64,000 nucleotides of DNA from Thalia democratica (lineage: Eukaryota): positions 248,001 to 312,000 of the forward strand of contig OZ241834.1 in the NCBI GenBank assembly GCA_965202585.1, written 5' to 3'. Positions 1 through 64,000 of the stretch are shown in pieces; position 1 is the first letter of the stretch, and every line of letters starts with the position of its first letter. A program made the position numbers and the translations under genes. A model generated the notes under the pieces. That model had not been told where the DNA came from and did not search any database. It saw only the letters and a list, made by a program, of their open reading frames with translations.

Positions 1-3000
1 AGTTCTAAGTTTTATTCTTGTTTACAGTGATATTACCACTACTGGCATTTTTAATAGAATTTTTTGTTGTATTTATCCTAGTTGCATAATAAAAAAAGTA
101 AAACTAAAATAAAAATCTAAGAACACAAATTTTGTACTGACCATTGGCAGACTATAACTATTGGCAGATTTAGGTCTTAAAATAGGATAATTTACTATTA
201 TCTTACCAGAACTGTTTCTAGTTTTTTTTTATTGCATACTTTTTAAATTTATATTCTACCATATAATATTTTTAACTATTTAAAAAATTGGAAAAGTTTA
301 AGACAGTGTTAATAGTAAAAAGCTAGATGATGAAGCGTGATGATCAAATCCTCTATTTAAATTAAAAAACTTTGAAACAAAACTACCAACCATAGTTGTG
401 TTTTGAGATTTGATAATTATTATTTTATCAATAATCTTTATTTGTTGTTATATAACAAACTTGTTATTTATTAGCATAGCTTGTTTAGATAGTTTCTGTG
501 ATTAAAATGGTTTTTTTGAAATAGTTAAGACAAAAATTGTGCCTATATAAGTCAAATTTTGTTTAACATCGACAGACTTTAGACTAATATAATAATCATA
601 AAATGATATCATTTTTTAAATTATTATTCCAAATGTTTATGTATATCAATTTTTTTTTTGACTCAATAAGGCAGTATATTAACTAATTCAACAACTAGTT
701 TAATTTAACAAACGTTAAAAAACAATAAAACTTTCTATTTTTTAATGGGTAAAAAATAAATAATTATATTTTAGGTACATTTAGGTAATTTAAAAGCATA
801 ATGTGTAGGTTAACTTTATACAATACTAATATTAAGACTGTTTTCGGACTCAATTCACATTAACTTTTAATATATTAAAATAGTTTAATTTTTTTAACTA
901 ATGAGTCATTAGTTGTAGCTGAAAAATTAATTAAAAAATGTCAAGTTTATTGAACGATAAAAAAAGCATTTAAAGTAATTGGTTCTAGAACCTGGTGAAC
1001 GAAAAATCCTTTCGGTTATTAAGTACCACAGTACTTGAATACCTTTTAACGTCTTGTCCACGAGTTTCTTAATAAATGTTTTTATTTATTTTTGATTATA
1101 ATGTTTTTTGTTATAACAGTATCATATAGTTAGTAACTAATCCACGGATCTAGTTTAATTTTTATTATTAATTTGTTAAACTATGTGTTGAGTACTTGAT
1201 AAACCTGAATTTTAAAGTGTTTATCATTATTCCACAAAAGAATTGATTTAACTAAGTCAAGAATCACAATAGCAAAAAAAATAAAGTTTTTTTTTTGTTT
1301 TTAAAAGGAAATGAAACATGTTTTTTTATTTTTAGTTACTCTCCAGATAAATAAGCTAAACAGTTTTTTTTATGTTTTAGTCTTTAGAACTCAGTTATTG
1401 TAATAAACTTAAAAACAAGTTTTATTTATAAATTATAAGTTTTAAAACAACTTTTATTTTTCTAGCTATTTTATTTCTTTAACTTTGTCTTCAAGAAATA
1501 CTGTAGTAAAACATACGAAAACCCTACTGATTATAAACTTTTATCAGTAAATAACTTCAAAGCGTTTTTAAAAATTTTAATAACGCTTAAAGTTAAGATT
1601 TATAATCATAATTCTTACTACAATTTTTATGTGTAATTAAAGAATTAAATAATGGTATTCTACCTTCTAGTTAAATAATTTAATGCTTGAAATTTAATTT
1701 TAAAAAATTTAAAAGCTTTACAAATAAAAAAAACTTTCGTACTAAGACAAATTTCTAAAGAACAAAAAAAATTTAAAAAAAGTTAAAAACAGCCGTTATC
1801 GTATAAAAGTAAAACTTATTACTTAATTAAACTGGTTATGGTTATTTAACACTAATTATAAATTTTATACTAATTAAACTCAGTAAATAATTATTCAGTT
1901 AGTGAGCTAATAAAAAAAAAATGGAATAAAATTTTTATAGTTGGTTTGCAATTTTTTATGAATACTACTTTAAGAATAATCAAAGTACTTAAAATATTAA
2001 AGTATAATATAATAAACAAAGGATTTAGAACGCAGATAAAAGTTAATTTGCATGTGTTTTATTTATTCTAACTCTAAACCGATTGTTTATAAAAGATTGT
2101 CCTAGACAAGAGGTAAAACTGCATCCAAGTGGTGTAAGACTCGATAACCAAAAGGTTTATTGTGCACCAAGTTCTGGGACAAATTGTATAAAGTGTTTTC
2201 TTTTCAATATACATTGTTAAATATACCCTCCGAATTTTATCTAATGAATAGTCAAAAAAACACTAGTTGTAAAAAACTTCAAAATTTAGGAACTTTAGTT
2301 TTTAAATTGAAAAAAAATTTAAGCTCTTTTATGTGAAATATTCAAATGAAAACAATGAAAATTTTGTATTTAAGTACATGTGTTTTATTTTTATTTAGTA
2401 AGCCTTTAAAAGTATAATTGAAATTAAGACTTACTTCTTAAAATTAAGTTTTTAAGACCGAATTTTTTTATTTTAGTAAATATTTAAATATATAAAAGAT
2501 TGAGGTTTTACTTTTCACAACTAAATTTAAATCACTAAAAAGGTTTAAAAAATGTCTTAAACTTTAATCTTTACTTAAACTAGTTAATACTATAAACATT
2601 ACATTAAAATAGTTCTTCTTTATAATATATTAACAGAATACTTTTTCAAAAACTTTATTAAAATAAAAAATCTCTCTTAACGTAATTAACCGTAAAAATT
2701 GACTGTATTAAAAAATAATTAATGTTTGATTACTGACTAAATAAAAATACAAAAACCGTTACCAGCTATTATATAACAAACTACTAAATTTTTTGTTAAG
2801 TTATTTTGATAATTTTTCTAGTGTTACATATTTAGTTAAACTTCAAATGTGTATAAAATTTACATAAGTTCTCAAAAAAACTACTATTAAAATTATTCAA
2901 GCTAAAAAAGAATCACTAGAACAAAAAATTTTTCAATAAGTTAAATGTGGTTAAAAGGAATAATAAACAAAATCTTAAAAAATTAAAAAACATGATAAAT

Positions 3001-4619
3001 AATGTTTATATTCTGAAATATTTTAACTTTAGAGGTGATGAAAAATAATTTTATGTAATAAAACTTTATTTACAAAATATTGTCTATTTGCAAGCTAATA
3101 ATTACTATAACTAATACTTAAATACGAAAATATTTTGAAATAAAAGACCAATATTAAAAAATCAATAACTACTCATCATTACTTATAAAAACATAGCTTT
3201 TTTTAGTCTATTAGTTTAATTTTAGTACATTAGTACATTAAGGCCTTCAAACTTGCAAACGTTTTCTTAATTAAACTTTCCGTAAAATTTACGTATTTTA
3301 AATCATACAGTAACTAAGTTGGGTGCAAATTAACTTTTGCAGACAGTTGAGTGAAGCAAAGACAAATAATCTCAGTGCCAATCATGGGTAAAAGCATTTG
3401 AATTTGTTTTTGTGATCAACAAGAATTTTAAGTAAAACATATGTGCCTTTGTATAAAAAACTATATATTTCTATTAAGAAAACAAAGAACTTAATTATTT
3501 AACCTAAAAAAGATATAACAGACTATTAATATATTTTTTTTAGAATAAATGAATGTAATTGAACATTATTTCTAAGTTTTTACAATTAATATTTTTTAAA
3601 TATTATTCAGGGGTAACTTTAAAATTTCTTTGTAATATAATACATAACTTATAAGAGTATTACGATGAACGTTTAAACAAATTTAAATTTTTTATCAAAC
3701 TTTGAATGCTTTTAAGCAAATGAAATAGAAAAAAGTAATCCGAAATTCAATTGTGGTTAATAAATGACTAAAAAATCAAATTAAATTTGAAAATGCATCG
3801 AAAAGCTGAGAAATTTTTGTAAAGTAACATTAAAAAATGTTTGTAATTATCCAAATACATAAAATTTTACTGCTTTGTTAAAATAAGTACAAATTTTCTT
3901 TCGTCTTATGTTTTAGTATATCGAAATTTTAAAACAATAAAAATGTTTTTATCAATTTATTAAAAATTAACAGAATGAAATTGAAGAAAGTATCATGAAA
4001 TGAAAAGTTAACAAAATACTATCGGATAACCAATTTATTGGACCAGTAATCTCGCATTATTATTATATAGTAAAATTGTTATTTTTATTCTTTAAATAAT
4101 AATTCACTTATTTTAGTCAAACGAAGTAATTTTTTATTTCTATTTTTAAAAGTTATTAAGTTTTTACAAAATATAAACTTTAGTTGGCTTGCAAAGATTA
4201 ACAAAAGACGTTGTCTGTTCAAAGCCTAGGTTTCAAAATAAAAACCAAGTCTACAAACTCTGGTTCTTTAACCATATTACTGGTCACAACGAAATAATGT
4301 GATATTTTCTAATGTAATAGGTCAGAGATTCTTTTAAACGTGTAGTAGCAATAACAGCGATTATTAATAATAATAATGATAACAAACTTATATTTTAAAG
4401 TACCCTTTGCAGAGTTTTTATAAATAAAATATTGATAATCATCTTGTATACATAACTAAAATTAACATCAACAATTTTTTAAATAGACATTTTTTTCAGC
4501 TGTTCAACCGTTTAGTTACCTTAAAAGCAAAAAAAATCTATACTTCACAGATATCCAAATAATTTGACTATGATTTTAAATCTAAATTTCTATTCCAAGA
4601 ACAATCTAAATTCTAAGAA

Positions 4620-5859
4620 CAATTTGTTTTTTTGACATAAAAAGCCTCTTTACTAATGTCACAGTAGATGAAACTATAAACATATGTTTAAATGAACTTT
4701 ATAATTCTGGTATTACAGCTCTTTCTATTCCAAAAGATGCTTGTCTTAATATGTTAAACATGGCAGTAAAAAATGTTGAATTCAGATTTAAATCTTATAT
4801 TTATAAACAGATAGATGGAGTGGCGATGGGTAGTCCACTTGGCCCTATTTTAGCCAACATTTTTGTTGGATACTTTGAAACAATGCTCTTTTCCAAGTAT
4901 CAAAAACCAATAAACTATATTAGATATGTTGATGACATTTTTGTGTCTTACAATGATGAATATAACATTGATGAATTATTTAGCAAAACTTCGAATTTAC
5001 ACCCAAATTTAAAATTTACTATTGAAAAAGAAAAAGACGATTGCTTACCTTTCTTGGATGTACATCTGTTGCGTACATCTTCTGAATTGCTTACTACTGT
5101 TTATAGAAACCCAACATTTGCTGGCCAATATATTCCATCTCAGTCATTTTGCCCTTTATCTCAAAAACTCGGTTTAATTTCCTGATTAGTATTCAGAGCA
5201 CACAAGATTTGTTCGAAAAACTTGTTTAAAGAAGAATTAGACAAAATAAAAAATAATTTTGAAGCTCTTGGTTATCCATCGCATATAATCAGAAAGACAA
5301 TTAACAATACAATCTCAAAATTTGAAAAACCTGTTAAATTTGGTCCTAGTAAATGTCCTGTATATTTGAGATTGCCATATCTCGGTAAGGTAGCAACTGC
5401 TCTCGAAAAGACTGTCAAATACACTGTAAACTCCACTTTTAACTCTGTACAACTAAGAATTAGTCATGCTACAATAGAGCCCTTAAATGGAATTTATAAA
5501 GACCGTACTGCCGATCATGAAAAAAGCAAAATAATTTGTATGTACAAATGCCACTGCGACAGTAAGTAAATTGGCAGAACGTCCCAGAAAGAAGGGACCA
5601 ACACGTTTTTAATTCCCTCAGAAGATGGATGGACACTGGTTTAAAAAAACCATCTAATAGATCATCAGCGATTGCAGAACATTTATTAAACAATTCAGAT
5701 TGTGCAAAGAACTGAGGTGATAGTAACTTTTCAATTTTAAGTAAAGCTCGTAACGATTATCACCTAAGTGTTTTAGAACCTTTATTTATAAAAACATGCA
5801 AACCTAATTTGTGTAAGCAACAATACGTTTATAAATCTAATCTTTATAAGTTGTTATAG
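4620..5859 (+). mobile_element. Penelope-like retroelement remnant (RT C-terminal half + GIY-YIG endonuclease), 5'-truncated and degenerate
   Basis: ORF 4751-5185 has QIDGVAMGSPLGPILANIF, YIRYVDD, FLDV and YRNPT motifs typical of PLE RT. ORF 5222-5569 has VYLRLPYLG. Downstream frames give CMYKCHCDSK*IGRT, SAIAEHLLN and LSVLEPLFIKTCKPNLCKQ (GIY-YIG), ending at TAG 5859. Stops and frameshifts are present. Confidence 0.92.
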
Positions 5860-7409
5860 ATTTTATTTGAATTTTGTCGATAATTTTTATTTTCGTTGTT
5901 GCTTATCTTAGTTAAATTACTGATCAACTGTTTTATATATGCATTTATGAATTGTGAATGTCTAATTAATTAATTTTTGCTCAATTATGCTAATTAGTGT
6001 TAATTGATTTTTCTGATTTTTTCTGATGTAACCTCTAACTATTTATTTACTCAAAATTTAATCTTAAAATTAGTTGCTAACAAAAGTAGTTGAAAAGCAT
6101 TAGCCGAAATCGATTTTACTTGTTTTTTGCTTTAATAAAGATGATTTTGAATGAATTTTGTCTTAGATTGCTGTACAACATATGTTGTACTAAAAAGTTA
6201 ATCAATATTTCTTAAACTTCTTTCCTAAACTAACAAAATACTTATATATCACCAAAGTATGGGTCAGCAGCTTGTTATAATTTGGAGATTTCTAAAAGAA
6301 AAATGGCTAGCTGGCTTCAATAAGTATCCTCTCAGGGCCGCATTCAAAAAAAAAATGAATTAGATAATTCAAAAACACTGTTTTAAACCAAAGTAAGAAA
6401 TTGTAACGCAACATTGTTTAGCAAGTATCAAATATATTGTCTAGTTGTATATATTTACTACAAAAACTTTTTCGTTTTAAAAAGTTATGCTTTTATCTTA
6501 AATGTGGCTCAATTTTTTGCTTGGTTAGCCGCGTTTGACCCACAGTTTTCTAACCTCTTCAATAGAGTACAGAATATTTGGGTATGACCTTATTAATCTA
6601 ATGGTATGACTAATCAAAGCCATATTTGGCCTCTGCAATATATTGCAATAATCTCACTGTTTGTGTTTGACGTTAAAAAGTATTAAAGTGGTGTGTTTCT
6701 CTATAACCGAAACAATTTCTTTGTACACAAGGTCGAAAGTCCAAATATTTTAAGCAATATTTTTGCTGTTTAATAAACAGAAGACATGGATATGTTCTAT
6801 TAGTCATTTAGACTAGTAAGTTAAAAGTTATATTTAAGCATAAAATCAAATAAAGTAGAGATATCACTAAAAAGAATTACGTTTAGTATTGTTATTTTGT
6901 TATCAATTAGTATTTTAGAAATGTCTCAAATGTAACAATTTTATGTGAAAAGTTAAACTATTTCTACTAAAACCTAAACAACGTGTTTTATGTAGGATTT
7001 TTTTTTTCTACAACTATTAACTTACTTTATAAGCAACATATTTTTCTGACAAAAAACATTTTTAAATACCCTTTGTATGCAAAGTTGTACATAAACACTT
7101 AAACTTATTGAAACAAGGTCTGTTAACAGAAAATACAAATTTTTAATAAAAATATATCTGAGAAGATTAATATTTTTCTAAACTAACTATTGTCGATGTT
7201 CATTTGAATAGTAGATTTTATTCTCTAATCAAGCAATTTTTACGCAATGTAAGAAACCTCTTTAATGCAAATAAACTATGTTGCTGTCATTATATATAGT
7301 GCTGCTGTACCTAAAGAAAAAAAACATTAAATGCTAACAAAAAACCTAATCATCAAGTTCTGCACCGCATTTGTAAAAGAGACTTTTTATATGGAAAGAA
7401 TACGTACGT

Positions 7410-8621
7410 TAAGATGAAACCATAAACATATGTGTAAACGAGCTTTATAGTTCAAATCCAAATCCACCAATGTTTCAAAAAGATATATGCCAGAGTTTGC
7501 TTTATATGGCAGCTAAGAACGTAGAATTTAGGTTCAACAATTACATCTATAGACAAGTCGACGGTATCGCGATGGGCAGTCCCTTGGGTCCTGTGTTAGC
7601 AAATATATTTGTTGGCTATTTTGAGTCCATTTTATTTACGAATACAGAAAAACCTCTTAATTACTTTAGATATGTTGACGATATTTTTATTTCTTACAAG
7701 ACAGACTAAAATGTTGATGATTTATTTGACCAAATCTCCAACTTACATCCTTTACTTAAGTTCACTCGTGAGCATGAAGCTGATGGCTCTTTACCTTTCC
7801 TTGATGTCTTAGTTCAAAGAACACCAACCTCTTTAAACACATTCATTTATAGAAAACCAACTTTCGTAGGCCAATATATTCCTTGGCAGTCTTTTTGTCC
7901 CTCTTACAAAAAACCAACTTAATATCGTGCTTAGTTTTTCGAGCAAATAAAATATGTTCTAAGGTAAAACTAAGTGAAGAAATCAATAACATTAAAATTA
8001 TTTTTGGCTCCTTAGGTTACCCTTTAGAAGTTATTGAAAAAACAATTAATAGGACTACAGCGAAGCTTGTCAGCCCTACAAAACACAACCCAAACAAATG
8101 TGTAGTATATTTAAGACTTCCATATTTAGGAAAGGAAGCTAAGTTTTTTGAAAACCAAGTTTTAGAAACCGTAGATAATACTTTTGGGGCAGTTAATTTA
8201 AGAATTACTCATTCCACCTTGTTAAGAAAACCCCTTAACGGAATTGTTAAAAATCTCACTCCTGGATCCAGAAAATAACAATATAATCTATAAATACAAA
8301 TGCCACTGTGATAGTGAATATATTGGGAGAACTTTGCAACGATTTCACATAAGAAGGGACCAACACGTGACCAACGCCTTAAGAAACTGGATGATCTATG
8401 GGACTAATAAGCCAATAAAAAGTCAATCGGCAATAGGTGAACATTTGTTAAATAATTTAGAATGCGCAAAAAACTATAAAGATAATATGTTTTCAATTGT
8501 TTGTAAAGGACGTAACATGTATCATTTAAGTGTTTTAGAATCTATATTTATGAAAACTAATAAGCCAAGTTTATGCAAACAAAAATTTGTTTATAACTCT
8601 AATTTGTTTAAATTATTGTAA
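7410..8621 (+). mobile_element. Second Penelope-like retroelement remnant (RT + GIY-YIG), related to but diverged from the first
   Basis: RQVDGIAMGSPLGPVLANIF and FRYVDD (7470-7709); VYLRLPYLG (7883-8278); IIYKYKCHCDSEYIGRT, AIGEHLLNN and LESIFMKTNKPSLCKQ (8244-8621). Broken by stops and frameshifts. Confidence 0.93.
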
Positions 8622-9938
8622 ATTTGCTACTAAGTTTTGTTTTTGTTCTTTAATTTTATTTTAAGAAAGTTTAAATAAGTCGGTTTTCTCTTAACAAAAT
8701 TGTTATTAATACTTTCAATTTCTAGTACTTAGCTTTATATTTTAAATTTTGTTAAACAACTTTATATTAGCATCGCCTAGTACATGTAATTTTATTTACC
8801 TATTATAACGCATAATCTTATAATTTTACTAATTTTACAAAAATCTATTTAGTTATCTACAAGAACTATTGAAAAGGGTAGATTGAAAAATTTTTAGTTC
8901 ACAAAAAAAAAATACTGCAAAATGAATTGTTGTCTCAAAATTTTTATATAAAGTTAGTACCGAAAAGAAATTATTTAATTGAATGGTAATACAATGTATG
9001 TATATATAACAAAAACTAGTATTGCTCTTTTTAAGTTTGTGGATTTGAGTATAACAAACCAAAATGGACTAGTGGTTTAAAATTAAAAATTGAGTTAGTT
9101 CAAATATTAATAACAATATTTTTTCATTTATTTTCTGAAAAATCATGCTGTACTAAAATTAAAAAGAAAAAGTTTGAAAAAAACAAAAAGTACGAAAGAA
9201 CGGCAAAAAGAAAATTAATGTTTAAATATATTTTCATTATTATGTCATAAAAGTTTTAATATATTTTCACTGCAACTCTTCATAAACTCACTGCAGACAT
9301 TTGAAATAAAACAATAGATTTCTTCAACTAAAAACATAAAATTTTAGAAAACTACTAGTGATTAATTATCAGATTGCTGTGAAAAAACAATCACCAGAAG
9401 AAATTTTAAATCTAAGAAGAAAACTAAAACCAATAAATTTTAGAAAAATATGCTTATAAGATTAATTAGGTTGCTGTAAAAAAACAATTTTGTAAATTTA
9501 TCTAGAATATTGTAAAATATTAATTAGTGAACAATAAATATTTAAAAAAAAAACTATATATTTTAAATTAACAAAGACCATTTCAAGTAAATAAAACACC
9601 AATAGAAACTTTGCAATAAATTAACCAATTTTTTCAAAAAATTGACAATTTTAAACAAATAGAGAAACCTTTTAGTCAAACTCTTTCTGCTTGCATAATT
9701 CAGATTCATTTAAAAACATTGAGATTGCTTTTAACCTAACTAAATCAATTGTAGTTTTATATTATATAGTTTTTTTTTTTTGATCTAAGTTTTAAATAAC
9801 ATTAACTACTTAAAAACTATTTAAGCAGTATAAACTTAATAAAAATTGATGTACTAAAATAGTTATACTTATTATATTTATTCTGAAAATTAAACTATAA
9901 GAAGTTAAAAACTATAAGTACAAATCTATTTTCATTAG

Positions 9939-10114
9939 AAGCTTCACATTAAAAAAACCAAACAATAATGAACTTGCTTTTTTAGATATTAGAATTGAGT
10001 AAGAATGAAATAGATTTTTAATATCAATGAATAGAAAGAAAACATTTACACTTTGATATTTGAATTTTCAATCCAACTTGATCAGAACTCTGTGTTGTCG
10101 TGCATTTTGCAAAG
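9939..10114 (+). mobile_element. Short, highly decayed Penelope-like RT fragment
   Basis: Translates as KLHIKKPNNNELAFLDIRIE*..ISMNRKKTFT..YLNFQSN..LIRTLCCRAF, matching the FT.EKE..L.FLD..YRK.TF..LI..L..RA segment seen in the two neighbouring PLE copies. Confidence 0.6.
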
Positions 10115-10289
10115 AAAGTAAAACATTAGAATAGTTCATATTTTGCTAAAATAGGAATAAAAACTGAATACTCAATTATAAGTTTGTAATATAAACTTTG
10201 TTATCAACTATAAATAATCGCAGTTTTTCTAAGGTTACAGAATAATAAAAATCAACAATTTACTTTCAACCCGAGAACTAAAAGAGTTT

Positions 10290-10680
10290 ATTTGCAAGGT
10301 CACCCTCCATGAACGCGTCAACAGCTTAGCGACCAGCTTCATGGCAACGTACTCTGACTAGCTCGGATAGTACCTCAATCGCTCTTATCAACGGGGAATT
10401 TACCTTTTCCGGAACCGGATTGTGTATAATAGCCAGCCGACACTTGGACTTAACGAACTTCATGGAATTGTCGACCCTTCTGATTGGTCACGTCAGCCAC
10501 CAGCCACATCGTCACGCTTTCTTTGACGACGTAAGTGTCGCTCAAACCATTACTAAGCAACGCAGTTTGCTAAGCTCAGAAAAGGAGAAGAGAAGGACTC
10601 TAGTCGGGGGATTTTATGGTGACGGCGAGAAAGAGATTCTGGTTGTTTCCGGAAAAAATAATCATGTTCAACCGTAATAA
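10290..10680. other. GC/CpG-richer island of unknown origin with promoter-like motifs
   Basis: Sharp rise in GC and CpG content against ~20% GC flanks; contains ATTGG (CCAAT on the minus strand) next to CACGTCA (CRE-like); followed by a TAA-rich tail. No recognisable protein. Confidence 0.3.
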
Positions 10681-11322
10681 TAATACGATAATACCTAATA
10701 CTTTTTAAACAAACAATAAAAATATTTCATATGTATTATGATGTAGTTTGTAAACAAGTATGTTATTTTGAGCCAAGAAAATTTATTTATTCGAGAAACT
10801 TTTTTGGGATAAATCATGTGCTTTTAGCGAAAAGCCAAATTTCGAAGTAATTATTATTTGACAAAAAAACTAGTAGTACAATATACTAACTCCTAATACA
10901 TATTTTAAATTAATGCAAATTTAAGTAAAAGTACTTTTGTAGAACTTAATTAGATATACAGCACCTATATACAATAAAAATACACTAATATTTAATAATA
11001 CTTGTTTTAAAATTTTGTTTGGCAAACTAAGTTTTGCAAAAAGAACTTGTCAATGCTTAAGATAAAAATTTAAAAGTTAGTAGAGACCTCTAGTTGTTTT
11101 TTCAACACTCAAACCTAAAGTATAAAAGTACTACTATTAAATACGTAACAACTTTTAATAACACTATATCAGCTTTGCTTGATAGTAAATCAACAAGAGA
11201 ATCTAATTTACATAAAGAGAACAAACTCATTGCCAAGAATTTATGCTTGATAAAGCTGTAAGCTTTGCATAAAATGAATTTTTTAGTCGTACAAGCACAT
11301 GCAAATATAATAAATACCTTGG

Positions 11323-11426
11323 TGTATAAGTATTTACCTAGCTTTAATTATGTTTTGTATTACAGACTTTATCATTCTTGTAACTAGTTTGTGAATAAAC
11401 TCAACCAAGAAAAATATATTAACTTA
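11323..11426 (+). repeat. ~104-bp LTR of gypsy family B
   Basis: Starts TGTATAAGTATTTACCTAGCT and aligns with the copies at 58451-58554 (minus strand) and 62416-62519. Confidence 0.85.
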
Positions 11427-11455
11427 TGATAAAGTCTAGCTGAATTGAATCAACA

Positions 11456-12340
11456 ATGCCTGTGATTAAATGCCCTCTTGATAGTTGCACATATGAAACA
11501 CCAGACGTCGATGCTTCTGTAGTTGCCTCTTTGCTTATCATTCACAACAATATTCACATTTATGCAAATTCTTCAAAACCAAAGCCTCCAAAGATGGACC
11601 GTCCTCGAATAGGGACATACTGCAATGAAGAGGGTTGGAACATATTTGTACAAAAGTGGACTATTTTTAAAGACATCATGGAGATTAAAGAGGTAGAAAA
11701 AGGTCGTCAACTGTACCAGTGCTGTGAGAAAGATCTAGGCGATGCTATTCTGAAGGGACATAAAGATGTAGTAAATTTAAGTGAGCAAGAGCTTTTAAGG
11801 ATGATCAAGCAGCTTGCAGTTATTCCTGTTTCAGTTGTTGTACGACGATTAGACTTTTTTTAGTGCAAGACAGGATTTGACTGAAAACACTAGATCATTT
11901 GCTGCCCGTTTAAAGGGAAAAGCCAGTACATGCTCGTACACATGTAAATGCCCAAAATATGGCTGTAATCAAATGATAGGTTTTACAGACATAATTCTAA
12001 AAAATATCATGGTAACAGGTTTAGCCGATGAGGATATCCGTAAAGAGGTGCTAGGATGGGAAAATCTAGATGAGAAGATTGTCAATGAGACAGTCGGTTT
12101 TATTGAAAGAAAAGAGATGGCACGTGATGCGATGATGCGTGATGGCACCTAAAACTTGCTGTTACAGCCTCAGTATTCTCATACAATTCCTTAAAGAAAC
12201 CACACTAAAACCAAGTGGTAAAATAACTTGTAGCATATGTAATAAATCAACTTATAAATTTGTTTGGAGCAGTAAAAATAAGAAGTATATTGAGTGTTCT
12301 TCCTGTAAACAATGCTGGATAAAGTCTTGTAAATAAAAAA
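11456..12340 (+). pseudogene. gag of gypsy family B (frameshifted)
   Basis: ORF pieces 11456-11863, 11877-12152 and 12139-12336 read as one Gag: KPKPPKMDRPRI, GWNIFVQKW, RSFAARLKGKA, VTGLADEDIRKEVL and a C-terminal CxxC..CxxC. Confidence 0.8.
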
Positions 12341-12527
12341 GTTTATCAAAGTCAGCAAAATAAAGCTGATGAATCAAACGCACTTCTGGTTGGTGGATTG
12401 TCTACACAAAATTCTGATAGCTTTTGCATCCGAAGTCGTAGGAAAAATATGTTTGAGCGTAAAAACGTAAAAAAGAAAAAGGAGGTAAAGGGACAGAAAA
12501 GTGTAATTCTCCACACTAGATGGCGAC

Positions 12528-13046
12528 TTGATTCCAAAAATTCTTTTCGAATCAATTTTTTGTGATTATTTTCAGTTCACAGGGTGGTATTATTTTGTAG
12601 CTGCCGACAGACTTTCAGGTTGGACGGAACAACAACGAGTCACATTAGGTACAAATTATTCTAGTTCAAAAGGGCTATGTAAAGCTTTGGCTATTTTTGT
12701 CACATTTGGTGTTCCTGTTGAAATATCTGCAGATGGTGTTCCAGAGTTTTCAACAAAAGTTACTAATTATTTTCTTAAACAAAGGGGTATACACCATCGT
12801 ATATCATCTGCATATCATTCAGTGTCAAACGGTAGGGCGAAATTAGCAATAAAAACATTTAAGCGTTTGTTAAAGGAAAACGTTGGTCTAAAAGGAGAAC
12901 TAAATAACGACAGAATGGTACAAGCTATACTTACGCAGAGAAATACGCCTGATCTAAGATGCAAACTATCCCCTGCACAGATCCTTTTGGGACGAAATTT
13001 AAAGAAGTCATTACCTTACGTCAGAAAGTTTTATGACTTACAATAA
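12528..13046 (+). pseudogene. Integrase core of gypsy family B
   Basis: D..D..E-like layout (CDYF, SADGVPEF, SNGRAK with the catalytic E lost) and RNTPD..KLSPAQILLGR. Confidence 0.85.
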
Positions 13047-14884
13047 CCCGCAGATCTCAAACATGTGGCGTGACGTTTAGAATAAAAAGGAAGAATCTCT
13101 CAGTATTCGTTTTGTTAAGTCTTTGGAAAATATAAGTGAGAACACAAAATCGTTGTCACCAATTGTGGTGACCATGTTGTGATACTAAATCAAACAGATA
13201 ACTTTCCTAGCAAGTGGGGGAAAAATGATTGGTGGTTGAAGTGAAGGACTGCCATCAATGTGTTGTCAAGGTTGATAAATCAGGTCGCTTAAGTGTTAGA
13301 AATCGTAAGTTTCTAAGAAGATTTTCCCCTCCTGTTTGCAAAAAGTAGTGTCCCTTATCTGAGAAAAGCAAACATACCACTGTAAAAGTTTGTCTTTTCT
13401 GGTAAAGTTGAGAAAAAGATGTCAAGAAAAGTTTTAATGTTCTGTGTTTCCAGAAGGAAGATTCTTTTTGAATAAGTATTGTGTAATTTCCCTCTGTACT
13501 AATGGCTTTCTTCAAAATTGATGTTGAACTGGAATGGCTTGGACTCGCTAAGATCTATATTTTCTTGACTTATATTTTCTACAGTTAAGCAAACAGACCA
13601 CCAAAGTTTACTTGCGAACAACAATGTGTCCAGGATTAGTTGTGTGAAATTATCAGATTATTTGCAGCGTTTCCGTGTAAGACTTTACGATGCTTTTCAA
13701 AAGCTTCGTGACACCGATGTTGCTGATAAACATTTATTATCAAGTTAAAATGTTCACTATAAAATAATGTTTTATGGTCTAATGAATGAGTTTTAGTCTA
13801 ATAGTGACGTCATAAAGTTTGTAGTTGACTTTGCAGCAGACTTGTCTAACAGCCGTCTGTTAAAAGTGATCTTGGATGAGGACGCAGAGATTAACTTTCA
13901 AAAAGTCTAACTGTTGGTTAGTATCGAGTATTTGGAAAATGTGTGTAGCAGTATTTTCAGTGTTTAATGCTATCAGTAATGCACCTTCTATTTTGTTTGA
14001 AGTCGAAAATATGATAAAGATGTTTATCAGCGAATTAAGTGAAGTTTCAAGGTTAGATGAATGGCGTGTGGTTTCGTTCTTCAAAGTTGAAAAGTTCAAA
14101 TCGGTGAAGCAATTAAGTTATCAAATGCTTGTATTTATTAATGTAAGTAAAACATGTAACACCTATATAAACTGTTAACCTAGTTTAATGAAATATTTAT
14201 ATCATTTTTTATAAAATCCTTAAGTCAAAAATCTATTAGAAAAGTATATACTTAAGTAACTGTAAAAAACACATAAAAAAGTAAACTTATATTAGTTATA
14301 TAAAATGTTTCTTTTTATTATTTAGTATCAAATTTGTAACAAATAAATCAACTCTTCTTTATTTTAAAAGCTTAAGTTATTCTACAAAAATTACAACCAA
14401 GTAAACTTAACCATGGCATATATCTATCTTATAACTTATTTTTTTTAATTTAAACAGCTTTAAAAAATATTAAAGATTTAAAGTATGCACTAAACTTAGT
14501 GCTTAGTTATAAAGAACTTAATTATTTACTTAATCAAAAAACACTTTGATTCTAAAATTCTGCAACATAAACGTTTGTGATCACAGTTTGACTATAGAAG
14601 TGTCCTTGCCACAGATAATCTATACAAAAAAAGCATACAAAAACTGCTTGTTTTTTCAGGGTAGTTATACAATATGTTGTTAGAAAAATTTTGCAGTTAT
14701 ATAAAATATATCTTATTAATTTATGCCAGGTTAAGGCATTGGAAATTAAATGACTTTGTAAGTTTATAGAAAAATTTTGCAATTTTAGTCTTACGAAGGA
14801 TTTTTTACTATTTAAAGGCTTTGGAAAACATGGATTTTTGTAAGTTGATTAGGCAATATTTGGCGTTTTTCAAATTTTGTCAAA

Positions 14885-14955
14885 TTTCCTGACTTTTGTC
14901 ATTTTTTAAGTTTTTCCTGACTTTTGCTGATTTTCCTGACCTTGTAGCAACCCTG
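14885..14955. repeat. Terminal segment of a hAT-type non-autonomous element (TTTCCTGAC subterminal repeats, ...GCAACCCTG end)
   Basis: Three TTTCCTGAC units precede TAGCAACCCTG; a similar GGCAACCCTG end lies at 27244-27253. The partner end was not found. Confidence 0.4.
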
Positions 14956-17900
14956 ACTATACCCTTTCTATCCCCTATTACCCCATAAGCAACCCCTATA
15001 TTAATACAAGCCCACTTTAGCACCCTGATATTTACTTTAAAAATACCATAAAAGATCTAAAAAAGAAAAATAAATGAGTTGAGGAGAAAGAACTAAAACT
15101 CTAGAAAAATTTTTACTGTGCTGAAAACATGTTAATGAGTAAACCTACCATCAACAACATCAGAACCGTCAACAACGAATCGTATTCCCATCCTCAGCGG
15201 GATTTCGTTCGTTCAAAACACACTCATCCAATCTATTAAATATTTCAATATTTAAGTTTTGTACAACAAATATTTCAAGAACAATAAAATAAAACTATCA
15301 TTTTTTGTGCTCCTCTACTTTTACATTTTACTTTACATTTTATATTCAAAATTTGTTGTAAACATTACTTTATATACGCAGTAGGAAAACTTAAAAATTA
15401 GAATAGATAACGAAGCATCTTTATTTGAAACAGTTTTTGGATTGATTAAAAAAGCATCTTAATTAATTAAGTGTTTGAACTACAATGTTTAAAACTTTAA
15501 ACATAATATTTTATGTCACATTTGTTTTCGAATGTACAGAAATGAAACAGAAGGTTCAAAAAATTAGATACGAATTTTTAATTTTAAAGAATACCCAAGA
15601 GTCTGAATAAGCTATTTCAAAACTAAAAATATATTAACAAACAGCACCAAAAAATGTTTACTTAGGTAGCATATCAGGGATCTACAAGTTTTTAAACAAA
15701 CCATATTGTGGATGTTGACTTGAAGCTTATTGTGAAATGCGGACCCGAGAATTTCGGACCTGACACCACCTCTTGAACATTGGATCTTTCATCAGATTGT
15801 TGAGCCAAACAACAGATTCATCAGTCCAACAAGTACTTCTCGCTATTGTCCGAGTCACTGTTTTCCAACAACTCAAATACCTCTGCAAACATCATGTATT
15901 TTTAAGGTTTTTTGAATTTGACATAAATTTGCTTCTATTACTTACGAATTAGAGTTTATGTTTTATAAGTAAATTTAAAAAATAAATATGTTAAAAAAAA
16001 AATTAGGAGTTCGATTAAACTTTGCTTGTATTTTTGGTACATTAAATTTCAACTTTATAATTAATTGATAAAATAAAACCACATAATGTTCAATGTTTTA
16101 ATTCTATAAAAACTAAGATAAATTTACTATTTTCAAAGCTATTTTTCAGTATACTTCTTTCAAATTTGTTATAAGCAAACTAGCTTGATTTAAACAACTG
16201 GAAATAAGAGATTTAGAAAAAAATAACTATGTATAAATTTTTAAGTTGAAAATTTAAAAATTAAAACATGTATAAGTCTAAAAATTTTATGTTTACAAAT
16301 TGACTAAAGGCATAAACTGCGAAATTTATTACTTCTTAAATTTTACATTAGTGATATTTAACAAATTTGAGTTAATTCACCATTATTTCCAAGTTTTTGA
16401 TTGTGATTCCATTATAGACTTTTCTAGTACTAATTTACATCTAAACGAATGTTAAATAAATAAAAAGAAGATAAATATCAATAAAGAAACTTTATATGAA
16501 TTTAAAATACGTTATAAATTTAAGAAATGTTTAGTTCTTTTACAAACAAAACTAACAAAAAGTTTAAACGAATAACTATTAAAGAAGTCTATGAGTAACT
16601 GAAATTTAAATATATGCATTTGCTAATAAAAGTATAAATTATTTAAATTATATTAATGGATGAAACCTTTGAAACCAAAAATATCAGTTATTATGGTAAA
16701 ATAAAAAACAAATCACCATTATATAATATATTTATTTCTTAATCTGAATTTTTTGCTGAAGTTTGTACACATAAAAAAATTTTTTAAACATATCAAAAGT
16801 TTTTTCAGAAAAAAAGCTAAATTTAAAAATATTCAAAATTTATACAGTGAAATACAAACTAAATGACATATAGTAAAATCGTATTTAGTCAAAACATCAA
16901 GTTGAGTAAATTAGTCTACTACAACAACTATAACAAAATAAGAATGCGTATAAGATAAATTTCTTCAAAAAAAAAGTTAGTCAAATTTGCATTAAAAATG
17001 TTTAAAAACCACTTTTAAAGTAGATGTGTAAAATTCTATTTGCTTGAATAACAAAAAGAATAACAGCTTTAATATATTGTTTAGGTTACAATAATTTTAG
17101 TGATCGACTTTTAAATTTATATTAATACCAGATTAACTTATTTAATTTTATTTTCATTAATCTAGTAACAAATTTAGATCAAGTATAATAATATTATAAA
17201 AAGGACTAAGTTTGTAAAAATTTTCAACAACCTGTATATATTATTAACAGTTTATATAAAATGTAAAAGGCATTGACGTTTTTAAACTACACAGATTATA
17301 AAACGACATTTTAAATGGTTATTTTAAACAGCATAATTATTACGCAAATTTACTAAAACAATTATTAATTTAAACAGATTTAGTGCTTTTAATGTATTTA
17401 AAACTAAAGAAAACAAAACTTTTATGAAGTGATGAATAATTTTTAATATTAAAAAAGTATGGTGCTTAATAAGCCTATTTAAAAATTTTAATTAGTAAGG
17501 TTTAACACTTCGTTCAGTTGCTAGAAAACCTATAACAAACATTTCAACGAGCTTCTTTTTAAAGGTTTTTAAACTATTTACACTTCAATTTCAAATCACC
17601 TTAATTGTGAAAAGTATACTCACAATGATTTCAAGAAAATTTTGTTTGAGTTATATATATAAAAATATACTCTATAAAATAGACGCTTTTAAATACGTTT
17701 AAACAAGTTAACAACAACTATTTAATTTACAAATAACTGTTAGTTAAAAAAAAGTTATGTTCAAAGTATAAAATACAAATCAGGACAATAGCTTTACTAT
17801 AATCGTTTTAATTTAAAATTAAAAACTTTAGTAAACAAAACTGAATAGGATAGTTTTAAAAGGTTTTGTTAGAAAGAAATAAAAAGAATATATAAAAAGA

Positions 17901-18080
17901 TTAATTTATTTATTTCGTATTTGAAATTGTTAGCAAAACAAAAAAAAAAAAAAGAATTAAATTAACACAGCATGCTACTACCTAAGCTTAATTGATCTTG
18001 TAAGCAGTCCGGTATAACTTATATGTTTCAGTATAAATTTCAATTAAGAGTTTACAACTATAAGGGTTTATACTGCAAGT

Positions 18081-18514
18081 TTAAACTTTTTTCATGTAAT
18101 GATATTTTTCATGCCTAATCAAGTTATTTTTTCTGTGAGTTTTATAATCACAATGACTGCAAGAAAATTTTGGTTCATAATGAAATACCATGTGTCGAGT
18201 TAAATGATCTTTTGTTTTGAAAAATCTACCTTTTGGACAAATAGAACATTTAAAAGATTTAACATCACTGTGAGTAGTTTGATGAACTTTTAGGTTACCT
18301 TTTACAGAAAATTTCTTATCACAAATTTGGCAAGCAAAAGGTTTTTCCCCTGTATGACTTCTATAATGGATTGTTAAATGATAATTACTGACAAATAACT
18401 TCCAGCATACATCACATTCGAATGCTCTCGATTTGTCATGAACTTTCATGTGTCGATTAAGAGTTTTATTGCTTGAGTATCTTCTATTGCAAATGTGACA
18501 ACTGAATGGCTTTT
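18081..18514 (-). CDS. Terminal exon of a C2H2 zinc-finger protein gene (five fingers)
   Basis: The ORF extends upstream of the listed ATG as [26 protein letters not shown]. An in-frame stop lies just upstream and an AG acceptor sits at 18515-18516. Fingers are CHIC, CDVC, CQIC, CSIC and CSHC, with a TGEKPF linker; stop at 18081. Upstream exons were not identified. Confidence 0.85.
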
Positions 18515-20240
18515 CTGTTATTTTTGATTAAAAAAAACTTATTTTAATCTATTTTTGTAAATTTCGAAAAAAAAAAAATTTAGATTTTTACTAAAAGTTT
18601 ATTGTTAAGTATGGTTTTTAGTAAAAATTATACACAAAAAACTCTTTTAAATATCTTAAAATATAATTTTGCTATGTTTCATTTTAGTAATTTTAAAATC
18701 ATATGTCTACAAAAAAAAGTTTGATTGATAAGATTTTGATAAGTTATTATGACATTACTTAATAATTATTAATCATTATCATTGTACGTAGATGCTAACA
18801 TGAAAAAAACTGTAAGTTACTTCAAAACATAATTATAAAACATGTTATTACTCATAAGACTAAATAAAATAAGAAACTTCTATCATATCATTTTAAAGTT
18901 TTAAATGTTTAGACTTAATTATCCAAATTTAATACAAAATTTTGTTTAGAAAAAGGATTTGGTTTAAAATATATTACTTAAGGTTAGTACTTATTCAAAT
19001 AATTTGTATTGCAAAATGTTATATATGAATTTACGAACCTTTATATGTTATAAGTGACTGACCTATGAACTCCATTATGATAATAAATTTTGAGTTTACT
19101 ATTATTTATAACAAATCTCTAAAAGTATACAAATTATTGTAAATTCAAACAAGAAATGAAAAGTATTTACCACGAAACAAACTATTTACAAATATATTAT
19201 TATTAATATATTTAGATATTTTGCTAACATCGTACTTGTGCAGTTAAATATTATTTTTAATCAAATCTAAAATTATTTTAATACAAATATTAAACTGAAA
19301 TAACAAATCACACAATTTTTTTCTATAGTTATATAGCTTAGGTGTTTATTATTAGATAATAGCTCAAGTGTTTGTACTGCTATATTTTGTAAATCTTAGG
19401 AAAATCTATTACTTAACATATTATAGTAACCTAACAAAAACTTCAAACAATTTTTTTTATTCTTATACTGAATGTATTTACTTTTTTTTAGTTTGTGAAG
19501 ACTAAATTATACACAAATATTAAAATATAGTGAAAAAAAACTATACACAATAACAAAAGTATATATACCAACTATTGTTTAATGTTGAAAACTTGTACTA
19601 AAGAAGAATACTTTTAAAGAAGTATATAAATTTTTAAACATATAGTATATAAATAGTATTCTAAGCAGTTCGCTTAATTTTGTTCTTGTAATACTTGTTC
19701 TAAAGAGAATAATTTTTATATGATTTCTATGAAATTACAAGTAAAATTTTAATTTTTACAATACTTGAAATAAATTAACTTATACCATGTGCTGTGGTAA
19801 AGAATGTAGAAAATTTTTTTTGATAATAACAAAATAAATATAAATTTTTAATATTTTATAAAAAAAAAGAAAAAACTTTAAAACTTTAGATAACCTGTAA
19901 AAAATAATAAAAAAATAGAAAGAAGTTAAAGTTTACATAAACTGAACAATAAGTGTACAGTTTAAAAACTACACTAAGGTCGTTTTCTGTTTTTAAACAA
20001 TTTATTTTTAGTGAACAAAACTCTAAGAAATCTGTATCTAAAACCTTGTAAAAACATAATAGAACAATAATCAGTGACTTTGAAATATTTAAGTTAGTGT
20101 TTTACATTGTAAAATAAACCTATTTTGAATAATAAATTAAGAATATACAAAGATGTTAAAAACTAGTTAACTTGAAATTGTTAAATGTTACTATAAGTTT
20201 CAGTATAAATTTCAGTTCAGTTGCTTACAACTACAAGAAA

Positions 20241-20580
20241 ATATTCTTCAGACTTAAATACTTTTCTTTTCATGAGTTTGAGAATTCTTAAATGACCTTA
20301 TGTGTAAGTTTTATAATCACAACGATAACAAGAAAATTTTGATTCATAATTATAAACCATGTGTTGATTTAATTCTTGTTTTGTTTTGAAAAATCTACCT
20401 TCTGGGAAATAGAACATTTAATATTTCTAACATCACTGTGAGTAGATTGATGTTGAACTAAGGATGTTTTCGATCAAACTTTTTATCACAAACTTTACAA
20501 GCAAGTGTCACATTTAATTGCTTGATTCCTCATGAATTTGATTGACACCATGTTTGTTAATTTGACCATTAAACTGTTCT
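20241..20580 (-). pseudogene. Decayed tandem paralogue of the C2H2 zinc-finger exon
   Basis: The minus strand gives ACKVCDKKF, QHQSTHSDVRNIKCSI, EGRFFKTKQELNQHMVYNYESKFSCYRCDYKT, with frameshifts and stops. The 3' flank TTTCAGTATAAATTTCA is shared with ~18026-18042. Confidence 0.85.
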
Positions 20581-21211
20581 TCTGTTAATGTTGTATAATA
20601 AAATTTCGTCTAGGTATAATTGTATGTGTAAAATACAAACAAAACAATCTGAAAAATAAAACTTAGGTTCAAAATTTATCACACAAGAACTTTAATAGTT
20701 TTAGCTAAACTAAAATATCAAAAATATTTTATAATCTTAAAAAGATTTTAACACATTACATTAATACATTAATTAAAAAACTAGGTGTTAGGAAACTTGT
20801 TTAAAAAGTTAGTGTAAAAAAACAAAAATAATCAGATAGAATTATTTTATAATACTTTAACCTTTTGATTAAACTACTTTACATATTGAGAAATAACAAT
20901 TTCATGTGAGCTATTTTCTTCAGTTTCTACTTTGTTTAAGACTGTTTTTGATTTTTAAGTGTTAGAAGAATCTAATGTATAAAGGATATGTAAGATTTAA
21001 AAAAAAAAGTATCTCTTACATCGTAAACTGATTCTTAAGAATGAGTGTATGAATTTACAGATTATAATACTAATTTAGTTGTAGTTCAAAATGCAAATTC
21101 AATACTCTAATTTTGAAAAAAAAATGCTTATATTAATCTAAAAGATTAATTGAACTCATAGTTATAAATATTGTGGCAGTTAATGAATACTTAAATTCTA
21201 TATACACTTTT

Positions 21212-21680
21212 GGGTATCTATCAAACTTGCACGAGCGTAAAAAATTGCACAAGGGGACAAAATTGCATGAGGGCACAAAAATGCACAAAGACACTTTTGC
21301 ACAAAGAAAGTTTTGCACAAGCAGACTATTTTGCACAGGTTGATGTTTTTTTTTCTACTAACACTGTTACCCCTAACCCTTACCCACGATCAGGATTTTT
21401 TTTTCACTGCTACTCCTAACCCTTACCCTTGGTCGGTAACTTTTTTTAAATTATCACTGTTACCCCTAACAGTCGATCAGTAATTTTTTTTCGTTTTGTT
21501 TTTTATTTATTTATCTTTAAGATTTTTTAATCAATGTTTTTTTTCTGTTTTTTTTTAATCTTTAGCAAAAGTGTAGCTCGTGCGAAATTGACCATTGGCG
21601 CAACTTTGTCTTCGTGCAAAAGTATCTTTGTGCAACTTTTTTCTCATGCAATTAAGTCCCCTGGTGCAATTTTGACCCGC
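21212..21680. mobile_element. Foldback/MITE-like non-autonomous element with modular TIRs (tandem TTGCAC units) and central CCCTAACCC motifs
   Basis: Left arm repeats AATTGCACAAGGGGAC/TTTTGCACAA; right arm has the inverse TGTGCAA/CGTGCAAAAG and ends TGCAATTTTGACCC; the centre has three TACCCCTAAC/CCTAACCC units. The same family flanks the ERV (33287-33983 and 47668-47874). Confidence 0.75.
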
Positions 21681-22872
21681 TCGCATAGTTTTAGTATGAG
21701 CGGGTATTAGTATTTGAAGTAGAAGGCTTATTTACAGGTTCAAAATTAGCAGATGAAATTTTAAAACCTAATTTTGAACTTAATTTACTTCATTGTTGAT
21801 TTTATTCTTCTTATTTTTTTGATAAAAAAAGAAAAAAGTAAATTTTTATCAAAACTTACCTATATAAATAATTATTTAACCATTTGAATAAGCTGTTGAA
21901 ACATACTTTAAAAGAATTCTTTGCAAGACTTTTTCTAATAACTTGATTTTGTTAGTGATATTTTTATTCGAAATAATTAGTTGTTTCATATTAATTTCTA
22001 TTTTTCTAATTAAATTTTGAAATTAGCTTTTTCAGATTGTAACTTTTAAATACTAACTTCAAATTATTCAGTAGTAAATTTGTTTTTTTGACCCATCTAA
22101 AACAATAATAGCTTTAAATTTTTTGTTAGCAAATGATATGTTATTAACCTTATTTAAAATTTGGTTAGTTTTAAAATTATAATAGAAACACTAAAATATA
22201 AAATTTGTGATTATTGTATACATAGTTAAGTTATAAGTTTTTTAAGTTTAAATGCTGTCAATTTATGTTAACTTTAGGTTCAAAATTTTATATATTTACA
22301 CTAAAGTTAAAGCTTATGACAACTAAACATAAATCTGAAATACTTTTATACATTTATTCGTTTTACCTATTTAACTAATATGGATTAATTCCCATTGAAA
22401 AACAAGTTATTCGAAAACGTAAAATATTTGAACTCTTTTTATGGCTATAAAAATTTCCTTTATGACTCAGGGTAGTTTTAAGGCATTTTTAGGGAATTTA
22501 TATCTAAACAAAACTTTAATTTAGTTTTTTTTTTTCAAATTAAATTAATTAGTCATTAGAGAAGCAAAAACAAAATACAGGGTTAACACTTTATCTAAGG
22601 TTTTTGTAAGCAAAGTTTTGAATAACATTTTTGTTATTTTTTAAAAAAAAAACCAACTGTAGAGAATAAAAACAAAACTTTAAAGACTTGACTTATCAAA
22701 CAACTATTTTTTTTTATTAAAAATATACTTTACCTCATAAAACGGTGAAAGATTAGTTTAACAAGTTTGAATTTTAGGTATTTTTCTGAGCTTTTGCAAA
22801 TCAAGTTTTGACAAAAAGTTTATAGTAATTTCAAACTTAAAAATGACAAACACTTGTTGCCTTAGCTTATAT

Positions 22873-23048
22873 CAGGGTTTCTAAACTGGACCATAATTTG
22901 AAACTTACACTAGATATTCTGGAGTTCATGGTAAAGAGTAAAAAAAAAGGTCTTAGCCAGTTTTAAAGGTAGTTTTTGAGAAATCTTGTTAGAGGGAGCC
23001 TTTTTTTTTTCTTTAAAGGGGCCTCTTGAATAAAAATGGGGAACCCTG
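22873..23048. mobile_element. 176-bp hAT-type MITE
   Basis: TIRs CAGGGTTTC / GAACCCTG; degenerate 8-bp TSD GCTTATAT / GCTTAGAG (6 of 8 identical). Confidence 0.65.
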
Positions 23049-23447
23049 GCTTAGAGCTTAGATAACTTCTCAAGTAGTTGAAGCAAAAAAATAACAAAAA
23101 ACATGTTCCATCCAATTATGTAAAACATTTTAGTTTCAGTTCAACAAAACAAATTTTTAAAGTCAATTTAAATTCATTTACAGCTGTGCTGTTTTTTAAA
23201 AATTTTCTTAAAGTCTATATTGCTAATAAAAAAGTATTTATTTGTAATAATGTGGCTGTAGTTATACTACTTAAAGCTGTAGGTATAACCTCACCTTAAA
23301 AATATTGTTGAAAGATATTATCAAACTAAACAAAAGTTAAAAGTAGCAGGTTTTAAAAAGATGTTTTTCGTTTAAAATATGTGTATTTGCATCAAAGTAT
23401 ATATTTTTATTATACTAAATTCTAAAATATATATACCTACAATTGTC

Positions 23448-23544
23448 TAGTGATCTACCAAATCCAAGATCCAGATCCAAATTAAGATCTTTAAATTGAA
23501 AGGATTTTTATTTGAAAACAAGATCTGGATCCAGTAGATCACTG
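23448..23544. mobile_element. ~97-bp MITE-like element
   Basis: Inverted ends AGTGATCTAC / GTAGATCACT with GATCCAGATC subterminal motifs; no TSD recognised. Confidence 0.45.
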
Positions 23545-24626
23545 AATTTACTTAATTTGTGTAATATTCCTGATTTTATACACTTTTTATTTATACTGGT
23601 TACAAATATGTTGAGCGTCAGGTCCAGAGTCCCTTATTAGTTGACAACAAAATATTTAATGATTTTGTGTTTTACAGATTTAAAATAGGGAAATTTATAA
23701 TATTTACTATATAATATTAACTTATATCATGAACCATTTTAACATTGGACATCATATCTGCAAAGTTTTACTTTTGTATAAAAATATGTTTGTATAAGAA
23801 GTCAAATGTTACAAGGTTATACTTTAAAAATTGTTATTTTAGGGTAAAGTTCAAGCTGTTGTAAATTTTAAAATCATAATTTATGACCAAATAGATTAGA
23901 CATCACGTCTTAATGATTTTGTAAGGCTCAAAAGTATTAACTAGTATAAATGCTTCTTTATACAAAAAAATTGCAGACATGTTGTTCAGTAGTGTACAAC
24001 TATAAAAATTTATTTTACTGTGGTTCTAACTTTTATATTTTGGACATAACAATCAAAATTTGCCATTGGTTTTTTAGAATTTTTTCCTGGTTTTCTTATT
24101 TTCTTCCAGGTTTTTGAAAATACAAGTTTTTTGTCAACTTTTAGTAGAAAGTTTAAGTTTAAGGTTTAAAACTATAATTAATAGTATAAAGTTACTATAA
24201 AAAGCTGTAATGTTACTATGTAAGTATTTTACTATTATTATATTGTTTATAGTGCAATGTTGGATTCAAGCATCAACCCCTAAGCAATTTAAACAGGACT
24301 CACAAAAGATAAAATAAAAATAAAAATGATATTATTCATATTAAATATTTCAAAAAAAAAATATACACAACTAAAATTTAAATTGAAAAAGAACTAAATC
24401 AAAAGATCTGTAGGGAGGCACAGTAAAATAAAAACAATCAAACAAACAGTAAAATAATGTAAATAGAGAAAGAAAAAAAAAGAATCGGTAGATGATTTGG
24501 ATGAACTAAACTTTTTATAAGTTACTTTTATTTTAATTTATTTTTAAATAAAAATAAATTAAATTTTAAAGATATTAATAGTATTTAAATGAACTGTTTT
24601 TAGTTTTAAACAAAAACATCCTCCCA

Positions 24627-24780
24627 CAAGATACCACATTCTGTAGTAATTCTGTGGTAAAATCAGTGGCAAAAGAGTATTTTTACACAGAACAAAGACT
24701 ATTTGGAACAAATTACCAGAGAATGTGGTATCTTGTTCCAAATAGTCTTTGTTCTGTACAAAAATACTCTTTTGCACTGA
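24627..24780. repeat. Interlocked inverted repeats (48-bp hairpin whose loop has an inverted copy upstream)
   Basis: 24663-24711 pairs with 24733-24780 (one indel, two mismatches); 24627-24651 is the reverse complement of 24711-24735 (about 2-3 mismatches). Confidence 0.8.
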
Positions 24781-26580
24781 CTGTATATGTGTTATTTTGA
24801 CATCATTTCCTCTTAAATCATAACTATTCTAGGAAACACTGAAAACCTGTTTGAAAAAACCTTATATTTATCATTAATAATTTCATAAAAAGATAATGTG
24901 TCAAATTCCAAAATACTTTATTATAGAGATTTCAAGCGAAGTTTACATAATCTACCATTATATGATTTATTGGATATTTTACAACCATTACATACTAAAT
25001 GGGTAAAATTTCTTTCTACAGACTCAATTATTTATAGTAAAATAAATTTTGTACCACAGATAATATTTTGTGTATAAGAGTTATTTCTTATCTAATCTTA
25101 ACATCATAAATTTATATGTAAAATTTATACAAATTTTAGGTTTTTTTAAATATTTTAACAAAAACTCTAAAACTTTTCAAGGTTATTTTTGCCTAAATAT
25201 TTAATAGAAAGGTTATTCGAGATTTGTAAACAATTGCTAGTTAAAAAACTGCAAGTTTATAATCTGTACCTTAAAATAATAAATTTAAGAACTGTTTTTT
25301 TCAAAATACTACCTACTACCATTTGACATCTAATAAAAATACTTTTTAATGTAATCAACTAAAACATTGCAAACATGATATACAATATACAAATATAGTG
25401 ATACTTTCTTTATTTTTTTAACTTATGTATTGTTGTATTTATAAACAATAAACTTTAAGTTTTACCTTACAATAAAACGCATAGTTGCTTACAAAATTAA
25501 AGCTGGGAAAACATAGCCCAAAAGAAAAGAAGTTTGAACATCAGAACTGCAAAGTTTTAATTGTTTGTGTAATGAATTTTTCATCTTAGAAGTTAAATTG
25601 TATAAGCCTTAAAAATTGTAGCTTAAAATTAAAAGCAAAAGATACACCAATAAATTTAACAGAATATCATACAAATTTATGGACATGTTTAAAAGTATAT
25701 TGTGCTTATACAGGTTTACACTTATACAAAAAAATCGCTATAAACCCTCCAGTTTTTTTATCACTAAGTTGATAATAGGATTTTTGTGATTACAGAGGCT
25801 CCATGCAATAGGTAGTCATGGTAAGGTTTCAACTCTTTGAGTCAAAAAATGGACCAGAAACTTCCCTGAGTTTAACTGAGTTTTTTTTTCAAATCCTTAT
25901 AAAATATTTTGCTTCTGGAATAAATTACTAATACCTCATGCTCATTTTTCTTCTTTAATAACAAAAAGAAGGTTGTATGTGCATGCTTCTGAATTAGATG
26001 CTTACCAAACTTATAAAAAAATATGTTATCAAGGCTAAAGATTAAATCAATTGAGATTAAAAAACAAAATTTGTGCAAAATTTTGTGTTAAATTTTTAGT
26101 TAACTTTATACACAATAGATTTTTTTTTTTGACATTTTAATTGACAATTTTTAACTTCCTTATAGTCTATATTAATAACTTCCACATGAAGTACACTCAC
26201 TTTAATACATATATAATAACTATAATAATGGTTTTCCTAGCAACTTTTCTTAATTCAGTTAACAAAATTTAAAAGCTTAACATTACTGTAAAAAAAAAAG
26301 TTTAAAGAACTAACTAAAGAAATACCTCATATCAAAGTACAACTTTATACCTAACAACTGATACAATATAATCTAAAAGTAAAAAGTTTATTTTTTTAAT
26401 GGGTTTCAGATGTTTATACACAATCTATTTTGAATAACTAAAAACATAATTGTGATCTAAAAATAAATTCACATTACCTAATAAAAAATATATTGTCTAA
26501 TATAATTTTCTTAATATTCACAACTTTTTTTTAGGTAAGCAATTTTAGAATTAGTATTATTAATTTCATTTTCAAATTTA

Positions 26581-26900
26581 TCAGGTTATCCTTAGCAGGT
26601 CTTCCCCTTTCTTACAATTTCCTCTTGCTTCAAAATCAGATTTTTTGTTGGCATCTGCAGTATATTTGTCATAGTCTTCATTCAAACATTTGGCCACCAA
26701 AGATTTTACAAATTTTAACATGACAGAACTTAGTTCCACTGTGCTTGGTTTTAGACTATTTCCATATAAATGATCTTTGATCATTCGCTGGGATCTTATT
26801 GTCATCTCTCCAATATCAGTTAATATTAATTACTTATTTAAGCTAAAGCCCCTGTCAACACTTGCCTGGCCATTGAGAAACACAAACACAACCTCAACGA
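26581..26900 (-). pseudogene. C-terminal remnant of a hAT-like DNA transposase
   Basis: The minus strand reads LRKVVEVVFVFLNGQASVDRGFSLNK*LILTDIGEMTIRSQRMIKDH, resembling the GQA.VERGFS dimerisation signature. A CAGGGTTGCCAC-type terminus lies at 27244-27253, so this is an internally deleted derivative. Confidence 0.55.
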
Positions 26901-27794
26901 CTTTTCTTAAATATTTTTACTTGCATAGTTTACCTCAACTTTTATATCTCTAAACTGTTTGTTTTTGTTTAACTTTAGTTATGATAAATATACATTTACA
27001 ACTTAAAAAAAAACTACAATGTTAATTCTAAAAATGTTAAAAAACTAGCCACAAGGCTAAAAAGTTTCAAAATAAGCAGTTAAAAATAAATAAATTTAAA
27101 TATTTTTGAACACAAAATTGCAACTAGATTAACTAAATCTCATTCTAAATCTATAAAAAAGTTCTCTGAAATTTAAAAAAAATCTTAAAACTTACCTGAT
27201 ATTAGAAAAAAATTAAAACTGCCCTAAGTTTCGCTGTGTGTGTGGCAACCCTGTCATTGGCCAAGTTTCAAAAATAAAATTGTTTGTAGTATTAGTTTTT
27301 ACTGTTTGTAACAGACCCAAAATATTTAGCATAAGCTCCTATGTAATGTAACTATTTATCTTAAACCTTTTACTTTCATGGACCACAGTTTTACCTTTTA
27401 TGGGCTGCATCCTATTTAAAATAAAAACTTTGATTTCTGCTCTTGTAGAAGGGGCAACAGAAAAACATGAATGACAATAATAGTAAATTTAAATTCAAGA
27501 GAAAAAATAGTTTTGTGCTTGTAGCAAAACATGGTCTCTATGTTTAATATTAGAATTGTGGGTCGAAAAAAAAAAGTGCTTATTTTTTTAGACAAATTAA
27601 TTACCTATCATTTTCTATTCTAAAGCAAATAAAGTGTTATAAAGTATAAGTAAATTAAATATATTTAAAGAAGCTCATGTGTTTACAAACCTAATTATAT
27701 GTCGATTAATGATCAAAAGGTCATTCTCCACGCTAGTCCATTGACCATAGCTGTATATATTTACACTTTATTTCTTTTAATATTTATGCTATTT

Positions 27795-28828
27795 ATGAGC
27801 ATAAAGTTAATTTTATAGGCAAATTTATTAATTTTTCAAAAAAAAAAACAAAACTTTAATGTCAATTGTTTTCCTTATCTTAAAAGCTATCCAAATTTTT
27901 TTTTAGAGAGCGTACATCTGTCTTTAATTAAAAAAAAAATTGGCTTGGGGTTTAAATTATTTCATGGGGTCCCTTAAAAAATAAAGGTTTTTTTTTCATT
28001 ATTATGGTATTACAACCAAAAGTAATATCTTTTTTTTTATTTATTTTCTTTTTCCCTTATTTAGCATTTTATTTAACTACTTAAGTGTTTATTTTATAAA
28101 TAATGTTAATATCTTTTATGATTTAGCCTCAATCAGGGACCAGATTTGCTTAAACTTAAAAACATAATATAAAAGAAAAAAAAAAGTTAATTAAATTATT
28201 TTACTTTAATTAAATTTGTTGTAGTCCACACTACTATTATTTTTTTTTGCTTTTATATTTTCTTTTTTTTCCTTTATCCTTACAAAATAAGAGGAGAGAC
28301 AAGCAAAATGATGTATATTACACTATCATTTGCCTTGGCCATTTCCTAGTTTAAAAATTGATAAAAGAAAAAAATAATAATAATAGTGTGGATTACAACT
28401 AACTTAATTAAAGTAAAATAATTTAATTAACTTTTTTTTTTTTTTTTATATTATGTTTTTAAATTTTAGCAAATCCGGTCCTTGATTGAGGCTAAATCGT
28501 AAAAGATATTAACATTATTTATAAAACAAACACTTAAAAGGTTAAATAACATGCAAAGTAAGGGAAAAAATAAAAGTTAAAATGAAACAACATTTATTTT
28601 TTGTTATAATACCATAATGAAAAAAAAACCTTTATTTTGGGGGGACCCCATGAAATAATTCAAACCCCAAACCATTTTTTTTCAAGTTAAAGACAAAGGT
28701 GTGTTCTCTAAAATAAAATAAAAAAATTAGACAGCTTTTAAGATAATGAAAATAATTGAAATTAAAGTTTTGTTTTTTTTTTTAATTAATAAATTTGCCT
28801 ACAAAATTAACTTCAAGTTTATGCTCAT
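27795..28828. repeat. ~1-kb foldback: two ~460-bp inverted arms around a ~110-bp spacer
   Basis: Matching pairs include ATGAGCATAAA/TTTATGCTCAT, CATGGGGTCCC/GGGACCCCATG, TTTAGCCTCAATCAGGGACC/GGTCCTTGATTGAGGCTAAA and GTAGTCCACACTA/TAGTGTGGATTAC. No TSD recognised. Confidence 0.85.
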
Positions 28829-29723
28829 CCTTTTTTCATATGTTTATTTTTATTCATGTAGCTTCATGTGTTATGAAAACTTTTGAATACTATAAGTAGG
28901 GAGTTACCCTTAAAAAAAACTTTCAGCTTAGTTTGAAAAAAAATAAAATTTATACATTTAATTAAACAAAAACAATACTTTATTAGTTCGAAAATTTCGA
29001 CACTCATAAGAATTTTTTTTAAACTCAAATAAAAAGTTTTAAATAATTTTAAAATAAAGTCATATAATTTTTGTATCAAAATCTTCACGTGTGCTTTCTA
29101 AAATAAATTTTAAATTTACTCTGCTTTAAAAATTTTTAGAAATATTTAAAATTGGACTTTATATTGAAACTGAGTTTAAAGTGCTACTAAAATCTAAACT
29201 ACTTTTTTTTTTCAATAATTTACATTTTTTGATTTACATATTTTTTTTTAAGTTTCTGTACATAAAATTTATTGAATGAAATATTTCAATATGTTGTTTT
29301 TTGTATTGTATCTAACATTGTTGTTTTTATTGTTGAATCTTTTGACTTAGATCTTTTATTTTTGATATTGGTAGCTTTGTTAGGTTGAAAAAACGTTTTA
29401 ATAGTATTCAATAAGAGTTATGTTCTAACAGCAATGTATATTAATGAAAACCTTTATATATAACTCTAAAATTTATAAAAACTTTTGGTTGGATTTATAA
29501 AAATTAAAAGACTTTTGTTTACTGTTTAAACATTTGTTTTATTTATAAAAGTCATTAAAAAAGTAAAATTGTTAATAGTTTAATTTAATTACTTATATTA
29601 TAAAACTGAAAAATATTTTTTTGTAAAGTGGTGAAAATACACTTAAGGTGCAAATTCTCTTAACATTGTTTATTTCGTTTTAAACTACTTTTTAGTTTAA
29701 AAATTGTCCTTTATTTTGATAAA

Positions 29724-29785
29724 TATTATTACTATTACTATTATTAAAATTATTATTATTGTTATTATTATTATTATTATTATTA
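29724..29785. repeat. Imperfect (TTA)n microsatellite
   Basis: Run of TTA/ATT triplets with a few interruptions. Confidence 0.85.
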
Positions 29786-30282
29786 GTTTATAACTTTTAA
29801 GGTTTGTTTATTTATTTAGACTTTCAAAAAATAACAAAATCAAAAAATAAAAAATAATAGTTTTTTTAAAAAGCTCATTTTACTTTTTAGATAGGATAAT
29901 AAGTTAAAAAAGTTTTTTTTCAAGTTTTAGTCAGATTTTGGTTTATATTTTATATGTTTTTTAGTTTTATTTATTAAAAATATTACAAAAGTTTAGCTTT
30001 TAAGTTTATATATTTATAGTAAAACTGACTAATTAGTATAAATTAAAGTTGGTTTGATAAGACTTACTTGTCACATCAATTAAATAGTTGAATTGAAACG
30101 GATTATAACAAGTTTAAATTACATCGTGGTAACTTTTTTTCATTTCTAAATAAGATTCTTATTTAGTGACAAATAGTAAACAAAACGCTTTCTAGCTAAC
30201 TTGTATTGCTTATTAACTGAATGTTTAAGCTTTTAAATGTAAAGAATCGTTTTTAAATGCTAAAAAATCTCAGATATCGTAA

Positions 30283-30499
30283 GCAGCTGTAGCCTAATGG
30301 TTTAAGCGTTTGACTGGCTTTGATCGATAAAATAAGAGTTCAAGTCTCTCGTCGGATGGATTATTTTGCTAAAATTTATCAAATTTAAATATATATACCC
30401 TTCTAATTCGCTTATAAGCGCTACGGCGTAGCCTTGTGGTTTAAAATTAGGTTCCCCTGCAGTTGGTAAGTGCTGTAGGGTTCGAAGCCAGGAAGCAGC
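30283..30499 (+). other. Two tandem tRNA-derived Pol III heads (probable SINE 5' ends or tRNA pseudogenes)
   Basis: First head: A-box TAGCCTAATGG with B-box GAGTTCAAGTC (30283-30356). Second head: A-box TAGCCTTGTGG with B-box GGTTCGAAGCC (30420-30499). No convincing cloverleaf or acceptor stem. Confidence 0.55.
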
Positions 30500-33286
30500 T
30501 ATTAAATTAAGGCTAATTATATATAAATTAACTCACTAACCTCACGTAAGATAATCAAGTATGATGGGGTGTTTGAACGTCGCGAACTCACTCATTCTGT
30601 TGTACTTCACTCTAATATATAAGTTTATCACTATCTAATTTATATAACTTATATCTAAGTACATAGCTGTGGAATGGTTTCAACTTGTGGGTAGTTGGGT
30701 TTTCGGGAAACATAAAGTTCTGTCGTGTGACTGGCAATGCTGACGAGTGTTGTCAGGAGCATGGGGTGGTATAAGGTTTGGTAAGGTTAACTTACGTCGT
30801 AGTTGTAGAGGCAGAACTTTTGTACTTTTTATTTCTTTCATTTTTTTAAAGCTGTTTTTATCTTCTTATTCTCAAAAAAAAACAAAATTTGCATTTTTAT
30901 TCTGTGCAGCTTCTATTAATGCAACTTTTTATTTTAGCAAAGACGAAGAAACAATAAAGGTAAATTTTAAACAATTTAATACCTGTTTTTTATTTTCGTT
31001 CTAAAAATAATAAAGTTTCTTTTGTTTAAGTTCTAATACTTCTTTTTAAACAACTTAAACTAAAATAGTAAATATTTACAACTTAAAAATATTGCTTCTT
31101 TTGCTAAAAATTATATTTTAAGATCATCATTAAGATAAGTTTTACGATATAGTAAAAGTTTGATTTTATTTATTATGCTTTATAGAATGCTTCATCTTAA
31201 GCTGTGGTAAAAAAAATAACTAAAAAAAGTATGATAATTAAAAAAGTAATACAAAATTAAATTTAGCTTATTATTGTTACTAACTAATAGTTTAATTATG
31301 TGTGCCAGAATAATGAAAAGAATCAAGAATTTCAATAATTTAATTTTTTTTTAAGTTAGGTTAAAGTGATAGAACAAAAACACTGTGTCTAAAATTTTTT
31401 CACATTTGGTTTTTCAACAATATGCTACATGGTAAACTATTCAAGTTTTTGTTTTATTTGCAAGTTTATCAACCTACATTTTAGCTGTTTAAAAAACTAG
31501 CTATATTTTAAGTATGTATTTTATACAAAATAAAAATATAAAATTATATATATTATTTTCTTACATTGGTTATGAACTTTAAAGTACTATACTTCTAAGG
31601 CTTTATAAAATCAGTTCGATAAAAGTAATTATTTTATAATTTTGTTTAGTCGATTAACAGTAGCAAAAAAAAAGTTTTTGGTTATTTTAGTTTCTGTCTT
31701 ACAAAGTTTGTTTTTTTTTAATGGTTGAAGACTTTTGCCAGTTTTTATTTATTTTCATAACCATAGTCCTTGTAAATTTGCTTCATGATTTTTTTTTCAG
31801 CCAACAATATTTGTTTGTTCAACTTGACTAGATAATATTTAGCGGACTAAAAAAACTGCTGGCCAGATTTAAAAAAAGAGTTAGCAAGCTGCGTAACACT
31901 GAGATATTTTTTAAATAAAAAATATTTTTTTAAAGATAATACTGTCATGAAATTTTCATATGACTTACACATATGCTTTACATAAAGTCAACATTTAAAA
32001 ATGATTGCTATTAAAAAGCTTAATTTTTTTTGATTTGCACAAAATGTTTTCAAACTAAATTACAAAATACGTGCCGTAAATTGCCTTTCCTTAATCTGTA
32101 CCAAAAAATTATGAAAATATTATTTTTTATCATTAAGTAGAATTTTAGAACTTTTATTATAAAAATTAAAGAAAAAACCTTAGGGAGTGATGTATCCAAA
32201 AAAATCTTCTATAAGATAACTTTAAGCTCTAAAAACCTAAAAAGTTTAAAAATAAAATTTACAGCTTTTATAAAAATTAAGCACAAGCAATCTTTTAAAT
32301 ATTAATTTTGTTGAAAGTTTAATCAAAGTTTTTACTTTTATCATTCAAAGCACACAGTTTACAATGATATTTGAATTGTTTTTTATTTTTCTGTATCGAT
32401 ACAATTTTTTTTAAAAGAATGCACTTAAAGCAACCAACATTTAACTTTTATCAAAATCACTTAAAAAATAAGGGTTTTCTTCTGAAAATAAACAGTTCAC
32501 TGTCTATTTTGAACAAACTAGTATGCATGCAATAACATTTTGGCTCAATTAGTATCAGCTGTTGTTAACCAAGCAGGCTTTTGTTAACAAAAAAAAATTA
32601 TTTAAGATATAGTTTTACATAAAAAACATGAAATGTTATTTAATTTTATGAAAAATTTCTCGTTTTAAAATATTCGTATAATTTGTTTTAGGTGCAAACT
32701 TGCAACACCTGTTAGAAAAAAAGAAACAACTGCAATTGATAACAATTGATTCTATTGTAAATATAGTTTATATGTAGAAGCATTAGTTTTAGATAGCTGT
32801 TGTATAAAATATCAAGTTAAAAGTTGTTAAAGCTAAATAAAGTGTTAAGTTGGAATTTAAACTGTCATATGCCAGATATTAAGATCTGGAAACATTAAAC
32901 AGTGATAAAAACTCAAACACAGTATTTAATTTTCTAAATCATCTATATAAATATTTCAATATGTTTTAATTTCTATATTTTTTAAATATACTTTAAGTGT
33001 AATTCTCTTCAATTTTCTAAAAAAATGTACTTATCTTTGTTTTTTGATAAATAAATCTTCTTTAATAATTTTATTAGAAATATAAATTTAAATTGTGCAT
33101 TTAATGTTTCTAAACTATATGTGACTTAAAGTTAATAACTATAAAAGGGGTAGGTGCAGAGATGTTAAAATGCTAAAAGTTACTATGGTAATTCAGCAAT
33201 GAAGTGTTTTATTTTTGGTTTGTTTTAAGTTAGTAATTTCACGCTTGAGTAAACAAAGCAGAGCTTTTTAACATGTCTGGGTAGGT

Positions 33287-33983
33287 GTCAAATATGCACG
33301 AAGAGACATTTTTGCACGAGGGGTCACTTTTACAGCTTTATTTGACTTTTTTTTTTTTTGCAGCTTTATTTTATATATTTATTGTTAATTTTTTTTAATG
33401 ATTATAGCTTTAATTTATTTTCGCTTATGTTTTAATAATTTGAAATAAGTCTATAGTAGATTACAAATTCTTAAACATACTGTTAAAAAGTAAACTTCTA
33501 TTTTTTTTTTATACTTTTTTAACTCATATAAAATATTAAACTATTTGCTAAAATTATTGATAAATGAAAAACTTAAAAACATTTCAGATAGAAACTATAC
33601 CTTTTGATGTAGAGTTCAATATATATTTTATGTGTATATAATGTTAGGTATATGTGTGTATAAAAGTTATTTTAGTTTTTTGATACTTAAAAAAAATTAA
33701 TGTTGTAAAGTTTAATAGTTTTAATTTTTATAGAATTTTTTATTTTAAAGTTTAAACTTTGACTGCTAAGATTTTTTTTCTTTTTTTCATTTGTAGCTCA
33801 TTATAATTTCAATTAAATTGGGTATGCAACTCGATGACCGAGAGGTCTTTTTGCGTATCTAGGTCCTTAAACTAGAACAATTTGAGCAGTTTTTCGTCTT
33901 TGTTCAATTAACCATTAAACGTAGACACTTTTGCACGGGTAAAATTAATCTTATTTATTTTTATTTTCTTTTTTTTTTACCTT
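33287..33983. mobile_element. Left part of a TTGCAC-type foldback element interrupted by the ERV
   Basis: GTCAAATATGCACGAAGA (33287-33304) is the exact inverse of 47855-47872; GACACTTTTGCACGGGT near 33925 resembles the inner left arm of 21212-21680. Confidence 0.55.
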
Positions 33984-35272
33984 TGTAGGACACTTGTGCA
34001 AAATCTTATTTTGCCTTGTGTCCAAATTTTTATAATTTAAAGGAATTAATGTTTTTCACTTGATATTATATTTTTTCCTTAAAAAAGAAAACACTGAATA
34101 AATATAGTAAAACTGATTTCCGAAGAAAAAACTATTTTTCACAAACAAAATAAGTGCTAGTTAAAATGATTGTTGTCTTTGATTTCTTGATTAAACTGGA
34201 AATTGCTGTTCATGGGTGTGGCTAAGGGAAAATGAGAGAATAAAATGAGAGATCAAGTGATCTACAGTCCAAAGTCCAGGAAAATGAGAGAATAAAATGA
34301 GCGTGATTTATGGAAAATTCTAGAAAAAGAATTCAAAATCTATAAATACGCCCGATCAGAGCATGAAGCGGGCAATCCACCACGAAACAAGCACGAAGCG
34401 ACACTCTGCTCCGCAAAAGAAATAACATCGTCAATCTTCAAGCAAGGAGATTTCAACAATTACCTAATCGAAGAAGCCCACGCATTCTGTGGCATCGAGA
34501 ATTTAAGTACTGGAAGTACTCTTTCATCAAATACTCTAAGTTGGACTCCACGATTGAGTCGCAGCGTTCAATCAGATTAAAGTGTACATTCATCTCAGCA
34601 AGTAAACCCACACAGACTGGGCGCCAACCTTAGCTACACTTCTACAAACAAGTTGTTTTCATACTGTTTGATTCTATCGTAATGTTTATATATATTCATA
34701 TTATCATATATACTCACTATTGTATTTGCATTGTAATATTTATATTTATATCACCGCATTTATTCACTATTGTATTTGTATTGTAATATTTATACATATT
34801 TATATCATCGTGCCTATTTAGTATCGTATTTTATCGCCACGCTCTGCTTACGGAAAGGAAAGGAAAACAGACCACGCAACGTTTAGCAAGATTCTGCAAA
34901 CGAGACGGACCAACGTCGAGTGCCAGAAGCTGAGCGAACGGAGACCAGTGACACGCCAAAGGGGGAATCCGGAGCACGTTTCCTTCTATTTGTTAACATT
35001 AAGTGTCTAAACTTATTGTGAGCTGTCATTGCGTATTTGTACATAATAAACCAATATTATTTAGTTTCATTATATTTAGTTAAATAATTATATAATTATG
35101 TCCTTAAAACCCTTAAAAAAGGCATTAGTCCTGAAGGTACCCAGAACTCGGTCCAGAACCGAAATAAGTTGTTCCGAGACTACTGCTAACCTAGAATCCG
35201 ATGAGATTGTTGAGACTGAAACCGAGGCAATTTCGAAGGAAAACAGTGAGGCTCCTAGTCTGGGTAACAATA
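33984..35272 (+). repeat. 5' LTR of family A (1289 bp)
   Basis: Starts TGTAGG; identity with the 3' LTR ends at ...GGGTAACAATA; TATAAA at 34341 and AATAAA at 35045; internal tandem GAAAATGAGAGAATAAAATGAG and a ~55-bp duplication. Confidence 0.97.
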
Positions 35273-36648
35273 ATGGCGTCCTCCGAAGCGAACATCCGCC
35301 AACCACAGAAGACAACACTAAAAAAATTATCGAATTAACTAAATTAGTAGAAAATAGTAACAAAGTAATAGAAGATAAATTTAATACTATTTTAAAAACA
35401 ATTTTTATACAGAATTCTCAATCATCGAATATCCCTACAAATACCGAGGTAAGTACAATAAATAATCTTAACTCACATATAAATTTAACAGATCCTGAAA
35501 AAATACAACCAACAATGACAACAGAGGCGGTATCGACATTACCTACCAACAAAATCCAGACACCAATTCCATTATCAAGCCATGCGTCCAAATCTTGCAC
35601 AATACCAAGCAATTACAATTCAATTTTAAACGTTGACCAGTCAAACGAAAGAAATGGAAGTCAACCACAAGATAATAACCAGTCGATCGCACAGTTACAA
35701 AGGCAAATTGACAACCTCCAAAAGACAATAAACCAAAATCCTGTCCACGAACGTATAACAACCCAACCTAACACCAACCACATTTTTGGCAACCACGATC
35801 CGATACCCAGAAATCAACACTTCCAGCAAACAGTTAATTCGAGGCTATCAAATAGCATTTCTGATAAAGCATTCAGAAAAATTTCATGGGAAAGACCAAG
35901 AAAGGAGTTGAGCCTCTTCGAGGTTCAATGTAAAAGCCAAGGATTTTTTGATGATCAAACACAATTTGAAATTATTATCGGAATCTGGCCAATTAATGAC
36001 GTACTTTCTTACGTAAAAGCTGGCAAACCATCTAGTTATATCTGTTTTAAACAAGAAATCTTAAGTATGACCCCATGTTTGCCAGACATACTTAAACCTC
36101 CACCTATCTGGAGCAGCACTCCAACCTTTAAAGATATCCATCAACTAATATCAAAAGGTCTTACATGCTCTCAAGATGACCTTTACAAACATTTGGCACT
36201 GATTTATTGCCCGAAATGGGCTAGTAACATTCTAAAAAAAGACCTTGAATTACAAATTGATAAGTTCAAAGGTCGGGTTATGTGGACTCTTGAACAAGGC
36301 CCAATTGATTTGAAAACAAACTACAACAATAGAAAATCAAACAGCCAGTATAATTTTAATGACAAATTTCACAACGCATTCAACCAACAACAAAACCAAA
36401 ACTTTTCAAATTATAACCAGAACAGATACAATCAAGCACAAAACTATAGACCAAATCTAAACCAGTTTGATAATAAAAATAATAACAGGTGTAGTTATCA
36501 CGTTAGGTTCGGTGAAAAATCCAATAATTGTGAAGGCCAACAATGCGATATGTACCAACAATTTTTAGAAAAAAAATTAAGCTTTCTCAAAAATAAACCT
36601 GCAGCAGTTAACATGTCAATAATACAAGATATTTCGAATGCTGAATAA
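35098..36648 (+). CDS. gag: Gag-like protein (516 aa), initiating inside the 5' LTR
   Basis: Intact ORF with a coiled-coil (IAQLQRQIDNLQKTI), an N/Q-rich tract and RCSYHVRFGEKSNNCEGQQC, the CxYHxxFG..C knuckle of gypsy Gags. Confidence 0.88.
   Translation: MSLKPLKKALVLKVPRTRSRTEISCSETTANLESDEIVETETEAISKENSEAPSLGNNNGVLRSEHPPTTEDNTKKIIELTKLVENSNKVIEDKFNTILKTIFIQNSQSSNIPTNTEVSTINNLNSHINLTDPEKIQPTMTTEAVSTLPTNKIQTPIPLSSHASKSCTIPSNYNSILNVDQSNERNGSQPQDNNQSIAQLQRQIDNLQKTINQNPVHERITTQPNTNHIFGNHDPIPRNQHFQQTVNSRLSNSISDKAFRKISWERPRKELSLFEVQCKSQGFFDDQTQFEIIIGIWPINDVLSYVKAGKPSSYICFKQEILSMTPCLPDILKPPPIWSSTPTFKDIHQLISKGLTCSQDDLYKHLALIYCPKWASNILKKDLELQIDKFKGRVMWTLEQGPIDLKTNYNNRKSNSQYNFNDKFHNAFNQQQNQNFSNYNQNRYNQAQNYRPNLNQFDNKNNNRCSYHVRFGEKSNNCEGQQCDMYQQFLEKKLSFLKNKPAAVNMSIIQDISNAE
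35274..35288 (+). promoter_or_regulatory. Primer-binding site
   Basis: TGGCGTCC begins 1 nt after the LTR. TGG complements the tRNA CCA end; the first 8 nt fit a tRNA-Asn-type GGACGCCA 3' end (tRNA identity is inference). Confidence 0.6.
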
Positions 36649-39600
36649 AGTGAAAATTCCACTCAAGACAAACCAACAAACAGTAATAAAGTAGATGAAT
36701 GCATTACTAATGACAGAAATAATGAGGAAATTAAACAAGAAACAAACGAAATAGATGATAAATTCATTAAAAGGAAATTGCCTTATGAAACAAAACTAAA
36801 AAACAATACTGAACTATTAATAATTGCCGACAATGAAACCTCTGTACAATATCTTTTCGATACTGGTGCAGAAGTTTCGATTATACCCAAATCCATGGTT
36901 GACACATATGAAAAGGACAAGTCAGCGCCTAATATATGCGACATAAATGGCAAAACATCTAAAGCATTAGGTTATTCAATGAAGTACGTTAAAATTGGCC
37001 TGAAACCGGACCTGCCACATTCTTTCTACGTAAAAGACACAGATATTCCTTTTGCAATTCTAGGTTTAGATTTCATAATTAAACATACATTAACAATAAT
37101 ACCACAAGAAAAAACTATCGTACAAGGTGATTCAGGAGTTAAACTGAAATTAAAACAGCTAACTACTCCTGAAACAAAAACGAAAATAGAAGTAGAAAAT
37201 CTCCTAAATCTTTTTCCTGAAATCGACAAAGAACCAAACTACAAAGAAAAGCCCAAGCACAACCATGTCTTAGATATAAAACTTGAAAAAGAATTTTCAC
37301 CCCGACACCAAAGAGTAAGGAAAACTAACAAAACTATTTCAAAGGAAATAGAAGATAAATTTGATAAATTACTCAAACAAGGGGCGGTAATAAGAGGCAT
37401 TTCTGAAATAGTCTCACCTTTAACTGTAGTCAGAAAAAAGAACGGAAAGCCAAGGGTATGTGTGGATTACCAATATATTAACCAATACACTAAAATAATG
37501 AGCTACCCTTTACCAAATATTGACGATCTTTCTTCTATTATACCAGTCAACTCTAGAGTTTTTTCAACACTCGACCTGAGAGAAGCATACTTAATCTTCC
37601 CTTAACTTACCGAGCACAAAAAGTAGCAGCCATGATTTCTCAATATGGCACATTTTTGCCGTTAAGAACAACCTTCGGCCTTAAGAATGCCCCAATGGCA
37701 TTCCAAAGGCTTATGGATGACATAATGGCTCCATGCCATAATTTCAGCTTTACATACATAGATGACATTATAATTTATTCGAAATCAATGGAAGAACACA
37801 TGCAACATCTGTTTGAAGTATTGTTTCAACTTAACAAATTTGGATTGCATATCAATAGGGAAAAATGTAAATTCGCCGCTGAAGAAGTTCAATACCTTGG
37901 ACACATACTGAGTAGCAAAGGTTTCTATATGCAACAAAGTAAAGTTGAAGCTATCGCAAACTTCCAAACCCCACAAACCATCAAACATTTGCGGTCCTTT
38001 CTTGGCTGTCTAAACTACTACAACAAATTCGCTCCGAAACTGGCAGAAATACTTCAACCATTATATAAATTAACAACAGGAGAGCTAAAAAATTCTAGAA
38101 AAAAGTTAATCTGGGAAACTGAACACCAAGCAGCATTTGAAAAAGCTATACAAACTCTAGTTTCGGCCACTCATCTCTCTTATGAAGACCCAAAAAAAGA
38201 ACTAGTTCTTTCTACAGACGCATCCTCTACTCGTATTGGAGCCGTCCTAGAACAAAAGCATGAACCAGGAATTTATAAACCCTTGGCATTTTTTTCAAAA
38301 AAACTACCAGTCCTTAAATCAGTAAGATCCGTATTTTTCAGAGAACTCACAGGTCTTTATCTGAGTATTAAACATTTTAAGGTCAGAATCATAGGAAGAC
38401 AGCTTCGGGTAAGAACAGACCATAGAGCCTTGGTAGATGCTATTAACAATGCTACGGGAAATCATTCACCAAAAGAAGAAAAATATATTGCTATAATAAA
38501 AGAATATGCCCCCTTGATGGAATTTATTCCGGGCGATCAAAATACAACAGCTGACTTATTAAGCCGTCCGGTACTCGTTGCATACAACGATAAAAACTCA
38601 GAAGAAGAGGAAGAAAACAGTGGAGAAATTGATGTTAACGATAAAACAATAAATTCGAATTATGATTTAGACCAGGAAATCACACAAGCTGAATCAGAAT
38701 CTAATCAATTTATTCCCTTAAATATTCAGATAATTTCAGAAACGCAAAGCCAAGCCAATGTACATTTTTACCTTCATAGCAAACTCTCAAAAGCAACAAA
38801 ACCCGATCATTTTTGAGTCTAGATTGATAGATGATTGTGTAGTACAAGGTATCATTGAAACAAAAACCCATAGTTTTCGTATATGGGTTCCGCCCAAATT
38901 AAGATCTAATATCTTGAATCAAAATCATAACATCTTACACCAAAGAATTGATAAAACTTTAACAGCAGAAGGATCTAATTTCTGGTGGCCAAAAATGAAA
39001 AAATATATTGAACTCTTTGTAAAAACTTGTATAACATGCCAAAAAGTGAAGGTAAGGAAATATAATAGACCTAAATTAGGTTGTTACCCAAAATCACTTG
39101 GAAGATTTGACTATGTTCATGCAGACTTGGTAGGACCTTTGGTTGAATCTCAAAACATGAAATATATACTTACCATTAAAGAACGGTATACTGGTCTTTT
39201 TGCATCATGTCCCTTACCCAACAAAATGGCAGAGACCGTAAAGAACGCGTTTCTCCAAAATTGGATTGGTCATTATGGCATACCATGTACAATAGTTACA
39301 GATAATGGCAAAGAATTCTTTAACCATCATTTCGAAACTATGTGTTCGGATCTATCTATCAAACATAATCTCACCGCGCCATACCACCCTGAAACCAACG
39401 GAATGGTAGAAAGACAACATAGAGAGTTAAAAACGGCCTTAAGGACATTGAAGAATAAACTTAACTGGGTGCAACATCTTCCTATTATCACTCTAGCTCT
39501 AAACAATCAGAGCATTGGTCGTAAAGGATTTAGCCCTGCTCAATATACTTTTGGAACACCCTTAAATATTCCTGGAAAGTTATTCTTTCCGAACACAAAC

Positions 39601-40686
39601 ACATTCGAACCTCCTTCATTATTTGAAACAGAGATATTTATAAAAAATATGAAAGAATTTACTAGGGAGTGGAGAAACCCAGACGAAGCTATAACATATA
39701 TCGAAAGACATTTACATGAAGCAAAACAAGTTCTAGTAAAAAATCACACAAAACATTCACTAGATCATTTGTACAAAGGCCCTTTTAATGTAATAGAACG
39801 AGGTCCGCATTCTTTCATAATTGACCAAGGGTCAGAATTTAAAAAAATTGCTATTGGAAATTTGAAAGCATATTTTCCTAGATATCCAACTGCAAGTAGG
39901 GACAGATCTGAAAATACTAACTATAATTTGAGAGCGGGAAACAAACTCAAAATTAATACAAAATTCAGCATGATGAGCGAAAACAAACTAAAATATATTA
40001 AACGTCCATTAATCAGAGACAAATCTAATGGGCTACTATATTTAATTGATTCAGGCTCGGATGTTTCCATCATGCCTGCACATCTAACTAATTACATAAA
40101 TTGCGCCAAAACTGATGAAATAAAGAGTTTCTCTGGTCAAACTGAAAGAGCACTAGGAATAACTCATGCTAACATTAACATCGGTATTCCCAAACTGTAC
40201 TCCTACGAATTTTCAGTTTTTCCCAATGGACACAATTTTGCAATTCTGGGACTAGATTTCATAAATCAATGGAATATCGTTATTGCTATAGCTGCAAACG
40301 CAATTTTTCATGTCAATGGCAACGATTCGCCAATCAGAATAGAAATAGAAAGAAACCATATTGAAAAAATGCAAGAAAAACCAATAGATCTTAGGACAGA
40401 TCGCTCTAAAAATGATAGCAAAATAACAATACCTAGAATGAAAAAATCGATAAAGGAAACAGTTGAAGTTACAAGAATGGAAAAATATCAAAGTATGCAC
40501 GAAGGTCTTAAAAACCTCTTGACAAAGAAAGTTCGAAAGAAATTTAACCCAAGAGACCAAAAATATAATAACAACGATTTAATACATAATCAGAAAAACA
40601 TGTTGCAAAACTCTTTGGAACTATATCCAAATCATAACTCAACTAGAACAGGACCGCTTCACCAATATTTTACAGCGAAATATTAA
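36649..40686 (+). pseudogene. pol: pol: protease 1 - RT - RNase H - integrase - protease 2 (two frameshifts)
   Basis: Motifs: LFDTGAEVSII (DTG 36859-36867); RVCVDY, FSTLDL, FGLKNAP, YIDDII; TDASS..GAVLEQ, TDH, ADLLSR; HHCC, HADLVGP, TDNGKEF, NGMVER, GPF; LIDSGSDVSIM (DSG 40048-40056). A 1-nt deletion lies near 37590 and a frameshift near 38760-38800. Confidence 0.95.
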
Positions 40687-42694
40687 GCAAATCATGGTTG
40701 GATTTCACAACAAACGTAAAAAAAGTTTTTTAAAAAAAAAACTATAATAAATAGCTAGTATCAACGTTTTAAAATTCAAATATATTCTTTTAATTAGCTT
40801 TTATTTAATTGATAGTAATTAATTATTAACCAATTAATTCGTTTTTTTTTTGTTTTTGTTTTTTTTAACTCAATTGAAAGACATGATAAAACAAAGGCTT
40901 AATATAACAATACGGTTTGGAAACTAATAAATAAAGGAATCCAAAACATCACACTTAACAGTCATAACGATCATTTACACTTTGCTTCGTACAATTAAAA
41001 TTATATTGATAAATTAACTAATAGCATTTTTTTTTAACAATTAAAAACTTTATGTATAAAACTATGTTTAAAAAAAAAATATATAAACATAAAACTAAAA
41101 TAATTTAAATAAAAAGTATTAAAAATAAAAAATGATGAACAACAAAAAAGAAACAAAAAAAAAATATCTAAATATAAATACATTAGTATATATAAAATAT
41201 ATCTGAATTTTTAAACTAACACCAAAATTTATGTACAAACACGCTTTTACTTTTTCTCATTGCATATTGGTACTACTCCATCTAATGCGAATGACTAAAT
41301 GCAGTAAACTTAGTGTGTACATACTAAATGTAAAGAAAAATCGTTTTTCTATTTTTCTCTATTTAGCTTCACTTCTGTTATTTTTATCTTCCCCGTGCAC
41401 CTGTAATTAATTTTAAATTGACATTTCTGTGTTATTTTAGATAAATTTAGTAGCTAAACGAGGGAATCATGTTTACAACACACCTGCAAAACAAACTTAA
41501 CTATTAGAGTTAAATTCTTTCGAATGAACTCGCTTTAAGTTTTATTAAACGTTTCCCAATTTGAATCGCTACACGTGCTTCGTTACATTGATGCACGTGT
41601 CAATCAAATCAGAAGGGCTTAAAGACTCTCTTTAACGCTTTGTTACTATCGTTAATTCTACATTAAAACTTAATAGCACTTGTGAACAAATTGGTAAACG
41701 TTTCTTATCTTTTTTTCTTTCGAGTTATAACTTTCATTCACTGAAACAAGATTTATTTCAGATTTGTATTCATTTAGAACAGCTTTCATTAGAATATGTA
41801 ACTCAATCTTAAAATTGTAAGTTTAGATTATGTGTTTTTGCTTCTTAGTTTGTTAAATTTTTTTTAAAAAGAAACAAAAGTTTATTTTTGTAAAAATAAT
41901 TCTGTGTTTATTTTTTTTTCGAAATTGAATTAATAATTGTGTTAATCATAATCAAATTAGTTGCCAGATGTATGTTATTTTAATTTTCGTTATTAGAAGT
42001 ATGCATTATTACCTTTTGTCTTCGTTTTTTCTTTTCACTTTGTTTATCAAACACAGATTATAATTGACATTAAATATTTCCACTGACTATTTGAATTTTA
42101 ATTTACTCTACAACTTTTTTTCTTTCCGCTTTCCACCAATCAATTGTCCCATCTTCATAAAAAAAAACAATACTGAAAACATGAATTATATATATTTATA
42201 CACCCTAAAAAAGAAACTTAATAGTAATAATTGTGGAATTAAGTAAATAAAAACAAAAAATTATCAAATTAATAATACATAATTAAATATCAAAAATAAA
42301 GATATCTATAAATATACAATAATAAATATAAAACCTTGTAGTAAATACTTTGAACAATAACCAAACAAAATACGCGTAATATCAGACGATATCTCAAAAT
42401 CACTACCAAGTTAATCAAACCAAATTAAATTAACCATAAGTAAAATAATTTGTTTATGTAATTCTTGACCAATACATTTCAGAACAACATTCAAAATGCA
42501 TGTGTAATCTATCCGCTTAATTCATTTTAGCAATCTTCAGTCATCATCACTATTAAATAAACAATAAAAAGAAGTAATATTCGGCGTTATGCCGTACATT
42601 TTGTTGATTATACATGTAAATATACAAATACACTATACACATAATTGCCTTGCCACATATCGCCTAAAAACATTATTAACAAAGCTAATAACAA

Positions 42695-42709
42695 ACTAAT
42701 ATTTTCCAG
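42695..42709 (+). promoter_or_regulatory. Candidate 3' splice acceptor for a subgenomic env mRNA
   Basis: CTAAT branch-like motif plus ATTTTCCAG ending at 42709, 18 nt upstream of the env ATG at 42728. Confidence 0.5.
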
Positions 42710-42727
42710 ATTTAGCTTTTAAGAATT

Positions 42728-44548
42728 ATGAAGTTATTCTTTCTCAATATAAGTCTGTTTGCCTGTCTTTTCTTTCTTGGAGACAACATTTTTTGTCAAT
42801 CTAACAAAACAATCTTAGACTTAAGATCTCAAAACGTAGACATATGCTTCGATAAGCACATTGTAAAAACTTACTTTATAACTCCTTCAATCGGAGGATG
42901 CGCTGAACCGGACACAACTTACCAAATAATTAAAGATATTAATATATACCCGCCTGCAGATACGACAATACACATAAACGCAATAGCGTGCAGAGAGGTC
43001 GTGTCCACGTATGAAAACATAATGTGGTGGACTTTCACAAAAACTTCTACATTAATAAATAAAAGGTCTTTTTCAGTCGCAAGCGATCGCTGTGTAAGGT
43101 GGGTCAAGCAAAGAACTGACCCAATTCTTGGGGATCTATTTAAACATTCAATAACTCCTCATACTTATGTTACACTGAACAAAAAACAAAATATTTTTTA
43201 TTATCTTTAAGGAGTGACTGAGAATGTTAGAAACGCACAAACTTTGGAAACAACTTTAATGTTTAATAGACAAACCCTAACAGGTAGCCATTTTACCACT
43301 TCAGACTTAGAATGTAATGTTTTAAAGGGGGTATGTATTTCCAAGACTGACACATTCTTATTTACTCCTTTTGAAAATAAATGTAAAACTTGGAAACCAT
43401 ATAAAGGGTTATCTTTACTTAAATACAACCTGAAAAATGGAAACCTTTACCAGGTTCCTGAACTAGACCTTGCGTTTCATAGGTTAATACCTTGCCCTGA
43501 ATATGTACACAAATGCATTAGAGAAGTCGATGAAAATAAACAAATAAGGTGTACACCCACAAATTTTGCTCTTAGTTTTTCAAATATTTCAACGCTAGTA
43601 GATGATAACTTAAAAATAAAACTAAACCAATATAATAATATAAGTGCACGAGACAATATATTAAGTCAAGCTATTCAATCTTTGGCCGTTAAAACAAATT
43701 CAGCCATAGAAAAGCTCGCCCAAGAGTTCTCAAGTGTGCTGTGCAAATTGGGTGAAATCTCAATAACCAACTTGCGCAACACCCAATATCGCAAACCCAG
43801 TGAGACTTTGAGTCTCATGCTGGGCAGGAAAGTTAAGGCAACCATGATAGGTGAGTTACTTGCACAAATCTCGTGCACCAAAGTAAACGCAACCTTAGTA
43901 CCAACTCTACGTATCGGCGATGAAATGTCTCCAAGGCCTCTATTTAGGATTCGTTTCGCAAACGAGTCAAAAATCGCACAATACACTTCGGAGGGCTATT
44001 TAAGATGGGGTATCAAAGGCTTAACCTCTCATTTAACTGAACAAGTAAACATATTTGTAATAGAGGGAATCGCCATAGCGTTTAAAAATGGGTCTCTCTT
44101 AAATGAACTGCCTGAGATAAATAAATTAGGGCTTCCTACTTCTGTTATTCCTGATTCTATAGACTATGATGAAGGAATACTTTTAAATGAATTATCGACT
44201 GCGTCAGATCCAAATAATTTGGGTTCAATGAACCACATGCTGCAAAGCATACTGGGAATCACTTCTGAGCATCTTATAGCTAATGGGGTAAACAAGGAGC
44301 TGTTAAATAAATATTTGACTGTCCCTATGAATAAAAATGAACATCTGTCCTTTATTAAAGAAATTAAACAATTCTTCCGCCCCAAAATTTCTAACATAAT
44401 AAAAAAAATCGCTCTATTCGGATCTTTAACAATCACCTTTCTAACTACGCTCTTAATAACGTATATCTTTTGTGGATTTACACTTAAAGCTATTATTAAG
44501 AGTACCAGAACAAAAACAAAAAATAATAAAAATGAAAACCAGAGTTAA
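42728..44548 (+). pseudogene. env: Envelope glycoprotein (~606 codons, one in-frame TAA at 43208-43210), class III fusogen-like
   Basis: ORFs 42728-43210 and 43214-44548 are in the same frame. N-terminal signal peptide, ~12 ectodomain cysteines, NxS/T sites (NKT, NIS, NAT, NES, NGS), C-terminal TM segment (IALFGSLTITFLTTLLITYIFCGFTL) and a basic tail. Confidence 0.85.
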
Positions 44549-44958
44549 TGACATTATAATTTGTAGCTCATACTTAATTTTTTTCTCTTCTTCTCCTTCT
44601 TCAAATTCTTTTGATTAATGTAAAAGCTCGCTACTTTTATTCTATTTTCTTGTCTTTATTTGGTATATCAATAAAAAAAGAAAAAATTATACAAAACAAT
44701 CTTTCTATTCTAAACCCTATCTTTGCCATCCTTGACCTGAAGGACCTCTTTCTCATTTTTCTGCATAAGTCTAGATAAAAAGAAAAAGATAGCCAAAAAT
44801 TCTTTTGTTTTCTTTTTACAATAAAACAAGTTTAGTACCAATCCTTACTACATTTATGAATCGTTGATAATTTATTTTTGCTTTCTTTTTGTTACTGTAA
44901 CTATAAAAAAAACATTTGAATTGTCAACAGTCATTAAAAAATTTAAAAAAAAAAAAAG

Positions 44959-45306
44959 ATGAATCTTTTACAAGTAGAAGACCTTGACTTTCTGTTGGAC
45001 GAAGAATTACCTGAATTAGATCATGAAATGTTCGAAAACTTCTTTCGTCCAATTCAACAAGAAGAAGAGTTTGAAAAGGCTAGCGACCTAGGTTATGAAA
45101 GTGACGACGAAAACAAATACATCGAAGAGAGAGAAGCTCCACTGATAGCTCCACCAGTGCCAATCATTGAACAGAACTGGCATCGTTTGCGGGATGACAA
45201 AAGGATGTTGGATCCCGAGCTTCTAACAATCCTCATCGACATCATGTTAGAGGCCGAAATACTGGGAGATAACGTTTTTGAAGAAGTGTATGAGGGCGAC
45301 TTTTAA
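44959..45306 (+). CDS. Small highly acidic accessory ORF of the ERV (115 aa), function unknown
   Basis: Intact ATG-to-TAA ORF, GC-richer than its A/T-run flanks, roughly one-third D/E; lies between env and the 3' LTR. Confidence 0.6.
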   Translation: MNLLQVEDLDFLLDEELPELDHEMFENFFRPIQQEEEFEKASDLGYESDDENKYIEEREAPLIAPPVPIIEQNWHRLRDDKRMLDPELLTILIDIMLEAEILGDNVFEEVYEGDF

Positions 45307-46374
45307 AGGAAAGGTATGTGAACATTAATGCTAAATAAAAGATTTTTTTTTTAAATTATAATAGTCATAAAAAAAATTAACATTTTTTTTTTGTTGTTTC
45401 TTCCCAAGTATTTTTGTTTCGTTTTGATAAAAAAAAAAAGAAAATAAAAAAATAAAAAATAAATAATAAATAAATAAAAAAAATTAAATAAAAATCAATT
45501 AAAAAAAAAATTATATAATAAAAATTTATAAACAAAAATATATATAAAAAAAAAAAAACAACTTGTTAACAACTTATTTGTCTATATATGTGTGTTTATT
45601 TTTTATTATTATTGTTTGTTTTCTGATTTTTTTTGTGTGTACCTTTGACCTTATAAACTACAATAACTCCAGGTAATTAAATAATAATAACATTGATTTG
45701 CTTCTATCTATTCACTTTTAACCTTAAGCAATCTAGAATTCAAATCTATTATCAACACGTTTATTTGAGTTGTTACCTTTACACATTTTATTGCCGAGAT
45801 CTATCTGAGTAATTCTTTTGAAATACAAAATTTTAATATGACAACGTTGTATACTTATCGAATTAATTTTTTTTTTGAATGTTTGAATAAGTACATCATT
45901 TGAATTAGTTATAAGTTAAACTCAATTTTCTTCTCTCCTTCAATGTTTAAAATTTTTCATTGTAAACCTGTTTTGTTTCTACAGTAAATCTTAGATTTTC
46001 TAACAATACATTTTTCCATTACCTATTAATATTTATTAACTAAAGAAAATAGAAAAATAAAAAACATTGTTAAAATTGTTATTTGTACTTTAAATTTATT
46101 TGCATTTATCATCTCAACCCTCCGACAACTTGCTAATGTATCATTTTTTTTAGAAAGATTAAAGTTATTAATTTGAACATTTTTTTTTCTTTCAAGCATG
46201 ATAAACCCGCTCTAATTCCTTATTATTCTTTTCTTTCAAAAGTTATTTTACACTTAGACATTTTAAGTTAATTTTCGTCCCTTTAATAATAGTTTTTTCT
46301 CATAAGTTTTTTATACAAGTTAATAAAATTTTTTTTAGTAAAAGAAAAAAAAAAAAGAAAAACATAAGTCGATA

Positions 46375-47667
46375 TGTAGGACACTTGTGCAAAATCTTAT
46401 TTTGCCTTGTGTCCAAATTTTTATAATTTAAAGGAATTAATGTTTTTCACTTGATATTATATTTTTTCCTTAAAAAAGAAAACATTGAATAAATATAGTA
46501 AAACTGATTTCCGAAGAAAAAACTATTTTTCACAAACAAAATAAGTGCTAGTTAAAAAGATTGTTGTCTTTGATTTCTTGATTAAACTGGAAATTGCTGT
46601 TCATGGGTGTGGCTAAGGGAAAATGAGAGAATAAAATGAGAGATCAAGTGATCTACAGTCCAAAGTCCAGGAAAATGAGAGAATAAAATGAGCGTGATTT
46701 ATGGAAAATTCTAGAAAAAGAATTCAAAATCTATAAATACGCCCGATCAGAGCATGAAGCGGGCAATCCACCACGAAACAAGCACGAAGCGACACTCTGC
46801 TCCGCAAAAGAAATAACATCGTCAATCTTCAAGCAAGGAGATTTCAACAACCACCTAATCGAAGAAGCCCACGCATTCTGTGGCATCGAGAATTTAAGTA
46901 CTGGAAGTACTCTTTCATCAAATACTCTAAGTTGGACTCCACGATTGAGTCGCAGCGTTCAATCAGATTAAAGTGTACATTCATCTCAGCAAGTAAACCC
47001 ACACAGACTGGGCGCCAACCTTAGCTACACTTCTACGAACAAGTTGTTTTCATACTGTTTGATTCTATCGTAATGTTTATATATATTCATATTATCATAT
47101 ATACTCACTATTGTATTTTCATTGTAATATTTATATATATTTATATCACCGCATTTATTCACTATTGTATTTGTATTGTAATATTTATACATATTTATAT
47201 CATCGTGCCTATTTAGTATCGTATTTTATCGCCACGCTCTGCTTACGGAAAGGAAAGGAAAACAGACCACGCAACGTTTAGCAAGATTCTGCAAACGAGA
47301 CGGACCAACGTCGAGTGCCAGAAGCTGAGCGAACGGAGACCAGTGACACGCCAAAGGGGGAATCCGGAGCACGTTTCCTTCTATTTGTTAACATTAAGTG
47401 TCTAAACTTATTGTGAGCTGTCATTGCGTATTTGTACATAATAAACCAACATTATTTAGTTTCATTATATTTAGTTAAATAATTATATAATTATGTCCTT
47501 AAAACCCTTAAAAAAGGCATTAGTCCTGAAGGTACCCAGAACTCGGTCCAGAACCGAAATAAGTTGTTCCGAGACTTATGCTAACCTGGAATCCGATGAG
47601 ATTGTTGAGACTGAAACCGAGGAAATTTCGAAGGAAAACAGTGAGGCTCCTAGTCTGGGTAACAATA
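46375..47667 (+). repeat. 3' LTR of family A (1293 bp)
   Basis: Near-identical to 33984-35272 (about 11 substitutions and one 4-bp indel by eye); A/G-rich tract at 46340-46362 upstream; followed by TSD CCTT. Confidence 0.97.
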
Positions 47668-47874
47668 CCTTGACTGTTACCCTTAACCCTTTCCATGTAG
47701 TAACGTTTTTCAATATTGTTTTTTATTTTTTAACATTTACTTTCACCCCTAACCCTTACCCTTGGTTAGTTACTTTTATATTATTCTGTCTTGTTTTTAA
47801 TTTTTATTTTTATCTTTTTACTCTTGTGCAAAAATTACTCTTCGTGCAAAAGTGTCTTCGTGCATATTTGACCC
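47668..47874. mobile_element. Right part of the TTGCAC-type foldback element interrupted by the ERV
   Basis: CTGTTACCCTTAACCC and CCCCTAACCCTTACCCTTGG as in 21212-21680; ends CGTGCATATTTGACCC. Confidence 0.7.
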
Positions 47875-48367
47875 GTCTCTCCTTAAACTTTCGAAATTTC
47901 TAGAATAAATTAAACTTTTGAAGTTTATTTTACCTCTTTATGCCTTGTTTATACATTTACAACCATTTTTAGAAAACCCTAAAACTATTATCTATAAACT
48001 ACCATTATCTGTTTTATCGGAGCCTGTAATACCCCTTGAATAAGAAGAAAAAAATACTTAAAACCTTATTTAACCAAATCTTTTAAACATACTGATTTGG
48101 TTTTGCATCGTTGCTAAATGTTTAAATAAAAAATAAAAAACTTAAAAGATATAAACATAAAAAGTATTACATAATACCATACATATTTTTGTTGCTGCTG
48201 GAAATCTCTTTGAAATCAGCTAAAAAATATTATTTAACCTCTAATATTGATTTTTTAATGAATTTATGTTTTTTAGGAATGTAAATAGAATTTTTTTACT
48301 TATATGCATTTACAGATTGATAATCAATGAACTTCACAGCAAGATTTAAAAAATAGCATCCGAGACA

Positions 48368-48410
48368 ACCTACGACTGGTTTTGTCCTAATTAGGACTTA
48401 TCAGGCAGGC
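48368..48410 (-). ncRNA. Minimal type I hammerhead ribozyme with G8 and G12 mutated (probably inactive)
   Basis: Minus strand GCCTGC-CTGATAA-GTCC TAATTA GGAC-AAAA-C CA GTC-GTAGGT: stem I GCCTGC/GTAGGT, palindromic stem II, short stem III and a GUC cleavage triplet. The core differs from CUGAUGA/GAAA at two positions. Confidence 0.8.
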
Positions 48411-50109
48411 ATAGTCGCGTGAAACCGCTGTTGAGGTCTAACCAAGCGGGCTTAAGTACAAAGTTATGAAATTGAATACATTTATAAATTGAAAATGTTA
48501 GTCAGCCTTTTATGATTCACAATTAGTAATTGTTAATTAATTGTAGCCTAGTTGTAAGTTTTTATTAGACTTAAATTTGTTAAAAACTAAGTATGCCATA
48601 AAATACCTAATGGGCATTTTAATTCGTCAGCTTTGCTAACTCTTGTGCTAATACAAGTTAAAAAATAATTGCTTTTAAGCTAGAAACTATAACTTTACTT
48701 CAGACTTATAGTCATTTGGTTTCAAAAACGGAATATTGACGAAGCAAAAGTGACAAGAAAAATAATTTTCTCAAAACTAAATTTTATATGAAAAATAAGT
48801 GTTTATTTTATGTACTGTTAGTTCAGAACTAATTAAAAAAACGCTTGTTTCTTTATACTATATTAATTTTTATTTCTGTATTTATTTTTTATTTAGCTTA
48901 GTATTGTTTGTTGCTTATTATTTTATTTAGCTTATTACGAAAGGTTGTTTGCTTTGAAAATCGACTGTGAACTTTATTTAAATACATTTTTAACAAGTAA
49001 TTACCGTGCTTAAGGTCGCAAATACTGTTTGAACAACATGAAACAAGTAAGAGCTGTTTTATTATTAAATAGTTACAAACAAAGATATTACATGAAAAAT
49101 TTTGAAATCAATAAATAAATGATTTTCTTTAATAAGTAGCCACAATAGGTGTTCACAATATGAAGTAAAGTTTAAAGTATAAAGTTTAACAAACAACATT
49201 TTAAACATGAAAACTTTGTTTATCTATTTTGCGATTTTTTTTTTGTAAAATACTAAATGTAATACTGTGTCTTTATACTAGACTAAAAGATAAAGCTAGT
49301 TTATAAAAAGTTTTATTATTTAGTTTTTAATAAAAAGTTGAACGAGAAATTGCGTAAACTTTTACATTATAACTTTGCCATAACTATACCAATTCAAAGA
49401 ATTTATGTAAGTTTGGACTATGTAAATTCTTTAATATATGAAAAACATAATTTATGATTTTAGTAAAAGTTTCAAATTGTATGTAAAAAATTAGTATATT
49501 ACGAAGAACATTGTAAAAAAAAATCCAAAGCATTTAATGAATAATCTTATAAGTTGGGTATTGCTTGTTTTTGATTAAAGTTTTGGTTTGAATTTTTTCA
49601 AAAATTTTTAGTAAGGACAGTAAAAGTTATGTCTATACTAATTCACGAAAACTATGTTTTGTGTTACTGCTCAGCTAATAAAAATAAAGCTTTACTTAAA
49701 ATTTATTAAGTGTGATGCTTCTTAAAAAATCCTTGTTAAAATGTATTGTAAAATTTAAAAAATTTAATGTCTAAATTATATGTTTTGTTTTATTGCATAT
49801 TTGAATTGTAATAATCAATACTGACATTGTAAATATAAACATTTCTTAAACTGTAAATGCTTATAAACTGCAGCACACATGATACAGGCTTTTATCTCAA
49901 CAAAAAATAATTATGAACACTAAGCTTAGGTAGTTGTAGTAAATAAGTGTGTGGTCAAATGTAAATTAGTAGAATGATTTTATGTTTAAAAGTTTATATT
50001 GAATGTGAGCTAAAGCAGGGTAAACAAAAGAAGACGATATCGATAAGTTTGAATGTATCTTGTACAATTATAATATATTTCTCAAAATATTTTAAAGAAA
50101 CTTTGGCAA

Positions 50110-53100
50110 TAAACAAGCGATAAACGTTTAATCAGTTTAAAAAAGATACAAAGTATTACTTAATCAGTTTCATTCAAAATACTTATATTTCTTGAGATAA
50201 ATTAACGTTTGAACTCATATCTCCTTAATGCAATTTTTTGGTCGATCAAAAGATACAATTGTTAAACTGAAACTCTTAGAAACATTTTTAAATTCTTCCT
50301 AACTCTTTGCGACCAAACACAGGTTAGCGGCTAAAGTAACTACTTCTTAGAAATTAAAACTTACAATCTGTTTTAATGTAGTTTTAATGAAAAAATTTAA
50401 AGTTGAAGATACTTACAATTTTTTGAGTTGGCTTTACATTTGTACTCATATCTCCTGAATGCGACTTTTCACGGTCGATCCAAAAATATCATTAGAAAGG
50501 TAAAACTCTTAGAAACATTTTAAGATAGTTCTTAGTTCTTTTTCACTATACAGGGTTAAACGGCAAGAGTAAACATTTCTTACAAATTAAAACTTACAAA
50601 TTGTTTTAACGAAGTTTTAAGATCATACTTAATAGTACAAAGTACTTACAATTTTCTTAAGATAACTTTAACTGTGTACTCATATATCCTAAATGCAACT
50701 TTTCTCGGTCGATTCAAAGATACCTTTAGAAAGCTAAAACTCTTTAGAGCATTTTAAGATATTTTCAGCTCTATGCGATCAAACACGGGTAAACGGAAGG
50801 AGTAAAAATTTCTCACCAATTAAAACTTACAAACTCTTTTAATGAAGTAAGAATTAAAACTTACAAATTTCATGAGATGACCTTAAATTTGTACTTAATA
50901 TCTCCTGAATGCAACTCATCTTTATCGATCGAAAGATACCATGAGAAAGCTGAAACTCTCAGAATAATTTTAAGATATTACATCGCTTTTTTAAATTAAA
51001 CATGGGTAAACCGCAAGAGTAGCTATTTCTTACAAACTATTATAACAAAGTTTTAAAAATCATACTTAAATTTCAAATTCCTTAAGATGGCATTACGTTT
51101 GTACTCATATTTCCGAAATGCAAATTTTCTCGATAAATTAAAAGATACCATTGAAAGCTGATTTTCTTAAAATAATTTTTAAGGTAGTACAAAGTTCTCT
51201 GCGACCAAATAGGGTTAAACGGCAGGAGTAAAAATTTCTTACAAATTAAAACTTACAAATTGTTTTAACGATGTTTTAAGATCATATTTAAAAGTACAAA
51301 GTACTTACAATTTTCTTAATATGACTTTAACTGTGTACTCAAGTATCTTGAATGCAATTTTTCTCGGTCGATCCGAAAGTACCATGAGAAAGGTGAAACT
51401 CTAAGGAACATTTTAAGAAGTTTATTAGCTATGTGCGACCAAACACGGGTAAAGGGCGAGAGTAAAAATTTATTACAATTTGTAAGTTAGAAAATCTTTT
51501 AATGAAGTTTATAAAATCAAACTTTATAGTTTTAAGTACTTACAACTTTCTTGAGATGACTCTACCTTTTTACTCATATATTCTGAATGCGACTTTTCTT
51601 GGTCGATCGAAAGATACCATGAGAAAGCTGAAACTCTCAGAATAGTTTTAAAAGATTATATCGTTTTTCTAGATAAAAAACAGGTAAACCGCGGTAGTAA
51701 TAAATCTTACAAATTAAACCTTACAAACTGTTTTAATAAAGTTTTTAGAATCATACTTAAAGTTCAAAGTAATTACGAAATCCTTAAGATAACATTACGT
51801 TTGTTCTTATATTTCCGAAATGCAAATTTTCTCGATAAATCATAAGATACCAATAAGGTTGAAAATCTTAGAAAAATTTCAAGAAGTTTCATAGCTTTGT
51901 GCGACAAAACACCAGTAAACAGCGGGAGCAAACATTTCTTACCAATTGAAAGTTACAGACTGTTTTAATTAGGTTTTGAAAATCAAATTTAACAGTTCAA
52001 AGTACTTACGGTTTTATTGAGGTAACTCTCGTTTGTACTCATATCTCCTAAATTCGACTTTCTGGGTCGATCCAAAAATATCATTAGAAAGATAAAACTC
52101 TTAGGAACATTTTAAGATATTTTCAGCTCTATGCGATCGAACACGGTTAAACGGCGGGAGTATAAAGTTTTTACCAACTGAAAGTTACAGACTGGGGTAT
52201 AAATTTCTTACAAATTAAAACTTACAAACTGTTTTAACGAAGTTTTAAGATCATATTTAAAAGTACAAAGTACTTACAATTTTTTTAAGATGACTTTAAC
52301 TGTTTACTCAAGTATCGTGAGTGCAGTTTTTCTCGGTCGATCCAAAGATACTGTGAGAAAGCTGAAACACGTATGACCATTTAAGATATTTTCAGCTCTA
52401 TGCAACCAAACACGGGTAAACGGCGAGAGTAAAAATGTCTTACCTATAGAAAGTTACAAATTGGTTTAATGAAGTTTTGAAAAGCAAACTTAACAGTTCA
52501 AAGTACTTACGATATACTAGAGATGACTTTATGCTTGTACTCAGATCTCCTAAATGCAACTTTTCTCGGCCGATCCAAAGATACCATTAAAAAGCTAAAA
52601 CTCTTAGAAACATTTTAAGATATTTTCAGCTTTATGCGATCAACCACGGGTAAACGGCGGGAGTAAAAATTTCTTACCAATCGAAAGTTACAAATTGTTT
52701 TAATGAAGTTTTAAAAAACAAACTCTTTAGTTAAAAATATTTACAATTTTCTTCAGATGACTTCACGTTTATACTCATATCTTCTAAATATAATTTTTCT
52801 TGGTCGATCCAAAGATACCATGAGAAAGCTGAAACTCTCAGAATAGTTTTAAAAGATTACATTGATTTTTAAGACTAAACACGGGTAAACCGCGGGAGTA
52901 ACTACTTCTTACAATCTAAAGCTTACAAAATGTTTTAATAAAGTTTTAAAAATAGTACTTTAAGTTCAAAGTACTTACGATTTTATTGAGGTAACTCTCG
53001 TTTGTACTCATATCTCCTAAATTTGACTTTTCTAGGTCGATCCATGAATATCATTAGAAAGATAAATCTCTCAGAAACATTTTAAGATATTTCTTATCTC

Positions 53101-56100
53101 TGTACAACCAAACACGGGTAAACCGCAGGAGTAACTACTTCTTAAAAATTAAACCTTACAAACTGTTTTAATAAAGTTTTGAAAATCAAAATTACCAGTT
53201 CATAGTACTAACAATTTTCTTAAGTTAACTCTCGTTTGTACTCATATATCTTGAACGCAACTTTTCTCGGTCGATCTAAAGATAGCATAACAAGGCTGAA
53301 ACTCTTACAAAAGTTTTAAGAAGTTTTATAGCTCTGTGTGACTAAACACGGATAAACGGCGGGAGCAAAAAAAAAATTTTCATTAGTTTGAAGCTTACAA
53401 ACTGTAAAAACTAAGTTTTGAAAATCATATTAACAGTTCAAAGTACTTACAACTTTCTTGAATTAACTTTTTTTATACTCATTTCATCTTAATTCGACTT
53501 TTCTCGGTCAATACAAAGATACCGTGAGATAGCTGAAACTCTCAGGAACATTTTAAGAAGTTTCTTAGCTCTGTGTGACCAAACACGGGTACACGGCTGG
53601 AAATTTTTTTTTACCAATTGAAAGTTATTAATTGTTTAATGAAGTTTTGAAAATCAAACTTTACAGTTCAAAGTACTTACGATTTTCTTGAGATGACTTT
53701 ATGTTTGTACTGATATTACGTAAACGCGACTTTTTTCAGTTGATCAAAAGATATCATTAGAAAGCTGAAACTCTTAAGAACTAAATTATTTCTAAGCTCT
53801 GTGCAAACAAACACGGGTAAACGGCTCGAGTAAAATTTTCTTATCAAATAACAATTGGTTTTAATGAAGTTTGGAAAAACAAATTTAACAGTTCAAAGTA
53901 CTCACAACTTTCTTAAGATGACTTTACGTTTGTAATCATTTCTCCTAAATGCGATTTTTCTTGGTCGATTTAAAGATACCATTAAAAAGCTGAAAATCTT
54001 ATAAAATTTTTAACATATTTTATAGCTCTGTGCAACAAAACACAAGTAAACACCGGAGTGAAAATTTTTCTTAAGTTAAAACTTACGAACTGGCTTAGTG
54101 ATATTTTTAAAATAAAATTAACAGATTAAAGTACTTACAACTTTCTTAAGATGACTTTACGTTTGTATTGATATCACGTAAATGCGACTTTTTTCAGTTG
54201 ATCAAAAGATATCATTAGAAAGCTGAAACTCTTTAAAAATTTAAGCTATTTCTTAGCTCAGTGCAACCAAACACGAGTAATCGGCTGGTAAATATTTCAA
54301 AAATTTGAAACTGTTTTAGTGAAATTTTGAAATCCGAACTTAAAAGTTCAAGGTATTCACAACTTTCTTAAGATGACTTTACGTTTGTACTCAGATCTCC
54401 TTAATGCAATTTTTCTCGGTCGACCATAAAATACCATTTAAAAGCTTAAACTTATTTTAAATATTTCCTAGCTTTGTGCAACTAAACACGGGTAAACGGC
54501 AAGAGTAAATATTTTTTACCAGTTGAAACTCACAATCTATTTTATTGATATTTACAAATACAAACTTAACAGTTCAAAGTACGTACAACTTTATTGAAAT
54601 AACTTTATGTTTCTACTGATATCACGAAAATGCGACTTTTCTCAGTTGATCAAAAGATATCATTAATAGCTGAAACTCTAAGGAGAATTTAAAGAGATTT
54701 CTTAGCTTTGTGCGACCAAAACACGGGTAGACGGTGGGAGTATAAATTTCATTTCGATCGAAACTTACAAACTGTTTTAGTGAGGTTTTGACAACTAAAT
54801 TAACAGTTCAAAATGCATTCAATTTTTTTGACATTTCTTTACGTTTGTAATGATATCTCCCCCTGAAGACTATTCTCGGTCGATCCAAAGATACCATTAG
54901 TAAGATAAAACTTTTAGGAACATTTTATTAAATTTCTTAGCTCTGTGCAACCACACAAGGCGAACGACAGGTGAAATTTTTTTTTTTAATTGAAACTTAA
55001 AAATTGTTTTAATGAAGTATTGAAAATCAATTTAACAGTTCAAACTACTTTCATTTTTTTTTGAGATTACTTTCGTTTGTACTCATATCACCTGTAAGCG
55101 ACTATTATCGGTATAACTAAAAATACCACTAAAAAGATAAAACTCTTATGAACATTCTATCATATTTCATAGCTCTTTGCAAGTTAACACGGATAATCGC
55201 AAGTTGTGAAATTAAACAGAAGTGAAAATCAAAAAAATTAAACTTTTAAACTGTTTAAATGAAGTTTTGAAAACCGATATAAAAAGTTCAAAGTACCTAC
55301 CGTTTTTTAAATAAGTCTTTACATTTTTACACATATCCTGTAGAGACGTTTGTCGGTCGATCAAAAGATACGACTAATAAGCTGAAAGTCCATTAAATTT
55401 TTTTATCTTCGTGCGACAAAACACGGGCAAACGGCGGAGCAGAAATTTCATACCGATTAAAACTTAGAAACTGTTTTAATAAAGTTTTGACAATATGTAA
55501 TTAATATCTAGTAATGTACCGGACTCACTATCCGGGTCCGTATCCGGCCGGATATTGCCATCTTTGTCTGATATCCGGATCCGGCCGGATCTTGATATGA
55601 AAAAAAAGTCCGGATCCGGTTCCGGCCGGATCCTAACAGAGATTCGGCTGATTCGGATCTAGTTAGTAAAAAAAGAGCATACAGAAAAGTATTTTTTCAA
55701 AAACAAACCCTTTGTAAATTAAAAAGAGTCATTTTCGTCAGTTAAAATTAAACAACTACCGTGATTTGCTCATTTTGAACTCGTGACTAATTTACATTTA
55801 TTTTCATTTAAACTATGAAATAAACATTTTAGAAATGCAACTCTTTACTTATGTTATAAAATAAAAAACTTTACTACCAAATTGTTAAGCTAGTTTAAAG
55901 ATTTTTTAAAAAACTCAGGCTAGTTTTCTTTTGTGATTTTCTAGTTAATTTTATTTAAGAACTTGATTTTAATTGGTTTTAGATTGGTAAGGCTATAGGG
56001 GGTCCTCCTTGATTTTTACAAGTTGATCTTATTTAATAAATTTTAATCTTAGCTACCAGATATTGTTTCTGTGACGAACTTTATCTTTCTATCAATTTTC

Positions 56101-57347
56101 TTTTAGTAATTTAAAGTTGTTCTTAGTTATTTTAACTTTTATAGAAATTAAATTTTGTAACTACAAATGTAAGATCTACTTTTTATGTGAAAACTAGTGA
56201 TGTAACGGACTCACTATCGGAGTCCGGATCCGGCCGGATATTGCCATTTTTGTCTAATATCCGGATCCGGCCGGATTTTGATATGTAAAAAAAGTCCGGA
56301 TCCGGGTCCGGCCGGACTCGAAATTGTGAGTCCGGAACAACACTATTAATATCTAAAATTCAATTATCTTGAAATTACTTTTGTTTGCTCATATCACGTG
56401 AGCTTAACTATTCTCAGTTGATCCAAAGATATCAATTGAAAGCTGAATAAGAAACATTTAAGGTTATTTCTAAGGTATGTGCAACCAAACACGGGTAATC
56501 GGCGGGAGTAAAAATTTTGTACTAATTGAAGATTATAAACTATTATTATGAAGTTTATAAAATCGAATTAACAGTTCAAAGTACTAACAATATCCTTGAG
56601 ATACATTTACGTTTTTACTCATATCTCCTGAAGGCGAGTTTCTCGGTCAATGAAATTATACTGTTAGAAAGCTGAAACCTTTAGAAACATTTGGAGATAT
56701 TTCTTAGCTATGAGCGACCAACCATGGGTAAACAGCGGGAGTAAAAATTTCGTACCAATTGAAACTTATAAACTATTTTAATGAAGTTTATAAAAACAAA
56801 TTAACAGTTCAAAGTACTTACAATTTTCTTGAGATGCATTTACATTTTTACTCATATCTCCTAAATGTGAATTTTTCGGTCAATGAAAATATACTGTTAG
56901 AAAGCTGAAACGTTTAGAAACATTTTGAGATATTTCTTAGCTATGAGCGACTAAATACGGGTAAACGGCGGGAGTAAAAATTTCGTACTAATTGAAACTT
57001 TTAATATATTTATCGAAGTTTATAAAATCAAATTAAGAGTTTAAAGTACTTACAAATTTCTTGAGATGCATTTACGTTTTTACTCAGATCTCATGAATGC
57101 GAATTTATCAGTCAATGAAATTATACTGTTAGAAAGCTGAAACCTTTAAAAACATTTTGAGATATTTCTTAGCTATGAGCGACTAAACACGGGTAAACGG
57201 CGGGAGTAAAAATTTTGTACCAATTGATTATTTTAAACTAATTTAATGAAGTTTATAAAATCTAATTAACATTTCAAATTGCTTACAATTTTCTTGAGAT
57301 GCATTTACGTTTTTCTAATATCTCCTGAATGCGAATTTCGAAGTCAA
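50110..57347. repeat. ~232-bp tandem satellite, left block (~28 monomers)
   Basis: The anchor AAACACGGGTAAACGGCGGGAGTAAAAA and GGTCGATC/AAAGCTGAAAC motifs recur every ~230-235 bp; monomers are more diverged toward the left edge; interrupted by a hAT element at 55509-56345. Confidence 0.95.
55509..56345. mobile_element. 837-bp hAT-type non-autonomous element inserted in the satellite
   Basis: TIRs TAGTAATGTACCGGACTCAC / GTGAGTCCGGAACAACACTA; perfect 8-bp TSD TTAATATC (55501-55508 and 56346-56353); dense TCCGGATCCGGCCGGA subterminal motifs. Confidence 0.9.
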
Positions 57348-57369
57348 CTCTATATATTATGTTATAGAG

Positions 57370-58421
57370 ATTCACCTGAGTGTATGCTTGTTCATCAATA
57401 GAAGCTTTTAATTGAATAGTTGGATGTTTCAGTGACACTGATGCTTTCCATCCATTCAAACAATCAAAGACGTAATGATCAAGTTTTACTACACTATCAT
57501 TAACATCAACTGCCTCATCAAAATTTTGTGTATATGATCTACCAACTTGAAGTGCATTCGTCTCATCTGCACATTTGTTGACACCATGATAATCTTTTTA
57601 CCTGGATTTAATCCAGCATTGCTTACAGGTAGAACACTCAATATACCTGTTATTTTTCCTGCTCCAAATAAATGTTGTAGATGTTTTACTACATATATTA
57701 CAAGTTATTTTACCACTTGGTTGTTTTGTAATTTTCCTAAAGGATTTGTACGAGGAAACTGAGGCCGTAACAGCAGGTTGTGTCATTGCATCACGTGCTT
57801 CATTAAAATTTGGTCTTTTGCTTCAATAAAACCAATTGTCTCAATGACATCTTTCTCGTCTAAACTACCCCATCCTAACACCTCTTTGCGTATATCCTCA
57901 TCAGCTAAACCGGTTACCATGACATCTTTAAGGATAATTTTTGTGAAATGTACTAGCTTTTCCCTTTAAACGGGCAGCGAATGATCTGTGTTTTCAATCA
58001 AATCCTGTCTTGTACTAAGAAAGTCTGATCGTCGTACAACAACTTAAACAGGAATAACTGCAAGCTGCTTGATCATCCTTAAAAGCTCTTGCTCACTTAA
58101 ATTTACTAAATCATTATGTCCCTTCAAAATAGCATCGCCTAGATCTTCCTCACAGCACTGGTACAGTTGACGATGCTTTTCTACTTCTGTCATTTCAATA
58201 CTGTCTTTAAAAATAGTCCACTTTTGCAAAAATATGTTCCAACCCTCTTCATTGCAGTCTCTCCCTATTCGAGAACGGTCTATTTTTGGAGGCTTTGGTT
58301 TTGAAGAATTTGCGTTAATGTGAACGTTGTTGTGAATGATAAGTAAAGAAGCAGCTACAGAAGCATCAACGTCTGGTGTTTCATATGTGCAACACTCAAG
58401 AGGGCATTTAATCACATGCAT
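57370..58421 (-). pseudogene. Inverted gag of gypsy family B
   Basis: MHVIKCPLECCTYETPDVDAS... homologous to 11456-12340; frameshifted; continues to WKASVSLKHPTIQLKASIDEQAY, which reads like the pre-protease segment. Confidence 0.88.
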
Positions 58422-58450
58422 TGTAGATTCAATTCAGCTAGATTTTATCA

Positions 58451-58554
58451 TAAATAAATATATCTTTCTTTGTTGAGTTTATTCACAAACTAATTAAAAG
58501 AATGATAAAATCTGTACAAGAAAACATAATGAAAGCTAGGTAAATACTTATACA
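58451..58554 (-). repeat. 5' LTR of family B copy 2 (inverted, 104 bp)
   Basis: Reverse complement differs from 62416-62519 at 4 of 104 positions. Confidence 0.92.
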
Positions 58555-61500
58555 GTTTTAATTATTGCAAAATTAACGTTGTTACAGATACGGGTGCACA
58601 GTCATGCTAATGGGACCTTAATAGATACCTTAAACATGGTTTTAAGAAGTCAAATCTTATACCAGTTTAAAGGAAAATGTTAGCGGCCAACAGAGAACAG
58701 ATCAAATTAACCGGTGCTATATTTATGGAATTAATGGCTAAAGATGTACAAGGTAAAGTTCATGTTGCAAAAGAAATGGTATATATCAGCTCATGTACTG
58801 ACAGGTTTTTTCTTTCAAGAAATGCCTGCATAACACTTGGCATAATAAATCATGATTTTCCTCGTATTGGTGCGACCATTGAATCCTGCACTGTCCATGA
58901 AGAACTGCAAACTTGTGATTGTATACCTAGAACTCCTCCCCCTAATAGGCCAAAGGAGTTGCCATTTGCTTGCATTCCTGCAAATAATCAAAAGATGAGA
59001 GAATGGCTTTTAGATTGGTACGCATCATCTACTTTTAATAAATGTACTCACCTATTGCTTCCAGAAATGACAGGTCCACCTTTGAAAATTCATATTGACC
59101 CAGATACCATTCCAAAAGCAATATCAACTGCTTCCCCAATTCCAAAACATTGGGAAAATGAAGTAAAAGATACTTTGGATAGGGATACTCGATTAGGTGT
59201 GCTTGGTAAGACTCCAGTTGGTGTTCCGTCTATTTGAATACATCGTATGGTTGTGGTTGCTAAAGCTGATGGTAGCTGTAGAAGAGTTGTTGACCTTCAC
59301 CTTTAAATAAGTATTGTGTACGAGAAACACATCATGTAAAGCCTCCATTCATTCAAGTATGTGAAATTCCTGCAAACACTTAGAAAAGTGTGACTGATGT
59401 ATAGAATGGTTTTCATTCAGTACCACTTCGTCCAGAAGATCATCATTTCTCAACATTTCTTACTCCATGGGGAAGGTACTACTACAAAGTAGCACCACAA
59501 GGTTATTTGGCAAGTGGAGATGCATATACGCGCAGGTATGATGAAATCATAATAGACATACCTAGAAAGACAAAATGCGTTGATGACACTGTTTTATGGG
59601 ATGAGGAGTTGGCTGATCACTGTTGGCGTATGATTGACTATTTAGATTTAATGGGAAAAAATGGAGTTGTACTCAATCCTGAAAAGTTTCAATTTGCACA
59701 AAAAGAAATAGATTTTGCTGGCTTTACTATTACGAAATCTGAAATTGAGCCACAAGAAAAGTTCATAAATGCTATAAAAGATTTTCCTATACCAAAGTCA
59801 ATAACAGATGTGCGATCATGGTTTGGTTTAGTGCACCAAGTTTCACACTACAACCAATTGACTTCTTTGATGATTGTGTTTAAGCCATTATTAAGTCCAA
59901 AAACTAAATTTTACTGGAATGATGAGCTAGATGATACATTCTACAAATCAAGAGAAGCTATAGTTGCAGCCATAACAAAGGGAATACAAATTTTTGATTT
60001 GGGATAGCCCACTTGTATACAGCCAGACTGGTCTACAACTGGTATTGGTTACTTTTTGTCGCAGAAACATTGCTCTTGTATGTCTGCTGTGCCAGGATGT
60101 TGTCAAACCGGATGGCGTATTGTTTTAGCAGGCTCTCGCTTTCTTAGACCTTCTGAATCACGTTATGCTGCGGTAGAGGGAGAAAGCCTTGCAATTGTAT
60201 GGGCACTTGAGCAATCACGGTATTTCACACAAGGATGTGATAATTTGTTGGTTCTGACTGATCACAAACCACTGGTTAAATTATTTGGAGACAGAACACT
60301 TGATGAAATTGCAAACCCCCGCCTTTTCCGGTTAAAGCAGAGAAGTCTTTTATGGCGATTCAAGATTCTACATAAACCTGGTAAACTACACCTTGCTCCA
60401 GATGCAATGTCACGTCATCCAGTGGAAACCGTACATAAAACAAAAGATGAAGTTGAGATAAGTGCTTCTGAAATTTTAGCTGGAATACGTTTGCAAGACA
60501 GTGAGTGTATCATTGCAAGTAATCAAGTAGGTGACAATTTTTAAGCTGTGACTTTTGACCGAGTTAAAAAAAAAAAATTTAAAGATAAACAAATGATGAA
60601 GCTTATTCATTATGTTTAAGCTGGTTTTCCAGAGACCAAAGACCACCTACCATTAGAATTGCATGAGTTTTGGATAGTTCGCTATTCTTTGTTTATGATG
60701 GATGGGGTCATTATATGTGGTGATCGTAAACGAGAACTTGATCAAAATAAGCTTCTATCACCTAGTAGTATACTTCAGGATGATGTGTATAGAATTGTTA
60801 TTCCTGCTTCATTAAGAAAATAGGTTTTAAGAGTGTTGCATTCTGCTCATCAAGGAGTCACTGCAATTAACGAGCGAGCAAAATCGATTGTTTATTGGCC
60901 GGGAATAACAAATGACATTCAAGGTTGTCGGGAAAATTGCAATAGTTGCAACTTAATTGCACCAAACAATCCTATCTCCAATTGAACCATTGATTCCAAA
61001 GGTTCCTTTTGAGTCAATTGTTTGTGATTATTTTCAGTTCAAAGGTTGGTATTATTTTGTAGCTGCCGACAGACTTTCAGAATGGAAAGAACAACAAAGA
61101 ATCAAATTGGGTACAAATGATTCTGGTTCAAAAGGGCTGTGTAAAGCTTTGCGTCGTATTTTTGTGACTTTTGGTGTTCCAGTTGAAATATCTTCTGATG
61201 GAGGTCCAGAGTTTTCTGCAAAAGTTACCAAAGATTTTCTGAAACGATGGGGTATACACCATCGAATGTCATCTGCATATCATCCAGTGTCAAACGGTAG
61301 GGCGGAATTAGCAGTAAAGGCTTCTAAGCGGTTGTTAATGGAGAATGTTGGTTCAAATGGTGAACTAAATAATGACAAAATGGTACAAGCTTTACTTACG
61401 CAGAGAAACACGCCTGATCAAGGATGCAAACTATCACCTGCACAGATCCTTCTGGGACGAAACTTAAAGGACTCCTTGCCTTACCTCAGGAAGAGTATTA

Positions 61501-61900
61501 TGGCTTACAATAACCCGCAGATCTTAAACATTTGGCGTAACGTATGGAGCAAAAAGGAAGCAGCTCTTAGGTCTCGTTATGTTAAGTCTCTCAGGAATTT
61601 AAGTGAGCACACAAGATTGTTGCCACCATAGAATTGCGGTGATCATGTCATGATACAGAATCAAACAGGTAACTAACAAGTGGGGGAAAAGTGGTGTAAT
61701 AGTAGAGCTAAAAGACTATCATCAGTATGTTGTCAAGATTGATGGATCAGGTCGCTTAACTGTACGAAATCGAAAGTTTTTAAGAAAATTTAATCCTCCT
61801 GTTTGCAAATCTCAAAATAGTATCCCTTATCTTAGAAAAGCAAACATACCAACGCAGAAGTTGGTTTTTTCTGGTAACTATGAGAGAAAAGATTCCAAGG
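58555..61900 (+). pseudogene. pol: pol of gypsy family B (PR-RT-RH-IN), multiple stops and frameshifts
   Basis: VVTDTGAQS; ASGDAYTRRYD and TKCVDD; LAGSRFL..ESRYAAVEGE, TDHKPL, DAMSR; CDYFQF, SSDGGPEF, SNGRAELAVK. Confidence 0.92.
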
Positions 61901-62415
61901 AAAGTTTTGATTGTGTGCGCTCCCATAAAGGAATACGTTTCAAAGCTGGACATAACTTTGACAAAATTTGCAAAGCAAAACCAGCTACCTTCCTTTCACC
62001 TGAGGACTCAAATTGCACTGATGAAAGACAATTCTGTATGATGTATGATGAAAAATGGTGTATTGTCTCGTTTAAACCCTAATGATATTTCTAGGGTGTT
62101 TAAAAGAAATTTTAATGACGATGGAGTGTTTCCAGAAAATGAACTTCGTCGTTCCGGTCGTGTAAGAACCCGGAGAAAGATTTATGATGCCGAAAGTGGT
62201 ACATACAAACCTGTTTAAACTGTTGTTAAAACTAATGTTTTTGTACAAATTGTAACTATGTTTATTGTAACATTTTAGTGATTTCCGTTCGTTTTGAGTG
62301 TTGTTTCGTTGATGTTAGCACATAAAACTGTATTTAAGTTTGCATTTTGTAAATAATTTGTTTTGTTAGCTAGACGTGTCGTTTCATCTCCTTGGTGATA
62401 AAATCTGGGGGGAGA

Positions 62416-62519
62416 TGTATAAGTATTTACCTAGCTTTCATTATGTTTTCTTGTACAGATTTTATCTTTCTTTTAATTAGTTTGTTAACAAACTCAACAA
62501 AGAAAGATACATTTATTTA
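62416..62519 (+). repeat. 3' LTR of family B copy 2 (104 bp)
   Basis: Begins TGTATAAG immediately after the polypurine tract; matches the inverted 5' LTR. Confidence 0.92.
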
Positions 62520-64000
62520 AATGAAAATATACTGTTAGAAAGCCGAAACCTTTAGAAAAATTTTGAGATATTTTTTAGCTATGAGCGACCAAACACGGGT
62601 AAACGGCGGGAGTAAAAATTTCGTACCAATTAAAAATTATAAACTATTTTTATGAAGTTTATAAAATCAAATTTACATTTAAAAGTACTTACAATTTTCT
62701 TGAGATGCATTTACGCTTTTATTCATATCTCCTGAATACGAATTTCTCGGTAAATGAAATTATACTATTGGAAAGCTGAAACCTTTAGAAACATTTTAAG
62801 ACATTTCTTAGCTTTGAGCGACCAAACACTAGTAAACGGCAGTGGTAAAAATTTTGTAATAATTAAAGCTCATAAACTATTTTAATGAAGTTTATAAAAA
62901 CAAATTAACATTTATAATTACTTACAACTTTCTTAAAATGAATTTACATTTCTACTATATCTCCTTAATGCAATTTCTCGGTTAGTGAAAATATACTGTT
63001 AAAAAGCTGAAACCATAAGAAACATTTTAACATTTTTCTTAGCTATCAGCGACCAAACACGGGTAAACGGCGGGAGTAAAAATTTCGTAGTAATTGAGGC
63101 TTATAAACTATTTTAATAAAGTTTCTAAAATCAAATTAACAGTTTAATGTACTTACAATTTTCTTGAGATGCACTTACGTTTTTCTAATATCTCCTGAAT
63201 GTAAATTTATCGGTCAATGAAAATATACTGTTAGAAAGCCGAAACCTATAGAAACATTTTTAGATATTTCTTAGCTATGAGCGACCAAACATGGGTAAAC
63301 GGCGGGAGTAAAAATTTCGTACCAATTGAAACTTATGAACTATTTTAATGAAGTTTATAAAAACAAATTAACATTTCAAAGTACTTACAATTTTCTTGAG
63401 ATGCATTTACGTTTTTACTTATATCTCCTGAATGCGAAATTCTCAGTAAATAAAAACATACTGTTATAAAGCTAAAACGTTTAGAAAAATTTTGAGATAT
63501 TTCAAGCTATGACCGACTAAACAAGGGTAAACTGCGGGAGTAAAAAAATCGTACCAATCAAATATCTTAAACTATTGAATAAAGTTTATAATTCAATATT
63601 AACAGTTTAAAGTTTTTACAAAATTGTTGAGATGCATTTACGTTTTCTAATATTTCCTGAATGCAAGTTTCTCGGTAAAAGAAAATATACAGTTAGAAAG
63701 CTGAAACCTTTAGAAACATTTTGAGATATTTCTTAGCTATGAGCGACCTAACACAAGTAAACGGTAAGAGTAAAAATTTGGTACCATTTGATTATTTTAA
63801 ACTATTTTAATGAAGTTTATAAAATCTATTTTACATTTTAAATTGCTTACAATTTTCTTGAGATGCATTTACGTTTTTCTAATATTTCCTGAATGTGAAT
63901 TTCTCTGTCAACGAAAATATACTGTTAGAAAGCTGAAACTTTTAGAAACATTTTGATATATTTCTTAGCTATGTGTGACCAAACACAGGTAAACGGCGGG
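62520..64000. repeat. ~232-bp satellite, right block (about 6.4 monomers, continues beyond the window)
   Basis: Anchors at 62591, 62824, 63055, 63287, 63519, 63750 and 63981 (spacing 231-233 bp); a homogeneous subtype shared with 56500-57347. Confidence 0.97.

Follow-up and report, generated by a model that had tools for sequence, protein, structure and literature searches.

The LTR retroelement described here, from an AT-rich animal genome, carries, in addition to the canonical protease (PR1) at the start of its pol, a second and complete-looking retropepsin domain (PR2) behind its integrase (IN). PR2 occupies positions 39970-40359 on the forward strand of the window, by which we mean the whole 64,000-nt stretch of DNA analysed, and it is fused in frame behind IN within a single element. 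It is confirmed as a real feature of that element. What is new here is the protease after IN, the general kind of element having already been described.

The PR2-bearing element measures 13,684 bp (33984-47667) and is flanked by a target-site duplication. Its gene order is gag, then pol as PR1-RT-RH-IN-PR2-tail, then an env of the herpesvirus gB type. The features, in window coordinates, are listed below.

33980-33983, no strand: left target-site duplication, CCTT, possibly 5 bp (ACCTT), read directly
33984-35272, + strand: 5' LTR, 1289 bp, from blastn of the element ends
35098-36648, + strand: gag ORF, 516 aa, no Pfam match
36778-40686, + strand: pol, PR1-RT-RNase H-IN-PR2-tail, with two frameshifts; relatives align in three frames
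36778-37161, + strand: PR1, canonical protease, DTGA at 36859-36870, FAILGLDFI at 37051-37077, Pfam scores above gathering
38887-39390, + strand: IN zinc-binding (H2C2) domain and catalytic core, Integrase_H2C2 4.5e-17, rve 5.5e-12
39970-40359, + strand: PR2, second retropepsin domain, bounds from a profile of protease (PR) domains
40360-40686, + strand: Lys/Asn-rich tail, 108 residues plus stop codon, no detectable homologue
40687-42727, + strand: AT-rich non-coding spacer, ~2 kb, 23.6% GC, stops in all frames
42728-44548, + strand: herpesvirus-gB-like env with signal peptide and C-terminal membrane anchor, one in-frame stop
44959-45306, + strand: acidic ORF, 115 aa, in the AT-rich stretch after env, no Pfam match
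46375-47667, + strand: 3' LTR, 1293 bp, with a purine-rich tract just before it
47668-47671, no strand: right target-site duplication, CCTT

Blastn aligned the two LTRs over 1293 columns at 98.84% identity; 11 mismatches and 1 gap separate them. The 5' LTR carries a 50-bp tandem repeat at 34675-34811 and reaches 58 codons into the gag ORF. Gag and pol lie in one frame, separated by a single stop that may be the natural gag terminator. Pfam matches in pol were to RVP, gag-asp_proteas, RVT_1, RT_RNaseH_2, RT_RNaseH, Integrase_H2C2 and rve. The env ATG is immediately preceded by a T-rich tract and CAG; the signal-like N-terminus and hydrophobic C-terminal anchor of env were read from the ORF translation, and its match to Pfam Glycoprotein_B scored 26.8 bits, below gathering. 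Between env and the 3' LTR lie 1.8 kb of AT-rich DNA that include the acidic ORF. The window copy is defective: its pol carries two frameshifts and its env one in-frame stop.

LTRs with a target-site duplication, the PR-RT-RNase H-IN order, the H2C2 domain and a GPY/F-type IN C-terminus are features of Ty3/gypsy (Metaviridae-type) elements, and all pol relatives of the element are of Ty3/gypsy type. It also shows the features of errantivirus-like elements with a gB-type env, namely an env located after pol whose product combines a signal peptide with a gB-like ectodomain and a membrane anchor.

The PR2 domain and its reading frame

The GPF motif of IN lies at 39778-39786 and is followed by a short linker, closed by a Met-Met pair (39970-39975) that also opens PR2. 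Inside the domain we located YLIDSGSDVSIMP at 40039-40077, the active-site motif DSGS at 40048-40059, and the 9-mer FAILGLDFI at 40237-40263. All peptides quoted for PR2 and PR1 in the preliminary description were present in the sequence. Its start for PR2, 39990, is one base out of frame: codons begin at 39991, and the profile places the start of the domain at 39970.

Alignment of 34 protease domains showed that PR2 matches the family at 12/12 of the columns that are at least 90% conserved. The active-site columns of this alignment hold D in 97% and G in 91% of cases, and the DSGS of PR2 fits D-[TS]-G-[AS]. In the ILGLDF segment, which falls inside 40237-40263, columns I, G, D and F show 86-97% conservation, and PR2 has the family residue in each. 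A profile of the family, partly made from PR2 itself, gave PR2 190.8 bits, and a profile built from PR2 and its relatives retrieved the solved structures of ASPRV1, DDI1 and the EIAV protease. The Pfam search proposed earlier for both domains gave a divided answer: PR1 exceeded both gathering scores (gag-asp_proteas 28.3 bits, RVP 25.5 bits), whereas PR2 stayed under them (22-24.2 bits against 28.2 for gag-asp_proteas, 15.6 bits against 20.7 for RVP).

The AlphaFold2 monomer model of PR2 (pLDDT 87.8, pTM 0.80) shows the complete strand-helix-strand order of a retropepsin. Foldseek matched this model with probability 1.00 to the RVP domains of DDI1 and to the XMRV, FIV and HIV proteases, at TM-scores of 0.5-0.68. 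Its 31 PDB matches at E ≤0.001 were retropepsin-type in every case (DDI1, foamy virus, XMRV), the FIV and HIV proteases coming next at slightly weaker E-values. We infer from the alignment and the model that PR2 is a genuine retropepsin monomer (peptidase family A2, clan AA), and catalytic activity is predicted for it. The earlier claim of a second complete retropepsin after IN is thus upheld by the DSGS motif, the conserved columns and the confidence of the model. Retropepsins are active only as dimers, in which each monomer supplies one D-[TS]-G motif with its catalytic Asp.

The frame that joins IN to PR2 remains open through 40683 and ends with the stop codon at 40684-40686. PR2 and the tail together hold 0 stops over 231 codons despite the AT-rich DNA, in agreement with the ~230 codons first reported. 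PR2 (GC 34.1%) has no stop in the reading frame, against 15 and 10 in the other two frames. The corresponding counts are 0 against 6 and 13 in the tail (GC 30.7%) and 0 against 35 and 38 in IN (GC 34.0%), while the pol-env spacer has 39 stops in the reading frame and 53 and 72 in the others. Chance is very unlikely to leave 231 codons open in DNA so rich in AT. The IN-PR2 join is in frame and coincides with the point at which the pols of relatives terminate. Since the LTRs differ by only ~1.2%, the open PR2 frame informs on the progenitor and says little about selection after integration. The proposal that PR2 was kept under selection has indirect support from the open frame, the pol-like GC content and the retention of all family-conserved residues.

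For the tail, structure prediction gave a disordered linker and, after it, two helices of low confidence. Derivation of the tail from a decayed PR-RT linker or from RT was considered and rejected (shuffle z = 0.7, -0.6, -0.6, 0.2 and 0.3). One hand-picked comparison of the tail with P0027 gave z = 2.45 (28/1000 shuffles) and was not accepted as evidence.

Relationship of PR2 to PR1 and to other elements

PR1 and PR2 align over 86 residues with 35% identity (pairwise E = 3e-13). As first noted, FAILGLDFI is identical in both and the remainder has diverged: outside the 9-mer identity is 20%, and PR1 ranks only 83/165 among the PR domains compared with PR2. Ranked by distance from PR2, PR1 comes 20/166. 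In neighbour-joining (NJ) trees PR1 was the immediate sister of PR2 in 4/100 bootstraps; it grouped with P0049 and P0026, to which it is 50% and 44% identical, in 83/100. The duplication within the element that had been put forward as the origin of PR2 was thus not recovered, either by rank or by the phylogeny suggested as a check. Third codon positions of the pair are saturated (30/85 identical), and an exhaustive search of 1.84 billion representative proteins found PR2 to be at most ~35% identical to any PR. All PR distances are near saturation, so that an ancient duplication of PR1 is still compatible with the data.

The nearest NJ neighbour of PR2 was P0042, in 61/100 bootstraps. It was set aside as an informative relative: it is a degenerate ORF that stands alone on a contig of 1.4 kb, where no IN precedes it. 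The top hits P0019 and P0020 (E about 1e-21) were also rejected as special relatives, because their scores add up 6-9 weak repeats, none of them above 18 bits.

Judged on sequence comparison, FAILGLDFI is the only specific link between the two proteases of the element. Its coding sequences agree at 24/27 bases, and all 3 differences are synonymous. In 164 other PR domains the 9-mer is matched at 8/9 positions at best and usually at 4 or 5; multiplying the column shares over these domains gives a chance estimate of 2.4e-4. Equally diverged PR pairs have a common 9-mer in 16/10,350 cases. The identity is therefore unlikely to be due to chance (about 2e-4 to 2e-3). Possible causes are descent from a common ancestor under strong constraint, an old patch of conversion, and co-adaptation of the two domains.

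We then considered whether PR2 is a fragment of a separately nested element, the outcome named in the preliminary description as fatal to its proposal. There are no direct repeats of at least 60 bp within 30-46 kb of the window, so no internal LTR-like repeats are present. Using tblastn with the element's own proteins and those of two relatives, we found no RT, RNase H or IN remnant 3' of PR2. Six-frame scanning with a profile HMM of 40-odd related pols likewise gave no pol remnant 3' of PR2: all scores were negative, against 235-503 bits in the control region. The absence of internal LTRs and of RT or IN remnants around PR2 rules out a separately nested element.

The IN-PR arrangement was confined to the window element in the collections searched. 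None of 134 IN-bearing relatives (0/134) had a protease match after IN, and 13 loci from 9 related elements had their sole protease before RT, with none after pol in any frame; the check proposed earlier for other elements with such a fusion thus yielded no further example. P0022 and P0082, which seemed to place a protease after an IN, proved to be gene models spanning several elements, as does P0021. P0013 and P0014, which combine rve with gag-asp_proteas, have the actual order gag-PR-IN and not IN-PR. A full-text search of the literature found no description of a protease after integrase.

Within the 64,000 nt of the window, tblastn detected neither a further PR2-like sequence nor another copy of the element. 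Searches of the window for tRNAs and Rfam families gave no match. Exact look-ups of three window ORFs returned no sibling copy, and none came up when metagenome and viral contigs were scanned with PR2, RT-RH and env. Sibling env genes are nevertheless common in the protein collections, with 28 member sequences on contigs of up to 10.3 kb. They fall into P0208 (607 aa, 98% identical, 7 members) and P0209 (604 aa, 80% identical, 21 members), both intact and both carrying precomputed PF00606. Contigs that encode sibling env proteins include those of P0222 (10,293 bp), P0221 (5,095 bp) and P0218 (4,393 bp), besides those of P0217, P0226 and P0214. Sibling IN, pol or PR2 was not found in these collections. 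Either env may assemble alone between its AT-rich spacers, or many env-bearing copies may lack such a pol and PR2.

Possible origin and role of PR2

The explanation that we favour, with roughly even confidence, is that PR2 is a real and probably competent second protease monomer of the progenitor's pol frame, kept as coding sequence. PR2 would have been in frame behind IN already when the window copy integrated. It would derive from an old acquisition of a Ty3/gypsy-type protease domain, whose source may have been PR1 itself or another element, and would have been maintained as coding sequence along with the new basic tail. Identity of at most 35%, saturated synonymous sites, the disappearance of the donor's neighbouring sequences and a tail that is still open suggest that PR2 is old and not debris. 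Tandem PR-PR proteins show besides that protease duplication recurs in other retroelements. Against this explanation count the facts that a single copy was seen, that this copy is defective, and that no sibling PR2 occurs in the protein collections although sibling env genes do, together with the lack of a PR after IN in the 134 relatives and 9 related elements and the Pfam scores of PR2 below gathering.

Since gag and pol share a frame with one stop between them, read-through of that stop would yield a Gag-PR1-RT-RH-IN-PR2-tail polyprotein. Retropepsins being dimeric, with one D-[TS]-G per monomer, each such polyprotein would bring two protease monomers. PR2 could then dimerise, either with another PR2 or with PR1, and help to cut the polyprotein, its activity, partner and substrates all being predicted ones. 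A stronger version, in which PR2 is an active and conserved protease of a living gB-env lineage and pairs with PR1 in one Gag-Pol chain, appears unlikely to us; in that version, pairing within the chain would explain the identical FAILGLDFI segment.

The requirement that two Gag-Pol chains meet sets the timing of particle maturation, and a polyprotein with two protease monomers would alter this logic. If pairing within one chain were true, the protease could be activated without the meeting of two polyproteins, by a natural two-lobe enzyme assembled from distant parts of the same chain, in an echo of the duplication behind the pepsins. An element with two monomers per polyprotein would offer a natural case in which to study retropepsin pairing and divergence.

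Three other readings compete with an old, maintained PR2. According to one, which we regard as somewhat unlikely, PR2 is a functionless passenger: a recent template switch or recombination event pasted a divergent Ty3/gypsy protease behind IN, either in a recent ancestor or only in the immediate progenitor of the window copy. PR2 would look intact because it came from a functional donor only a short time ago, and the young LTRs make intactness uninformative on this point. The reading also accords with the fact that PR1 is not the closest relative of PR2, with the absence of the IN-PR architecture from the 134 relatives and the 9 related elements (0/134 and 0/9), and with the failure to find a sibling PR2 although sibling env genes are common. 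A recent capture should, however, have carried donor gag or RT, and none is detectable on either side of PR2; nor does the window hold any PR2-like sequence elsewhere. The junction falls, in frame, exactly at the end point of the relatives' pols, and the 108-residue tail, for which no homologue was detected, is also open in AT-rich DNA. A 9-mer common to PR1 and PR2 is moreover improbable for an unrelated donor. Should PR2 be missing from sibling copies, it would be no more than the product of a single recombination in a dead copy.

A decidedly improbable reading takes PR2 and the tail as a separate accessory gene, an ORF3 that would begin with Met-Met (39970) and be expressed alone between pol and env, the IN-PR2 continuity being peculiar to the lineage or the copy through loss of the pol stop. 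The profile-defined start of PR2 at Met-Met fits such a gene, as does the end of the relatives' pols within about 10-20 residues of that position, and capture of an extra ORF after pol is known in LTR elements (PMC5408684). Yet the only copy examined has no stop between IN and PR2, the Met-Met pair is preceded by an A-rich stretch and not by the T-rich tract and CAG found before env, and in the relatives all frames after pol lack an ORF of this kind. The last reading, in which the PR2 fold would be kept for dimerisation or regulation without catalysis, for example to join Pol C-termini or to restrain PR1, is likened to the catalytically dead retropepsin repeats of host proteins and has very little probability in our view. 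Retropepsin-like arrays without D-[TS]-G do exist, in P0019 (Belonocnema kinseyi) and P0020, and P0042 is an isolated ORF of this sort. PR2, however, retains DSGS and every family-conserved residue, and their retention at ≤35% identity would not be expected were catalysis dispensable.

Comparison with known systems

Ty3/gypsy elements with an env of the HSV-gB type have been surveyed across metazoans, with pol given as PRO-RT-RNase H-IN and no mention of a second protease (PMC13524379). The window element resembles these errantivirus-like elements in its LTRs, short target duplication, gag, PR-RT-RNase H-IN order and gB-like env downstream of pol, and the envs are alike in having a signal peptide and a membrane anchor. 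It departs from them in the second PR and tail after IN, in having pol and env ~2 kb apart, with AT-rich non-coding DNA between them, and in its long LTR (1.29 kb), inside which gag starts.

The nearest available relatives of the pol are gag-pols of the P0001 family from marine metagenomes, at 40-50% identity (40-44% for IN). They have in common with the window element the PR-RT-RH-IN order, the C-terminal region of IN and an orthologue of PR1. Their pol, in contrast, ends shortly after IN, with no PR behind it in any frame, and the P0001-family contigs examined carry no env, unlike the window element.

Two retropepsins in one polyprotein are also found in tandem PR-PR proteins, namely P0044, P0037 and P0060 (Hymenolepis 'gag pol polyprotein' entries), P0023, P0045 and P0069; retroelement proteins of this kind occur in metagenomic pols as well. 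Most of them have D-[ST]-G in both domains, as do PR1 and PR2. Their two domains are adjacent and lie upstream of RT, whereas PR1 and PR2 are ~1,000 residues apart, with RT, RNase H and IN between them.

Modules that LTR elements attach after integrase make up a short list of chromodomains, env, esterases and exonucleases, to which PR2 would add a protease. In the bdelloid rotifer elements Juno and Vesta, captured ORFs downstream of pol encode a GDSL esterase, a DEDDy exonuclease and an env-like protein (PMC5408684). PR2 is similar to these in being an extra enzymatic module added after IN. The modules of Juno and Vesta come from cells or viruses and are encoded as ORFs of their own, whereas PR2 is of the element's own protease kind and is fused in frame.

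DDI1 and ASPRV1 (SASPase), the best structural and profile matches to PR2, have the same fold and the same layout of D-[ST]-G plus helix. They differ from PR2 in that they are genes of the host and include further domains, UBL and UBA in the case of DDI1. PR2 is only 13-18% identical to DDI1 or ASPRV1, so that it is a retroelement protease and not an orthologue of either.

Multiple retropepsin domains in other proteins

PR2 denotes the second retropepsin domain, fused in frame after integrase. More than one retropepsin domain was also seen in other proteins of the searched collections. Two neighbouring retropepsin domains were found in six retroelement polyproteins (P0044, P0037, P0060, P0023, P0045 and P0069), the first three of which come from Hymenolepis microstoma and H. 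diminuta. In most cases D-[ST]-G is present in both domains; P0045 has a degenerate first domain (DSS), and RT, RNase H and integrase come after its second. No description of these double-retropepsin polyproteins was found in the literature searched.

Two large proteins, P0019 (Belonocnema kinseyi XP_033210205.1) and P0020, consist of 6-9 retropepsin-like domains in tandem. The D-[TS]-G motif has been lost from these domains, a Cys-containing segment comes after each of them, and Pfam recognized nothing else in either protein. The arrangement resembles a non-catalytic repeat of the protease fold that was domesticated in gall wasps.

The 15,678-bp TARA metagenome scaffold L009 contains two complete tandem copies of a related gag-pol element, with a period of ~8 kb. 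In both copies the same small ORFs precede gag and follow pol.

LTRs, non-coding stretches and env of the main element

The following features lie within the main element:

34675-34811 and 47066-47206: 50-54-bp tandem repeat, 2.6 copies, in each LTR
40687-42727: AT-rich non-coding stretch upstream of env (23.6% GC)
44549-46374: AT-rich non-coding stretch downstream of env (24.7% GC)
44959-45306: acidic ORF of 115 aa in the downstream AT-rich stretch

The gag ORF starts within the LTR, and its first 58 codons, LTR sequence at 35098-35272 on the 5′ side, are therefore repeated in the 3′ LTR (47493-47667). A primer-binding site typically begins with TGG; this triplet occurs at 35274, one base past the end of the 5′ LTR, and consequently falls within the gag reading frame. 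The sole length difference between the two LTRs maps to the tandem-repeat area.

At its 3′ end, the upstream AT-rich stretch carries a T-rich tract followed by CAG immediately before the env ATG, an arrangement which looks like a splice acceptor. A Pfam search with the acidic ORF gave no match. Intact env siblings (P0208-P0230; 607 aa at 98% identity and 604 aa at 80%) were represented by 28 member sequences from public metagenome and Logan assemblies; these collections yielded neither a sibling pol nor a sibling PR2.

Other repeats and coding remnants in the window

Outside the main element, we recorded the following:

4751-5863 and 7883-8625: reverse-transcriptase fragment (Pfam RVT_1, 7.2e-10), then Cys/His-containing ORFs
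11456-13342 and 58677-61809: remnants of an LTR retroelement distinct from the main element
18081-18449, minus strand: C2H2 zinc-finger ORF, 122 aa (Pfam zf-C2H2, 3.9e-17)
50200-57450 and 62490-64000: satellite array, unit ~233 bp, copies 60-87% identical

One of the retroelement remnants, at 58.7-61.8 kb, splits the satellite array; RT, RNase H and integrase pieces were recognized in it at 59.4-61.6 kb. The other remnant includes an integrase-bearing segment (12528-13342) that shares 76-88% identity with 60990-61809. The unit containing the reverse-transcriptase fragment is itself partly repeated (5589-5863 versus 8351-8625, 71% identity) and probably represents a non-LTR or Penelope-like element. 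The zinc-finger ORF was the sole host-gene-like coding signal seen in the 64-kb window.
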